64,000 nucleotides of DNA, taken from the NCBI GenBank assembly GCA_964270895.1, contig OZ185448.1. One strand, given 5' to 3'. The stretch's first letter is position 1, and each line of letters opens with the position of its first letter. This DNA comes from Podarcis filfolensis. Lineage: Eukaryota. Positions 1 to 64,000 of this stretch are shown one piece after another. Below the pieces are notes generated by a model that was not told the DNA's origin, ran no database searches, and saw only the letters and a program-made list of their open reading frames with translations. A program made the position numbers and the translations under genes.

Positions 1-359
1 TGTTTAATTATATATATTTAATCGAATATATTAATATTAAATATATTGCAAACATTTTAATGTATGATGTGGAAATTCAGTTCTGTGTGTTGCCTGGGGT
101 TCTGTGTCAAAGTACTCTTGCAGCCCGTCTGCGATGAGAAGTTGGACTGCCCTGGCTTAGAGGCTGCACTGTGAATCAGGAAATGCCTGCTCCAAAGCTG
201 ACCTCTACTATAAACACACAGGGTGGCTTTCAGCTTTACACTCAAACCTGTGAACCCCCAAACTACAATACGAGAGTGAGGTTAATGGCGTAACTTTCAG
301 GATTGTTGTAAGGATTGCTGAAATAAAATATAAATATTGTTTATTGTAAATATTGGAGG

Positions 360-575
360 ATAATGGACTCTCCTTCATCTGAGGTTTTTAAACAGAGGTT
401 AGATGGCCAACTGTCAGGGGTTTGCTTGCTTGCTTGTTTCATAAAATTTATATACTGCTTGGTTGTAAAAACTCTCAAAGTGGTTATTCTTTAGTTGTTG
501 TTCCAGCTTTTCCGGGAGTTGGAATAGAAGACCCTTTGGGTCCCTACCAACTCTGCAATTCTATGATTCTGTGAG
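360..575 (+). mobile_element. Old CR1 3' fragment
   Basis: gaggtttttaaacagaggttagatggcc...aactctgcaattctatgattct. Confidence 0.7.
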
Positions 576-1111
576 TGTTCAAAGTGCTATATAAATTGTA
601 CTGCAGTTGTTACCTGATCCAAGGGGGTGGTGGTGAGGGAAACAAATTCCAGGATTGTCACTTAGCCAGTCCAGCTCCAGATTAGGTTCTGAGCCTGCTG
701 CCCTTGTGGCAATACACTTTCGTCTAACTTTCTGATGGGGAAACTTCTACAATAATTGTGCTTTAGGTTGATTTGGTTTTTTCTTTTATCAGCAGAGTTG
801 TCCAGGATCCTGGTGTCATTTTTATAGGAGTGGGACTCTGGCTGTACAATTGCTGAAGATTTGTACTGACTGGGGACTTTACCTTCACTAAAGGGTAGGC
901 CCATAAACTACAAGTGCAGGCTAAAGACAGGATTTATGGACTGAGCCTTCCTGCCTATTGCAGAACAAACCTGTGCAGCTCATCCCTGTTTTTTTCACTG
1001 GCGCAGCTGCTCTGAGCTGGAATCCTGGAAAGAAAGTTCAAGGTTTATAAGTGACTGGTCAGCCCAAGAGATTTTTAATGGAAAATGAATGTCTAGGCTA
1101 GGGTTTTTAAA

Positions 1112-1150
<39 letters not shown>

Positions 1151-3970
1151 GAGGGGGGGGTGTTCCTCCACAGCTGATCCACCACACATTCTGGCCAAGA
1201 GAGAAATGCATAGCCAACAGATGAGACGACTCTAAGGACAGGTGAGTGGAAGGCTGCCTCTGTTTTTGCCTGCGTGTACGTGTTTGGTTGTGTGAACCAA
1301 CGATCCAGCAAGCGATTCCCGCCGCTGGATGCTGTGCTGGAAAAGCTTTCAGCCCCCCCCCCCCCCTTGCCTCTTTTTTCATCCACTTCTCCAAGGCTTT
1401 TTCTTTTCCCAAGGGCCTGATCACTCAAGCACCTCCGTCTCTCCCAGCGTGTGGAAAGTGGGAGGGAGCGGGGTTGCGGGGAGAGAAGGAGGGCCAACTA
1501 AAGCGTTAATTGTGCCTTTTTAGCTCATGTTCGGCCGGCAGCAGGAGAAGGCGCTGCTTAAACCTAATCAATAAAGTCTTGTCTATTGATCGTGTAAATT
1601 TCATTTGGCAACCGTCACTTACCAGTCTCTCCCACTGAGCCGGGAGAGAGGCAGGGGCAGACTCGTCCCCCGCCCCGCAGTAAGCTGCTTTGGGGGACGG
1701 GCCCTGAGTCTTTGGCGCGGCTTTCATGTGTGAATTTGAAAAAAGGGATGCTTTGCCCAAGTGGAAACCCGGAAACCCGCTCTTTCTAAGCCAGAGCCTT
1801 TGCAATATGTTCTCCGGCCCGCGATGACCTTGGGTGGGAGGGGGATACGTCTAAGTGCTGTTGGATGAGTGGGCGTGCCTAGACTTGCACTTGCCCCATT
1901 CCTAAACGGCCTTGACTGGAACCAGGCGACACTACCTACGGACTGGGACCATGTCTCTGGGCCCTCCGCCCTGAGCGTCATACTGGACAAACACCAAGGG
2001 CTGTGCTGAGTAGGGGTGGGTACAAATACCGCAATCAATGGATCTTGGCGGGGCAACCGGCCGTCGGATTCCCGCGTCGCTCTCCAGGGTACTGAAGGCT
2101 CCCTAACCCGCCCGCGTCTGCCTCCGCGTCGCTCTCCGAGGTGCTGAAGGTCCCCTGACCTGAGGAGCCAACTATCAAGGCAGAGGGTGCAGGTTCCTTC
2201 AGTCCTTTGCCTATTCCTGGCGGTAGGGAGAGGCTCTCTTTCTTCTCCCGCCTGCCCCGGGGGTCGCCTCTCTCTGTTGGCGGCGCCTCTGACCTCTGCC
2301 CGCCCCGTCCAGGTTGATTACTCCATCAGGCCCGTCCGGGTGTGCCAAGGCTGTAAAGAGCCATTACCCGGATTCTTTTATCAATGTCCAGTAATTAAAA
2401 TGTCACCGTTTAATTTTCAGGCCTTCTCGGAGCAATCTTTTCCTAATAAAGAGTCTAATCGAAAGGCTATTCGCCACCCTCCCACCCGAAAATGGCACCG
2501 GCAGGCGGGCTGCTGCGGCGGAGCGAGGCCCCCGCGCGGATCGATAGCGAGAGGGCTGGGATTGATCTGCCGCTAAAATGAAATTTATTGGGGTCATGGT
2601 TTTATATGGTGCTGATACAACTGTTAAATGGGGGACATTCGTTTCCAATAGGAGGCGTTTATTAAACTTCCACTGAATTAGACCGCGGTGATTTATGGGG
2701 CAATCTCCCGCCTGCGAGCCCCTCCAGGAACGAGAGCGGGGAAGGAAGGGCCTTGGCGGCCTCCTCTTAGAGAGATATTTATAAAGAGATGACACGGGCC
2801 TCTGAGTTTTAAGCCGGAGTGGCGAGGAAAGGACTTTCGAGGGACGTGACAAGGAGGCAAAGGATCGGGAGGCAGACGGAGGCTGGGTGGGGGACCTAAA
2901 AGGTGAGCCACCCAAGCCCACCAGTGCCAAGTGTGACGGTCTCACCCCCGCCCGAGTTCCCTACTCAGTTCAGGAATTTCCAACAGACTGGACAGAAAGT
3001 CTGGAGTAACATGGGTCTGCACAACTGCAAGCCTACCCAGGTTTTCTGCTAGCCGCCCTGAGCACGGTTGGGTGGAAAGGCAGGGTGCAAAGATAACGAG
3101 TAAAATAAAAGCAGGAAACAGGGAGTAAGTCCCATTGAAGGCGCTGGGACTTGCCTCCGAATCGACACTGATCTGCTTGTGCGCCCATTACCCAGCCGAA
3201 ATATTCCAAGATCAGCTCACGGGGCCAACTTTCCTGCCGACTGTCTTTGGTCACGAGACTTTAGGTCATCGGAATCAAAAGCATCCTACAAGGGTGGGCC
3301 TTCCCTCGCCGCTTCACTGGCACCTTGTTTTGGCTGAAATACACGGATTAACAGCAGAGCGGAAGAGGAAGTGCTGGATTAACGCATGAACCGCCGAAGG
3401 GGTTGCTGTGAGGCCTCCCTTTTAAAACAAAACTTTAGAAACTCCCACCCCAAGCCTTCCAGAGAATTTTTTCCCAAGTAACACTTGCACCTTTGATTTG
3501 CTCACAGCAGAGGTTGGGACAAGCCATCCCCCCTTTCCTCACTAGCGACTGGCATGATAACACTTTCCCCCCGTTCCTCCAGCTGTCCCATTTTAAAGAA
3601 GAACCCCCATCGCCACCCATTCTCCTCCTGCACAAACAGCTTTCTCATTACCCCTTGGGGGCAGGAAGAGGAGAGGAGTATAAAGCGAGGAACAAGGGGT
3701 GGGGGTTCTGTTTGGCAATCCAAGTGGGCCGGGCGGGGGGGAGCGTCTGCTTTGCACGCAGAAGAACCCAGGTACAATCCTGGCATCTCTAGGTAGAGCA
3801 GGAAGAGATTCCTTGCCTGAAACTCTGGAGAGCCATAGAATACGGAGCTTAGACTCAATATAAACCCATTTCCTGTGTTCGATATATGGAATGCGGAAGG
3901 AAATCGGTCATTCAAGTACACGCTGCGGTTTTACTCTGTGAACCGCCCTGAGACCTGCGGGTATAGGGTG

Positions 3971-4018
<48 letters not shown>

Positions 4019-5582
4019 GTGGCCAGAAGCCATCAAGGTCAGGAAATGAAGGGGGTGGGCCAAGGAGGACCCACCCTAGCTCTCCAGTACTTCGAGGTTC
4101 CCATCTCTGCCGCCACATGCCCCCTCTGTTTGACAGGGCTCAGGCTCTGCGGTGTGTTCTTGTAGTGTGGGTGAATGGGTGGCTATAGATATGGCAGAGA
4201 TTGAATGGCGGGTGCAGGGCTGGATACATGGTTAGAGAGGTTCTTGTTTTTCCCTCTGAATTTGTCTGTTTGTTGGTTTGTTTAAGTTATATCCCACCCT
4301 TCCTCCCAACGGAGCTCAGGGCAGCAAACACACAATGCTTATCTTGTGGCAGTTAGTTCCTTGGGTCCATTGGACATGTCGTAAAATAGTGTTTTCCTTG
4401 AACACAAGCTTGCTTGTAAACAGCCTAAGGGGCCAGGAGTGTGCCTGCAGATTCTTCTCCAATATAGACCCTCTTGGTCTTTCAAAGTGCTGCACCCAGA
4501 ACCTCTCCAGCAACCCCTGCTTGGAGGGCCAGCTCCCGCTCATATTTCAAAACAAGGGACAAAAGTGGAGACACTCAGCCATCTCCTTAACCCACACTCC
4601 CTCAGAAAAACAACAACCCGTGTATATCCCCCCAAAACCCCTTGCATTGGGTGATCATTGAGTTTTAATTAAAAATTGTTACAATTAAACCCAACACACA
4701 CGCACGTGCGCACACATGCCTTAATTACATTTGATTTTTAATTCCAAATCCGTGTTTACACAGTAAGCGAGACGTACCTCCTGATTATCCCCAATACTCT
4801 TTATACTGTACTAATTATGTAAATTAAACCTAATTAACTGACAAAAAACTGCAGTTAATTCAACTGTTAAAAGATATGGGATCGCAAGGAGCTTAAGAGA
4901 AGCAATGAAAGGAAAAGGGGGAGCGGATACCTTCCTGAGGAGGGCCCTCCCCTTCCTGTTTGCACTGGGAGAAGGCAGGTGGGGGTTAGTTATAAACTAG
5001 GCACTGGCTGTTAAAGTTAAAAAAAGGTCGGTTGTCGTCGTTGGCTTCCCCCCGATAAAGATCTGAGACCTCCAGAGCGACACGAGAGGTCAAAAGGAAG
5101 ATTTTGAACGGCCGCCCCATGGCTCCTTAATCAATGTTCCCACTTCACTCGCTCCCACCCCACCGCTTGCTCCCCTCCCTCCCCTTAATCCCGAAACAGC
5201 ACTGGAAATAATATTATTTCTGGCTGTGGTATAGTATCTCGGAGAGAAATACAAGCATGCTTCTAAGTGCGCAGCCACCCTAACAATGAGCGGGGAATGT
5301 TTTGTCGGAGCTGTTGGGCAGCAGAATGGATATCCTGCTGCGCCGAAACTTCAGTCCCTCCAAATTCCCATGTAAGGGGGAGGATTATGAGAGACCTCAA
5401 AAGGCAGCTGCTAGCCTTGCTTGTTGCTTTTATGCTCTCTTGGAAAGGTGGGGGGAGGGAGAAGTTAGAGAGGGGTGCTGCTCCCTGCTAATGTTCTTAC
5501 AGGGTGGGGGCATGTGGTATAGAGTCCTTCGTCTCACAATTCCCCCGAACTCTGTTACTCGGGCAGCGCCTCCTTTCACAAT

Positions 5583-5603
5583 GGCGCTGTCTCAGGTGCT
5601 GAA
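5583..5603 (-). promoter_or_regulatory. RE1/NRSE (REST) site
   Basis: Reverse complement TTCAGCACCTGAGACAGCGCC vs consensus TTCAGCACCnnGGACAGCGCC. Confidence 0.8.
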
Positions 5604-5665
5604 ACCACTGGTGCGGGTCGAATACCTGCAGCAACCGCAAGTGCGGGCCTCCGGCTAAGGGTCAG

Positions 5666-5686
5666 TTCAGCACCTGGGACAGCGCA
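5666..5686 (+). promoter_or_regulatory. RE1/NRSE (REST) site
   Basis: TTCAGCACCTGGGACAGCGCA, one mismatch to consensus at the last base. Confidence 0.82.
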
Positions 5687-8600
5687 GCGCTAGGCGACTC
5701 CCGACGAGTTCTTCCTTTTAAACCGATCGCGACAGGAGGCGAAGGCCGATTCGCCTCTGCGACTTTGGAACCGGTCACTTTCGATTCCAATCGCAGCTCT
5801 CTCGGAGTAAGTGTCTTGAGCGGCCCACAGTCCAAATAACGCCCCCCGCTTTTCACATTAAATCACCAGAACTAGGGTGGGCGAGACAATGCGGTCTTGC
5901 CCATTTACAAGCTAAGGCCTGAAGTTTGCATTCCTGAGATTTCACTCCTGAAAGCGCGTCAAAGCCTCTACTCGTAGTTATTTGTAATAACATGGTCTTG
6001 GCCGTCTCAGGCCTTTGGGACATACCCAGGTAAATTAACAAATAGCATTTCCCGCTTTCCCCAAACTTCCTGGGTGGTTAAGAGACTCATCCTTCTGGAC
6101 AGGGCTAGACTTGTACCGACGACCTCTTAAGCAAGACTCGTTTCCTCCCAGCGCAAAGCAATCAGGGTTGTTAAAATCAGCCAACTTTGGGGACTGCGGC
6201 GGGGTCCATCTCGGTTAGCTATTTGTAGGACAAGGTTTCTGGTTAGAAACGAGTCCAGAGCTCAATGCTCCATTCTCCCAAATTCGTTCCTGAGGTTAGA
6301 CTGCCTTCTTGACTTTTGGAAGAGGAGGGGCCGCCCCGGGATGACGCCGGAGCAAACGATCTGCCACTATTTTAAATTGAGCCCCCCCCCCCGCCAAAAA
6401 CACTTCGGGGTCCCCTGATGACTCAGTCGTCTGTCGGGAAGCAACTTCCCTCGGTGTGGCAAACTTTACCTCCCTCTGCGCCCTCCCCTTCCCAGTTCAC
6501 CACCCCCCTTCGGGGTTGCTTTTGCAATTGACACTCTGGGCTAACAGACGGGTCTAATATCAACCGCGCTGCAGAGGTTAAGAGCCCTGGGGCGAAGGGC
6601 GGCGGGGCGGGAGGGGGGCGAAGAGAGAGGGAGAGGGGGAGGAGGGAGGGGGAGGGAAGAGAGATCGGATTAAATACGGCGTTTTGTAAGTATTTAAAAT
6701 TACATTTAACCTCCGCGTCCCACGTTTGTTTATTTGCTCGGTTTTGTAACAAAACAAAACATAGAGTTTCAACATAAAGGAAGCTCATTAAACTATCACG
6801 AACTGTGAATTATTCTAATAAAAATATATATTAAAAAAACCCCGAAGGAAACACCTCCCTTCTTTCAAAACCAAATAAATATGCCACCAAATTAATACTG
6901 AAAACCTCACTTTTTCTCTCCCTCTCCCTCTCTCTTTAACCCATATTAAAATAATGCATAAAGCGCCTGTCTCCGCGGGGGGCGGCCTGCGCGCCCCTGC
7001 CAGCCTCTCCGGCTGGATCTTATGAAAAGGTTCCATCTTTTTAACTTCCTCGCCAGGGCGGGCGGGCCTCGGTTTGCAGCCGGGCGCCTCGGTTGGCGCA
7101 GTAATAACGGCTAATAAATATTTAACTACGCATTTGTTGTTGCTTTTTGCAGGGGGTGGGGGGTTAGGCGAGGGGGGGGGAGTCTTGCAGGGGCACCAAA
7201 AGCTCAAGGACGCCTCTCCCATCGCCAGGGCAAAGTCTAATTAAAGACAAATGCCGGGAGTGGGGGTGGGGGCAGAGATGTAGTGGAGGGGGGCGTCCTC
7301 AGCTCTGACCATCCAGGGCTGCAACATTTATTGGTCACAATGCAGAATTCAGTGTGTGCGCTTTAAATAATTAAAAGGCGAGGAATAATTACCGACTCGC
7401 ATTGTAATTATGGCGAGCCACCCGCGCTTGGAAACGGGAGCCGCATCGAGGGTGAGTCGAGGTTAGGGTTACCAAGAGGGCCTCTGCCAGGATTTTCCAG
7501 CTCACCTTTTGTCTAGCGGAGGCAGCCAGGAGGGATGCTGGACTTGGGAAAGGGGAGAGTGTGTTTGTGTGTTTGTATGTGGCTGTGCTCCTTAAATCCG
7601 GAGCACCAATTAAAAAGTCTTTTTTCTTTGCCCACAACTCCTTCTCCGCGCTCTCCATATCCTCCACCTTTTCGCTGCGAAAAAGAAGTCTCAAAACTCC
7701 AAGCCAAAACTCTCTCGAATTACCGCCCCCCGCTCTTTCTCTCTCTCCCCACTCACAAATGTAATGCATTCTGGTCTTCCTCCCCCCCCAACCCCCCAAC
7801 AACACCACACCAGACTTTTCTCGCAAGTCTACCCCCGGCGCCCCCCCTCTCCTCCGCCACCGCATATTCCTCGCCAGAGATTTATGCCCCCAAATCTGCT
7901 TTTCAAGGACAAACTCCGCTTCCTGATACATCAACTCTCAAGTAGGCGCGGGCATTTTCATAACAATGCGCGCTGGAAGATGGAGCCCATATGCCGGGGC
8001 GAAGGGCGAAAGCTGTTTTCCTGGCGGAGGGGAGCGCCCGCTCCCCTCAAAGTGCCTGAGGCCGCCAGCCTGGGCCGTTATTAACTTCTGTTTGATTAGT
8101 GTAATTGCTCAAATTTGGGGCCGGACAGTATGATTAATTACAGTTTAATTAACGCGTCCATTAAGAGCACTTAATGCCACGATGCTTTTAGAAACAGCCT
8201 GAGGAATGGGCGCTCCAGGAAAGAGGAGCGAGGGGAGATTGGAAGCGGCGGCGGCGGCTTAATTTTCATTTTTAACATTTATTTGGTTGGGGGGGAATAC
8301 ACCGGGTCAGGTTTCCGTAAGAAGGAAGCGGGAAGAGATGGAAGACAAAAAAAAGGCGGGAGCCCCCGACAGAAATACATTTGGGAAGAAATTAAATCCA
8401 AGACTAATAATAAAATAAAAATATTTTCTAATTTCGAAATCTTTCCCTGCATGCTGGATTTAAAAAACACACAAAAAACTCACACGCCTCTTTCCCTCCA
8501 TCCCTTTCGCGATCGGGAAAGCCAATCTTGGTCTGAAATTGAGTCTATATCCCACGTTTAAACCCCTTCCTACGGTGGGTTCCGGTGGAAATTGACCACT

Positions 8601-10379
8601 GAGGCATCTTCAGACCCCAGCCCTGGGCACCAGAAGTCCCATTTGACTCGTCCAACAATCGAAGTTTGTGATTGGGACGGGTAGTTTATAAGGGATGTGC
8701 TAAACAAACTACGAGGGGAAATCGTCATTTTATCTACCGGATTTATTTGTTTTGGGGAGGATTTTTTTTTTTTAATGAAAGGAACTAGAAAACCCCCTTC
8801 CGCTGTTTCCTCCACTTCATTTATGTATATGAAAATCTGAAATAAATATTTAGCTGCACTTTTATGCCGCAAAATGTTCCTCGGAAATATTTTAATCAAT
8901 TTAACCTATCCATCACTCATCATCCAGAGAGACAGTCTGTGTCCAAAACAGGTATGTAAATAATTGTACCTGTGTCACGCTAACATGCACTATTTAGGGA
9001 TCATTTTATAGGGGTAAATTATCTGAGCCGGTCCCGGGCACTCCAAGACGCCTCAACTTTCCCCGTTAAACAGCAGGCTCTCCATTAGGTATGTCGAGAC
9101 AGGCGCATTTCCACTTCCTTATTTAAATGTCCTCCCTGCAAACAGAGCCAATGAGGCTATAAATATTGATCAAGCTGTACAGTTTAGGCACCAGCCTCCT
9201 CCTCCTTCCCGGCAGTTTTGGACTCATCGCCTCCTGTTGACGGTGGCCACGATACTGTGTCATGAGACGGCGCGGGGTGGGGTGGGGGGACACGAGACAT
9301 GTGTCCCATCTTCAGAAGGGAGGACGGGTTTTGCCCGACAATTCCTGCAAAGCTAAGAACTCACCGGGGTTCCAATGCCCCCCCCGCGCCCGCCCTGCTG
9401 TCTATTGATCGGCTTATGAATAGTTAATTGGGCATCTTTTTCGTTGTATCTCTCCCCCCTCCGCCCCGCCCCCGCCAGAAGATTGCCTGTTAAATCAACG
9501 CCTTTGCCTGAGGGGGAGATACGATCTGTCCTCTCTCTCTGGTTGTAGATTTTTCGTGCCCAGACCCTCAGCAACCCTTATGCTTCAGTTCGTATCGTTC
9601 CCGGCGTCCGGGAGCGGAACTGTTATTTTGGGAGCGGGGAAGGGTTGCTCAGATTCCACCCACCCGCTTCCCATTTCTGGTTTTCAGTTGTGGTGAAGGA
9701 AATAAAAGTGGGACGCCAGAAGAGGGAAAAGAAAAGCGGGAGAGAGGCAGAGAGGGGGGGGGAGAAATTCGCCTGCGGGACTCTGGTCTTTCTGCACAGT
9801 TTGGTTAGGGTTGCGGGGCAGAGACCTGAGGCGCCTAGACAGGTGGTAAAAGCTCCAGCGTTTTAGCAGCCTCTCAGCCCAGAAATACCTTCCTTTGCAC
9901 TCTGTGCCCCGAACATCCTGTAGCCTCCCCATCCACCCCCGAAATTCTATATTAACAGCTCCTGGTGGGGTCGTCCCGCGTTCCGCGAAACTAAGTGGTT
10001 CAGCGCCGCTACCGAAGTCCAGGTGGTCGGTGAGGAGGTGGAATGAAGATCGCCTTCCACTCCGTAGCGAAACATCGCCCGCTGCCCCTTTAATATCACC
10101 ACACCTCAGGCCCCCTGCCCCCACGCCTCTTTAAGGAAACCAGCCGCCCTGGGGGCTGGGGGGGGTACACAGAGCAGGGAAACCGAGGAGCCCCAGTTGG
10201 CGCTGAGCAGGCAACAGTCGCGAGGAGGGGAGCTGAAACGGTTCTTCCTGGCGTGCGCCCTTGAAGGGGGGGTGACCTCTCCAAGCCTCCCTTTCGCTCC
10301 CCAGCCCTCCTCGGAAGATACCTGACCGGGGAAAGGTGTGCAAAAAAAAGGGGGGGAGGAACAAGTCCGCGCGCTTACC

Positions 10380-10647
10380 TTCTCGGCGCCCGCGGCGGCG
10401 GCTGCTTCGCACCGAATTTCCTCCTCCTCCCCCCGCAACGCCCCCTTCCCCACCGCGCCCCCCCAAAGCCGGCAATCTGTTTTTCCTTAAAGAAGCCCCG
10501 TCTGCGTTTTGATTGACTGGCGCCGCGGGATGATTGACACGCGCCAGAGTCCCGACGGCACTTCGGGTAAATATGTTGGTGCTGCTAAGTGGGAGTTGCC
10601 TTCCTATTATTTTAGCTGTCACTGGATCAATGTACAACGTCTTCAAC
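10380..10647 (+). promoter_or_regulatory. Putative SKOR1 promoter block with two TGATTGAC (PBX/MEIS-type) motifs
   Basis: CpG-rich; TGATTGAC at 10510-10517 and 10531-10538; directly upstream of the gap and the putative first exon. Confidence 0.5.
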
Positions 10648-10787
10648 NNNNNNNNNNNNNNNNNNNNNNNNNNNNNNNNNNNNNNNNNNNNNNNNNNNNN
10701 NNNNNNNNNNNNNNNNNNNNNNNNNNNNNNNNNNNNNNNNNNNNNNNNNNNNNNNNNNNNNNNNNNNNNNNNNNNNNNNNNNNNNNN
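10648..10787. other. Assembly gap (140 N)
   Basis: Run of N. Confidence 1.
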
Positions 10788-10976
10788 CCCCCCTCTCTCT
10801 CTTCCCGTGAAGCTTAGCCATGTGGTCAGCCTCCTGCTCGCATCTCCAAACCTACGGACGGAGGCAGAGGGCAGGCGCCCGCCTGGAGCAGCAGCCCCAA
10901 TGAAACTCCGCGCCGCGGCCGGAGGCTCCTAGCCCGTCCAGGATTTGGGGCAGAGGAAACCGCCTGTTTGCCGACG
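10788..10976 (+). other. SKOR1: Putative SKOR1 5' (probably untranslated) exon; 5' end hidden by the assembly gap
   Basis: Strong donor ACG|gtaagt at 10977, upstream of the exon-13178 acceptor. GC-rich, follows a promoter-like block. No transcript evidence. Confidence 0.55.
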
Positions 10977-13200
10977 GTAAGTCCCTCTCCCCTCTCCGCG
11001 TCTGCCTTAACCGAAGCTTGGTTGTTGTTTTTTTATTTGGGGGGGGGGATAGTACCAGAGACCGCTTGGCTTGGCACTCGCAACGGTTGCTTTTGCAAAG
11101 ACAGCTTGGCCTCGGCTATTCTCCACCTGCCCCTGCAAAAATAAATAAATAATAATCTCTCCTCCCCAGATTCTTCTAATTTTGCAGGTTTGTTTGGGGA
11201 GCCTCGCCTGCCTGCCTTGCGTCTGTTTGTTGGTTCCTCTGATTTCCTGCTTGTTAGATTTTTGTATTCTCTGTGCATATTCGTTTTTAAATCTAATATC
11301 AATATTTCCTTCCTGATTTCGGGTTTGGTTTTCTTTTCGCGGCCGCTGCCGGAGATCAGCCACTTTTTCCAGAAACCTCCGCTTTAAAAAAGGGCAAATA
11401 CAATTAAAAAAAAATAATCAGGCCCAGCGAGAGGTCTTGCTTTGCGTATTGATGTCCTTTGAAAATGTAATTAATTTTCACGTGAAGGCGCATTTGTTTA
11501 TTTCGCGTTTCCCCTTTTCTTGTTATGTTTTAAACAATCTGTCTTCTGGTGGTTGGAGTCTGTTTGTTTGCATGTTCATTTTTATTTTTTGGCGGGGGAA
11601 GACGGAGATGTGAGATATGGGGGGGGGCAGGAAGTTTGTATTCACATTTGAGCGAGGCACCAGCGTCTGGACTATTCTGTGTAATTACCACGAAAGCCTC
11701 TTACTTAATCCGGGGCGATCCTGTTTGGGTAAGCTCCTTCCCTTGGCTCAGGGTCCCCTTCTGCTGCTCCGCTTCCCCCCACTTCCTTCTTTTTTATTTT
11801 CTTTTAACGTGCCGGTGGAGTCTTTAAGTGGCACGGTTAAGTAATCTTCCTTGCTCCTAATCTCCTGTAAAGACATTAGAAAACGGGGGAGGAGGGGGAG
11901 GGAGACTTTCCAACGATGCGCAACTACTTTCAAGTCTGTTCCATCAACCCTATTTAGAAATTAGAGACCCATACAGGGAGGGGGGGGCAATAAAAGCAAC
12001 TTGGACTGGCTTCCCCCACCCCAACTCCCCCCGTTTTCTGGTTGTTTGGAAGCTCCTGGATCTTTTCCTAATTTTTCAACCCCCGTTTCTGTTTGGCAGC
12101 AGGGAAACCCAGAGTTGGTTGTGGGTTTGTTTGCTCTTTTTCTTTTTTGTTAAATACATCTGGCACCATGTTGGGGCCGGATTACTGCTCAGGCTAAGAA
12201 AGGCAGCGAGTGTATTTAAACCAGCCTTGATCCTGGCCGTCTAAAGCGGGAGCGAGCCGGGCGCTTTGGCTCCGGATTCGCTGGGTAGCTCCTCTAACGT
12301 GTAAATACAATTGCCCGCTGCTCTAATTAAAGCCGCCTCCTTTTCTCCCGCCCCCGGTGGAAGCAATTGCCGTTTTCCTAATAGTGTTGTTGCTGTTGTG
12401 GTTGACTATATACCATAACATATGCACAAGGATTTACAAACAAAACAAACATATCCGCCCTCCAAAAAAAAAAAAAAAAGAACTAAGTCCTTTTAAAAAG
12501 AGAGACAGTGAGTGAATGTGAAGGAAAAACGGACAAACGCAGAGAAAATACTTTCTTCTGGGAAGGCTGTCACACGCTCTCCCCAGTCACGCGTGTGACG
12601 TTTTTGGGATGTGTTTGTTCGTTTCACAGTAAACCACCCCTGAAACCCCAGCCAGGGCAGTGTTTAGCCTCAGGATCCACCATGGGTGTGTGTGTGTGTG
12701 TGTCTGTCTTTCTAAAAACAACAAGCAACGTTTGTTTCTTTCCCAATATTTGTGGGGTTTCGAAATGTCTCGTTTGAGGGGTAGCGGCGGTGGAGTTTGA
12801 TGTGGTTCCCAGGCTCCAGCAATTTCCGATAGAGGGTCAAGAAGGAACCCCATTTCCCTCGCCTAAAAGGAAGGAGGAAGGGAGGGGCGGGTGCAGAGAC
12901 AGGTGCTCACCCCGCCACCCACCCAAGGAGTTTTTCGCCCGGCTGGATCGACTGGGCCCGGCTGTCTGTGAACTTGGGTCTGTCCTCATTTATTTCCGGC
13001 GACGGCTCTTGCCTCGACGGCGAGCCTCTGGGCTTCTGGGGGTCGAGTCTCCCCCGCCCAGCCCCCTCCCCAAGCCGCGGCTTCCCCCTCCTCGCAGCCA
13101 CCACTACTTCGTAAGAAAATGTTGGCAGCCTCCTCCCGTCCTGAGTGCTTCTTCTTCTTCTCCTTCTTCCTTCGCAGGAGCTCGGCCGTCTGGGGGGGAG

Positions 13201-15396
13201 ATGGAGTCGCTGGCCGCCGCCAGTCAGCTGGGAACTGGGAGAGACTCTGGCTCCTCCTCCTCCTCCTCGCCCCACTCCAAGCAGGAGCTGCAGCCTTACT
13301 CGGGCGCCAGCCCCCTGAAGCCCAACCAAGTCGGGGAGACCTCCTTGTATGGCGTGCCCATCGTGTCGCTCGTCATCGACGGGCAGGAGCGCCTGTGCCT
13401 GGCGCAGATCTCCAACACGCTGCTCAAGAACTACAGCTACAATGAGATCCACAACCGTCGGGTCGCGCTGGGGATCACCTGCGTGCAGTGCACCCCGGTG
13501 CAGCTGGAGATTCTCCGTCGGGCCGGCGCCATGCCCATCTCCTCGCGGCGCTGCGGCATGATCACCAAGCGGGAAGCCGAGCGCCTTTGCAAGTCCTTCC
13601 TGGGCGAGCACAAGCCGCCCAAGCTGCCGGAGAACTTCGCCTTCGACGTGGTGCACGAGTGCGCCTGGGGCTCGCGCGGCAGCTTCATCCCGGCCCGCTA
13701 CAACAGCTCGCGGGCCAAGTGCATCAAGTGCAGCTACTGCAGCATGTACTTCTCTCCCAACAAGTTCATCTTCCACTCCCACCGCACCCCCGAGGCCAAG
13801 TACACGCAGCCCGACGCCGCCAACTTCAACTCGTGGCGCCGCCACCTCAAGCTCAGCGACAAGACGGCCACCGACGACCTCAGCCACGCCTGGGAGGACG
13901 TCAAGGCCATGTTCAACGGCGGCACTCGCAAGCGGACCTTCTCCTTACACGGGGCGGGCGGCGGCGGTGGCGGTGGAAGCGCCTCCCACGCGGCCAAGAG
14001 CGCCCTTCACCCGCCGCCGCCCTCCTCCACAGACCTGCCCCCGGTGCACAAGAGCCTGCGCTGCAGCGGCGCCGAGGAGCAGCCCGGGGAGCGCGGCGGG
14101 CTGGGCTTGCCCGCGGGGGCGCACGGGCCGGCCGCCGCCGTGCGAAGCTACCCGGTCATCCCGGTGCCCAGCAAGGGCTTCGGGATGCTGCAGAAGCTGC
14201 CGCCGCCTCTCTTCCCGCCCCCCTACGGCTTCCCCGCCGCCGCCTTCGGGCTGTGCCCCAAAAAGCAGGACGATTCCCTGGGAGGCGCCGGAGGAGGCGA
14301 CCAGGTCAAAGCCGGTGCTTTGCCGCAGGGCATGTTTTGGGGGCCGCCGCACCCCCACCCGCCCCAGCCTCAGCAGCAGCCGGGGGGCTCGGCTAAGGAC
14401 AGCGGAGTCTACCCGTCCTTCCCCATGTTCTGGCCGGCCTCCGGGAGCCTCCCGGTGCCGCCCTACCCTGCCCAGAGCCAGGCCAAGGCAGCCGCCACGG
14501 CGGTTGTTGTGGCCGCGGCCGCCGCGGCCGCAGCCGCCGCAGTAGAGCCTCTGGGCCTGCGGAGCCACGGCCACGTGGAGCTGGAAGGGTCGGAGCCGTC
14601 CGGCAGCGAGCGCAGCAGCGCCACCCCACAGGAAGGCTCGGGCTCCGGGGCCGCCGACGGCGAGCGCTGCTCCAGCGCCCTCTCCAGAGCTGCGGCCGTC
14701 GGGGAGGAGGAGCGCTCCGGGGACGAAGCCTTGCTGCCCCCGCTGCCCCTGCCCAGGAAAGGCAGCTACCTGTCGGCCTTCCGCCCCGTCGTGAAAGACG
14801 CGGAGAGCATAGCCAAGCTCTACGGGACCCGCGAGGCCTACGGAGGCCCCACCGGCTGCCCGGGCTACCTCTCACCGGACTTTCTCAGCGAGGGTAGCTC
14901 CAGCTACCGCTCCCTCTCTCCGGGCAACGACACGGTGGACGAGCCCGAGGTGGACGTCGAATCCAACCGCTTTCCCGAGGACGAGGACGAGGAAGAGGTG
15001 CCCGTCGAGGAAGCCGAGGAAGCCTCTCCGCCCCAGCAGCTTCTCTTGACTGAGACCGAGGAGCCTCTTGCAGCCGTTGGCAGCGTCGGCGTCCTGGCGG
15101 CTTCGGAGAAGCCTGCGGAGAAGGCCCTGGAGCCCGAAGGGAGCCCCCCGGCCAGGAGCAACAGCAGGGGCGGCTATGAGGTGCGAGGAGGGGTGATATG
15201 GGGAAGCGGGGTGGGAACCAAGGGCGGCGATGCCAGTTCCCGCCACTCCCGTCCTCGCCTCGAATTCCACCACGATGGAGAGAGCGTGAGTCGCTCAGAA
15301 CTAGGTCTGGGCGGCTCTCCAGCGCCGGAGTGGGAGGTCGCGCGCGCAGGGGGTGTTATTGAGAGACTTTCTCCCAGCCGTGGCCGCCAGATGCAG
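13201..15396 (+). CDS. SKOR1: SKOR1 large coding exon (DHD/Ski-Sno and SAND-like domains, Gly/Pro/Ala-rich region)
   Basis: Translation MESLAAASQLG...KPNQVGETSLYGVPIVSLVIDGQERLCLAQISNTLLKNYSYNEIHNRRVALGITCVQCTPVQLEILRRAGAMPISSRRCGMITKREAERLCKSFLGEHKPPKLPENFAFDVVHECAWGSRGSFIPARYNSSRAKCIKC matches SKOR1 as I recall it (EHKPPKLPENFAFDVVHECAWGSRG is SKOR1-type). Acceptor ttcgcag|GA after a pyrimidine tract, exon start 13178. Best donor CAG|gtgggt at 15397 (phase 0). Alternative phase-0 donors at 15181 and 15286. Confidence 0.96.
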
Positions 15397-16440
15397 GTGG
15401 GTGGATGGATGGTTTAGGGCAGGACCTCGGGCTTGTGGGACCTTCTGCTTCGTTATTCTTGCTGATTTTCCATAACCTTTGCGCAAAATAGTGGCTAAGA
15501 AATAGGGAGGCTGGGAGCCCAGGCTCAGCCCAGGAATGCATGTTCCTAATAAGACAGGAGCTTACAGTCCTGCCCGATAAGGACCCCCTGCCCTCCTCCA
15601 CCCTGTTACTTGATATAAGGAGGCAGGTGGGAAGACGGACCGTTTGTAGTTTGTTAAACAATTGGGAGTCTGAGTCATCCCTGGTCTAGAAGACCAAGAG
15701 TTGTTAGGAAAGAGTGACCCTGAGCTCCGAGGTTTTGCTCGCGAGTACAGCTCTGGATTTCCCAATAGACACACCAAGCACGTGCTTGGGGCACCAGCAA
15801 AACAGGGACACGCGCTCACAAACCGATATTTTATTTTATTTTTAAGAATTTGACATTTGATTTTTAAAAAAATGCACCGAATTGGTTGTCTGTGGTCGGG
15901 GAAAATCATAACTTTGTTAGTCTTTCTTTCATCCCACTACGCGCACTTCTCCCGCTTTTAGTATTGTTTTTATTCTGAGTTACATACTAGACTGGAGGGC
16001 TGCATCATAATCTTCTAAATGCTAAGGGCCTCTTAATCTGACCCTGCAGGAGCGCAAGGTTTTAGTGAACTCTGATAAAAGAGACTGGGATGCGGGAAGA
16101 CTCTTCCAAGGGAGAGAGGAAGGAGGTCAGAAACCAATGGTTGGATCCAGCACCAGTCCACGTCAGAGCAGACCCATGAAAATTAATGAACACGACTAAC
16201 ATAGGTCCATTCATTTCAATGGGTCTACTCTGAGAAAAACTTAATTGCGTGAGACCGAATGGCTTTCAATTGCAGATTGAAAAGAAGTCTGAGAGGTTTA
16301 AAAGTTGTTTTTTTATCTGCTCAAGTAGGTTGTGGAATTATTAATTTTTTTTAAAAAAAAAGACAGGCCAGGTAAGCAAAGGATGCTGGACCAAGTGCCC
16401 CCACTTTAATTGCAAATTACTTCCCACATTTTCAGGAGAA

Positions 16441-16640
16441 AGGCCGGGCCGTAGCTCAGGGGTAGTCTAGAGACCTGTTTTGCATGCAGAAGGTCTCAAG
16501 TTGAATCCCGGGGCCTCCAGGTAAAGCTAGGCGAGATCCCCGTTTCTCAACCCTGGAAAGCCGCTGCCAGTCAGTGTAAGTAATACTGAGCTAGATGAGC
16601 CAATGACCTGACTTGGTATGAAACAGCTTTCCATGTTCCT
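16441..16640 (+). mobile_element. tRNA-Ala-derived SINE (family name uncertain); further copies near 27042-27191(-), 32000-32190(-), 32765-32860(-), 32960-33130(+), 40487-40640(+), 46018-46190(+), 54495-54665(-)
   Basis: Head gtagctcag...ttttgcatgcagaaggtc..gttgaatcc (anticodon-like TGC), body ctgccagtcagtgtag..aatactgagctagatg, tail ccatgttcct. Confidence 0.75.
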
Positions 16641-16930
16641 GGGCAAACACAGCACAAGTTAGTGAGACCCTCCTAAATCTGCGCTCTTAATAACGCATTG
16701 ATGGGATATCCGTGGGCTTGAGCCAGGCCAGCCCTGAACCACGTGATACGATTCTCCAAGACTGTACCTGCCTGGGCTGGGAGAAGGCGGGGGGTTGACC
16801 CTGATCGCAGTCGAAGTGTCAAAACCTTTCCAGTTCCGTTAATTTAGGGCTCGGATTTGAAAGTGTGCATCCCACCCGTTGCCAAAAGACCTCAAATGCT
16901 GCGAAGGCACCGCGCAGCCCTTGCGCTGTC

Positions 16931-16951
16931 TTCAGCACCGTGGACAGATCC
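16931..16951 (+). promoter_or_regulatory. Intronic RE1/NRSE (REST) site
   Basis: TTCAGCACCGTGGACAGATCC; both half-sites at canonical 2-nt spacing. Confidence 0.65.
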
Positions 16952-18463
16952 CAGCTCGCAGCGCCGCGAAGGCTGGGAGTTGGGTTAAAGCTGCTTCCGT
17001 GAAGACCGGCTGGTGGGCCCCATCTCTCCCGGAATCGAGGGGCAGATGCCATAGCAGGCATCTAATTAATAAGAAGCCCAGAGGACTTGCCTCGCTCGCC
17101 CCAATTTCTCTATGGCAGAGGCGGTGGCTTTGAACCAGGTTGCTCCGGCAACAGCCAAAGGGGCGCACCAAGGCAGCGAGCGTTTGGAAAGACGCTTCTA
17201 ATCAAATGGATTTGGGAAGGAAGCCTTCTCCCCACAGAGAGTTTTTAAATCATTGTTTATTTATTTACCGCGTTTCTGGCGCACCTTTTCCTCGAAGGGA
17301 CTCCAGGTGTGGCACATGGTTCCCCCCCCCCCCCCATTTAATGCCAACAACAACCCTCTGAGGTAGACTAGACTAAGTGAAGGCAGTGACTGGCCCGCTG
17401 CTGTATGAACTGACCCACTTGCAAAGACCCTAAAAGTCGGAGCGCAGTCCTCAGGCAAGAGACGCTGCGCGCTTGCAGCGAGGCAACGCAAGTTTCTAGT
17501 CCTCATCCCGCGCAAAACAGTTGACAAGAGGGAGAATTATCGACGCTAGGAATAAGCGGGAGGACGCTAATCGAGATAATACAATACGGGTAGGGGTCAA
17601 GGGACTGCCACAGCGACGACTCCCCCCCCCAGCCCGCTTTCTGTGGGGTGGGAGGAGAGCGGTGTCTCGCTTAGCTGAAAAGGAGAGTTCTCCTTTCAAT
17701 ATTAGGAAGTAGGTCTCCCTCCCCCTCTCCCTCCCCATTTTAACTACCTCCGATGAGACTGGATCGCCAGCATGAATCCTCCCTAAATCCACCCCCACCC
17801 ACCCCCACAGCTTCCTGGGTCCCCACACTCTTTAGACACGAAGTGTTTCAGGCACGACCCCTGGGAACTATAAGGACACGGATTACCTAGGAAGAGTCGT
17901 CACTCCCTCCACCCCCGGATCTATTGGCTGAAGCTGCTAGAATTAAAGTACTGCTAGATTTGAGGAGCTGAGAAAGGGAAGGTGGGGGTGATGCCGGGGG
18001 CGGGGGGCTGGTCAGAGGGGAGAGAAGCTTTCAGGCTTTGAAAAACTCCTGAGTTCCAAGGCTGACTTGGAAGGGGGCTAATTTTCCTCTTCCGTCCCCA
18101 ATAAATATACCTCTAAGAAAATCGCCGCTGAAGTGGCCTTTTCTGTGCTGGACAAGAGACCTTTTACACACACAGCCGCCGAAAACCCCCCACTCCTTTC
18201 CCTCTCCCCAATGGACAATTATTTTTCTGAGTTGAGCTGGAGCGGGGTCTTGTTTTCGGAAAAGCTGGGCGGGGGACAACGAAGAGTTTCCAATTTGGCA
18301 GCGTTTGGAACGCTTTTTTTGGGGGGGGTCTCACTTATTTCCTTTCAGAGAGATTTTCCCACGGCAGCATAACATTAATTAACAAATAGAATAAAAAATA
18401 AACAGTGGAGCATAGGAATAATAATAATAAATGTAGGTAACTGTTGCGCTGTTTCTTTCGCAG

Positions 18464-18563
18464 GTGTATGCGCAAGACAGAGAGGATCGGTCGCAAGCTC
18501 TCAAAGCCAGCACCCCTCTAGGCCCACAGACAACCCCTTACCTCTGCACTCCGGAGAGGAATG
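18464..18563 (+). CDS. SKOR1: SKOR1 coding exon 2 (VYAQDREDRSQALKASTPLGPQTTPYLCTPERN)
   Basis: tttcgcag|GTG acceptor, G|gtaagt donor, 100 nt, phase 0 to 1. Resembles mammalian V(F/Y)APERDEH...YVCTPE. Confidence 0.92.
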
Positions 18564-19194
18564 GTAAGTATGAACCACGTGCCTAGAGATACTTTGAAGC
18601 ATCAGGGGCGGGATTTTTGTTTGATTCCAAAAGTCTTAATAATTGCCTGAATTGATGTCAAAACGTTTCCACTTCCTTAAAAAAGTAATATTTGGCCAGA
18701 CGTTTCAAATAAACCAGGGGTCATTTTTTTAAAACAAAACTTTCACCTGCCAATATTGTTTATCTAATATTGCTATTGGCTTTATTTATTTATTTGTGGG
18801 GTGGAGGGAGGGAGAAAATAGACTATGCCTTGCAGGCGTTTAATCAAGCATGCTCTTTCCGGGGGTCGTATTGCAATGTTTTCAACTCTCCTAAGGACAG
18901 AGACTCTGCAAAGCCCACTTCTTTAAAGCGCAGCCGCGCGCCCACCCCCACCCCATAGAAGGAGGGCAGCTGGAAACGCTGCTTGAGGAAGGAGTCGGTG
19001 GAGGGGGGGGTGGTTAGAAAACTGGTGGCCGGGATAAAAGCTTCCCAAGGAGCAAGCTCCTTTCCTCTGCAAGGCGATTAGGCTGTCCCCTAAGAAGGCT
19101 TTAACGAGGACTTTGTCCTTAATTATGTAATTAAGGATATATCAGGCTCATACTTTCGTTGCCTGTGCTGCAAAATCGGTTTATTCGCTCTAAG

Positions 19195-19302
19195 AACCAG
19201 ATAAAGAAGACAATCATTCGACAGCTGAGGATTTGGAGAGCAAGAAATCCTATCAGAACCAAAGGAGCGTCTCTCAGCCCAGCCCAGCCCACACCGACCG
19301 AG
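19195..19302 (+). CDS. SKOR1: SKOR1 coding exon 3 (EPDKEDNHSTAEDLESKKSYQNQRSVSQPSPAHTDR)
   Basis: ctctaag|AA acceptor, G|gtaaaa donor, 108 nt, phase 1-1. Matches EPDKEDNHS...SQPSPANTDR. Confidence 0.94.
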
Positions 19303-22300
19303 GTAAAATGATGTGCTGACTTTGGGAAAAGGAGGGTGGGCGGCCCTGAAACCAGCCCTTTCCCAACCTGGTGGCCTCCAGGTTTTGTGGACTGCATCAC
19401 CTCCCCAACTTCCTATGGCCCTGCTGGCTGGGGCTGATGTGAGTTGCAATCCAAAACAACTGGAGGATACCAGGTTAGCAAAGGTCTTCTTAAAGGCACC
19501 TCTTGCCTGGGAGACCTACCCTGCAGAAGTAGCGGCGCATAGGAGGTGGATCAGAGGATTCCAGGCTGTGCCCCCTGCTCTTGGAGGTGCTTAGCCATCC
19601 GGCCAGGCCAGTTTCCCCCGTTGGCTAATGGCCGGGTTTACCTTCAACCAAAGGAGACTTCCTGGTGGCCGAAATTCGCTGGCATGTGCCCTCATTGCCA
19701 CCCCTGCTTTCATTGACCGAGATAATAATAAATTCCTTCACAACTGGAAGAGAAGGGTTGGTTGATGCTGATTGTTAGCGAAAGACTCGGTGCCTAGATT
19801 TGCTAGGACTTCTGGAGTTACAGCCCCTAAAACAGCCTTTCTGGGCTTGATCCTCTCCAGATGTTTTGGACTTCAAGTCCCACCATCCTCAAGCAGTCAT
19901 GGCGGGACTCTTTGACCGAAACATCTGGCTGCACTCAGACGACCACAAACTTAGGATAAAAGGGAGCATCAAGACAACCGGGTCTGCTATGAGTCCTGTT
20001 CTGGCCAGAGGTTTCACTGAGCCTCTGTACACGGATATGGGCTTTGTAAGTGAAAACTTTGCAGTAGTTCCCACTCATATTCTGTTGACGGGCTGGGAGA
20101 GAAACAGCTGTGAGCGGAAGCATTTTCACTATGTACTCAGTGGCAGTGAAAGGAGTGTTAATTTAGGAGCTGCATTCAACGAAGTCCTACTACGCACAGC
20201 AGAGACATTGAGATGAATGGACCAAAGTCAGCCATGCTCATTAATTTCAGTGGGTCGACTCTTGAGTCGAACTGACATTGGAAACAACCCTTCGTGTCAA
20301 TAGTGGCTAATATTGACTTCCCAAGTAAATCATGGGGTGTCCCCCCCCCCCGGTTTTCTTAACAACTTCAGCTGCTTTGAACTACAATTCCCACCACCCA
20401 GCAGAGCTATATAATGCTGGAACTGATGGGAGTTGTAGTTGAAATCAGTTGGGGGCGGGGAGTCGCCAGGTTGGCCAAGGCTGTTTAGGGCTACTTCGAT
20501 GGGTATAAAACTCCACCCGTCCCAGGGCTTCCGTCTAAAGTTCAATGTGTAATGTAACACGAATGAAACTTCTCGGAAGTAAAAGTGCGTGTGGCGGAGG
20601 AGGGAAAGACGTGAGCCAGGATTTATTGGGAGGGGGGCTTTATGTTAGGGGGGCTGAACCACAGTTAGCTAAATATTTTTATTGATTTACTTGATTTGGG
20701 GGCGGGCAACTGCCCCCTGCCCCCCGCTTGGCTACGCCCAAGTGAGCACAGTTCATCTTTTTTTTCAGAACTGATATATTGGACCGTAGTTAAATAATAT
20801 AAGGCAGCCCTCCCAGTTTAAAAGGGGAGAAGAAACGCCAGATGTATTGGAGATCTCAGTGAGAGGTTTGCTCTCCCCCCGCCTCCAATACATGGTAAAT
20901 AAATATTTAAAGTTGAAGTTAGGAAGAGAGAGAGAGAACGAAGGAATGGTGACGGTATAGCGAGATGTTACAAATCAAGGCCTCCTTAAACGGGGGAAGA
21001 GGGGCTGGGACTCCTCGCTGTCTCCCTTTCCGACACCTTCCACGCTTCTCTGTAATTTCGGTGATAAATTTTCCGCGCAAAGGAGCAGCGGGATTTGGCT
21101 GGGAAGAAACCGCTTGGTTTCCATTCCAGGGCGGCGGCTGCTCTGGCCCCCATCCCCAGCCAAACCGCCCTCTTGAAATTTTCAGTCGGTAGTTAATTCA
21201 GGAGGGCGACACCTGGATCCCCTCGCGAGGCTGTTTCGACGCTTTCTCCTGCCAGAGTCTTTCTCAGCCCCTTTGCAACAACAGCCCGATTTACTCGAGA
21301 GCCAGTCCCGGGACTGTCTGTGGGCTTCCTTGGAAATCGCCCCCTACCGTAAATGAAAGGTGGCAATGAGTAAGCCACTGGACTCGGCGGGGCTTACTCT
21401 CCGGCTGAGTACACCTTAGGGTCGCACCCCAAGGACCCGGAAACCGCTTAAGCTGCGGTCTGGTTGATGTGGGAACGCAGGTCCTTTGCACTGTCTAACC
21501 TTAATGTGCAATTAGTAGCACCCAGCGTTTGGTGCAGTATGCAAATCTTCTGGGTGGCGTTTAGATCTGTGAACGGCCATTCACACGTGCCTATGGTCGG
21601 GTGGTGTGTAGGGCTGATGCTGAGCGCAAACTGAGTCTGCAAGGAAGGAGGCGGATGGGATTTCTAAGCCCATCTTAGTATGCCACTTTTGCCTTTTCAA
21701 AGCCATCTTTGTTACGTCTGGTCGTGTGACTAGCGGTGTGGGAGAGATGTCGCCATTATGCCCATTTTTTCAGACGAGGACTACAGTGTCCAGTAAATGT
21801 GCTCCCAGTTCTGCCGGGTTTGTGCCAGACTTCTAAAATCCGCTGTTACACGCTTTAAGGCTCTATACTATAATATATAGAGTAGGTAAAAAGGAGGTAC
21901 GACAAGCCTAGCAGGACCCAGGGGAGATGTTAGCGACCGGGTGCAAGCGCGGTGTGCCTGGAAGCGATGGCAATGCTACGAAGGCTGAGTTCACACGTGC
22001 GTGAGCATCACTTGACAGCTCCGCTCTTGAATGCCTGAACTGGCTCTGCCTGGTGTCTGAGGCCGTGACAGGTTACGCGAAGCTCTTGCTGTTGGGCCAA
22101 TGCCGGTCCGTCCACACGTGCATGTCATCGCGTGATATTGGAGGGACGATCGAGGTATTTTCTTTCAACGTGTGCACAAATGTCGAGAAGGACTCAGAGT
22201 CTCACAGTAACTTTGATTATCAAATGTATGATAATCTCCACCAACTGCATCTCTGCTTTTGTTTCCTCCAAGTTGTCCATTGCTACTGCCCGCCAAGGGC

Positions 22301-22433
22301 AGGTGATGGGGCGGGGTGGGGGGGTTTCCCTACACTTGGCTCCTCTTGTGCCTTTGCCAGGGTGTGTGTGCGTTTTGGGGGGTGAGGGCGGAATCAGCTC
22401 TCACCCTTTGCCTTTCCTCTTTCCTGGGCACAG

Positions 22434-22505
22434 GAGACGAGGTGGTCAGCATTGACGTCACCGGGACTCAACTGGGGGAGAAAGACATTGGGAACCTCGC
22501 CAGAG
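22434..22505 (+). CDS. SKOR1: SKOR1 coding exon 4 (GDEVVSIDVTGTQLGEKDIGNLAR)
   Basis: cacag|GA acceptor, G|gtaaga donor, 72 nt, phase 1-1. Matches LDVTGTHLVEKDIENLAR. Confidence 0.94.
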
Positions 22506-22751
22506 GTAAGAGCGCCTTTTTGGTGGTTTTGCTGGACAAGGGAAGGGGGCGGGGAGAGAAGCGGGGCCTGCGCAAAGAAGGTCGAGGACAATGGGAAGCA
22601 TCTAAGGATAACTTTCACAAAGGGCTAATCCACAGCGATTCTCCCTCCCGGACCTCCACCCCTGTTATCTTCTAGCTCAGTTCCCCACCCTGGTGCCCTC
22701 TCGATGTTGTTGGACTACAGCTCCCATCAGCCCCAGCCTGCTGGAGTCCAA

Positions 22752-23075
22752 CCGAAGTGCTTCTTCGCGCAGCGTGCAGTTAAACTGTGGAACTCACTGC
22801 CACTGGAGGAAGTGACGGTCACCAACCTAGATGGCTTTAAAGAGGACTGAATAAATTCATGGAGGAGAGGGCTAATCAGTGACTGCCAGCCAGGATGACT
22901 GTATTCTTCCTCCACAGTTGGAGGCAGCAATGCTTCTGAATCTCAGTTGCTGGAAACCAGAGGAGGGGAGAGGGCTCTTATGTTAGATCCTGCTTGTGGG
23001 TTTCCCATCTGGTTGGCAACTGTGAGATCCGGATGCTGGACTAGATGGGCCTGATCCAGCAGACTCCTCTTACAT
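22752..23075 (+). mobile_element. Old CR1-type LINE 3' fragment (related pieces near 36730-36843, 38840-38990, 41465-41610, 59270-59452)
   Basis: ttaaactgtggaactcactgcca...gatggctttaaagagg and the 3' UTR motif gatgctggactagatgggcctgatccagca. Confidence 0.65.
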
Positions 23076-23995
23076 TAACCAACTGACCGGGCACCAGACC
23101 GGGGAGAGACTATAGCTCTTCTTTTCTTATTAAATACATGCCTTGTTATTTAGGCAAACACTCTCTCTCTCTTTTTCCGTCGTCTGCCTACATCCAGTCT
23201 CTCTTGTCTACACTCCGTAGCCCAAACGTCTCCCTCGCTCTTCAGTCACCAGATGAAGCAAACGCGCTCCCTCCCGCATTTCGCTACCCCCCCCCGTTTT
23301 TCATTCACGTTTCTAGGTCAGGAGACCCTGTTGGCTCGCCTGCCTGTCTTAATGTAGATTTGAGAGGGACGCATTAGCAGCGATTCCTCGAGATCTGTGG
23401 TCCATCGAACCTAATTTCTAGATCTATCTATCCATCTCTGGGGCGGCGGCGGGGGGAGCCCGTTCATAATGCGCATTGACAGCCTCGCTATGGGTTTCTG
23501 CTGTGATATGGAAAGGGTCTTTTGTCAGTATCCAAGCAGGAGAGTGAGATGGGTGGTTCCTCACCGGGTCAGGGCGCACCAGAGAGAATATCTGGAAGGA
23601 GGATCCTTACCTCCCCAGCCCAGATTTGTAGCTTGGGTTCAAGGAAGCCCGCTGACCTAGGAATCAAGGGGCTTAGTTCCGAGTAAACAGGCGTTGGATT
23701 GCGCTAGTAGAGACGATGCATTGGTGTATTTGTTTTGATTTTATTTTCTTTTAAAATAGCAACAACCCGAAATTAATAGAATAGCTTTTTGACGAATTTA
23801 AATGCCCTAGCTGTCAATCTCCCCCCCCCTTTTCTCTCTCTAATAAAATCTCTTATATTAGGGTTGGGCTAGATGACCCTTGAGGTTCCTTCCAGCTCTG
23901 TAATTATATGATTCCCCATGGGGAAATGAGAGGATTGGGGTCCACTTATCCCCGACTCTCCCTCTGGGCTCAACCCAATATTCTTTTCTTCACAG

Positions 23996-24070
23996 ATGAG
24001 TTGCAAAAACTCCTCATGGAGCAAATGGAGCTGAGGAAAAAACTGGAACGGGAATTCCAAAGTCTGAAAG
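23996..24070 (+). CDS. SKOR1: SKOR1 coding exon 5, coiled coil (DELQKLLMEQMELRKKLEREFQSLK)
   Basis: ttcttcacag|AT acceptor, G|gtatat donor, 75 nt, phase 1-1. Confidence 0.96.
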
Positions 24071-26203
24071 GTATATTCACCGCCCTCCTTAAGTCTCTGT
24101 AAAGGGCCGCTGTTTCTACAACGATTGCAAATAAAACATTTTATAAGGGCGACATTGCTTGAAGCGGATTGCAATTAATGGATTTTTGGCCATCCGATTA
24201 AAATGTACACAAAAGGCCAAGGGAGACACGTTGGTTCGTAAGGGAAAGCAAAGAAACCTCTAAAATCCACAGTAGGGCGATACCTTTATTAGGAACAACG
24301 AACATTTTAGGAAAGAGTGCGGAAGCTTTGGAGCTCTCCAGAATTCTTCATCAGGCAATCTTGCATTGTACCTGATGAAGAGTTCTGGGGAACACTGAAG
24401 CTTGCCACTGTTTTGTAACCTTTCGGTCGGTCCTAATAAAATTTAGTTGTGGGTTTTGAAGACTAAATGCGGGGTTCACTTGCGAAGTTTGCATTGGCTT
24501 ACTTGCCCAAACGGGTCTTTGCCTGCCCTTTGCAGCTGAGCGCAACCCTTTCCAAGTCCGGTCCAAATAACACCGAGCTGACCGGCAAGCTCTCAGCATC
24601 TTTAGGGGAAATCGGAGTTTAGTTGGAAAGCAGAAATTAAAACCCTTCAGCCAATTGAAGGCGCCAGGAATTGATATCGGATATTCCGCGCTCTTGCCGT
24701 GGCTGAAGCAGCCGATCGATTATTAATTTGCTAATTTATAGGTTAACTCTTTCGCGCCTTTGCAGAGTTTCTGCTTGGCTTGAATGGTTTGGAGCCGAAC
24801 TGCTGTATCTGCAAGGCGGATTCTTTGGAGGTACCTGAACTTCCCACTCCGAAAGGCAGGGGGAATTGGAGGAGAGAGAGAGAGAAAGGAATCTCCTCTT
24901 CCATTCATTCCCAGCACACAAACCTCTTTACCTGGGAGTAATTCCCATGAAACGCCCTCAGTGCTAGGAAGTGGCTTCCATGGAAATGAATTTGACTCAC
25001 TCCCGAGTAACCGAGATATCGATGTTATTGAAGGGTGTGGAGAGCGTCATCCTCGTCGGGTGTTTAATCTGCGGTTGAACTGGAATTAAATCTTGTCCTG
25101 CCCTCTAAAATAGCAGGACCGCTCCTATCCTCATAAATTACGAGCGTAAAGAATTTCAATTATAATTATGAGGTTTAAAATTATTGTAAACCGCTACGAT
25201 GAAGGGAGGGTAATAATAACAACAAAACAACAACAAAACAACAACAACAACAAAAGGACTTACAATCGCTTTTCATGCAGGTGAAGCGCGCATTCCTCCA
25301 TTCATACATCGCCCCTCAATTATTCTGTTTGAGAGATCTTAAAGATGGAGGAAGTGTCACTCAGTCCATGCATTTCTCAGGGTGTTTGATTCGGGTTGCG
25401 GACTCCTATAGCGAGGTCGCTGCAAGGCGGGTGCAACTATTAGATACGCCACCCAGACTTTTCTCCAACTTTTCAAGCCTAGCTGGGCGGGGACGGAGAA
25501 GGGTCTCGGGCGGAGGAGGCGAGAGGGCCTGGATTTGGGGCCGGTCTTCAAGGTCGCCCAGACCTCCTTAGCTTTTGTCTTCCCAACCGCTTTCAAAACT
25601 GTTCGCTTGTTTACAAGAACGGCTGCTCCTCCGCCCCGCTTCCCACATTCTCCTTTAAGGGAGGTCAGACGCCAAGATTCCTTTAAAGGACAGCGGGGGA
25701 GCGCAGAGCGAGAAAGAACCCGGGATTAGAAGAAAAAGCGCCTCTGAAATGCTTTCTCTGTATTCTTGATTGATTGTGCGAGTAAACCCCATGAGTTAAT
25801 CCGGATTAACACGGGAGTGCTTGTCCCTGAAAAATAAACGTTGAAATGGAGAGTGGGGATTAAAGGAAAATACACCTTTGAAATTGTTTTTCTGGGAGAA
25901 GCGGGGCGGGACGGGGAAAGGAAACTACCAATTAATCCAGATTAATACAAACCGGAGGTACCATTGTATATGGAAGGGAGGTGCCTTTGCACTTTTAAAA
26001 GAAAAAAAATAAACCAGTTTAAATGAAAACCTATAAACGAAAAAGCATGTCTGAAATTGTTTCTGTGTCTTTTGGATTGTGGCGGGGGTCTGCAGTTAAT
26101 CCGGACTGATACATTCAGAAGCGCGGGAACAACGTTTGTATATATTCGCTTCGCCGGATTTCCTTTTTCCCGGGAGTAACAGATCCCTCTTTAAACCCCA
26201 CAG

Positions 26204-26278
26204 ATAACTTTCAAGACCAGATGAAGAGGGAACTGGCCTACCGCGAAGAAATGGTGCAGCAGTTGCAAATTGTGCGGG
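26204..26278 (+). CDS. SKOR1: SKOR1 coding exon 6, coiled coil (DNFQDQMKRELAYREEMVQQLQIVR)
   Basis: ccacag|AT acceptor, G|gtacgg donor, 75 nt, phase 1-1. Confidence 0.96.
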
Positions 26279-26466
26279 GTACGGGGATGATTTTCCCTCC
26301 TCCTCCTCCCTCTCGTACCCCAAAATTACCCAAGCCAGAGCTCGCCAGTAAAGCCAAACTAGGAGAAGCCACCCTTCCCTTTCTGTTTGCTAAAGGATGA
26401 CGACGACTATAAATAATAGTGGAATTTTGGCTCAGTGGCAGAGCCTTCCTGCCTGGGACCCTGGAG

Positions 26467-26719
26467 AGCCAATGTGGTGTAGTGGTTAAGAGCGGTGGAC
26501 TCCTAATCTGATGCGAACCGGGTTCGCTTCCCCGCTCCTCCACGTGCAGCTGCTGGGTGACCTTGGGCTAGTCACACTTCTCTGAAGTCTCTCAGCCTCA
26601 CACACCTCACAAGAGTGTTTGTTGTGGGGGAGGAAGGGAAAGGAGAATGTTAGCCGCTTTGAGACTCCTTAGGGCAGTGATAAAGCGGGATATCAAATCC
26701 AAACTACTCTTCTTCTTCT
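26467..26719 (+). mobile_element. Squam3-like (MIR/Ther1-derived) SINE nested in an older tRNA-derived SINE
   Basis: gtggtgtagtggttaagagc head, CORE-like gctgggtgaccttgggctagtcac, (CTT)n tail. Host SINE halves at 26429-26466 and 26720-26790. Confidence 0.85.
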
Positions 26720-27276
26720 GCCAGCTCGTGTAGACAATACTGAGCTAGAGGGACCAATGGGTCTAAGACAGTAAGATGCTCCTAATAATATGTGGCCACC
26801 TAAGTGTTTCTGCTTGTTTCCAAGACATGCTTCAGATCGCACCCCCTCCACAGGATTGCTGTGGGTCAGAGTGGGCATTCCAACCTTTTCTTTAAGCTCC
26901 TAAAACTCATAGGGAGCAGCCTTATGCAGAGTCAGCCCATGGGTCCATCATGATGTAGCTCAGGGATGTTTTTTAATATAAATATAGGTTTGTTGATTTC
27001 CAATGTATAGCAACAATGACACAAAAATGGCGGGGAGGGAATACAACTAGTTCAGTTTTGCTGACACTGCTTGGTAATGGCTCTCTAGGTTTATTAGACA
27101 GAGGACTTCCCGGTCCTACCTGGAGATGCCATGGGGATTGAATCTGGGACCTTTTGCATGCAAGGAGGATGCTCGGCTGCTGAGCTAGACCCTTTCCTAG
27201 AGCAAAATGGCATTGCTTTTGCTGCAAGAAGTTAGCAGGCCCAGCCCCCCTTGCAAACTGTTTGCTGCTACAATAA

Positions 27277-27637
27277 AGGTAAAGGTAAAGGGACCCCTGA
27301 CCATTAGGTCCAGTCTTGGCTGACTCTGGGGTTGCGGTGCTCATCTCGCTTTACTGGCCGAGGGAGCCGGCGTACAGCTTCTGGGTCATGTGGCCAGCAT
27401 GACTAAGCCGCTTCTGGCAAACCAGAACAGCGCATGGAAATGCTGTTTACCTTCCCGCCAGAGTGGTACCTATTTATCTACTTGCACTTTGATGTGCTTT
27501 CAAACTGCTAGGTTGGCAGGAGCAGGGACCGAGCAACGGGAGCTCACCCCGTCGCGGGGATTCAAACCGCCAACCTTCTGATCGGCAAGTCCTAGACTCT
27601 GTGGTTTAACCCACAGCGCCACCTGCGTCCTGTAGAA
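27277..27637 (-). mobile_element. Sauria SINE, near full length, in a SKOR1 intron
   Basis: Reverse complement of gtggcgctgtgggttaaaccacag...ggtcaggggtccctttaccttta; 12-bp TSD CTGCTACAATAA (27265-27276, 27638-27649). Confidence 0.9.
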
Positions 27638-28044
27638 CTGCTACAATAAGCCTTAGCAAAGCCTCTCTCCAGCCACCTTAAAAACTTCAACAGTTGTTGC
27701 TTTTCATTTTCTTTGGGGTCACGAGTGAAAGGCAGGATTCTTGTCCCCTTTCCGCTGAGCTGTCAAAGCATATTGTAAGGCAGTGTTTTCCAAATTTGGG
27801 TATGTTTTTGGACTACAGTTCCCATCATCCCTAACCATTGGTCCTGCTAGCTAGGGTTGATGGGAGTCATAGTCCAAAAGCAGCTGGAGACCCAGGTTTG
27901 GGAAACACCAGCGTAAGGGAAGGCAGATTATTGGGGCCTTGAGAGATGAAAGGCAGTGTGGCCAGACAGGCTGTGTGTAGATCAAATACCCTTTCATTCC
28001 CTCTCCCAAATCTCCACCCACCCACTCTCCTCTTTTCTTTCCAG

Positions 28045-28110
28045 ATACCCTGTGCAATGAGCTGGACCAGGAAAGGAAAGCTCGCTACGCCATTCAGCAG
28101 AAGCTAAAAG
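28045..28110 (+). CDS. SKOR1: SKOR1 coding exon 7 (DTLCNELDQERKARYAIQQKLK)
   Basis: tttccag|AT acceptor, G|gttggt donor, 66 nt, phase 1-1. Confidence 0.96.
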
Positions 28111-28744
28111 GTTGGTTGGAAATGCGGGGAAACTTCCCCCTCAAACTGCTGGTTTGGTGGGGCAGTATCGTCTGTATTTATACATCGTCAGAGTTTCGTC
28201 TCTCTGCAAATACGTCTCACCGGAGGGACTCCCCTCATCAGTATCAATGTAGTTATTCAATAGCAACAGCAATATCTTGAGTATACTGATATGTATATTA
28301 TCAGATTGTCAGCATCATCAGATTTATTTAAATTATCTCCCACCTTTGCTCCAAGAAGCTGGACAAACTAAAACAACAACAGCAGCAGCAACAACAATAT
28401 TATTTGTACCCCATCCATCTGACTGGGTTCCCCCAGCCACCCCAGCATAAGCAGAATATAGTTCTCCTCCCCATTTTATCCTCACAACAAGCTTGTAAGG
28501 TAAGGTAGGCTGAGAGATGGTGACTGGCCCAAGGTTACTCAGAGACCTACATGGCTGTGTGTGAGGATCTGAACCCGGGTCTCCTAGTCCAGGACTCTAA
28601 CCACTGCACTACACTGGCACAGATTATGCTCAGGGGCTTGTTTGGAGCAGAATAGGCACAATAGGCATCCATCTTGTGTATGGGACCTTTTCATTAGTCA
28701 AAGTGCCTCACAGATTGATGGTCTCTGTCTCCCTTTGAACAGCC

Positions 28745-28925
28745 CACAAAGGAACTAATGCTGGATTAGGACCTGGAAGACAGGGGTTCAGATCCCCACT
28801 TGGACATGAAGCTCACTGTGTGACCTTGGGCCAGACACTGCCTAACCGACCTCACAGGGTGGTTGTGAGGTTTAAATTGCGGGGGGGGGGGGGGGAGGAA
28901 ACCGTGTACACCACCTTGAGTTCAT
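28745..28925 (+). mobile_element. Old MIR-like SINE (other decayed copies at 17270-17400, 28455-28620, 37955-38165)
   Basis: tgtgaccttgggccag...acctcacagggtggttgtgagg CORE-like segment. Confidence 0.65.
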
Positions 28926-29504
28926 TGGAGGAAAGGTGGGATATAAATGCAGCCAATCAATCAATCAATCAATCAGGCAGGTCAGCTTGTTTCTAAGGCT
29001 CATTTCATTTGGGCAATAAGCAGCTCCATTCTATGCACATTTACTCGCAAGCAAGTGCCACAGATTTCAGTGACATGTGAAGGCCACCATCTCTTAACCA
29101 CTTACCTGGAAGTAAAGCCCCACTGAACTCACCAGGATGTGCTTTTGTCTAGGGAAGCAGTCTTTGCCAACCTGGTGCCCTTCAGGTGTTTTGAGCAACA
29201 ACTCTCATCAGCTGAGTTGCAGTCAAAAACTCCTGGAGGGCACCAAGCTGGCCCTATAGCAACGTATAGGATTATGCCTTTTAAGAAAGTATAAGGCATT
29301 TATGCCTCTTTTTTCCTCCTTCGAAGTTTCTGTGGTTTCTTGTCCTTCAGTCATGGAGGTGAAGATACAGAGAGGGAGGGTGGTTTGATACATTTTCAAG
29401 CCAGGTTATTAATAATAACAACAATATAAATATAAATACTATTTTAATAAAACCAAGAGGTAAGATTTAAAAGGGATGTATGGTTGTTGACAATGATGAA
29501 GATG

Positions 29505-29915
29505 AAGATAATAATAAAAACTTATTTATATGCTGCCCATCTGACTGGGTTCCCCCAGTCACTCTGGGCGACTTTCAACAAATTAAAACACAATGCAACA
29601 TCAAACATAAAAAACTTCCCTGAACAGGGCTGCCTTCAGATGTCTTCTAAAAGTCAAAGGATTGTTTATCTGTTTGACATCTGGTGGGAGGGCATTCCAC
29701 AGGGCAGGAGCCACTACCAAGGAGGCCCTCTGCCTGGTTCTCTGTAGCCTCACTTCTCTCAGTGACGGAACTGCCAAAACAGAACCTCAGAGCTAGATCT
29801 TAGTGTCTGGCCTGAATGACAAGGGTGGAGCCGCTCCACCCCCAGATTGCAGGGACCTCAAGAAGATTAAGCCTCCCTGGCTGTGATCTTGAAGGGTTTG
29901 GGGCCCTAAGGGTGT
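29505..29915 (-). mobile_element. L2 LINE 3' fragment (smaller related pieces at 28390-28450, 33470-33695, 43245-43385, 51290-51600)
   Basis: Reverse complement of the 3' end seen at 58340-58590. Confidence 0.8.
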
Positions 29916-30362
29916 GTGCAATGGGGTACCTGGATGCTCAATTGCTTAGGAAGAGCTGGGAAGATAGAGGGTCCCCCTCCCCATATTGCATTACCCCTGG
30001 CTCTGAGGATGCCTAGTCAGTGTGTCAAGATTCCCCCCCAACAACACCACTCAGCTGTCAAGGAGTTTTAATCTGTGCTTGGCCACATAATCATAGAGTC
30101 AAACCCACTGAAATGCAGTCTATTGTTGTTTTAACTTCGTGAAACTTTTAAACTGTTAGTTTTTCTTATTGATAATGACATTGTTTTATCTTTTTTGTAA
30201 ACCGCTTTTAGGTTTGCTTTTTGCTTTTACAATCAAGCGGCCTATAAATTTTATGAAATAAAGCAAAAAAACAAAACACGGATTTTAACACCCCGTTTCC
30301 ACCCATGAGAAATTAGTGTTGGGGCGCGGGGGATTGGCATGTGGGACGACTTACACTGCGTT

Positions 30363-30412
<50 letters not shown>

Positions 30413-30453
30413 CCTCTCTCCCTCTCTCCCTCTCTCCTGCATCCGCTCCACAG

Positions 30454-30551
30454 AGGCTCACGACGCGCTGCACCACTTCTCCTGCAAAATGCTGACTCCC
30501 CGCCACTGCACCGGGAACTGTTCCTTCAAGCCTCCTTTGCTGCCCCAGTGA
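30454..30551 (+). CDS. SKOR1: SKOR1 last coding exon (EAHDALHHFSCKMLTPRHCTGNCSFKPPLLPQ*)
   Basis: Acceptor ccacag|AG after a long (CT)n tract; stop TGA 30549-30551. Matches the SKOR1 C-terminus. Confidence 0.96.
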
Positions 30552-31480
30552 GCGACCCTCCCCACATCCAGCGCCCTCCCTCCCCGCAAAAGTCTGGGGC
30601 CGAAGTCGTCGCTGCTAGAGAAGCGTGGAAGCGGGATGGGGGGGGAGGGGCGTGCGTGCCACACAAACTCAGACTCACGAAATCCTGGACGGGGAGGACG
30701 CCCGCGAGACACTAAGCCATGCCTGAATCGAAAGAAGCAGAGCTGTGTAAATAAGACAGGCGAGGGAATCCGGAGTGACCTGCGCTCCATTCCCCGCCCC
30801 CGTCGTGTAAATAGAGGCTGCGTCGGATTGTTCCGCCGATGGCATCGGGACCACAGGCAGACTGAAAAGACCTCGGAGAGGGTGGAGGGTAAGGAAGGCG
30901 GGAGAGGGGGCGGAGGAGAGCTCCTTTGACTTGTGGGGGGGAGTGTGAGACGGGGAGTCACACCAGCGCCCCGCTCCGCCCAGCCCAGTTCCTTGGCCGG
31001 CCTCCTCCTCCCCCCCCTCTCCATCCTCTTCCACTTTTTGGGTCCACGCCTCTCCACCCTGGCACAGACTTGGTCTGGGGAGGGGGGCTTCCAAGTGGCG
31101 ATGTGCAATGGATAGAAGAAGCGTACTGTGATTTCCCCGAATCCCCCCGTCCAGTATTCGTTACGATTCTTTCTTTATTTATTTGCTGGTTTATTTATTC
31201 TGTATATTTATTTATGTTCCCAGCCCCCTCGATCATCATCTCTTGTAAACTGTTGATGTATAACAGCACTTTAAAGACAGAGGCCGGCGATCGGGACATA
31301 CGCCTGGCGCCCCGCCCCCCCCCCAAAATAATCGCCAGCGTCGGCCGCTCCCAGAACAGACTCTTTCCCCCCCCACCCCCCCTAGTTGTTCCCGGAGAAA
31401 AATTTGTCAGGTGTTTTTGGGTTTTGTTTCCCCCCGTTTTTGTTTGGTTCTTGTTTAATAAAATTCGACTTTTGAACAAA
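30552..31480 (+). other. SKOR1: SKOR1 3' UTR
   Basis: Follows the stop codon; AATAAA at 31457-31462 with U-rich flanks. End position approximate. Confidence 0.6.
31457..31462 (+). terminator. Putative polyadenylation signal AATAAA
   Basis: Canonical hexamer about 0.9 kb after the stop, preceded by a U/GU-rich tract. Confidence 0.55.
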
Positions 31481-31689
31481 GCAGCGAACTTCGAAAAGCC
31501 ACACGTGATCGGTGATGGATTTATTATTGGGGGCGGGAGGAGAGACCTGATCGAAGTTCTGAGCGTCTGAAATGGTCTCTCTCTCTCTCTTTGCAAAATA
31601 TGGGCAACAGTTTTTCATCATCAATTAAGGCTTCCTTGCAGCGGTGGAGCTGTGAGGTCATTTTAGATGCTGGACTCATAGGAGTCAGT

Positions 31690-31872
31690 TCCTAGGGACC
31701 TAGGGGTTTTCGGGCCCCCGTTGAAATATTTGAGAGGGCCAGGTTCCTCCCCCCCCCCAAGTTGATGGGCCTTGCCATTCAAATACTGTGTGTGCACTGC
31801 GTCATGTGATCGATTATGTGGGGTGGGGCTTACCTGCCCTCCCCCAATATTTATTCAAGTTGGCGCCCCTAG
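31690..31872. mobile_element. Non-autonomous DNA transposon-like repeat (second copy about 42600-42770)
   Basis: Shared ttgccattcaaat...tcatgtgat..ttatgtgggg..gggcttacct..ccc.ccaatattt.attca.gtt.ggc.cccct. Confidence 0.55.
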
Positions 31873-32374
31873 CTGGACTTGGTGAATTTACGCGGGACCC
31901 CTCTTTTGAGGAGTGAGGGTTCCCCATCACTTCCTTGTGGCATTTCGGGGCCTCCAGCTCATGTAGCCGGGAGACTCCTCCAAAGTCTTGCCTTGACAGC
32001 ACCCCTGCTTGAATCCTGACGTTTCAAGCTGAATACTGAGCCAGACCAATGGTCCATTAAGCTCAGTACAGTCCACACTGACAGGCAGTAGCTCTCTCTA
32101 GAGTTTCAGACAGGAGTCTCTCCCAGTCCTCCCTGGAAATCTTGCCACGGATTGAATGGGGGACCTAATCCTGCCCTGAGCTGAGCTCCTTCCTTAAACT
32201 GTGATCCCTGCATTGCAGGAGGTTGGACTTGAGGATGAGTCTTTTCCAAGTCTATCTACAATTCTATGATTCCTGTAAAGATCAAATAGGATTTCAGCCC
32301 TCCTATCAAGGGCAAGTTTAAACAGGAATAGAAGAGTCTTCTTTAGACTGAGTTAGCACACATCTAGCTCAATA

Positions 32375-32713
32375 GATGTGGGTTAAACCACAGAGCCTAG
32401 GGCTTGCTGATCAGAAGGTCGGCGGTTCGAATCCCTGCGTCGGGTTCAGCTCCTGTTGCTCGGTCCCTGCTCCTGCCAACCTAGCAGTTCGAAAGCACGT
32501 CAAAGTGCAAGTAGATAAATAGGTACCTCTCCGGCGGGAAGGTAAACGGTGTTTCCGTGTGCTGCTCTGGTTTCACCAGAAGCAACTTAGTCATGCTGGC
32601 CACATGACCTGGAAGCTGTACACTGGCTCCCTCGGCCAATAAAGCGAGATGAGCGCTGCAACCCCAGAGTCGGTCACGACTGGACCTAATGGTCAGGGAT
32701 CCCTTTACCTTTA
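32375..32713 (+). mobile_element. Sauria SINE (slightly 5'-truncated)
   Basis: Same body; 10-bp TSD TAGCTCAATA (32365-32374, 32714-32723). Confidence 0.9.
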
Positions 32714-33401
32714 TAGCTCAATATTGCCCACATTGGCTGACAAAGGCTTTCCAGGTTTTCAGGCCGCAGACTTTTGCAGCTTTACCTGGAGATACAGAAG
32801 ACTGGGCCTGCGACGTTCTGCATGCAGGCCAGATGCTCTACCACTGAGGTGCTGGCTGGTTTGCAGGAATCTCCAGTTTGACCAGCTAGTAAGCCAAGTC
32901 CGCAGCTCTGCCTGAGCTGCGTCTGGGGGAGCAGCTGCGGGGGGGGGGAGGCCAAGAGTGATTCATGGGAAACGCCTGCAGCTCAGTGGTGGGCGTCTGC
33001 TTTGCCCCAGGTTCAATCGGCCTCATCTCCTGGTAAGGCTTGGAGTGTTACTTGTCTGAAAATCCTTGACAGCAGCTGCCAGTCCGTGTAGACAATGCAG
33101 AGCTAGATGGACCAGTGATCTGTGTTGCATTCTCCTGGGCCAAACCGGAGAAGCAGCCTCGGACGATCCTAAACCACTTTATTTCTTTCCTTCCACCTTT
33201 GCTTGGGCGCAGCTCCTGGGGAACAAATATAAGAGATCTCCTGCCTGGAGCCCTGTGCTCCTATCTGCCTCCTTGCAATCTTCTGCTGCATCGGATTGCT
33301 GCCCCTCCCCAAACCTCCCTGTTAGACACGAATTAAAAGAAACTGAGAACAGCCGCCTTTCCTGCTTAGCGCAATTCCTCAAGCGCTCGCGATACTTTCT
33401 T

Positions 33402-33420
33402 TGGCCAGTAGAGGGCGCCA
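33402..33420 (+). promoter_or_regulatory. CTCF motif (forward)
   Basis: TGGCCAGTAGAGGGCGCCA, with an upstream-module-like CGCGATACT starting 17 bp before the core CC. Confidence 0.65.
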
Positions 33421-33465
33421 GAATCGGATCTCCTGGGCAGGATAATAGTAGTAGTAGTTGTAGCA

Positions 33466-33467
<2 letters not shown>

Positions 33468-33533
<66 letters not shown>
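33468..33533. repeat. (AAT)n microsatellite (L2 tail-derived); other simple repeats: (GT)n 1114-1149, (AAT)n 3972-4017, (CT)n 30368-30410, (GT)n(TA)n 55133-55198, (ATT)n 58571-58614
   Basis: Direct observation. Confidence 0.95.
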
Positions 33534-33535
<2 letters not shown>

Positions 33536-34778
33536 CACCTTGTGTGTTTCCCCAGCCACTCTGGCCAACTTCCAGCAAAATATAAGAAATATTAAACTAT
33601 CAAACATTTAAAAACTTCCCTATTCAGGCCTGCCTTCAGGTGTCTTCTAAAAGTTGCGTAGTTCTTTATCTCCTTGACATCTGATGGGAGGGCAAAAGTG
33701 AAAAGACTCCATTGCGGATTGAACCAGGGATGTTCAGATAGAAGGCAGTTGCTCCCCCACTGAGCCACAGCTTCTCTTTTGCTCCCGCTACTCACTTCCT
33801 AGTCTTCCTCTCACAGCTTAATTTGAACCAAGTCACAGCATATTTTAAGCCCTGGGCCCCTTGGCGAAAGCTGGGCTTGCTGCAGGGATGTGTGATGGAA
33901 AGAGCCTTTGAGCATGTGCAGAGTTCATTTTTCTAATTTCTGAACAGACATGGCCTGACACACACTCTCTTCATTGTAAAACCTCTAAAATCAGAAAGAA
34001 GGCAGAATATTGAAGCGGGGAGAAAACCCCCAGAAGTTGTCCTTAGAGGGATCAAACATAAGAAGAGATGGGTGGGTGATGGCCATCTAGGGACCACCCA
34101 TAATTCTAGCCCTGGAAATAAATCTGTGCTGGAAATAAATCTGTCCAATAAGTTAGACAGAGGCTTCTGTGGTGGTTCAGCAGTTGCTTAATAACATCAT
34201 TAGTTTTGATACTGTCCCCAGAAAACAGGGGTGTGTGTGTGCCTTTTAATGGCCTAACTCCCTGTCTTAAGGACTCAGCATCCCCCAAGTTCGTTATCGG
34301 TCAGAGATGAATGAGCTGAGGCAGGGTCCAGAGAAAGGAAGGCTGATCTTTATTTTTGTGGCAACAGAGTCTCCCCCACCCCTTGCAAGGAGGTGAGGGA
34401 CCAAGAACAAAGTGTGACATCTCATTTTAAAGGTTAGAAATTTTGGTGTGGAGAAGAAGGACATTCTCTTTAAAACTCAGTGTCACAAGGGCAAAATGTC
34501 AGAAATACATGTAAGGTGGGGTTCCAGTGGCTCAGGCAGGTCAAGGTGAGACATTCCTGAGGGGTAGCAAGTTTTACATAGTTCCAGACAGAGTTTACAC
34601 AAAACATTAATATTGGAAATAGGATTTCCTGAGGTTCCTTTGATATGACAACCAGGATGCCCAGCAGGACCTGGAGATCCTTTTGGGCGACACAGCTGGG
34701 CAAACAGTAAAATATTTCAAGACAATTGACACATATCAACTAAAAGGTTGGGAGGAAAACCCCTCAGGTACTTCCTGC

Positions 34779-35045
34779 GTGGTGTAGTGGTTAAGAGCAG
34801 TGGACTTGTAATCTGGTGAACCGGGTTCAATTCCCCGCTCCTCCACATGCAGCTGCTGGGTGACATTGGGCTAGTCACACTTCTCTGAAGTCTCTCAGCC
34901 CCACTCACCTCACAGAGTGTTTGTTGTGGAAGAGGAAGGGAAAAGGAGATTGTTAACCGCTTTGAGACTCCTTAAGGGGAGTGAAAGGCAGGATATCAAG
35001 TCCAAACTCCTCCTCCTCCTCCTCCTCCTCCTCCTCCTCTTCTTC
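34779..35045 (+). mobile_element. Squam3-like SINE
   Basis: Highly similar to the 26467 copy; (CTC)n/(CTT)n tail. Confidence 0.85.
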
Positions 35046-35613
35046 CTCTGGCAGGCAGCAGCCTTACAAGATCTCAGGCAAGGGGAATTATGGAGGGTGT
35101 AGGGTCTCCGACAATGCAAAGAGGCATACATGACCAACAAGATCCAAAAGCAAGAATTACACATTTATAAATAATTTTACACATTGTTCCATAGAGAAAT
35201 TCAAGTTACCTTTGTTTTAACAAGCTAGATGTATCTGACTTAAACGGTGAAGAAAGGTGAGACCACGTGTCTTGTGGTGCTTTGGGGTGACATAAGGGTG
35301 CACTTATTTTATGTGTATCCTGGGGACATGTGGTGAGGCACATGGAGGAACACAACAGAGGTATAGAGAAAAGAATAGCGGGGTATGTGATGGGCATTTT
35401 TCTGGTAACACATGCAGCAGGCAGGCTGCAAGAATGGCAGACAGGCTGCAACTGGTTTGGTGGGTCACAAGGGGTTAATCACCTCTGGCTTCTATCGTTG
35501 TGCTACAGGCCATTGCACAACCAATCCTTGATAGGTGCTGGTCCAGCCTTGTTTGGACACCTTCAAGGCAGGAAAGAGATTTCACAGGTTCTATAGTTGG
35601 CTTTTTTAATATA

Positions 35614-35830
35614 CAGTGGTACCTCGGGTTACATACGCTTCAGGTTGCATAGGCTCCGCTAACCCAGAAATAGTACCTCGGGTTAAGAACTTTGCTTCAG
35701 GATGAGAACAGAAATTGTGCGGCGGCAGCAGGAGGCCCCATTAGCTAAAATGGTGCTTCAGGTTAAGAACAGTTTCAGGTTAAGAACGGACCTCCAGAAC
35801 GAATTAAGTACCTAACCCGAGGTACCACTG
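35614..35830 (+). mobile_element. Tc1/mariner (Tigger/pogo-like) MITE
   Basis: TIR CAGTGGTACCTCGGGTTA at both ends, TA TSD. Confidence 0.9.
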
Positions 35831-36426
35831 TACATGCAGTTCTGGTCAGGAAAGCCTTCCTGGCCTTTGACCTAAAGACTGAGAGTTTAAAATGATTTCT
35901 TCTTGTTGTGTAGCCAGTGCTCATGTCCTCCCTCTCCTTCCTGAATTGTAGCGAAGTATTTCAGAACTGGTGAGGGCAGCAGCAGCAATACAGATCCTTC
36001 CTTAAACTGCTGATTGATTGATTGGAGGCTCAACCGACTGACTGGAGGCTCACTATTTCCCTCCAAGGCCCCCTTTCAACTGCATCTTTCTAAGATGCTC
36101 TGTCCCTCCTCCCCCCCCCCCCGATTTATTTATAGGCCATTGGCGGATGGTAGAGGAGATGGAATGCTGGTCTCCAGAAATAAAATGCTTTCCTCTCTCT
36201 GGTAACTGTAAGCATTGCATGCACCAAAGGGCTCTGCTAATCTGTTGATATTTTAAAATTAAAATTGCTTCGTATCCTGCATCTTTGGAAAGAGAGGAGT
36301 GTGTGTGTGTGTGTGAGTGTGTGTGTGTGTGAGTGTGTGTGTGTGTGTGAGAGAGAACTCTACACAAACAAACCCAAGTGCCAACTGTTTCACACAATCA
36401 TGTTCATTAGTGACACTTTTAAGTTA

Positions 36427-36652
36427 CAGTGGTACCTCTGGTTACATACTTAATTCGTTCCGGAGGTCTGTTCTTAACCTGAAACTGTTCTTAACCTGAA
36501 GCACCACTTTAGCTAATGGGGCCTCCTGCTGCTGCCGCGCCGCCAGAGCACAATTTCTGTTCTCATCCTGAAGAAAAGTTCTTAACCCAAGGTACTATTT
36601 CTGGGTTAGTGGAGTCTGTAACCTGAAGCGTATGTAACCCGAGGTACCACTG
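36427..36652 (-). mobile_element. Tc1/mariner MITE, same family
   Basis: CAGTGGTACCTC...GAGGTACCACTG, TA TSD, opposite orientation. Confidence 0.9.
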
Positions 36653-37399
36653 TATTATGTGCTTGCTTGAGCATGCTAACACGTTTCTCATGTATCAGCT
36701 GATAGTGAAGAGGTTGCATTCTTACCCCAGGAAGCTTGTGGGGCTTCCCACTGAGACATCTGGTTGGCCACTGTCAGAACAGGATGCTGAGCTTGATCTG
36801 CCCTTGGCCTGATCCAGCTGCAGGGCTCTTATTAGGTTCTTATGAGCATCAGACAAATTTATGGAGGTAAGGGCTACCCATGCCTCCTAGCCATGAGGGC
36901 TGTGCTACCACTGTAGCAGGTAGGTTGCCTCTGAAAACCAGTTGCTGGAGAACACAAGTGGTTGTGTTGTTTTCGGTCCTGCTTGTGAGCTTCCTGTCGG
37001 GGCAGGATGCAAGGCTAGGTGTACCTTGGCTTGATCCAGCAGGGATCCTCTTACATCCTTCTGCTGTATCTGTGAAGGACTTTATCAGGTGTGTGGAATG
37101 GACCCCTGTTGGACATCCCAGGTATGCTTGGGTGTGCTTGAGTGTTGCACAAGATCATGCTTATATACCTAAGTGCAACAGACCAAGTTAAATGGGAAGG
37201 GTCAGGCCTCCAGAGGTCAAGCCAGGGATGGCCCCAGTTACTAGAATGGACAACGTCTGGCTGAAGGCTGAAGAAAGGCTGATGTACTGATCTTGGCCAA
37301 TCAGAAATAACAGTGCATGGGCTGCAGACGTAATCAGAATATCTACCAGGCCCAAAACACAAGGTCCACAGTCTGGAGAAGACTGAATCTGGTCTCACC

Positions 37400-37829
37400 C
37401 AGGGCTGGATTTAGGTTTGATGAGGCCCTAAGCGACTGAAGGTAATGGGGCCTTTTATATGTCCCGCTGTCCTTTGTCAACAACAAATTGTTGCTGTTTT
37501 TGTGTTGAATATATATTATATGGTAATTTATGGACCTAATAGGTATCGAAAGCCATTTGCACATGCAGAATGTAGGCACCCTATATATAGAAATGAGCAA
37601 ACCAGTGATATTTTAGGGAGCAGGCTAGCAGGCGGGGCCCCTTCCTTACATCATAGGAGCCTACACAACACAAAACACTGTTGCTGTATGTAGGCTTTAT
37701 TTTATTATTTTTTTATCTTAGATTTTGGAAATGTACATCCAGGTTTTTTCCTTTAATTTTTTGGGGGGCTCCCAAGAGAGTGGGGCCCTAAGCTATAGCT
37801 TGTTTAGCTTATACGTATATCCGGCACTG
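37400..37829. mobile_element. hAT-type non-autonomous element, 430 bp
   Basis: Imperfect TIR CAGGGCTGGATTTA / TATATCCGGCACTG; 8-bp TSD GTCTCACC (37392-37399, 37830-37837). Confidence 0.8.
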
Positions 37830-38420
37830 GTCTCACCACGAAAGGTAGTTCATAATATGGTAGGAAAGGTGTAAATACCTGCAGTCCTTCCCTGATCTAG
37901 GATTAGCTTTTGTTACTTTGTCATGTGACGGCATTTATTTATATGTCTATCCATTGCATTTATACCCCACTTTTTTCTCTCCAAGGAGCTCAAGGTGGCA
38001 TACATAGTTCCTCCCCCTCTTCATTTAATCCTCACAACAAGGTAGGTAGACTGGGCTGAGAGAGGAAGTGTCCGACCCAGTGAACTTCATGACCGCGTGG
38101 TGATTTGAACCCTGGTCTCCCAAGCCCTAGCCCAACACTCTGACCCCTGCACCACACTGGCTCTCTAGAAACGAGAAACATACACTACAGCCAGAATGCA
38201 AGGCTCCGTTATTTGAGTCTCTCTCAGCTTTGCTGAGCGACAGCTTCTTTCAAGAATTCTTTTCCCCTGTCAAATGTGAAAGTTGCTATGTCCTGCAAGA
38301 GTAAGACCAATGTCAACCTTTTTTCACTCAAACCCCACTGCTGATGTCTCAGGTGGGGGGTGAGGGCAGTTGTGCTCATTCAAGCCTTCACTATTGAGAA
38401 TGTCATGTTTTATACAGATA

Positions 38421-38640
38421 CAGTGGTACCTCGGGTTAAGAACTTAATTCGTTCTGGAGGTCCGTCCTGAAACTGTTCTTAACCTGAAGCACCACTTTAG
38501 CTAATGGGGCCTCCTGCTGCCACCTCGCCACTGGAGCATGATTTCTGTTCTCATCCTGAAGCAAAGTTCTTAACCCGAGGTACTATTTATGGGTTAGCAG
38601 AGTCTGTAACCTGAAGCATCTGTAACCCGAGGTACCACTG
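38421..38640 (-). mobile_element. Tc1/mariner MITE, same family
   Basis: TIRs and TA TSD. Confidence 0.9.
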
Positions 38641-39104
38641 TAAAATGTGGCAATTGGACTGCAAACTGCTACCTGGTTATGGGTCTTTCACATTTCCACT
38701 TACTGGCTGTATAAACCACCCTTTGCCAATCTGGTGCCCTCCAGACATTTTGGATTCCAGCTTCCATCAAATGCAGCAATGACACTGCTCTAGGGGGCTG
38801 GATCCGGTGGGAGTTATAGTTCAAAACCTCTGGAGGCAGAGCATAGCCATTGTGGCGTGTGACCATGGAGAGCCTTCTCCTCCTCCAGAATCTGCCCAGT
38901 CCTCTTTTAAAGCCATCCAGGTTGGTGGCCACCACTGTCTCCTGAGGAAGGGAGTTCCGTAGTTTAACTGTTTGCTGTGTGAAGAGAGTTGCAGTCCAGC
39001 AACCAAAGCTTCCCCATGTCTGGTGTAGGCTGTTTGCTGAGCTAGATGACCTGACTCAGGTTGAAGCAGCCTACTATGGGTGCAGCCAGGATTTTTGTTA
39101 GGGG

Positions 39105-39450
39105 TTGTTGTTGTTTAGTCATTTAGTCGTGTCCGACTCTTCGTGACCCCATGGACCAGAGCACGCCAGGCACTCCTGTCTTCCACTGCCTCCTGCAGTT
39201 TGGTCAAACTCATGCTGGTAGCTTCGCAAACACTGTCCAACCATTTCGTCCTCTGTCATCCCCTTCTCCTTATGCCCTCAATCTTTCCCAACATCAGGGA
39301 GTCTTCTCTTCTCATGAGGTGGCCAAAGTATTGGAGCCTCAGCTTCAGGATCTGTCCTTCCAGTGAGCACTCAGGGCTGATTTCCTTAAGAATGGAGAGG
39401 TTTGTTCTTCTTGCAGTCCATGGGACTCTCAAGAGTCTCCTCCAGCACCA
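39105..39450 (-). mobile_element. BovB/RTE LINE 3' fragment
   Basis: gttgttgtttagtc...gtccgactcttcgtgaccccatggacc 3' end with (CAA)n tail; 11-bp TSD TTTGTTAGGGG (39094-39104, 39451-39461). Confidence 0.85.
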
Positions 39451-39833
39451 TTTGTTAGGGGAGGGGCAGGCTTTTGTTGTGGGGGGGGGCAGAACCTCAG
39501 ATTTGGAGCTTGATTGACGGCTACGTCCATGCAACCTCTTAGGCTTTTGATAAGGAGCACCACAGCCTATCAGTCTATAAGCCCTCTTGTTCTCACACTG
39601 TTGAAATGTCACCTCGCTGAGGCATTAACCACCCAACTATTGGAATGTGCATAATTATTGATAATTATACAATTTGTTGCTGATTGTGGTTTCTGGTATA
39701 TATTTTAATTAGCTTCTGAAATTCTCATTAAGTAAAATGAAACATTAATAGGAAAAATATGGTGCCATTAAAAACCCGGAACGAACAACTGTGCCCATCG
39801 GATGGTGAATTAATTTAGTTCCGCATCGCAAGC

Positions 39834-39847
39834 CTGCCATCTAGTGG
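39834..39847 (-). promoter_or_regulatory. CTCF motif (reverse)
   Basis: Minus strand CCACTAGATGGCAG, with upstream-module-like CGCAATTGT 18 bp before the core. Confidence 0.7.
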
Positions 39848-39912
39848 GCGCAAGAGACAATTGCGGGCTCCCGCGGAATGCGAAGGCTCTCCCGAATCCC
39901 TCCTTGCACGTT

Positions 39913-40270
39913 TGAATCATTGAATCATAGAATCATAGAATCATAGAATCATAGAATCATAGAATCATAGAGTTGGAAGAGACCACAAGGGCCATCGAGT
40001 CCAACCCCCTGCCAAGCAGGAAACACCATCAGAGCACTCCTGACATATGGTTGTCAAGCCTCTGCTTAAAGACCTCCAAAGAAGGAGACTCCACCACACT
40101 CCTTGGCAGCAAATTCCACTGTTGAACAGCTCTTACTGTCAGGAAGTTCTTCCTAATGTTTAGGTGGAATCTTCTTTCTTGTAGTTTGGATCCATTGCTC
40201 CGTGTCCGCTTCTCTGGAGCAGCAGAAAACAACCTTTCTCCCTCCTCTATGTGACATCCTTTTATATTTG
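39913..40270 (-). mobile_element. CR1 LINE 3' fragment, same young subfamily as 60789-61940
   Basis: (ATCATAGA)n tail and near identity to 61600-61940. Confidence 0.92.
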
Positions 40271-41611
40271 CTCGAACTCACCCCGCAACAGGGCTTAATT
40301 TTACTAGAGGCAATGGAATTTTTGCTCAGGGAAGGAAAATGTAGCCAAACACCGTTTGTCTGATGTTTCTCGGGGGTCTGGATTAGAGATAGTGCAGACT
40401 GAAAAGGGGTTTCGGGGCTGAAATTAAACCCTGGTCAAGGGTTGTGGCTTCTATGCGGGTTTTTTTTTGCAGCCAAGCGCTGGGGAAGGGCTGTGGTTCA
40501 ATGGCAGAGCACCATTCTATGCAGGAGGCCCGAAATTCAACCCCCGGCTTCTCCAGGGGCTGCCAGTCTGAGCAGGTAACAGTGTAACCGGAGCCAGTAG
40601 TCAGTTTCTGATGTAGGTAGCTTCTTGCTGCTATATACCGGTAACCCACAGTCTTGCATAAGAGCCATTCTGAGAGCTCTCTGTTAAGGGAGAGGTCATT
40701 ATGCTACAGTTGCCAACTGCTTGGAAAAAGCGACCCTATTTGCTCTTGTGCAGAGTTGCTGCAGAGTTCAGCAAATCAATCTTTTCATGGCATCGCAATC
40801 AGCCTTGTCAGCTGCTAATCATGTGTGCAGACCAAGCTGCTGCTTAAAGGCACTGGAGCAGGGGCTGGTAAATACGTTGGCAACTCCCCGCAGCAATATG
40901 ACAAATGAGTTAACAAAGCACCCATTTATTTGAATTTTATTTCAACATAACCACCTGCTCAAACGATAATTCTGTGCAGGGTGCCAAAGCTTATGAAAAT
41001 ATGAGAGTTCAAATTAAAATTTTCAAAAAAGCAAAAATGAAACACCAACCCAACTGTTATGTGGGATTAGTATTTTCACACCACTTAGCTCTCATTAAAA
41101 TGCACTTTGCTGACTGTAAGATGCAGTTTCAAATGACACAACATATTAAGTGCTTAATATACTAGAAATTATGAAACTGATCTACTCTGTGCAATATGAA
41201 ATAATTAGAGGGAATGAGACGTCAGCGGCTGAATGAAGGAAGACCGGCACTGCCAAGCGCCTTCGAACAGCTGGAGGGAGATGGCAGACCCTGGAAAAGA
41301 AATGAAATGAAGAGCTAGCAAGAGAGGGGACGCTCAAATCATTGTCCTGACACCAAAGTAAAAAGCACTTCAGTCAGACTGGCCTGTCTCTGAAGTTGTA
41401 ATAAATTCAAGATCTAGGGTAAGGATGAGAGAAAGCGAGGGTGTCCATGGATTAATTGCTACTAGCATAAGAACATAAGAAGAGCCTGCAGGATCAGGCC
41501 AATGGCCCATCCAGTCTCACAGTGGCCAACCAGATGCCTCTGGGAAGCGGGACCGGAACACAGGAGCACTCTCTCCTCTTGTGGCTTCTAGCAACTGGTA
41601 CTCAGAAACAC

Positions 41612-41727
41612 TTAGGCAAACTCGGCCCTCCAGATGTTTTGGGACTCCCGAGCTAGCAGGACCAGTGGTCTGGGTGATGGGAATTGTAGTCTCAAAACAT
41701 CTGGAGGGCTGAGTTTGCCTATGCCTG
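41612..41727. mobile_element. hAT (Charlie-like) MITE; decayed relatives near 19790-19890, 20330-20490, 27780-27910, 29150-29240, 51870-52060
   Basis: Same TIR as 59671; shared ggactacaactcccatca core. Confidence 0.7.
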
Positions 41728-41742
41728 CACTTGGGTCTCCAG

Positions 41743-42154
41743 TGTCAGGAGTGCGTGCAGGAGCCAGGCCCTGTGACTGGGAGGGCCTCGCAGGACTGGG
41801 GCCTTCCTGAGTTTGGTCTGGAAGGGCAAGGCGCGGCCACACAGGTGAGGCTTGACAGAAGACTCGTAGCACTGGGTGGCAAGGGCTGGGAGGGATATAT
41901 AAGACTAGCATTTCCCTCTGGCTCTTTGCCTCAACAACACGCTACCCACCTAGCTGTGCTTTGGCTTCCTGACTCTTGGACCCTTGGCTTCCTGACTCCT
42001 GGTTTCCTGAACCTTGGACTCTTGGCTTCCTGACTCATGGCTTCCTGACCCCTGGACTGCTGAGCCTGGACTGCTGATTCCTGCTTCCTGACCTCCACCC
42101 CGGTCCCAGTGTACCAAGCCGGGACTCCGACTGCCTGTAACCCGGACTGTGACA
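41743..42154 (+). mobile_element. Solo LTR (412 bp)
   Basis: TGTCA...TGACA termini, perfect 5-bp TSD TCCAG (41738-41742, 42155-42159), TATA-like GATATATAAG near 41905, internal GGCTTCCTGAC repeats. Confidence 0.85.
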
Positions 42155-42789
42155 TCCAGTTGCTTTTGGACTACAACTCCCATCATTCCAAGATAGCAAG
42201 ACCAAAGCAGATGGGCAGCTAAAAGAGATCTGGATGATTCAGGTGAGAGTCAAGTAGCCATATTTCTTGGCAGAAGGCCAAGCATATCCCCCTTCTCTGC
42301 CGCCAGCCCCAGCGTTACTGGCCAATTGCCAGGCATGGCAGTTGGTAGGATCCTCAGCATGATTCACCCCCGCCCACTGAGCTTCTCCTGGAAATACTTG
42401 TGAGGGTATCCCTAGTCCTGGTAATGCACCCTTCTCCCTGCAGCTATCATGTGCAATGTTCACAAAACAGCATCCAGCACAGAGAGCATCCTGCCTGGGG
42501 GTGTCACTGAACTGCAACTCCCATTAGCCTGAGCCATCAAGACCAATGGCCAGGGTTGATGGAAGCTGAAGTGCAGAAACACCTGGAGGCAGGAGAGCCA
42601 ACTCCTAGGGGCCAAGGTTCCTTTGCCCCCCCATAAAATATTTTAAGGGGGCTGGGTGACCCCAAGGTTGGTGGGCATTGCCATTCAAATGGTCCCATGT
42701 CATGTGATTTATGTGGGGGCAGGGCTTACCTACCCCCTCCAATATTTTATTCAGTTTGGCACCCCTGCCTGGAGGTTCCCCACACCTGC

Positions 42790-43170
42790 TTTATTTATTA
42801 TTTTTAAATGTATTTTTATTAAAGATTTTCTTGATTTACAAAGGTATGTGCAATGTCTCTCTCTTGTATTCCCCCCCATAACATTTTTTTTTTTTTTTTA
42901 CAAATCGGGTTCATTTGTTGAGACATGAGGAAGAATAGGGGGAAAGAAGTGGAGGGGGGGAGAGATGGGTGGGAGTGGGGTCAGGTGGTGATGTTTCTAT
43001 TTCACTTAATATATGTGGGGTTTTGTGTCAGCGTTGCTTGTGCAGGTTCTCTGCTGTTCACTTGTGCTCCTTTGGTGGTGAGAGAGGTTGGGGTTGGCCT
43101 AGGATGTGGCTGTTCATTTGTGGTTGGCTGTGGTGAGCTTTGTTTTCATGTGTGAGTGGGGGTGGGTGCC
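42790..43170 (-). mobile_element. L1-type 3' UTR fragment
   Basis: tttttattaaagattttcttgatttaca end shared with the 58217 insertion. Confidence 0.55.
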
Positions 43171-43385
43171 CCACACCTTATGTAATAATAGCAACTGGGG
43201 CAGCCTAGTTGTTAGCACCACCTGTGCAGGAATATGCTGCTGTAATAATAATAATAATAATAATAATAATTTTTTTAATTCATAGCCCACCCATCTGGCT
43301 GGGTTTCCCCCGCCACTCTGGACAGCTCACAACATATATAAAAACACAACAAAACATCAAACATTAAAAAACAAAATATCCTATA

Positions 43386-45155
43386 CAAGCAACAAACAAG
43401 CCAATAGATCAATAGAAACCGACAACAATAACAGTTATACCCAAATTAAAATAACGGCCAACCCCAACTAAACATTTAACTAACACCAATTCAACAAAAA
43501 TGAAACAGAGAAATCAAAATTAGAACTGTTTAAAATATTTTTGCCAGTTGCCCCAACCCAAGAGTTGTTCCAGCAATGTCCCTCCAGCCTCTCAGGAGAC
43601 TTTTAGCTGTTCAAGGTGAGTCTGGGCCCCGCCCCCTAGGCCAGTGAAAATGGGCCTTGCAGCAGGGAGCAGCTCTTCCTTCCAGCTTCCCCTTAGTTGA
43701 ATTTGATTGCATATCCTTATAACGGTTTTCCAAATCCCAATTTTAATACCCTTTAAATTAAACATTAACATATTTAAATCTTCTCCTTCTTGTATTAAAC
43801 ATATTATTTTATCAGTTAACATAGATACAATCCTAAGCCCTTTAAGTATCTGGACGCTATTTCCAGTTATTTTAGCTTAACAAATTTAACTAAATAATCA
43901 TTAAATTTCTTCCATTCTTCGTGGTGTTCCTCCTCCTTCTGGTCGCAGACTCTTCCGGTTAGATCGGCTAGCTCCATACTATCCATCATCTTCATCTGCC
44001 ATTCTTCTACTGTTGGTAATTCTTGAGTTTTCCACGTTTTAGCTAACAAAATACGAGCCACAGTTGTGGCATACAAAAATAGATTAACATCTTTCTTGGG
44101 CAATTCTGAACCTGTTATTCCAAGAAGAAAGGCCTCTGGTTTCTTTATAAATGTATATTTCAACATTTTTTTCAATTCATTATAAATCTTTTCCCAGAAG
44201 TCTTTCACCTTGGAGCAGGTCCACCACATATGAAAGAATGTTCCTTCCTTTTCTTTACATTTCCAACATGTATTATCACAATTATGATACATCTTTGCTA
44301 ATTTTACAGGGGTCAAATACCATCTATACATCATTTTCATAATATTTTCCTTTAACAAAGTACATGTGGTGAACTTCACCCCTTTCTTCCACAATCTTTC
44401 CCAGTCCTCAAACATTATGTTATGTCCTAAATCTCTTGCCCAATCTATCATCACCGATTTAACTTGTTCATCTTTCGTATGCCAGTCCAGCAAAAGCTTG
44501 TACATTTTAGATAAGTTTTTACCTTCAGTATCTAACAACTCCATCTCCAACTTAGATTTTTCCAAGGCAAAACCATTTTTCTTATCCAGTTTATACAATT
44601 CGTTAATCTGGTGGTAATGTAGCCAATTTAGCTTATCTTTAATTTGCTCAAATGGTCTTAATTTATAACCTTCCTCTTCCTCTATTAATAAGTCATAATA
44701 TCTCAACCATTTGGTATCCATATTTAATTTTTTCTGGGCCTTTGCCTCCATTGGTGAAAGCCATCTGGGTGTCTTTCTTTCTAAAAGGTCTTTGTATTTT
44801 ATCCAAACAGTATACAACAATTTCCTAATTATATGATTTTTAAATGCTTTATGGGCTTTTACTTTATCATACCACAAATATGCATGCCAACCAAACACAT
44901 TATCAAATCCCTCCAAATCTAGTAAATCTGTATCTTCTAATTTCATCCATTCTTTAATCCAACAAAGTGCGGCAGCTTCAAAATAGATTTTTAAGTCTGG
45001 CAGAGAGAATCCCCCTCTTTCTTTGGAATCCGTAAGTAATTTGTATTTAATTCTGGGTTTCCTCCCCTGCCAGATAAATCTAGAAAGAGCTTTTTGCCAT
45101 TCTTTAAAACTTTTCACATTGTCTATAATTGGGGGGGCTTGAAACAAAAAAAGCA
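43386..45155 (-). mobile_element. L1-clade LINE, 5'-truncated (ORF2 C-terminal region intact, plus 3' UTR)
   Basis: Open frame 45155 to 43867: LFLFQAPPII, FIWQGRKPRI, GGFSLPDL and the Cys motif CWKCKEKEGTFFHMWWTC typical of L1 ORF2. The lower boundary is approximate. Confidence 0.88.
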
Positions 45156-45240
45156 CTGAAGCAAAGTTCTTAACCCAAGGTACTATTTCTGGGTTAGCGG
45201 AGTCTGTAACCTGAAGCATCTGTAACCTGAGGTATCACTG
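45156..45240 (-). mobile_element. Half Tc1/mariner MITE abutting the L1 5' truncation
   Basis: Only one TIR-bearing end (…acctgaggtatcactg) is present. Confidence 0.8.
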
Positions 45241-46225
45241 TGTATAGCAGGGTCCCTTCTAACTCTACAGTTCTATGATTCTATGAAAAGGGCCCAGACT
45301 TCTATAGGAATCTCCTGCTACAAGGGAGTCAAGAAGCCTCAGGTCTTCCAGAGTTGTCTGCCGCAGAGCCCCCCAAGTCAGATGATGGCAGCACCACATC
45401 CTTGGGCTGGGAGGGAGGGAGGTCCTGGTTTCACAGGTTCATTGAGGAGCAGTGGCCTTGAGTAGGACTGACCCCCCCCATGCCTTTCCTCTTCAGCTTC
45501 AGAGTTCTCACCTCCAGCATCAGATGAGGAGGAATTTGGTTCCTCTTCCCAGGTAACTACCCCTCGCCCTTTGCACTTGGCTGGCACACCATCCTCATGG
45601 GGTAAACGTTATTTATTTGAATTGTTTGCCACAGTAATTGGGTGTTTCAAACTTTTATTTACTGATTACCTTTATATCTCACAAAGGTGTTCAAGGTGGC
45701 AGGCACGAAGTTTTAGGAGACTATTTTTTTTTTTAAATGAAGCTGGAAGTGGTCTTTGATCTCTGCTCTGGGTTCTCAGGTTGCCTGATGGCAACAGTAT
45801 TTGCTCCTCGGGTTTTTATTAAGCTTCAGTTTGTGGGAGCTTTGTTTTAGAGAGAAAGGTGACACACTGATGTATCAGATTAGACAGATTCCTGAATAAG
45901 TAAGTAAATTTGGCTATGCTTACTGGAGCTGCGCCCCATAATACTAGGTTGTCAGAGACTGATATAGGCATCAGTTGGGGGTCAAAATAAATTCAGGAGG
46001 ATAAGGCCTGATGGGACAGGGCTGCTCAGTGACAGAACATCTGCCTTGCATGCTGAACGTCCTGGGTTCAATCCCTGCTGGCATTTCCAGATAAAGTTGG
46101 GAGAGACTCTGAAACCTAGAGAGCTGCTGCCAGTCTGTGTAGACAATACTGGGGTTGATGGCCCAACAGCTCAATAGAAGGCGGCTTCTATTTTCAGAAA
46201 GGAAGCACTGCATGCTCGTAGTTGC

Positions 46226-46239
46226 CCACTAGGGGGCGC
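46226..46239 (+). promoter_or_regulatory. CTCF motif (forward)
   Basis: CCACTAGGGGGCGC, with TGCATGCTC starting 17 bp upstream (46209). Confidence 0.75.
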
Positions 46240-47186
46240 TGCACCCTAAACGAATGAGCAGAAGCAGTGAAGCTGAATAGGAATGGTGGTATTTTCCACT
46301 GGCCAGTTTGACCCACAAGTGTGGATTAAGATGGAGTGGTTTAAGCTTGGAATCTGCTGCATGCATGCAACAGGGGGGTTCTGGCCCTGACCTAAGACCC
46401 CTTCCAAAGCACCAGGCTAGAGCTGGCACACGAAGGCATAAGGAGCAGTGTCATTCCAAGAAGACTGCTGTCAGAGTGCTGCTGATAAGGGCAATCTAGG
46501 GCATAGCCAGAGAGCAGTTGCAGCCAGGCCCTGAAGCGTAAGGAATTAAGGTGCAGTGAGTAAGCTGCCAAAGTCCACAGGTGGGCAGTCCGTCTGAAGG
46601 GGGCTGACTGATCTCTGGTTTTCAAATTTTGATATATATCACCAGCTGAACATCTTGATATATCACAATGTCTGAAATAAGCTATGGAGTAGCTATGTAG
46701 AGGCATTGGCCAGCTTCAGGGTTTCCCCCTCATTGTGATTTCTCCACAGCACGATATATTGCGATATATTGCTAGGTCAGAAATTAAGAAACCAATGTCA
46801 CGATATGGATTTCAAACCGGTTTTGGACGATATATTGATATATCACCCAGCCCTAGTTAGGAGTGCAGTCCTAGACTGTGGATTCTTAACTATCTCTTAC
46901 CAATCTCTTAATCTTTTATCACACAACTGCACAGTTAAAGAAACACAAACCTTGCTATTGTCAACTGACTCCACAGATAAACCTAGTCTTAATCTCCAGC
47001 CCAATAATTCATTTGCCTTTTCTCACCCAACTAATTTCTTCTTCATCAGTTTGCGTCTGATTCTCCAAAGGTCCTTATCTTTATAATCCCATCATTGACA
47101 AAGGTTTGCAAATGATCACACAACAGAAGCTGAGGACGTGACCACTGCCTTTGGCAACAGAGTTGGTAGGTTTCTTGCTCTCTGGA

Positions 47187-47447
47187 AGCCAGTGTAGTGT
47201 AGTGGTTAAGAGTGGTAGATTCGTAATCTGGGGAACCGGGTTCGATTCCCCGCTCCTCCACATGCAGCTGCTGGGTGACCTTGGGCTAGTCACACTTCTT
47301 CGAAGTCTCTCAGCCCCACTCACCTCACAGAGTGTTTGTTGTGGGGGAGGAAGGGAAAGGAGAATGTTAGCCGCTTTGAGACTCCTTTGGGTAGTGATAA
47401 AGCGGGATATCAAATCCAAACTCTTCTTCTTCCTCTTCTTCTCTCTT
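47187..47447 (+). mobile_element. Squam3-like SINE
   Basis: Highly similar to the 26467 copy. Confidence 0.85.
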
Positions 47448-48293
47448 CACAGAGCATGCAAAACATACCGTACCTTTCCCTCAGAGAAAAAAGCAAATAG
47501 ACAAACAGAAAGCATCATCTAATCACTGTGCATGGCAAGCTTATTGTCAATGACCATTTATAAGATTCCTGGGTTTAGTGGGTTTCCTCATGCACCGCCA
47601 GGTTCTGGAGTCTGGGGGTATGAATCACCTGGGGAGCACCCAGTCGAAGAGTCACGTAGCAGAGGAGAGCACCCTGTGCTGGCATTGGTGACTCAGCTTG
47701 CTAGATCAGCCAGTCTCATCTTCCAGGGCTGCAAGCATTAACTGTGAATTCATGAAGGCTTTCATCAGCACAGCTGGGGCCTGGAGACATTCCTGGAATT
47801 ACGTCTTCTCAATCAGAAGGAAGGGAGGGGAGAGAGAAATTCAAAAGCAGGCAATAGTTCAGCCTTCCCAAGTAAAAATTCCAACCTTGCAACTCTTGCC
47901 AAGTTTCCCATAGGAGTCCAAATTACCAGCTGCTTTCAAAATTTCTGGCTGGGAGGTAGAGGCTTTTGATCAAGGAAGGGTCATGCTGGACATTTTCCAA
48001 AGGCCTCGCTATCTCACCCCAAACAAAAAAACTCAGTTTCCAGTTGGTTAATTGGCTGCTGTGGTTTGGAATTCCAGCAGGGCTGAGTTTTTAAAAAGGG
48101 AGGCCCACCACAGCCCTCAGATGCCGGTGGAAAGAAGGGTTGTAGTGAGGACACAGCACTTTGTTCATGCTCAGATAAAAGCACAGCCCAAAAGCACTGA
48201 TGAGCGCAGCTGACAGTGCCTGCAGCGTCAAGCAGAAAATTGCCCAGGTCCCCCACATGATGTCAGAGCTGCCTCATGGGACAATTAGAGGTG

Positions 48294-48641
48294 GCGGGTG
48301 GTGCTGTGGGTTAAACCACAGAGCCTAGGACTTGCCGATCAGAAGGTTGGCGGTTCGAATCCCCGTGACGGGGTGAGCTCCCGTTGCTCGGTCCCTGCTC
48401 CTGCCAACCTAGCAGTTCGAAAGCACATCAAAGTGCAAGTAGATAAATAGGTACCGCTCCGGCAGGAAGGTAAACGGCGTTTCCGTGCGCTGCTCTGGTT
48501 CACCAGAAGCGGCTTAGTCATGCTGGCCACATGACCCGGAAGCTGTACGCTGGCTGCCTCAGCTAATAAAGTGAGATGAGCACCGCAACCCCAGAGTCAT
48601 CCGCGACTGGACCTGACGGTCAGGGATCCCTTTACCTTTAC
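48294..48641 (+). mobile_element. Sauria SINE
   Basis: Same body with (ACCTTT)n tail. Confidence 0.9.
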
Positions 48642-50454
48642 CATAAGGAAGCCATCACACAAGCAACAGCACCTCCAGCAAAGCCCTCCCTAAACCAGCT
48701 GTTAAATATGAATTTTATTGAACCAGGGAGCTTGGCAGCCAGGTGGTAGTGCCTTCACTGCCTATTTGGGGCTTCCGGATTCCACCTTCATTTTGCCAAT
48801 CATGATACCACCTTGGCTATGTTTAACCTGCTCCTTTGTGAGCCTTGGATATCCATAGCGTAGTGGCAAATTCAGCAGTGCAGGGGTCCCTTTGTGATAG
48901 TCACAACCATGCTCCTTCTTATACAATAATCTGATAAATATACAATAGTAATAATTAGAGATGTACTGCAATGGTCAATGCAGATCTCCATGTATTTCAG
49001 CTGGATCTACTATTTTCTCAGCATGTACCTGGGCAAATGACTTGGAGTGCTCCAATATCTTCCTTTGGAGCGACTTAATTCATGTTTTCCTTGAAGTTCC
49101 ACTGCACATAACAGAAACTGAAAGCACCTTGTGTTTTCAGTGTTTCTGAATGCTTAGCTTTGGAGCATACAGAACATCTCCCCTTGTTTATTGAACCACT
49201 CCTGTGCATTTTCTCCAGAGCGAGAGTGGCTGACTCACCTCCTTTCACTCCAATCAGCTCCAAGGGTGATAAGACTTCTCCGTGGCTAAGAAGCTCCCTT
49301 TCATGCTGATTGGGTGGCTCTTGGAGCCTGGAGACTGGGACCCTGAAGAAAACCTGCTGCAGAAAGAGTAAGCAGGTCTTAGAACCCCCATGACCACTAC
49401 GCCCCTGGCTCTCCCTCATTCCTGCTACCTATTCTTGACCTCTCCCCTTCTCTCCCCCCCCCACGAGTCATCCATCATTTTCTTTTCACAGAACACAAAG
49501 CAACTTCCATCAGCCTGGTGTCCTCCTAGCTCTTATACTGCTGTTCTCAGTGGCCTTCATAGGAACCTGGATTTCAGTCAGTCTGTCTTCTAAAACAATG
49601 AATGATGGAGCAATTGTTAACCAATGAAATATAAAAAGGCTTGCTGCAAATGCAATTTTCCATTGACCCACAGTGTGCTCTCTTGTTTCACAGTTACATC
49701 TATACTGAAACAGCAACAATAATACTGTCACTGAGCTACTGGGCCCAATTCTGGCATATAAAGCCTTAAATGAGCTTTCTCTAATTCCAACCATCTCTGA
49801 CCCTACAATGGCAGACGAGGCCTTGTCGGTGCCATCACTGAAGGCTGTTTGCGCTGACTCGCGACAGGGCCTTTTTGGTGGTAGTCCCCTGGTTGTGAAA
49901 TGCCCTTCCTATTGAGGTCCCTGTCTCCATCATTACTGTTACACCCCTCAATCTCTGCTGAGCGGTAGCAAGATTCCAGGGGTTTCGGGCGCTCACTTAG
50001 GGCCATGTTTCTGTTGTGAATTCAGGGCATGGCGGAGGCTGTAGTTTTTTAAAGATATATGGTTTATTTTACAGCTATATACACCTGGTTCTGCATGGGG
50101 AGGAAGAGAGCTCACAGCATTACATCTCCAGAGATGTCTCTTCTCCCATAGCTTCAGCCAGCTTGAGTCCAGAGCACCCAGCCATGCTCTCCAGTCTCTG
50201 GCTTGCAACCTCTCCAGTCAACAGGGTGGGCATGCTCCCGAGGGGGGTGGCACGTGGTGCAGAGGGTGCCCTCCAAGGTGCAAGACAGCCACTCGGGTGC
50301 CCAGAGCGGTGCGCTCACCCTGAGGCCGGAAGGGTGGAGCAAGCTGCCCATGGCAGACATTTGGTGCGCCGCCTGCCCACGACTCCCAAGCCTCCCCCAA
50401 GCTGTTAAAACGAAGGAGGGAATGCCGTCAGCAAAGCAGTGCAGCTCCCCCACT

Positions 50455-50901
50455 TGTCAGGAGTTCAACTTACATTCGAGTAGGACCCCGGCATAGACAC
50501 ATGCCCAGCTGGCATGTTCTCTCCCTCCTGGTCGATCGTTCGGGAGCTTCATAATCTTTCTTCAGCCCAAACATCACAGCGACCGATGCTTACAGACGCC
50601 AGCACACTTAAGGATCTGCAGAGTTTGCACAGCTTGCATAATAGACCTCAGCAACTCAGCATTTTGGCTAATCTACTTTATTTACATATAAACACACACG
50701 GAGCACTGCAACGTGGCTCCCTCTCTCTCTAGCATCAGACAGCAAAGAGAAAAAGAACAAAGGACAATAGTCCCACTTCACGGAACACAGTAACACAAAC
50801 ATCCTGTCTCCATCACTTCCCACTATGTGCAGTCATAATATACACCATCATGTGATAGACAAAAATCCCATGACTGCAATCATGGAGCAGGCATTCTAAC
50901 A
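50455..50901 (-). mobile_element. Solo LTR (447 bp)
   Basis: TGTCAGGA...TTCTAACA termini, 5-bp TSD with one mismatch (CCACT/CCCCT), minus-strand AATAAA at 50677-50682. Confidence 0.65.
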
Positions 50902-52991
50902 CCCCTTACCCCGACGGCTCGGGGTAGGCTTGGGAGTCGCGGGTGGGTGGCGCACTAAATGTCACCCCCCGCAGTGAGGGCACCCGTGGCAGTCCACCAC
51001 CCCCTTCTTACGCCCCTGTCTCAGCATCCCTTGTCCCATGCAAAATGACACTCTTTTTTCCTGTCACCTCTCACCCCACCACCACCTTGGTAACCAGCCA
51101 ATTCTCATGTCTGCCCCCTCCTCAGAGCTGGAGGAACGACGGTTCTTCTGCATTGCCAATGGCCAAGTAGTGTTTCTTTAGGGCTCTACACTTGGCTAGC
51201 TTGCCCCGGCTGGGTTTGCATGAGCCGGCCCAAGGACCCCTTCTCTGGAGGAGCTGCAGCTTCCTGTCCTAATTATTTCCCCTTCCTATTCAAATTATTA
51301 GGTAGATTCTGACATTCATTAATTTATTGGGTTTAGCGGGGGTCTCTCCTCCCCTCGCAAACTTATAACATCATTAACTTGCAAGAGGAATCTGAAAACT
51401 TTCCTGTTAAACCAGGCGTTTGCTGGCTGAAGAATACTGCTCCTGGCAGCCTCCAGATCACTGAATTTTTTTTTAAAAAATGCAATTGTTTTTAGAAGGT
51501 TTGAGTTGGTTTTAGAATGTTTTTGCTTTGTTTTTGTTTTTAAATTGAATATCTGTTTTTGCCTCCCTGGGCTTCCCTAGAATGGTGAGATATAAATTCA
51601 ATAATTAAATAGTAAGCAATAATTCTCTTGCTTGCAGCCAGAGCCAGTGAGTGCAGCCCCTTAGGGCATAGACCTCAGAGGGGCAGAGTGGTGACTTTTG
51701 AGGGGCACAGTTTTATACATACTAGATTTTTTTAATATCTTATACGTTCCAGATAATATTTTACTTCTGTTTTCTATTTTGAAGAATTTAATCATTTTTA
51801 GACGGCATCTGTTTTTGAAAATTAACATTTTATTTTACTTTTGCAGAGGTGCAAGAGGTTACCGGTAAGTCTTGTCTTTGGTACAAAATAGCCTGGCATC
51901 AGCAATGCTTGAAGCACATGAGCCCACAGGCCAGTCTTCCCCAGTCTGGTGATCTCTAGAAATGGTTCGACCCCCAATGTGCATAAGCTCTGACCATTGG
52001 TCATGCTGGCTGGGGCTGATGGGAGTCATAGTCCAAAGCAGCAAATTGGGGAAGGCAGACCTAAACTTTCAGAAGTAATAATGCTTTGCTAAATAAATAT
52101 ATATATATAAAAAATGCTTTGCAACCCGCTGGAGATTGCACTCTTATTGCATTCTGCCTGCCTCCCTGTGCCTTCTGACAACCACAGAAAGCGCTAATTA
52201 GTGGGTGTTTTTAACAGTGCTCTGGAGACAAAGCTCTCAAAATATGATCATGTGCCCTGGCTCTGTTGCTACACCGTGTTTCTTTCACTCACTGCCAAAG
52301 GATTGTCCATTTTATTTTATTTTTGGAACCAGCTTGTTATTTCTGCCCATCCTTAAACAGATCCTCAGGACAAACGGGCAGATGGAGGCGGGTGTGTGTG
52401 TGTGCGTGTGTGAGTGAGTGTGAGTGGTGGTTAGAAGTCTTAGGTTTGTAACAGTAAAACAATTCACAATGTCTGAGGCCGTAATAGGGTTCCGCATCCC
52501 ACCTTCCTCCTGGAAAAGAAAAAAGAGTTCATGGAGGAGGCTGAGATAGTGCACATTATATTGGATGATACATGTTTGAATTTTGGCAACTTGTGTGGAA
52601 AAAGGGACCCATGCTGGCGAGGCTGTAATCTTACGTACTGACCTCACTGAGGATAATAATAATAAATTCTACCTCACTTTTCCATCATTCTTTCTGCAAC
52701 CCTTTCTTGTCTTATCCCCAGGTCAACTTTACCTCTCTGTCCCTTCTTATCTCAGCATGCTCTTCTCCTTGATTCTCTGCCTCTGTTTTTTTGCTCCCTC
52801 CTTCCTCCAGCTCCCTTTCTCCTCTACCAGCCCTCTCCTGGGGTCAGGCTGACTTTCTTCATGGGATGAGGATGTGGGATTCAGAGTAGGGGAGGGGATG
52901 ATCCACAGGGCCAGTCCCAGAAGCAACCTAACCAACTAGGAACCCTTCCCTAAGAAGAGCCTGTGGAGCCATCTCAGAAGCTCTAGGGCAG

Positions 52992-53239
52992 AGCCAGTTT
53001 GGTGTAGTGGTTAAGAGTGGTAGACTTGTAATCTGGTGAACCGGGTTCGCATCTCTGCTCCTCCACATGCAGCTGCTGGGTGACCTTGGGCCAGTCACAC
53101 TTCTTTGAAGTCTCTCAGCCCCACTCACCTCACAGAGTGTTTGTTGTGGGGGAGGAAGGGAAAGGAGAATGTTAGCCGCTTTGAGACTCCTTCGGGTAGT
53201 GATAAAGCAGGATATCAAATCCAAACTCCTCTTCTTCTT
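52992..53239 (+). mobile_element. Squam3-like SINE
   Basis: Highly similar to the 26467 copy. Confidence 0.85.
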
Positions 53240-54149
53240 TTCAAACTGTGATCCACGGACCCCCACGGTCCACGTGCTTCATTTAGGTAATCTGCCATGC
53301 ATCTGTGGATTTGTGGTTGAAGATGGAAAGCAACACAGCCATTGAATTATATATTCATATTGGTTTGAAAATAATGTTTTTATTGCTCCCTTTATTTCTT
53401 ATTGTAATACAATTTAACTTCCATAGAATTCAAATTGTCATACAATGTGAGGAATAAAAGAAGCAATAAAAATAAAAATAAAATTAACAGAGTGAATTAC
53501 AATTCCTACAACAGGCAGAAAAAATCATTAAGTGGTCCAACAAAACCCTCAGCAAATTTTGAAGTCATCTGTGGAGGGGAACTTTGGGGAACCTGTGCTA
53601 TACTGCTACCACTGTGAGCAGAGTAAATTACTGCTGGAGCAGATTTTAAATGAAGAGGCTCCTTTTGTGGAAGGCAGAGCTAGCAAGTGAGTAGGGGCTG
53701 AAGCTCCTCCTTAAAGCTCAGTCTGAGGGTGGCTGGTGCTGAAGCAACATTCAAGTTCTGCTCTTATGGAGTCTCCAGCCTGAGACCTGCATAGAGCTGT
53801 CCAGGGTGCTCCTGCCTTGTGTGAGGTCAGTGAAAGCGGGCCTTCTGACATCACACAAATGTGCAGAAGGCAGAGAGCTTAAAAGCTCTTTTCGTGCAGG
53901 GTTGTTGCCAGTGCAGAAAGAGCTCTTAAGCTTTCTGCCTTGCTTACCAGATTCTGGGATGTTCTTGTGCAGGCTCTGGGATGCTCTCATGAGATCTCAT
54001 AGCATCTTGGATAGCCCCACAAGATCTTGTGAGAGCATCCCAGAGCTCAGTAAACAAGACCCGCTTGGCGCATGGCTCTAGAAAGGTAAGGATGTTCATA
54101 TGGGGCTGGTTCCAAGGGGGTGGTTTAAGTAAATGTGTTTTTGTGTATT

Positions 54150-54383
54150 GTTGTACTTCGGGTTACAGACGCTTCAGGTTAGAGATGCTTCAGGTTACAG
54201 ACTCCGCTAACCCAGAAATAGTACCTTGGGTTAAGAACTTTGCTTCAGGATGAGAACAGAAATTGTGCTCCGGCAGCGCGGCAGCAGGCCCCATTAGCTA
54301 AAGTGGTGCTTCAGGTTAAGAACAGTTTCTGGTTAAGAACAGACCTCCAGAACGAATTAAGTTCTTAACCAGAGGTACCACTG
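54150..54383 (+). mobile_element. Tc1/mariner MITE, same family (left TIR degraded)
   Basis: gtacttcgggttacagacgcttcagg...aaccagaggtaccactgta. Confidence 0.85.
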
Positions 54384-55132
54384 TATATGAGCCATCCCTG
54401 GAACATAACTTCCACACAGGAAGTGATTATACTGTATTCTAGGTGTACCTCTCAGCTTGTAATTATTTGGTTGCTTGGGAGCATGGGAAGGTGCCTCATA
54501 CTGAGTCAAACTATTGGTCCATCTAGCCCAGTGTTGTAACTGCTGATTGGCAGCAGCTCTCCAGGCAAGGGGACACCCCCAGCTTTACCTGGAGATGCAG
54601 GACTTGAACCTGGGACCTGGGAACCTGAATGCAAAGCAGATACTTCACTCCTAGTGGCAGTGCCACCCAAAAAAAATATGTGTGCTGCCATGCCAGCGGT
54701 AATCCTCACTTCCTTGCCCCCCCTCTTCCCATGCACCTCCCTTCTCCCATGATTCTTCATTTTTTACACAAATAGAAAATTTAGGAAGTTAAAATAATGG
54801 ATTCAACGAGGAAAGAAAAATGCTCACCTACCTGGATTTCATTACAAAGGAACACGAGGAGTTGCAGTCAGTGTTAGTCATACTCAGAGTAGGCCCATTT
54901 AAATTAATGACCGTGACTGGCTTAGGTCAATTAATTTTAATGGGTCTACTCTGAGTAGGTCTTGGCTAGACACAACCCATTACAGGCAAGGCATACCCCC
55001 TGCTTGAGTTACTGGTGGTATAAATTCATGTCTGCATTTCAGCTTGAGATGTTTTGCAGCTTCCAAGGACCAAATGAATCCAGGTTTGCTCAGGGGTAAC
55101 GTATTTTCCCATGGTTATCTCCCCCCCCCCTC

Positions 55133-55201
<69 letters not shown>

Positions 55202-56690
55202 CATAACTGTATGTTCTGTAACAGCAGAGTGCTGATAAGAGAAGCAGACTGTAATTAACTGACATACTGTAATTAACTGACAAGCTATTTACTCCTATTT
55301 GTTTGTGGGACAGACTGTCCTGAACACACTGGCATGCTTAAATCAAAACCCAAAGCATTAGATCATGCAAGAGTCTTAGACTGCTGTTGCGCATGAAAGG
55401 AGAAATGGGTTGTTCTAGCCTTTTGGGCTTCCAGTTCATTGCAATTTGTCACCCCACCCCCACCCCCAGCAACGAATTTCCAGATGCAGTAGAGCTTCCC
55501 ATTGCTTCGCAGTTTCTGGGATGGTCTCCCGCAAACTTCATTTTTGCACCACTTTTCAAGATTGTCCATTGGAAAATCACCTTCAAGTCAGGGAGGAGTT
55601 TCATTAATGACTCACCATGTGGGTTCAGACGTGCTTCTGACACCCCGGCCGCAATTTGAGATAGTCTGTGGCTTGTGACATCTGAGGATGGAATGTTTCT
55701 GTTGGGATACCAGTCCACTCTCCAATAGTATACCCAGATTTCTGGCTACTTCACCAATTCTTACAGCACAGAGGAGGAACTAAAATGTCTGTTTTCAGCA
55801 GTACACTTCCAGCCTCTGTTTAGGTTCAGGACCTAAGCATATGTTAAATTGGAGGCAGACTGACCATTGCGTAATAATAGCAGTAGTTGTATGCATTAGA
55901 TCGATGCCTTATATTGTACAAAAAGAAAGGAAAGATACCGTAATTTAAAAAGAAATACAATTTCATCCATATACGTAAACAGGAAACATAAATATTATTT
56001 CATATTTTCATGTATCCTTCAGATACAAAATTATTTGATGTACTTTCTTAATTGACAAAAAGAGTCAGTTAAAGAGTGCTGCATACACTGACTTCGTTTC
56101 TTTGGTTACTATTACATTTTAAGCAGAATGTCAGATTATACGAGTGAAAATAATACATAAGGTTCAACACTATATTGGAATTTTAGTTTCCAACAATTAA
56201 CCAAGGGGCGGAATGTTTTTAAAAGAATTGAGAGAAGCACAGGGTTTCGCAGTTTCTTGCCTGAAGCGTACAGACCAATTTCTTTCACCCCATTGTTTTT
56301 CCTACATTGGTATCCTACCATTCTTCCATCTTGGAGCCCAAGGGGGTGTCTGTGTCCAGTTCTGGGCACCACAATTAAAGAAGGATATTCATTTTCTCTC
56401 TCATGACGAGAAGAGGAGCTTGGCTTGTGTTTTCTTTCAAGCAAATTCTGTAATAGGGTATGGAAAAACATCAATGCTGGTTTGAAAAAGGATAAGTGTT
56501 TATACATTGTTATAGGTGGGTTTTTTTTGGGGGGGGGGGGGTGTCAGTCAGCGGTCCCTTCCAAGTCTGTGATCCTGTGTATATGAGGTTTGAGGCAGAC
56601 TGTCAGACCAGTTTCTTTGGAAGATAATGGCCTTAGCTGGCCAGTTAAGTACTGCCATTTACATCTCCAAAGACGTTGCCCTGTTGCCAT

Positions 56691-56879
56691 TTTGTTGTTT
56701 AGTCATGTCCGACTCTTTGTGACCCCATGGACCAGAGCACGCCAGGCACTCCTGTCTTCCACTGCCTCCCGCAGTTTAGTCAAACTTATGCTGGTAGCTT
56801 CGAGAACACTGTCCAACTATCTCGTCCTCTGCCGTCCCCTTCTCCTTGTGCCCTCCATCTTTCCCAACATCAGGGTCTT
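56691..56879 (-). mobile_element. BovB/RTE LINE 3' fragment
   Basis: Same 3' end as 39105; 12-bp TSD CCCTGTTGCCAT (56679-56690, 56880-56891). Confidence 0.85.
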
Positions 56880-57927
56880 CCCTGTTGCCATAGAAACAAA
56901 CAATTGGTAGGCCCTTCTTCAACTCACCTGCCTGGATGCCATGGCATCTTGGGAGGAAGAACAACAGGCGGGGGGGGGGAGGCTGTGTGTGTGAGGGAGA
57001 GCGAGAGCGAGTGAGCGAGGAAGGAAGGAAGGGAGGGAGGGAGTTTTGGCTGAGGCTGAAAGTTGGAGACACAGAAACCTGTCCTGGATTCAAAGCTGTG
57101 ACAGGGCTTTCTTAGAAACATAATAGGAAGGCAAGTTCTATTGAGGTGTTAATGCCGTGAGCCCCTCTATCCTATGTTCAGGTTTTACAGATGAGTAAAT
57201 AAAACAAAAAATCCTAAAGACATCACAGTCTCCATTGACCTTCCTTCCAAGGAATCCAAACTCTGGGTAAGTGCTGGAACCCCTGTAGTTTCTCACTGCT
57301 CAGAGGTTGGGGTACATGTAACAATATGTTACATTTAAAACTGGGCATAATTCTTCCTTTTACAATCTCAGGTAAGTAGCATAGAATTTGATACCAGGCG
57401 CATAATTTAACATCTTGAGAATCACAGGTCTCATCATTTTTAAAAATAAGTTTCTAGGCCTTGTGTTTATTTGTGCATTTAAAGCATTTCCACCCTGTGT
57501 TTCTCCCCAGCTGGGGTACCAAAAAAATTGACAGCATAAACGGCCATAAAACCAAATTCAAATAAACCAAACATTGCAAAGGAAATTAAAAACAAAAAAA
57601 AGACATTCAGAGGAGCCATTATTAATTAACTAAGAGAAATAAAAAAAGAGAGCAAGCATCCTCTGAGAAGCTAAGCAATAACAAAACAATAAAGGCAGAG
57701 TGTACAGCCAAAAATATTAATAATGATGAAGATGCTCTTGAAATCGTGGAGGGCCAAAATCCAGAGGGGGGTGGGGCGTGTTAGAAAGAAGCCAGAGTCT
57801 GAGCAAGCCTCCTCCTTGTTTTCCAGAAGGCGATGAGTAAATGCAATGAAAGAAAATAGACCCAATTTGCCAAAAGCAAAAGTGAACAGAGCAACGGTTG
57901 CTGTTACTCTCACTTTGGTACCATACA

Positions 57928-58572
57928 CTACATTTGAAGGGGCTACCTTTGAAGGTGACCCAGAAATTACAACTAATCCAGAATGCGGCAGCTAGACTGG
58001 TGACTGGGAGCAGCCACCAAGACCACATAACACTGGTCTTGAAAGACCTACATTGGCTCCCAGTATGTTTTCGAGCACAATTCAAAGAATTGGTGTTGAC
58101 CTTTAAAGCCCTAAACAGCCTCGGCTCAGTATACCTGTAGTAGCGTCTCCACCCCCATCGTTCTGCCCGGATGCTGAGGTCCAGCGCCAAGGGCCTTCTG
58201 GCGGTTCCCTCATTGTTTTTTTTTTTTTTTAAATATTTTATTAAGGGTTTTCTTGTTTTACAGTGTAAGTGTAATGCCTCGTATTTTTTCCCCCTATGTA
58301 ACATTTTTACAAATCCGTTTGCGGTTCCCTCATTGTGAGAAGCAAAGCTACAGGGAACCAGGCAGAGAGCCTTCTCGGTAGTGGCACCTGCCCTGTGGAA
58401 CGGGCAGATGTCAAAGAGATAAACAACTACCTGACTTTTAGAAGACATCTGAAGGCAGCCCTGTTCAGGGAAGTTTTTAATGTGTGACATTTTAATGTAT
58501 TTTTAATCTTTGTTGGAAGCCGCCCATCTGGCTGGGGAAACCCAGCCAGATGGGCGGGGTACAAATAATAAA

Positions 58573-58615
<43 letters not shown>
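57928..58615 (+). mobile_element. L2 LINE 3' fragment
   Basis: LQLIQNAAARLVTG...HITLVLKDLHWLPV (L2 ORF2 end), 3' UTR gctggggaaacccagccagatgggcggggtac, (ATT)n tail. Confidence 0.88.
58217..58320 (-). mobile_element. Extremely 5'-truncated L1-type insertion (104 bp)
   Basis: Poly(T) plus reverse AATAAA; perfect 16-bp TSD GCGGTTCCCTCATTGT (58201-58216, 58321-58336). Similar to the 3' end at 42790-42900. Confidence 0.85.
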
Positions 58616-59670
58616 TCAGCCACGTGAAAGTCATTCAGCTTGCGCACCCAAGGTTCCCCACTGTTGAAGTGCATTGCTATGACTTGGGATATATATTCTG
58701 TATTTCTCTTGCTTCTCTCTCTCGCTTCCTTCGCCATTTTGAAAGGGAAGTCTCACCCCAAGAGACAGTTAATTTATTTTCAAAGCAACAAACTGTGCTA
58801 AGGGTTTGCAGAACATAACCTTTGCCCCAGGATTCCTGCTGGGCACTATCCAACCACTCATTTCTATTAACAAGTCACCTTGAAAACATCTGGTCAAAGA
58901 ATGGATCCCTTCCCCTCCCCAAAAAAAGGGGTGGTGGAAATTTTTGTGTGCTTGGAACCAAAGGGATTGACAAAAAGTTCTTTGTGAGGGGAATTAGAGA
59001 CAGCAAACATGGGGGAACTCGCTGAGCTTGGGAAGAAGCTGTTGGCTGATGATTTCTATGGCACGTTGTCCAACAATGCCTTGGCTAAGAGCAATGTTTA
59101 GAATTCATATTGACCTCAAACCGCTGTATTGCAAATAATAAGAATAGTAGTAGTAATAATAAAAAGTTTAAAATACAGTGTGTCTGACCCATAGCTAGGC
59201 CCTGTTAAAACCAGTTCAAAAGTCATAATTGCTAAGGTTATCAATAGCTACTGGCCAAGACCGCTATGCTCTGCCTTCACAGTCAGTGGCAGAAGCCACA
59301 GAAGTCACTAGAAGCTGAGGGAGGGGAGAGGACTCTTGTGCTCAGGTCCTGCTTGAAGGCTTCCCAGAAGAGTCTTCTGGTTGGCCACTGGGAGAAGAGG
59401 ACGCTGGCACAGATGGGCCATTGGCCAGATCCAGCAGGGTTTGTCTTATTACATCATATCCTTACCTCATTGCTTTTGGTAGAACTTAGTCACTCACGAC
59501 TAGCCAGGGCAGATGTGAGCAGAGTGGTTGGTGGCATATGCTGTGTGGTTGAGTCCCAGAGGAAATGCTTTGCAAAGCAACAAGAGCTACTGCTGGATCC
59601 GTAAGCCGACTGGGCACCTAGTCTCATTTCTCCCTGCACTGCGAAATGGTTCCAAGATGGTGGTGTAGAC

Positions 59671-59806
59671 CAGGCATAGGCAAACTCGGCCCTCCAGATG
59701 TTTTGGGACTACAACTCCTATGATCCCTAGCTAACAGGACCAGTGGTCAGGGAAGATGGGAATTGTAGTCCCAAAACATCTGGAGGGCCGAGTTTGCCTA
59801 TGCCTG
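59671..59806. mobile_element. hAT (Charlie-like) MITE, 136 bp
   Basis: Long terminal inverted repeats (TIRs) CAGGCATAGGCAAACTCGGCCCTCCAGATGTTTTGGGACTACAA; perfect 8-bp TSD GTGTAGAC (59663-59670, 59807-59814). Confidence 0.9.
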
Positions 59807-60101
59807 GTGTAGACGCTGCTGCCATGGGTCTTGGTCATGTGACCCCCCCATGGGTCCAGAGAAGGCACCATGTCCTCCCGCATCGCCAACCACTTCACTC
59901 TGAAAAGTTTCTCCAGTGTGGACATTCTCTAGGACAATATGATCAAGAAGATTGAAATTGCTAAGATATATTGATAAAGAGTGACTGGTTTCTGGTGACA
60001 TTAGAACACAGCTGATACTAAGTGAGCGGAAAACTCTAGAGCAGTACAGTGTGTGGCCAAATGGCTTACCTAGCCTGAAGCTCTGGATAAAGTGTGTCCA
60101 A

Positions 60102-60510
60102 TGCAGAGCCGTCTTTCCCATAGGGCTTAGTGGTGTGTCACTCCAGGGCGCCGGCCTCTCAGGGGCGCCCCAGCAAGTGGGGGAGCTGCCTCCTCTTTCC
60201 CTGCACGCCCGCCAGCTGCACCCCGCCAACCATAAGGCTGGCAGGCACACAGCTTCCCTCCCAAGCCTCTGCGGGGATCGGTCTCCTCCTAAGGGGGCTT
60301 GGGAGGGAAGCTGTGCTCTCCACCTGTGGAGGCTTGGGAGGGACGCAATTTCATTCCCAAGCTTCTGTGGGGATCGCTCTCCTGCAATGGCATGGGGGAG
60401 AGTTGTGCCCCCGGATGGCTGGCAGTGCGCAGCTATGGCCACCCCAACACTATCCATGGTAATTTTGGGGTGCTGGGCAGATATTTGCACCCCAGCACCG
60501 CATCTGCTAA
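60102..60510. mobile_element. Non-autonomous DNA transposon-like insertion within the AK3 retrocopy
   Basis: Interrupts AK3 codons between ...KVCP and IDT...; begins CAGAGCCGTCTTT and ends ...AAAGAC with a partly deleted right end. Confidence 0.55.
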
Positions 60511-60726
<216 letters not shown>

Positions 60727-60788
60727 TGAAACCAAACCTGCCCTTGAATATTATTGCCGGAAAGGAACAGAGGCCGACAATTCATAGT

Positions 60789-61940
60789 TGGATGTAGCCT
60801 ACCTTGATTTCAGCAAGGCATTTGACAAGGTGCCCCATGATATTCTTGTAAAGAAGCTGGTAAAATGCGGTCTTGACTATGCTACCACTCAGTGGATTTG
60901 TAACTGGCTGACTGACCGAACCCAAAGGGTGCTCATCAACGGTTCCTCTTCATCCTGGAGAAGAGTGACTAGTGGGGTGCCACAGGGTTCTGTCTTGGGC
61001 CCGGTCTTATTCAACATCTTTATCAACGACTTGGAAGATGGACTCAAGGGCATCCTGATCAAATTTGCAGATGACACCAAACTGGGAGGGGTGGCTAACA
61101 CCCCAGAGGACAGGATCACACTTCAAAACGACCTTGACAGATTAGAGAACTGGGCCAAAACAAACAAGATGAATTTTAACAGGGAGAAATGTAAAGTATT
61201 GCACTTGGGCAAAAAAATTAGAGGCACAAATACAAGATGGGTGACACCTGGCTTGAGAGCAGTACATGTGAAAAGGATCTAGGAGTCTTGGTTGACCACA
61301 AACTTGACATGAGCCAACAGTGTGATGCGGCAGCTAAAAAAGCCAATGCAATTCTGGGCTGCATCAATAGGAGTATAGCATCTAGATCAAGGGAAATAAT
61401 AGTGCCACTGTATTCTGCTCTGGTCAGACCTCACCTGGAGTACTGTGTCCAGTTCTGGGCACCACAGTTCAAGAAGGACACTGACAAACTGGAACGTGTC
61501 CAGAGGAGGGCAACCAAAATGGTCAAAGGCCTGGAAACGATGCCTTATGAGGAACGGCTAAGGGAGCTGGGCATGTTTAGCCTGGAGAAGAGGAGGTTAA
61601 GGGGTGATATGATAGCCATGTTCAAATATATAAAAGGATGTCACATAGAGGAGGGAGAAAGGTTGTTTTCTGCTGCTCCAGAGAAGCGGACACGGAGCAA
61701 TGCATCCAAACTACAAGAAAGAAGATTCCACCTAAACATTAGGAAGAACTTCCTGACAGTAAGAGCTGTTCGACAGTGGAATTTGCTGCCAAGGAGTGTG
61801 GTGGAGTCTCCTTCTTTGGAGGTCTTTAAGCAGAGGCTTGGCAACCATATGTCAGGAGTGCTCTGATGGTGTTTCCTGCTTGGCAGGGGGTTGGACTCGA
61901 TGGCCCTTGTGGTCTCTTCCAACTCTATGATTCTATGATT
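60789..61940 (+). mobile_element. CR1 LINE, 5'-truncated (ORF2 reverse transcriptase C-terminal half, one frameshift)
   Basis: [60 protein letters not shown]; tail (TTCTATGA)n. Frameshift near the A-run at 61211-61218. Confidence 0.95.
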
Positions 61941-62106
61941 CCTTCAAACCAAGCTGCCTGATATGAGCTAGAAGGAATCTTCTATGAGCAGATGAAGGAA
62001 GATCTATCACTGTATTGAAAATAGAGAAGCTAATGGCTAAGCTTCCAGAAATATATTGTCTGATAAATAGTAGAATCATGGGTAGCCTCAGCTGTGTTTG
62101 GGCCAT

Positions 62107-62229
62107 AGGGTTGTATTCAACAACTGGTCTTACTCAGAGCTGACCCACTGAAATTGATGAGCATGACTAACTAAGGTCCATTAATTTTAATAGATCTACT
62201 CTGAAAAGGACTAGCATTGGCTGCAACCC
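62107..62229. repeat. Short palindromic repeat, family unassigned (copies at about 16137-16255 and 54868-54978)
   Basis: gggttgtattcaa...ctactcagag..cccactgaaatt / ccattaattttaat..ctactctga..ggctgcaaccc fold-back structure. Confidence 0.55.
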
Positions 62230-64000
62230 ATAATTTTTTATTTTATTTTTTGCTGGGATTTATTTAGACATAGTATGCTGTAGAGAATGTCAGGGTTCAA
62301 AATGCCCAGTGCACATTGCTTTGAACAGGACTTCATAGGCGCTGCTGATTAATGATGCAAATCCCCCTTTAACTGAGCCACATCTTTGCTGCTCCACACA
62401 TGATGTCAGGTCTAGGGCAAGAGGGCAGGGCTTGGTCCAAATGGCTTCGTGGGCCAAATGGGGGAAGCCTGACCTGCCTAATTAGGCCAGAAATTCTCCA
62501 TTTCTGATATAGCATTGGACCTAAGACAAAGGAATTGAAGTGTCTATCAGTAGGTTAAGGGCATTGGGAGGATCTCAGAATAGGGTCATTTACCCTTGAT
62601 GGGGAACCTGCTTGCTTCCTAATTTCTTTCTTCATAAAAACCCTGAAAGCAGTTTATAAAAAGATAAAACAATAAGAAAAATTAGCAACAATAATTTAAG
62701 ACTTGAAAAGTTAAAATAACTGGGAGTGACGTGGTGGCTTGAACACCTGCAGGCTCTCTGCTGCCCACTGCCTCCCCCTTGGCTGTACAGTGACTGAGTG
62801 GGGGGAGGCAGGCAGACAGCTCACATACCCCGTGGTGCCATTGGGCACCAGGATCCATGGGGTCAGCAAATCCCGATGTAGATCTTTATTCCCTCCTGTT
62901 TCTGATTTAGACATTCATTTACACCTTCTTCATCAATAGGGAGGAGAGTGCTATTTTGTGGTTTGCCTCAGGTGCCAAAATGTCTTTGGCAGGCCCTGCC
63001 AGCCAGACAAGAAACACTTTAGGCAGGCGTAGCCTAGGGGAGGATCTCAAGGGCCAGCTAGAGAGGCCTGGAGGGCCGCCTCTGGGGCTGTGAAGTTCCC
63101 CACCCTTGACCTAGATGCTTGATGTGCCAAACCCCTTAAAGTGCCTCACCTTCTTGACTTTCAAATGTGTTCATTCTCTCTCTCCCACTCTCTATGTTTG
63201 GCATGGAGCCAAGTTACAGTAGGAAGAAGCAGCACTGACTGATCTCAAGCAGGGCATATATAAAACCAGCACTGCTAATTATTTTGCAGTAATTACCTGG
63301 AAATTATATGTATGTTGTTTGTGCAATAGTGGGTGCTGCTATTTTTGAACTCGCATTGTTATCCTTACTTGGTGGAGTCACACACTCTCAGAATCCATAT
63401 TCATCACTGGACATGGTTGTTCCCCACCTCCCCATCCCAGCAGTTGGTGAGAACAGTGTAATTATCAGCTTGCACTAATCCAAACACCTTTGCTCCTTCA
63501 TTCTTTACACAACCCTTCCTTTCCCTTTCACCTCCATATTCACTCAAACCCAACTCATTTGCTTGAAAGCATTTAGCATGAATCCGGATAAGATGCTTGA
63601 ACCTTTGCCTAGGTTCTAGAAATAGCTCCCAGTAGATCATTGCTGCTTCTTCTTAAAAAGAACAAACTTTATACGTGCTTTAATTATTATCTTCATTTAA
63701 TTGCCCCCTTTCCCCACAGCTGTTTTGTGATCTAGAAATGTTGCACAACTCTCTTGGCACTTCAAAGGGAAAAATGAACAACCAACAAGCGAAAACAGTG
63801 GGCACTTAATGGCTTTGGCTAAACTTGTTTGCAATCACCGTCCCTAATCAAACCATTACAGCAGTTTCCCTTCCTCCTCTTCCAAGTGTCTAGGTGCGGT
63901 GTCTCCTAAAAAGACAGAACAAAAGCATCTGAAAAATGTCTTATATTCAGATGAAGATGTTCAATACCAAATCTCTCCATCCAGGAAAGCAAAGGTCTGT

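What the first reader, a model, noticed from the sequence alone, without database searches (positions are those of the whole stretch)
5583..5686. Inverted pair of near-perfect REST/RE1 silencer elements 5 kb upstream of SKOR1
Seen: TTCAGCACCTGAGACAGCGCC (minus strand, 5583-5603) and TTCAGCACCTGGGACAGCGCA (plus strand, 5666-5686) are 21-bp inverted repeats with a 62-bp spacer, differing at 2 positions. Established: TTCAGCACCnnGGACAGCGCC is the REST site that silences neuronal genes outside neurons, and SKOR1 is a neuron-restricted corepressor. Inference: this is a double-occupancy REST module limiting SKOR1 to post-mitotic neurons. I do not know whether it has been described. A chance 21-bp match twice within 100 bp is very unlikely.
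Basis: partly seen in the sequence, partly recalled or inferred. Interest (0 to 1): 0.72.

Follow-up and report, generated by a model that had tools for sequence, protein, structure and literature searches.

The report
Conserved REST silencer pair upstream of SKOR1
Two facing copies of the binding motif for the neuronal-gene repressor REST sit 7.5 kb upstream of the lizard SKOR1 gene and are conserved across lizards and snakes, so they are very likely real silencer sites; this is an ordinary kind of element at a locus already recorded as REST-bound in mouse.

Summary
RE1/NRSE 21-mers lie at 5583-5603(-) and 5666-5686(+), one mismatch each to the consensus, differing from each other at 2 positions, with a 62-bp spacer. 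They are part of a cluster of five RE1-like sites (also 2076, 2128, 16931) where shuffles predict 0.04.

The gene is SKOR1 in a lacertid lizard. The pair is 7.5 kb upstream of the ATG, not 5 kb.

The pair sits in the same syntenic interval in gecko, skink and python. Motif identity is 79-84% against 32-33% in the flanks. Spacing varies (centre to centre 78-287 bp), and in each lineage a different copy is the weaker one. That fits two independent, partly redundant sites better than a fixed double-occupancy module.

Turtle, emu and bowfin have no RE1 within 10 kb either side of the gene. Guinea pig and hyena carry one split RE1 (7-bp spacer) on the same strand in the same interval. It lies where published mouse REST ChIP-PET clusters fall, 4.2 kb 5' of Lbxcor1/Skor1.

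I found no sign of a transposon, a chance match or a selected hairpin. REST occupancy and silencing in lizards remain untested.

Verdict: a new member of a known kind, of modest interest. The scan earlier reported a similar conserved RE1 pair behind CDK5R2 in this genome.

The parts
5583..5603 (-). Left RE1/NRSE site, TTCAGCACCTGAGACAGCGCC. It carries G12A in the right half-site and is probably the weaker copy in this species.
   Evidence: Orthologues are python L002:3388-3408, gecko L001:3974-3994 and skink L005:1858-1878. Motif identity is 84% against 32% in the flanks. A mouse site differing only at motif position 19 (TTCAGCACCTGAGACAGCACC) was only modestly enriched, 1.37-fold in ES cells.
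5604..5665 (.). 62-bp spacer between the two sites. Neither its length nor its sequence is conserved.
   Evidence: Spacers are 62, 57, 79 and 266 bp in lacertid, python, gecko and skink. Conservation in the alignment is weak.
5666..5686 (+). Right RE1/NRSE site, TTCAGCACCTGGGACAGCGCA. Both half-site cores are intact, and only position 21 differs from the consensus.
   Evidence: Orthologues are python L002:3466-3486, gecko L001:4074-4094 (4 mismatches) and skink L005:2145-2165. Motif identity is 79% against 33% in the flanks. A mouse site with the same two half-sites, TTCAGCACCACGGACAGCGCA, is listed among NSC ChIP-PET motifs.
2076..2148 (-). Distal RE1 position, tandemly duplicated in this lineage (2076-2096 and 2128-2148, 52-bp period).
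   Evidence: Single orthologues are gecko L001:909-929 (0 mismatches) and python L002:345-365.
16931..16951 (+). RE1 site in SKOR1 intron 1.
   Evidence: Orthologues are gecko L001:12828, python L002:12697 and skink L005:13230. The motif is nearly invariant in the four-species alignment.
13201..15288 (+). SKOR1 first coding exon, the presumed target gene. Further exons run to 30548.
   Evidence: Pfam, homologues, and tblastn of Zootoca SKOR1 against the window.
4623..4975 (.). Conserved non-coding block 'CNE-A', the upstream anchor of the syntenic interval that holds the pair.
   Evidence: Local blastn against gecko, python, skink, turtle, emu, guinea pig and hyena.
6443..7525 (.). Conserved non-coding block 'CNE-B', the downstream anchor of the interval.
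   Evidence: Local blastn. Only a 47-bp core (7367-7413) is retained in mammals.

Best explanation
The two motifs are genuine binding sites for the zinc-finger repressor REST/NRSF. They belong to a conserved set of four RE1 positions around squamate SKOR1: a distal site about 11 kb upstream of the ATG, this inverted pair at about 7.5 kb upstream, and one site in intron 1. Each 21-bp site would bind one REST molecule, which recruits its corepressors (Sin3/HDAC and CoREST, from established knowledge) and keeps the CpG-rich SKOR1 upstream domain silent wherever REST is present. That means non-neural cells and neural progenitors; repression lifts when REST falls in differentiating neurons. The two copies act as independent, partly redundant sites rather than as a fixed-geometry dimer. 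Shown here: motif identity, conservation confined to the motif, synteny, and REST occupancy of the same interval in mouse. Inferred: occupancy in lizards, repression, and SKOR1 as the target.
For: Motif and chance: one mismatch per site, and 5 sites against 0.04 expected. [quoted passage not shown] Gene: SKOR1. Conservation: the inverted pair lies in the same interval between CNE-A and CNE-B in gecko, skink and python. Motif pairwise identity is 84% and 79% against 32-33% in the flanks. Every substitution falls in one arm only, and several variants have bound precedents in mouse, namely position-6 G or A, GGTCAG, and a terminal A. The distal and intronic sites are footprinted in the same way. 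Mouse data (Johnson et al. 2008, PMC2573930): ChIP-PET clusters PET11 and PET15 have cores at chr9:62949224-283, 4.2 kb 5' of Lbxcor1 and 12.5 kb 3' of Map2k5. The proximal RE1 at chr9:62945203 was enriched by ChIP-chip in ES and NS cells. Guinea pig and hyena carry a conserved split RE1 on the same strand in the same interval (L006:5354-5378, L007:6119-6143). In guinea pig it lies about 4.0 kb upstream of the orthologue of the mouse proximal motif, which equals the mouse distance from motif to peak. The pair sits in a CpG-rich patch (observed/expected 0.94).
Against: Turtle, emu and bowfin have no canonical or split RE1 within 10 kb either side of SKOR1, so SKOR1 regulation does not universally need these sites. 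The left site carries G12A, and comparable mouse sites were weakly bound or unbound. The mammalian split site has a 7-bp spacer, whereas only 8-9 bp spacers silenced in MPRAduo. Lbxcor1 does not appear in the text held for the mouse dominant-negative REST expression dataset. I mapped the mouse peak onto the split site by distance, not by alignment.
Confidence: 0.72

Rival explanations
1. The sites bind REST but serve something other than simple SKOR1 silencing. Candidates are an unannotated neuron-specific transcript or alternative SKOR1 promoter starting nearby, Polycomb or chromatin-domain nucleation for the CpG-rich domain, or regulation of MAP2K5.
For: The transcription start is unknown and the pair is 7.5 kb from the ATG. 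CpG observed/expected stays at about 0.6-1.2 over roughly 5.5-15.5 kb. The mouse tables list other transcripts (AK047472, AK043409) beside the proximal RE1. SKOR1 keeps its conserved coding sequence and CNEs in turtle and emu without these sites.
Against: SKOR1 is the nearest gene in every species. The MAP2K5 3' end lies outside the window; in emu it is several kb further upstream, and in mouse it is 12.5 kb from the peak. No Rfam family matches at the pair. No long ORF lies there.
Confidence: 0.15
2. The pair is the remnant of a transposable element or a local inverted duplication. On this view the inverted repeat is structural (terminal inverted repeats) and is not selected for REST binding.
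For: RE1 copies are known to spread on transposable elements in mammals (title and abstract of PMC1557810). The second copy is in inverted orientation and is absent from mammals, so it probably arose by duplication or de novo in the squamate stem.
Against: The inverted repeat is exactly the 20-21 bp motif and does not extend into the flanks. The flanks have no other copy in the 64-kb window or in eight other loci. The pair is single-copy and syntenic in four squamate families. Motif-only conservation over that depth needs selection.
Confidence: 0.05
3. The inverted repeat is selected as a nucleic-acid hairpin or cruciform, for example an RNA stem-loop or a microRNA-like precursor.
For: The segment 5575-5695 folds into a long stem at -64.7 kcal/mol, z = -5.25 against shuffles.
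Against: That stability follows trivially from any inverted repeat. Across four species the arms differ at 2, 3, 6 and 5 positions with no compensatory change, and the loop varies from 57 to 266 nt. There is no Rfam match. What is conserved is the match of each arm to the RE1 consensus, not arm-to-arm pairing.
Confidence: 0.03
4. The motifs are a chance occurrence with no function.
For: None beyond the general abundance of motif-like sequence in large genomes.
Against: Expected 0.04 per window against 5 found. Similar excesses occur in gecko and python. The motifs are conserved in four squamate families.
Confidence: 0.01

Closest known systems
Canonical RE1/NRSE silencers bound by REST/NRSF (for example the sites catalogued in mouse ES and neural stem cells, Johnson et al. 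2008, PMC2573930)
   Same: A 21-bp motif with left half-site TTCAGCACC, a 2-bp spacer and right half-site GGACAGCGCC. It lies next to a neuron-restricted gene, in CpG-rich DNA, and only the motif is conserved. Clusters with several RE1s under one peak are on record (716 motifs under 665 PET clusters).
   Different: No occupancy data exist for this species. Here two sites face each other in an arrangement kept across squamates, and they sit within a four-position cluster.
Mouse Lbxcor1 (Skor1) REST-bound region, 4.2 kb 5' of the gene (ChIP-PET PET11 and PET15 clusters, Dataset S4 of PMC2573930)
   Same: The same gene and the same intergenic interval between Map2k5 and Skor1. Guinea pig and hyena have an RE1 on the same strand at a similar offset from the shared CNE-A anchor (822-856 bp, against 705 bp in the lizard).
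   Different: The mammals sampled have one split RE1 with a 7-bp spacer instead of two canonical sites. Homology of the sites is plausible but unproven, because turtle and emu lack them. Mouse and guinea pig, but not hyena, also show a proximal RE1 near the promoter that squamates lack.
Non-canonical (atypically spaced) RE1 motifs (PMC2573930; MPRAduo study PMC9903721)
   Same: The mammalian counterpart has both half-sites in the canonical order and orientation, with an expanded spacer.
   Different: Its spacer is 7 bp, whereas the class shown to silence has 8-9 bp. The lizard sites themselves are canonical.
Conserved RE1 pair behind CDK5R2 in this same genome (earlier scan finding s1-329738)
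   Same: This is another multi-site RE1 arrangement beside a neuronal gene in the same lizard. The earlier follow-up reported it as ancient and REST-bound in mouse.
   Different: It is a different locus with same-orientation sites, and I did not re-test it here.

Membership tests
RE1/NRSE (REST-binding silencer element) | 21-bp sequence matching the RE1 consensus, with both half-sites in canonical order, orientation and 2-bp spacing | tested here: met
   One mismatch per site. The half-site scan gives a 2-bp spacer with 0 mismatches in the left half and 1 in the right half for both sites. I had no formal JASPAR or PSSM matrix, so no PWM score was computed.
RE1/NRSE (REST-binding silencer element) | The sequence variants present are compatible with REST binding in vivo | tested here: inconclusive
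   Right site: mouse TTCAGCACCACGGACAGCGCA, with the same half-sites, lies under an NSC PET cluster. Left site (G12A): the mouse site TTCAGCACCTGAGACAGCACC was enriched only 1.37-fold in ES cells and not in NS5 or 3T3, and other G12A sites were weak or unbound.
RE1/NRSE (REST-binding silencer element) | Purifying selection on the motif itself (a phylogenetic footprint) | tested here: met
   Identity of 84% and 79% in the motif against 32-33% in the flanks among lacertid, python, gecko and skink. The pair is syntenic between the same CNEs in all four.
RE1/NRSE (REST-binding silencer element) | REST occupancy at the site in vivo | not testable with these tools
   No squamate REST ChIP data were available. 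As indirect evidence, mouse ChIP-PET clusters lie in the corresponding interval, mapped by distance onto the split RE1 seen in guinea pig and hyena.
RE1/NRSE (REST-binding silencer element) | REST-dependent repression of a linked neuronal gene | not testable with these tools
   Lbxcor1 does not appear in the text held for the mouse DN:REST expression dataset. No main-text paper links SKOR1 to REST.
Transposable element with terminal inverted repeats | Inverted repeats extending beyond a factor-binding motif, and multiple dispersed copies | tested here: not met
   The repeat arms equal the motif. The flanks are unique in the window and in all fetched loci. A whole-genome copy count was not possible.
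Structured RNA / microRNA-like hairpin | Compensatory changes that preserve pairing, and a known family match | tested here: not met
   No compensatory changes, 2-6 arm differences per species, and loop lengths of 57-266 nt. No Rfam hit at the pair.

The most novel reading that the evidence does not exclude
REST control of SKOR1 has been rewired across amniotes around one ancient binding position. On this reading, a single site about 0.7-0.85 kb downstream of CNE-A existed in the amniote ancestor. It survives as a split RE1 in placental mammals. In the squamate stem it was elaborated into a canonical inverted pair plus distal and intronic sites, with later copy-by-copy turnover. It was lost altogether in the turtle-bird lineage. 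This would make the locus a compact natural example of silencer gain, redundancy and loss at a developmental gene implicated in restless legs syndrome.
Probability: 0.3. Interest if true: 0.45.

Novelty: new member of a known kind. Interest (0 to 1): 0.3.

Why it matters
SKOR1 (also called LBXCOR1 or Corl1) is a neuron-restricted corepressor, and MAP2K5/SKOR1 is a replicated restless-legs-syndrome locus (PMC6093889 abstract). REST control of the gene has never been discussed in the main text of the papers I could search; it appears only as rows in 2008 supplementary tables.

The lizard pair, its squamate-wide conservation and the mammalian split site point to a specific interval that should be checked in human and mouse REST ChIP data. 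The locus is also a small, tractable case for asking whether paired silencer sites act redundantly.

It does not reveal a new kind of element.

Tried and rejected
- **Contig look-ups that failed.** Four of twelve gave nothing. Possum, gerbil and coelacanth SKOR1 isoforms were not on record, and the caecilian file was too large.
- **RNA evidence.** There is therefore no transcript or transcription-start evidence.
- **Literature.** No main-text paper links SKOR1 or LBXCOR1 with REST; the two papers that mention both do so in unrelated contexts. The supplements of PMC4055426 and PMC4499139 have no SKOR1 entry, and PMC12343973 and PMC3530684 have no supplements held.
- **PWM scan.** No JASPAR or PSSM matrix was available offline, and I did not type in the published site lists. 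I used mismatch and half-site scans plus published bound variants instead.
- **Rejected readings.** I rejected chance, transposon ends and a selected hairpin; the rival explanations give the reasons.
- **Relaxed scans.** Scans allowing up to 7 mismatches, plus half-site scans, of the turtle and emu syntenic intervals found no credible remnant.
- **Gene model.** I searched only exon 1, by reference, and never joined the spliced exons into one sequence.

Full report
**Observation.** The window holds TTCAGCACCTGAGACAGCGCC on the minus strand at 5583-5603 and TTCAGCACCTGGGACAGCGCA on the plus strand at 5666-5686. Each has one mismatch to TTCAGCACCNNGGACAGCGCC. The repeat finder reports 20-nt arms, 95% complementary, 62 nt apart. 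The two differ at motif positions 12 and 21. Allowing up to 3 mismatches, the window has five matches: these two plus 2076-2096(-), 2128-2148(-) and 16931-16951(+). Shuffles gave a mean of 0.04 and never more than 1. All five lie in the first 17 kb.

**Context.** The ORF at 12790-15417 carries the Ski_Sno_DHD and c-SKI_SMAD_bind domains.
- Its exon-1 part (13201-15180, searched by reference) is 99% identical to Zootoca vivipara SKOR1, and all best hits are SKOR1 orthologues. The window is therefore from a lacertid lizard.
- tblastn of the Zootoca protein places the exons from 13201 to 30548. I searched only exon 1, by reference, and never joined the spliced exons.
- The pair is thus 7.5 kb upstream of the ATG. 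The site at 16931 is in intron 1, and the sites at 2076 and 2128 are about 11 kb upstream.
- The pair sits in a CpG-rich patch (GC 58%, observed/expected 0.94), at the start of a stretch running to about 15.5 kb where CpG observed/expected stays at about 0.6 or above.

**Comparative evidence.** I fetched SKOR1 loci with 10-kb flanks from gecko (L001), python (L002), turtle (L003), emu (L004), skink (L005), guinea pig (L006), hyena (L007) and bowfin (L008).

The upstream region is collinear, with several conserved non-coding blocks. The pair lies between CNE-A (4623-4975) and CNE-B (6443-7525). In that same interval:

| Species | Minus-strand site | Plus-strand site | Centre-to-centre |
|---|---|---|---|
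| Lacertid (window) | 5583, 1 mismatch | 5666, 1 mismatch | 83 bp |
| Python (L002) | 3388, 1 mismatch | 3466, 1 mismatch | 78 bp |
| Gecko (L001) | 3974, 1 mismatch | 4074, 4 mismatches | 100 bp |
| Skink (L005) | 1858, 3 mismatches | 2145, 1 mismatch | 287 bp |

- In alignments of each site with 50-bp flanks, pairwise identity is 84% (left) and 79% (right) inside the motif, against 32% and 33% outside it. This is the pattern expected of a protein-binding footprint.
- The distal site (gecko 909, a perfect match; python 345) and the intronic site (gecko 12828, python 12697, skink 13230) are conserved in the same way.
- The lacertid lineage has tandemly duplicated the distal site.

**Pair or two singles?** Spacing is not held, so no helical phasing is conserved. 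From memory, the skink spacer looks like a SINE/BovB-type insertion; I did not test this. All substitutions hit one arm only, with no case of both arms changing together.

The weakened copy differs by lineage:
- In the lacertid the left copy carries G12A.
- In the gecko the right copy has changes at positions 3, 9, 18 and 21.
- In the skink the right copy reads GGTCAG.
- In the python both copies are strong.

Published mouse ChIP-chip rows give a rough calibration. TTCAGCACCTGAGACAGCACC, one base different from the lizard left site, was enriched only 1.37-fold in ES cells, and other G12A sites were weak or unbound. Sites resembling the right copy were enriched 2-fold or more. Position-6 G or A, GGTCAG and a terminal A all occur among bound mouse motifs. 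This fits two independently binding, partly redundant sites with turnover better than an obligate double-occupancy module.

**Other amniotes.**
- Turtle, emu and bowfin have no canonical RE1 (up to 4 mismatches) and no split RE1 anywhere in the gene or its 10-kb flanks. Relaxed scans of the syntenic intervals found nothing credible. The emu interval is only 474 bp long.
- Guinea pig and hyena each carry one split RE1 on the minus strand in the same interval. Guinea pig has TTCAGCACC|GAGCTGC|GGACAGCTCC at L006:5354-5378, and hyena has TTCAGCACC|AAGCTGA|GGACAGCTCC at L007:6119-6143. It is a small island of guinea pig-hyena similarity (83% over 47 bp).
- Measured from the shared CNE-A anchor column, the site lies 705 bp downstream in the lizard, 822 bp in guinea pig and 856 bp in hyena.

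**Published occupancy.** No main-text paper links SKOR1 or LBXCOR1 to REST. The supplements of Johnson et al. 2008 (PMC2573930) do.
- Dataset S4 lists REST ChIP-PET clusters PET11 (core chr9:62949224-268) and PET15 (core chr9:62949263-283), annotated '4229/4256 bp 5' of Lbxcor1, 12.5 kb 3' of Map2k5'.
- Datasets S1 and S2 list a proximal RE1, TTCAGCACCGCGAACAGCAGT, at chr9:62945203. It was enriched in E14 ES cells (1.78-fold, p reported as 0) and NS5 cells (1.32-fold), and barely in 3T3 cells.
- Guinea pig has the orthologous proximal motif at L006:9375-9395.
- Its distance to the split RE1 is about 4.0 kb, which equals the mouse distance from the proximal motif to the PET cores (4.00-4.06 kb). 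I therefore infer that the mouse peak sits on the split RE1. This rests on distance only, because I could not see mouse sequence.
- One caveat: MPRAduo found silencing only for 8-9 bp spacers, whereas this site has 7.

**Rivals.**
- Chance is excluded by the statistics and the conservation.
- Transposon ends are not supported. The repeat is confined to the motif, the flanks are unique in the window and in all loci, and the locus is single-copy and syntenic. An ancient duplication as the origin of the second copy remains possible and would not affect present function.
- A hairpin is not supported. The stable fold (z = -5.25) is trivial for any inverted repeat, there are no compensatory changes, and there is no Rfam match.
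- Another target, or a chromatin-domain role, cannot be excluded, because the transcription start is unknown and archelosaurs (turtles and birds) manage without these sites.

**Limits.** The N run at 10648-10787 was left untouched. No human contig was fetched or compared. Four contig look-ups failed, so the choice between one ancient site lost in the turtle-bird lineage and two independent gains stays open; each needs two events.

**Verdict.** The RE1 identity is strongly supported, and the REST-SKOR1 link has indirect experimental backing from mouse. The specific 'double-occupancy' mechanism is not supported. This is a new member of a well-known element class, at a locus where REST binding already sits in published supplementary data. 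The scan earlier reported a comparable conserved RE1 pair behind CDK5R2 in this genome.

Noticed in passing
window 2076-2148: The distal RE1 is tandemly duplicated (52-bp period) in this lacertid. Gecko (L001:909-929, a perfect consensus match) and python (L002:345-365) have a single copy.
   Followed up: partly
L005:1879-2144: The skink spacer between the two RE1 sites is 266 bp. It contains a (GTT)n run and a stretch that, from memory, resembles a BovB/SINE-type repeat, so a transposon seems to have inserted between the two sites without either being lost.
   Followed up: no
L006:9375-9395: Guinea pig has a promoter-proximal RE1-like motif about 600 bp upstream of the SKOR1 ATG. It corresponds to the mouse Lbxcor1 proximal RE1 that was bound in ES and NS cells. 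It was not detected in hyena, the squamates, turtle or emu.
   Followed up: partly
window 1018-1182: A weak, below-threshold Rfam hit to SCARNA7 (31.7 bits, gathering score 65, E = 0.0004) overlaps a block conserved with gecko and emu (window 833-1115). It may simply be conserved MAP2K5-distal or 3' sequence.
   Followed up: no
window 5500-15500: CpG observed/expected stays at about 0.6-1.2 over roughly 10 kb from the RE1 pair through SKOR1 exon 1. From general knowledge, such a broad CpG-rich domain is typical of developmental regulator genes.
   Followed up: partly
window 60788-61866 and 43867-45219: Retroelement remnants lie downstream of SKOR1. One ORF has a reverse-transcriptase domain (RVT_1, E = 9e-25) and is followed by an overlapping ORF. 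A 450-aa minus-strand ORF has no Pfam match and looks like part of a LINE ORF.
   Followed up: partly
window 10648-10787: A 140-base run of N lies upstream of SKOR1.
   Followed up: no
window 33066-33611: An ORF containing a run of 23 asparagines, pointing to a trinucleotide microsatellite within it; the DNA itself was not read.
   Followed up: no
window 15180-15288: I first placed the exon-1 splice donor at 15180 (GAG|GTGCGA). The annotated Zootoca protein aligns without a break to 15288, so the exon 1 end is uncertain by 108 bp.
   Followed up: partly
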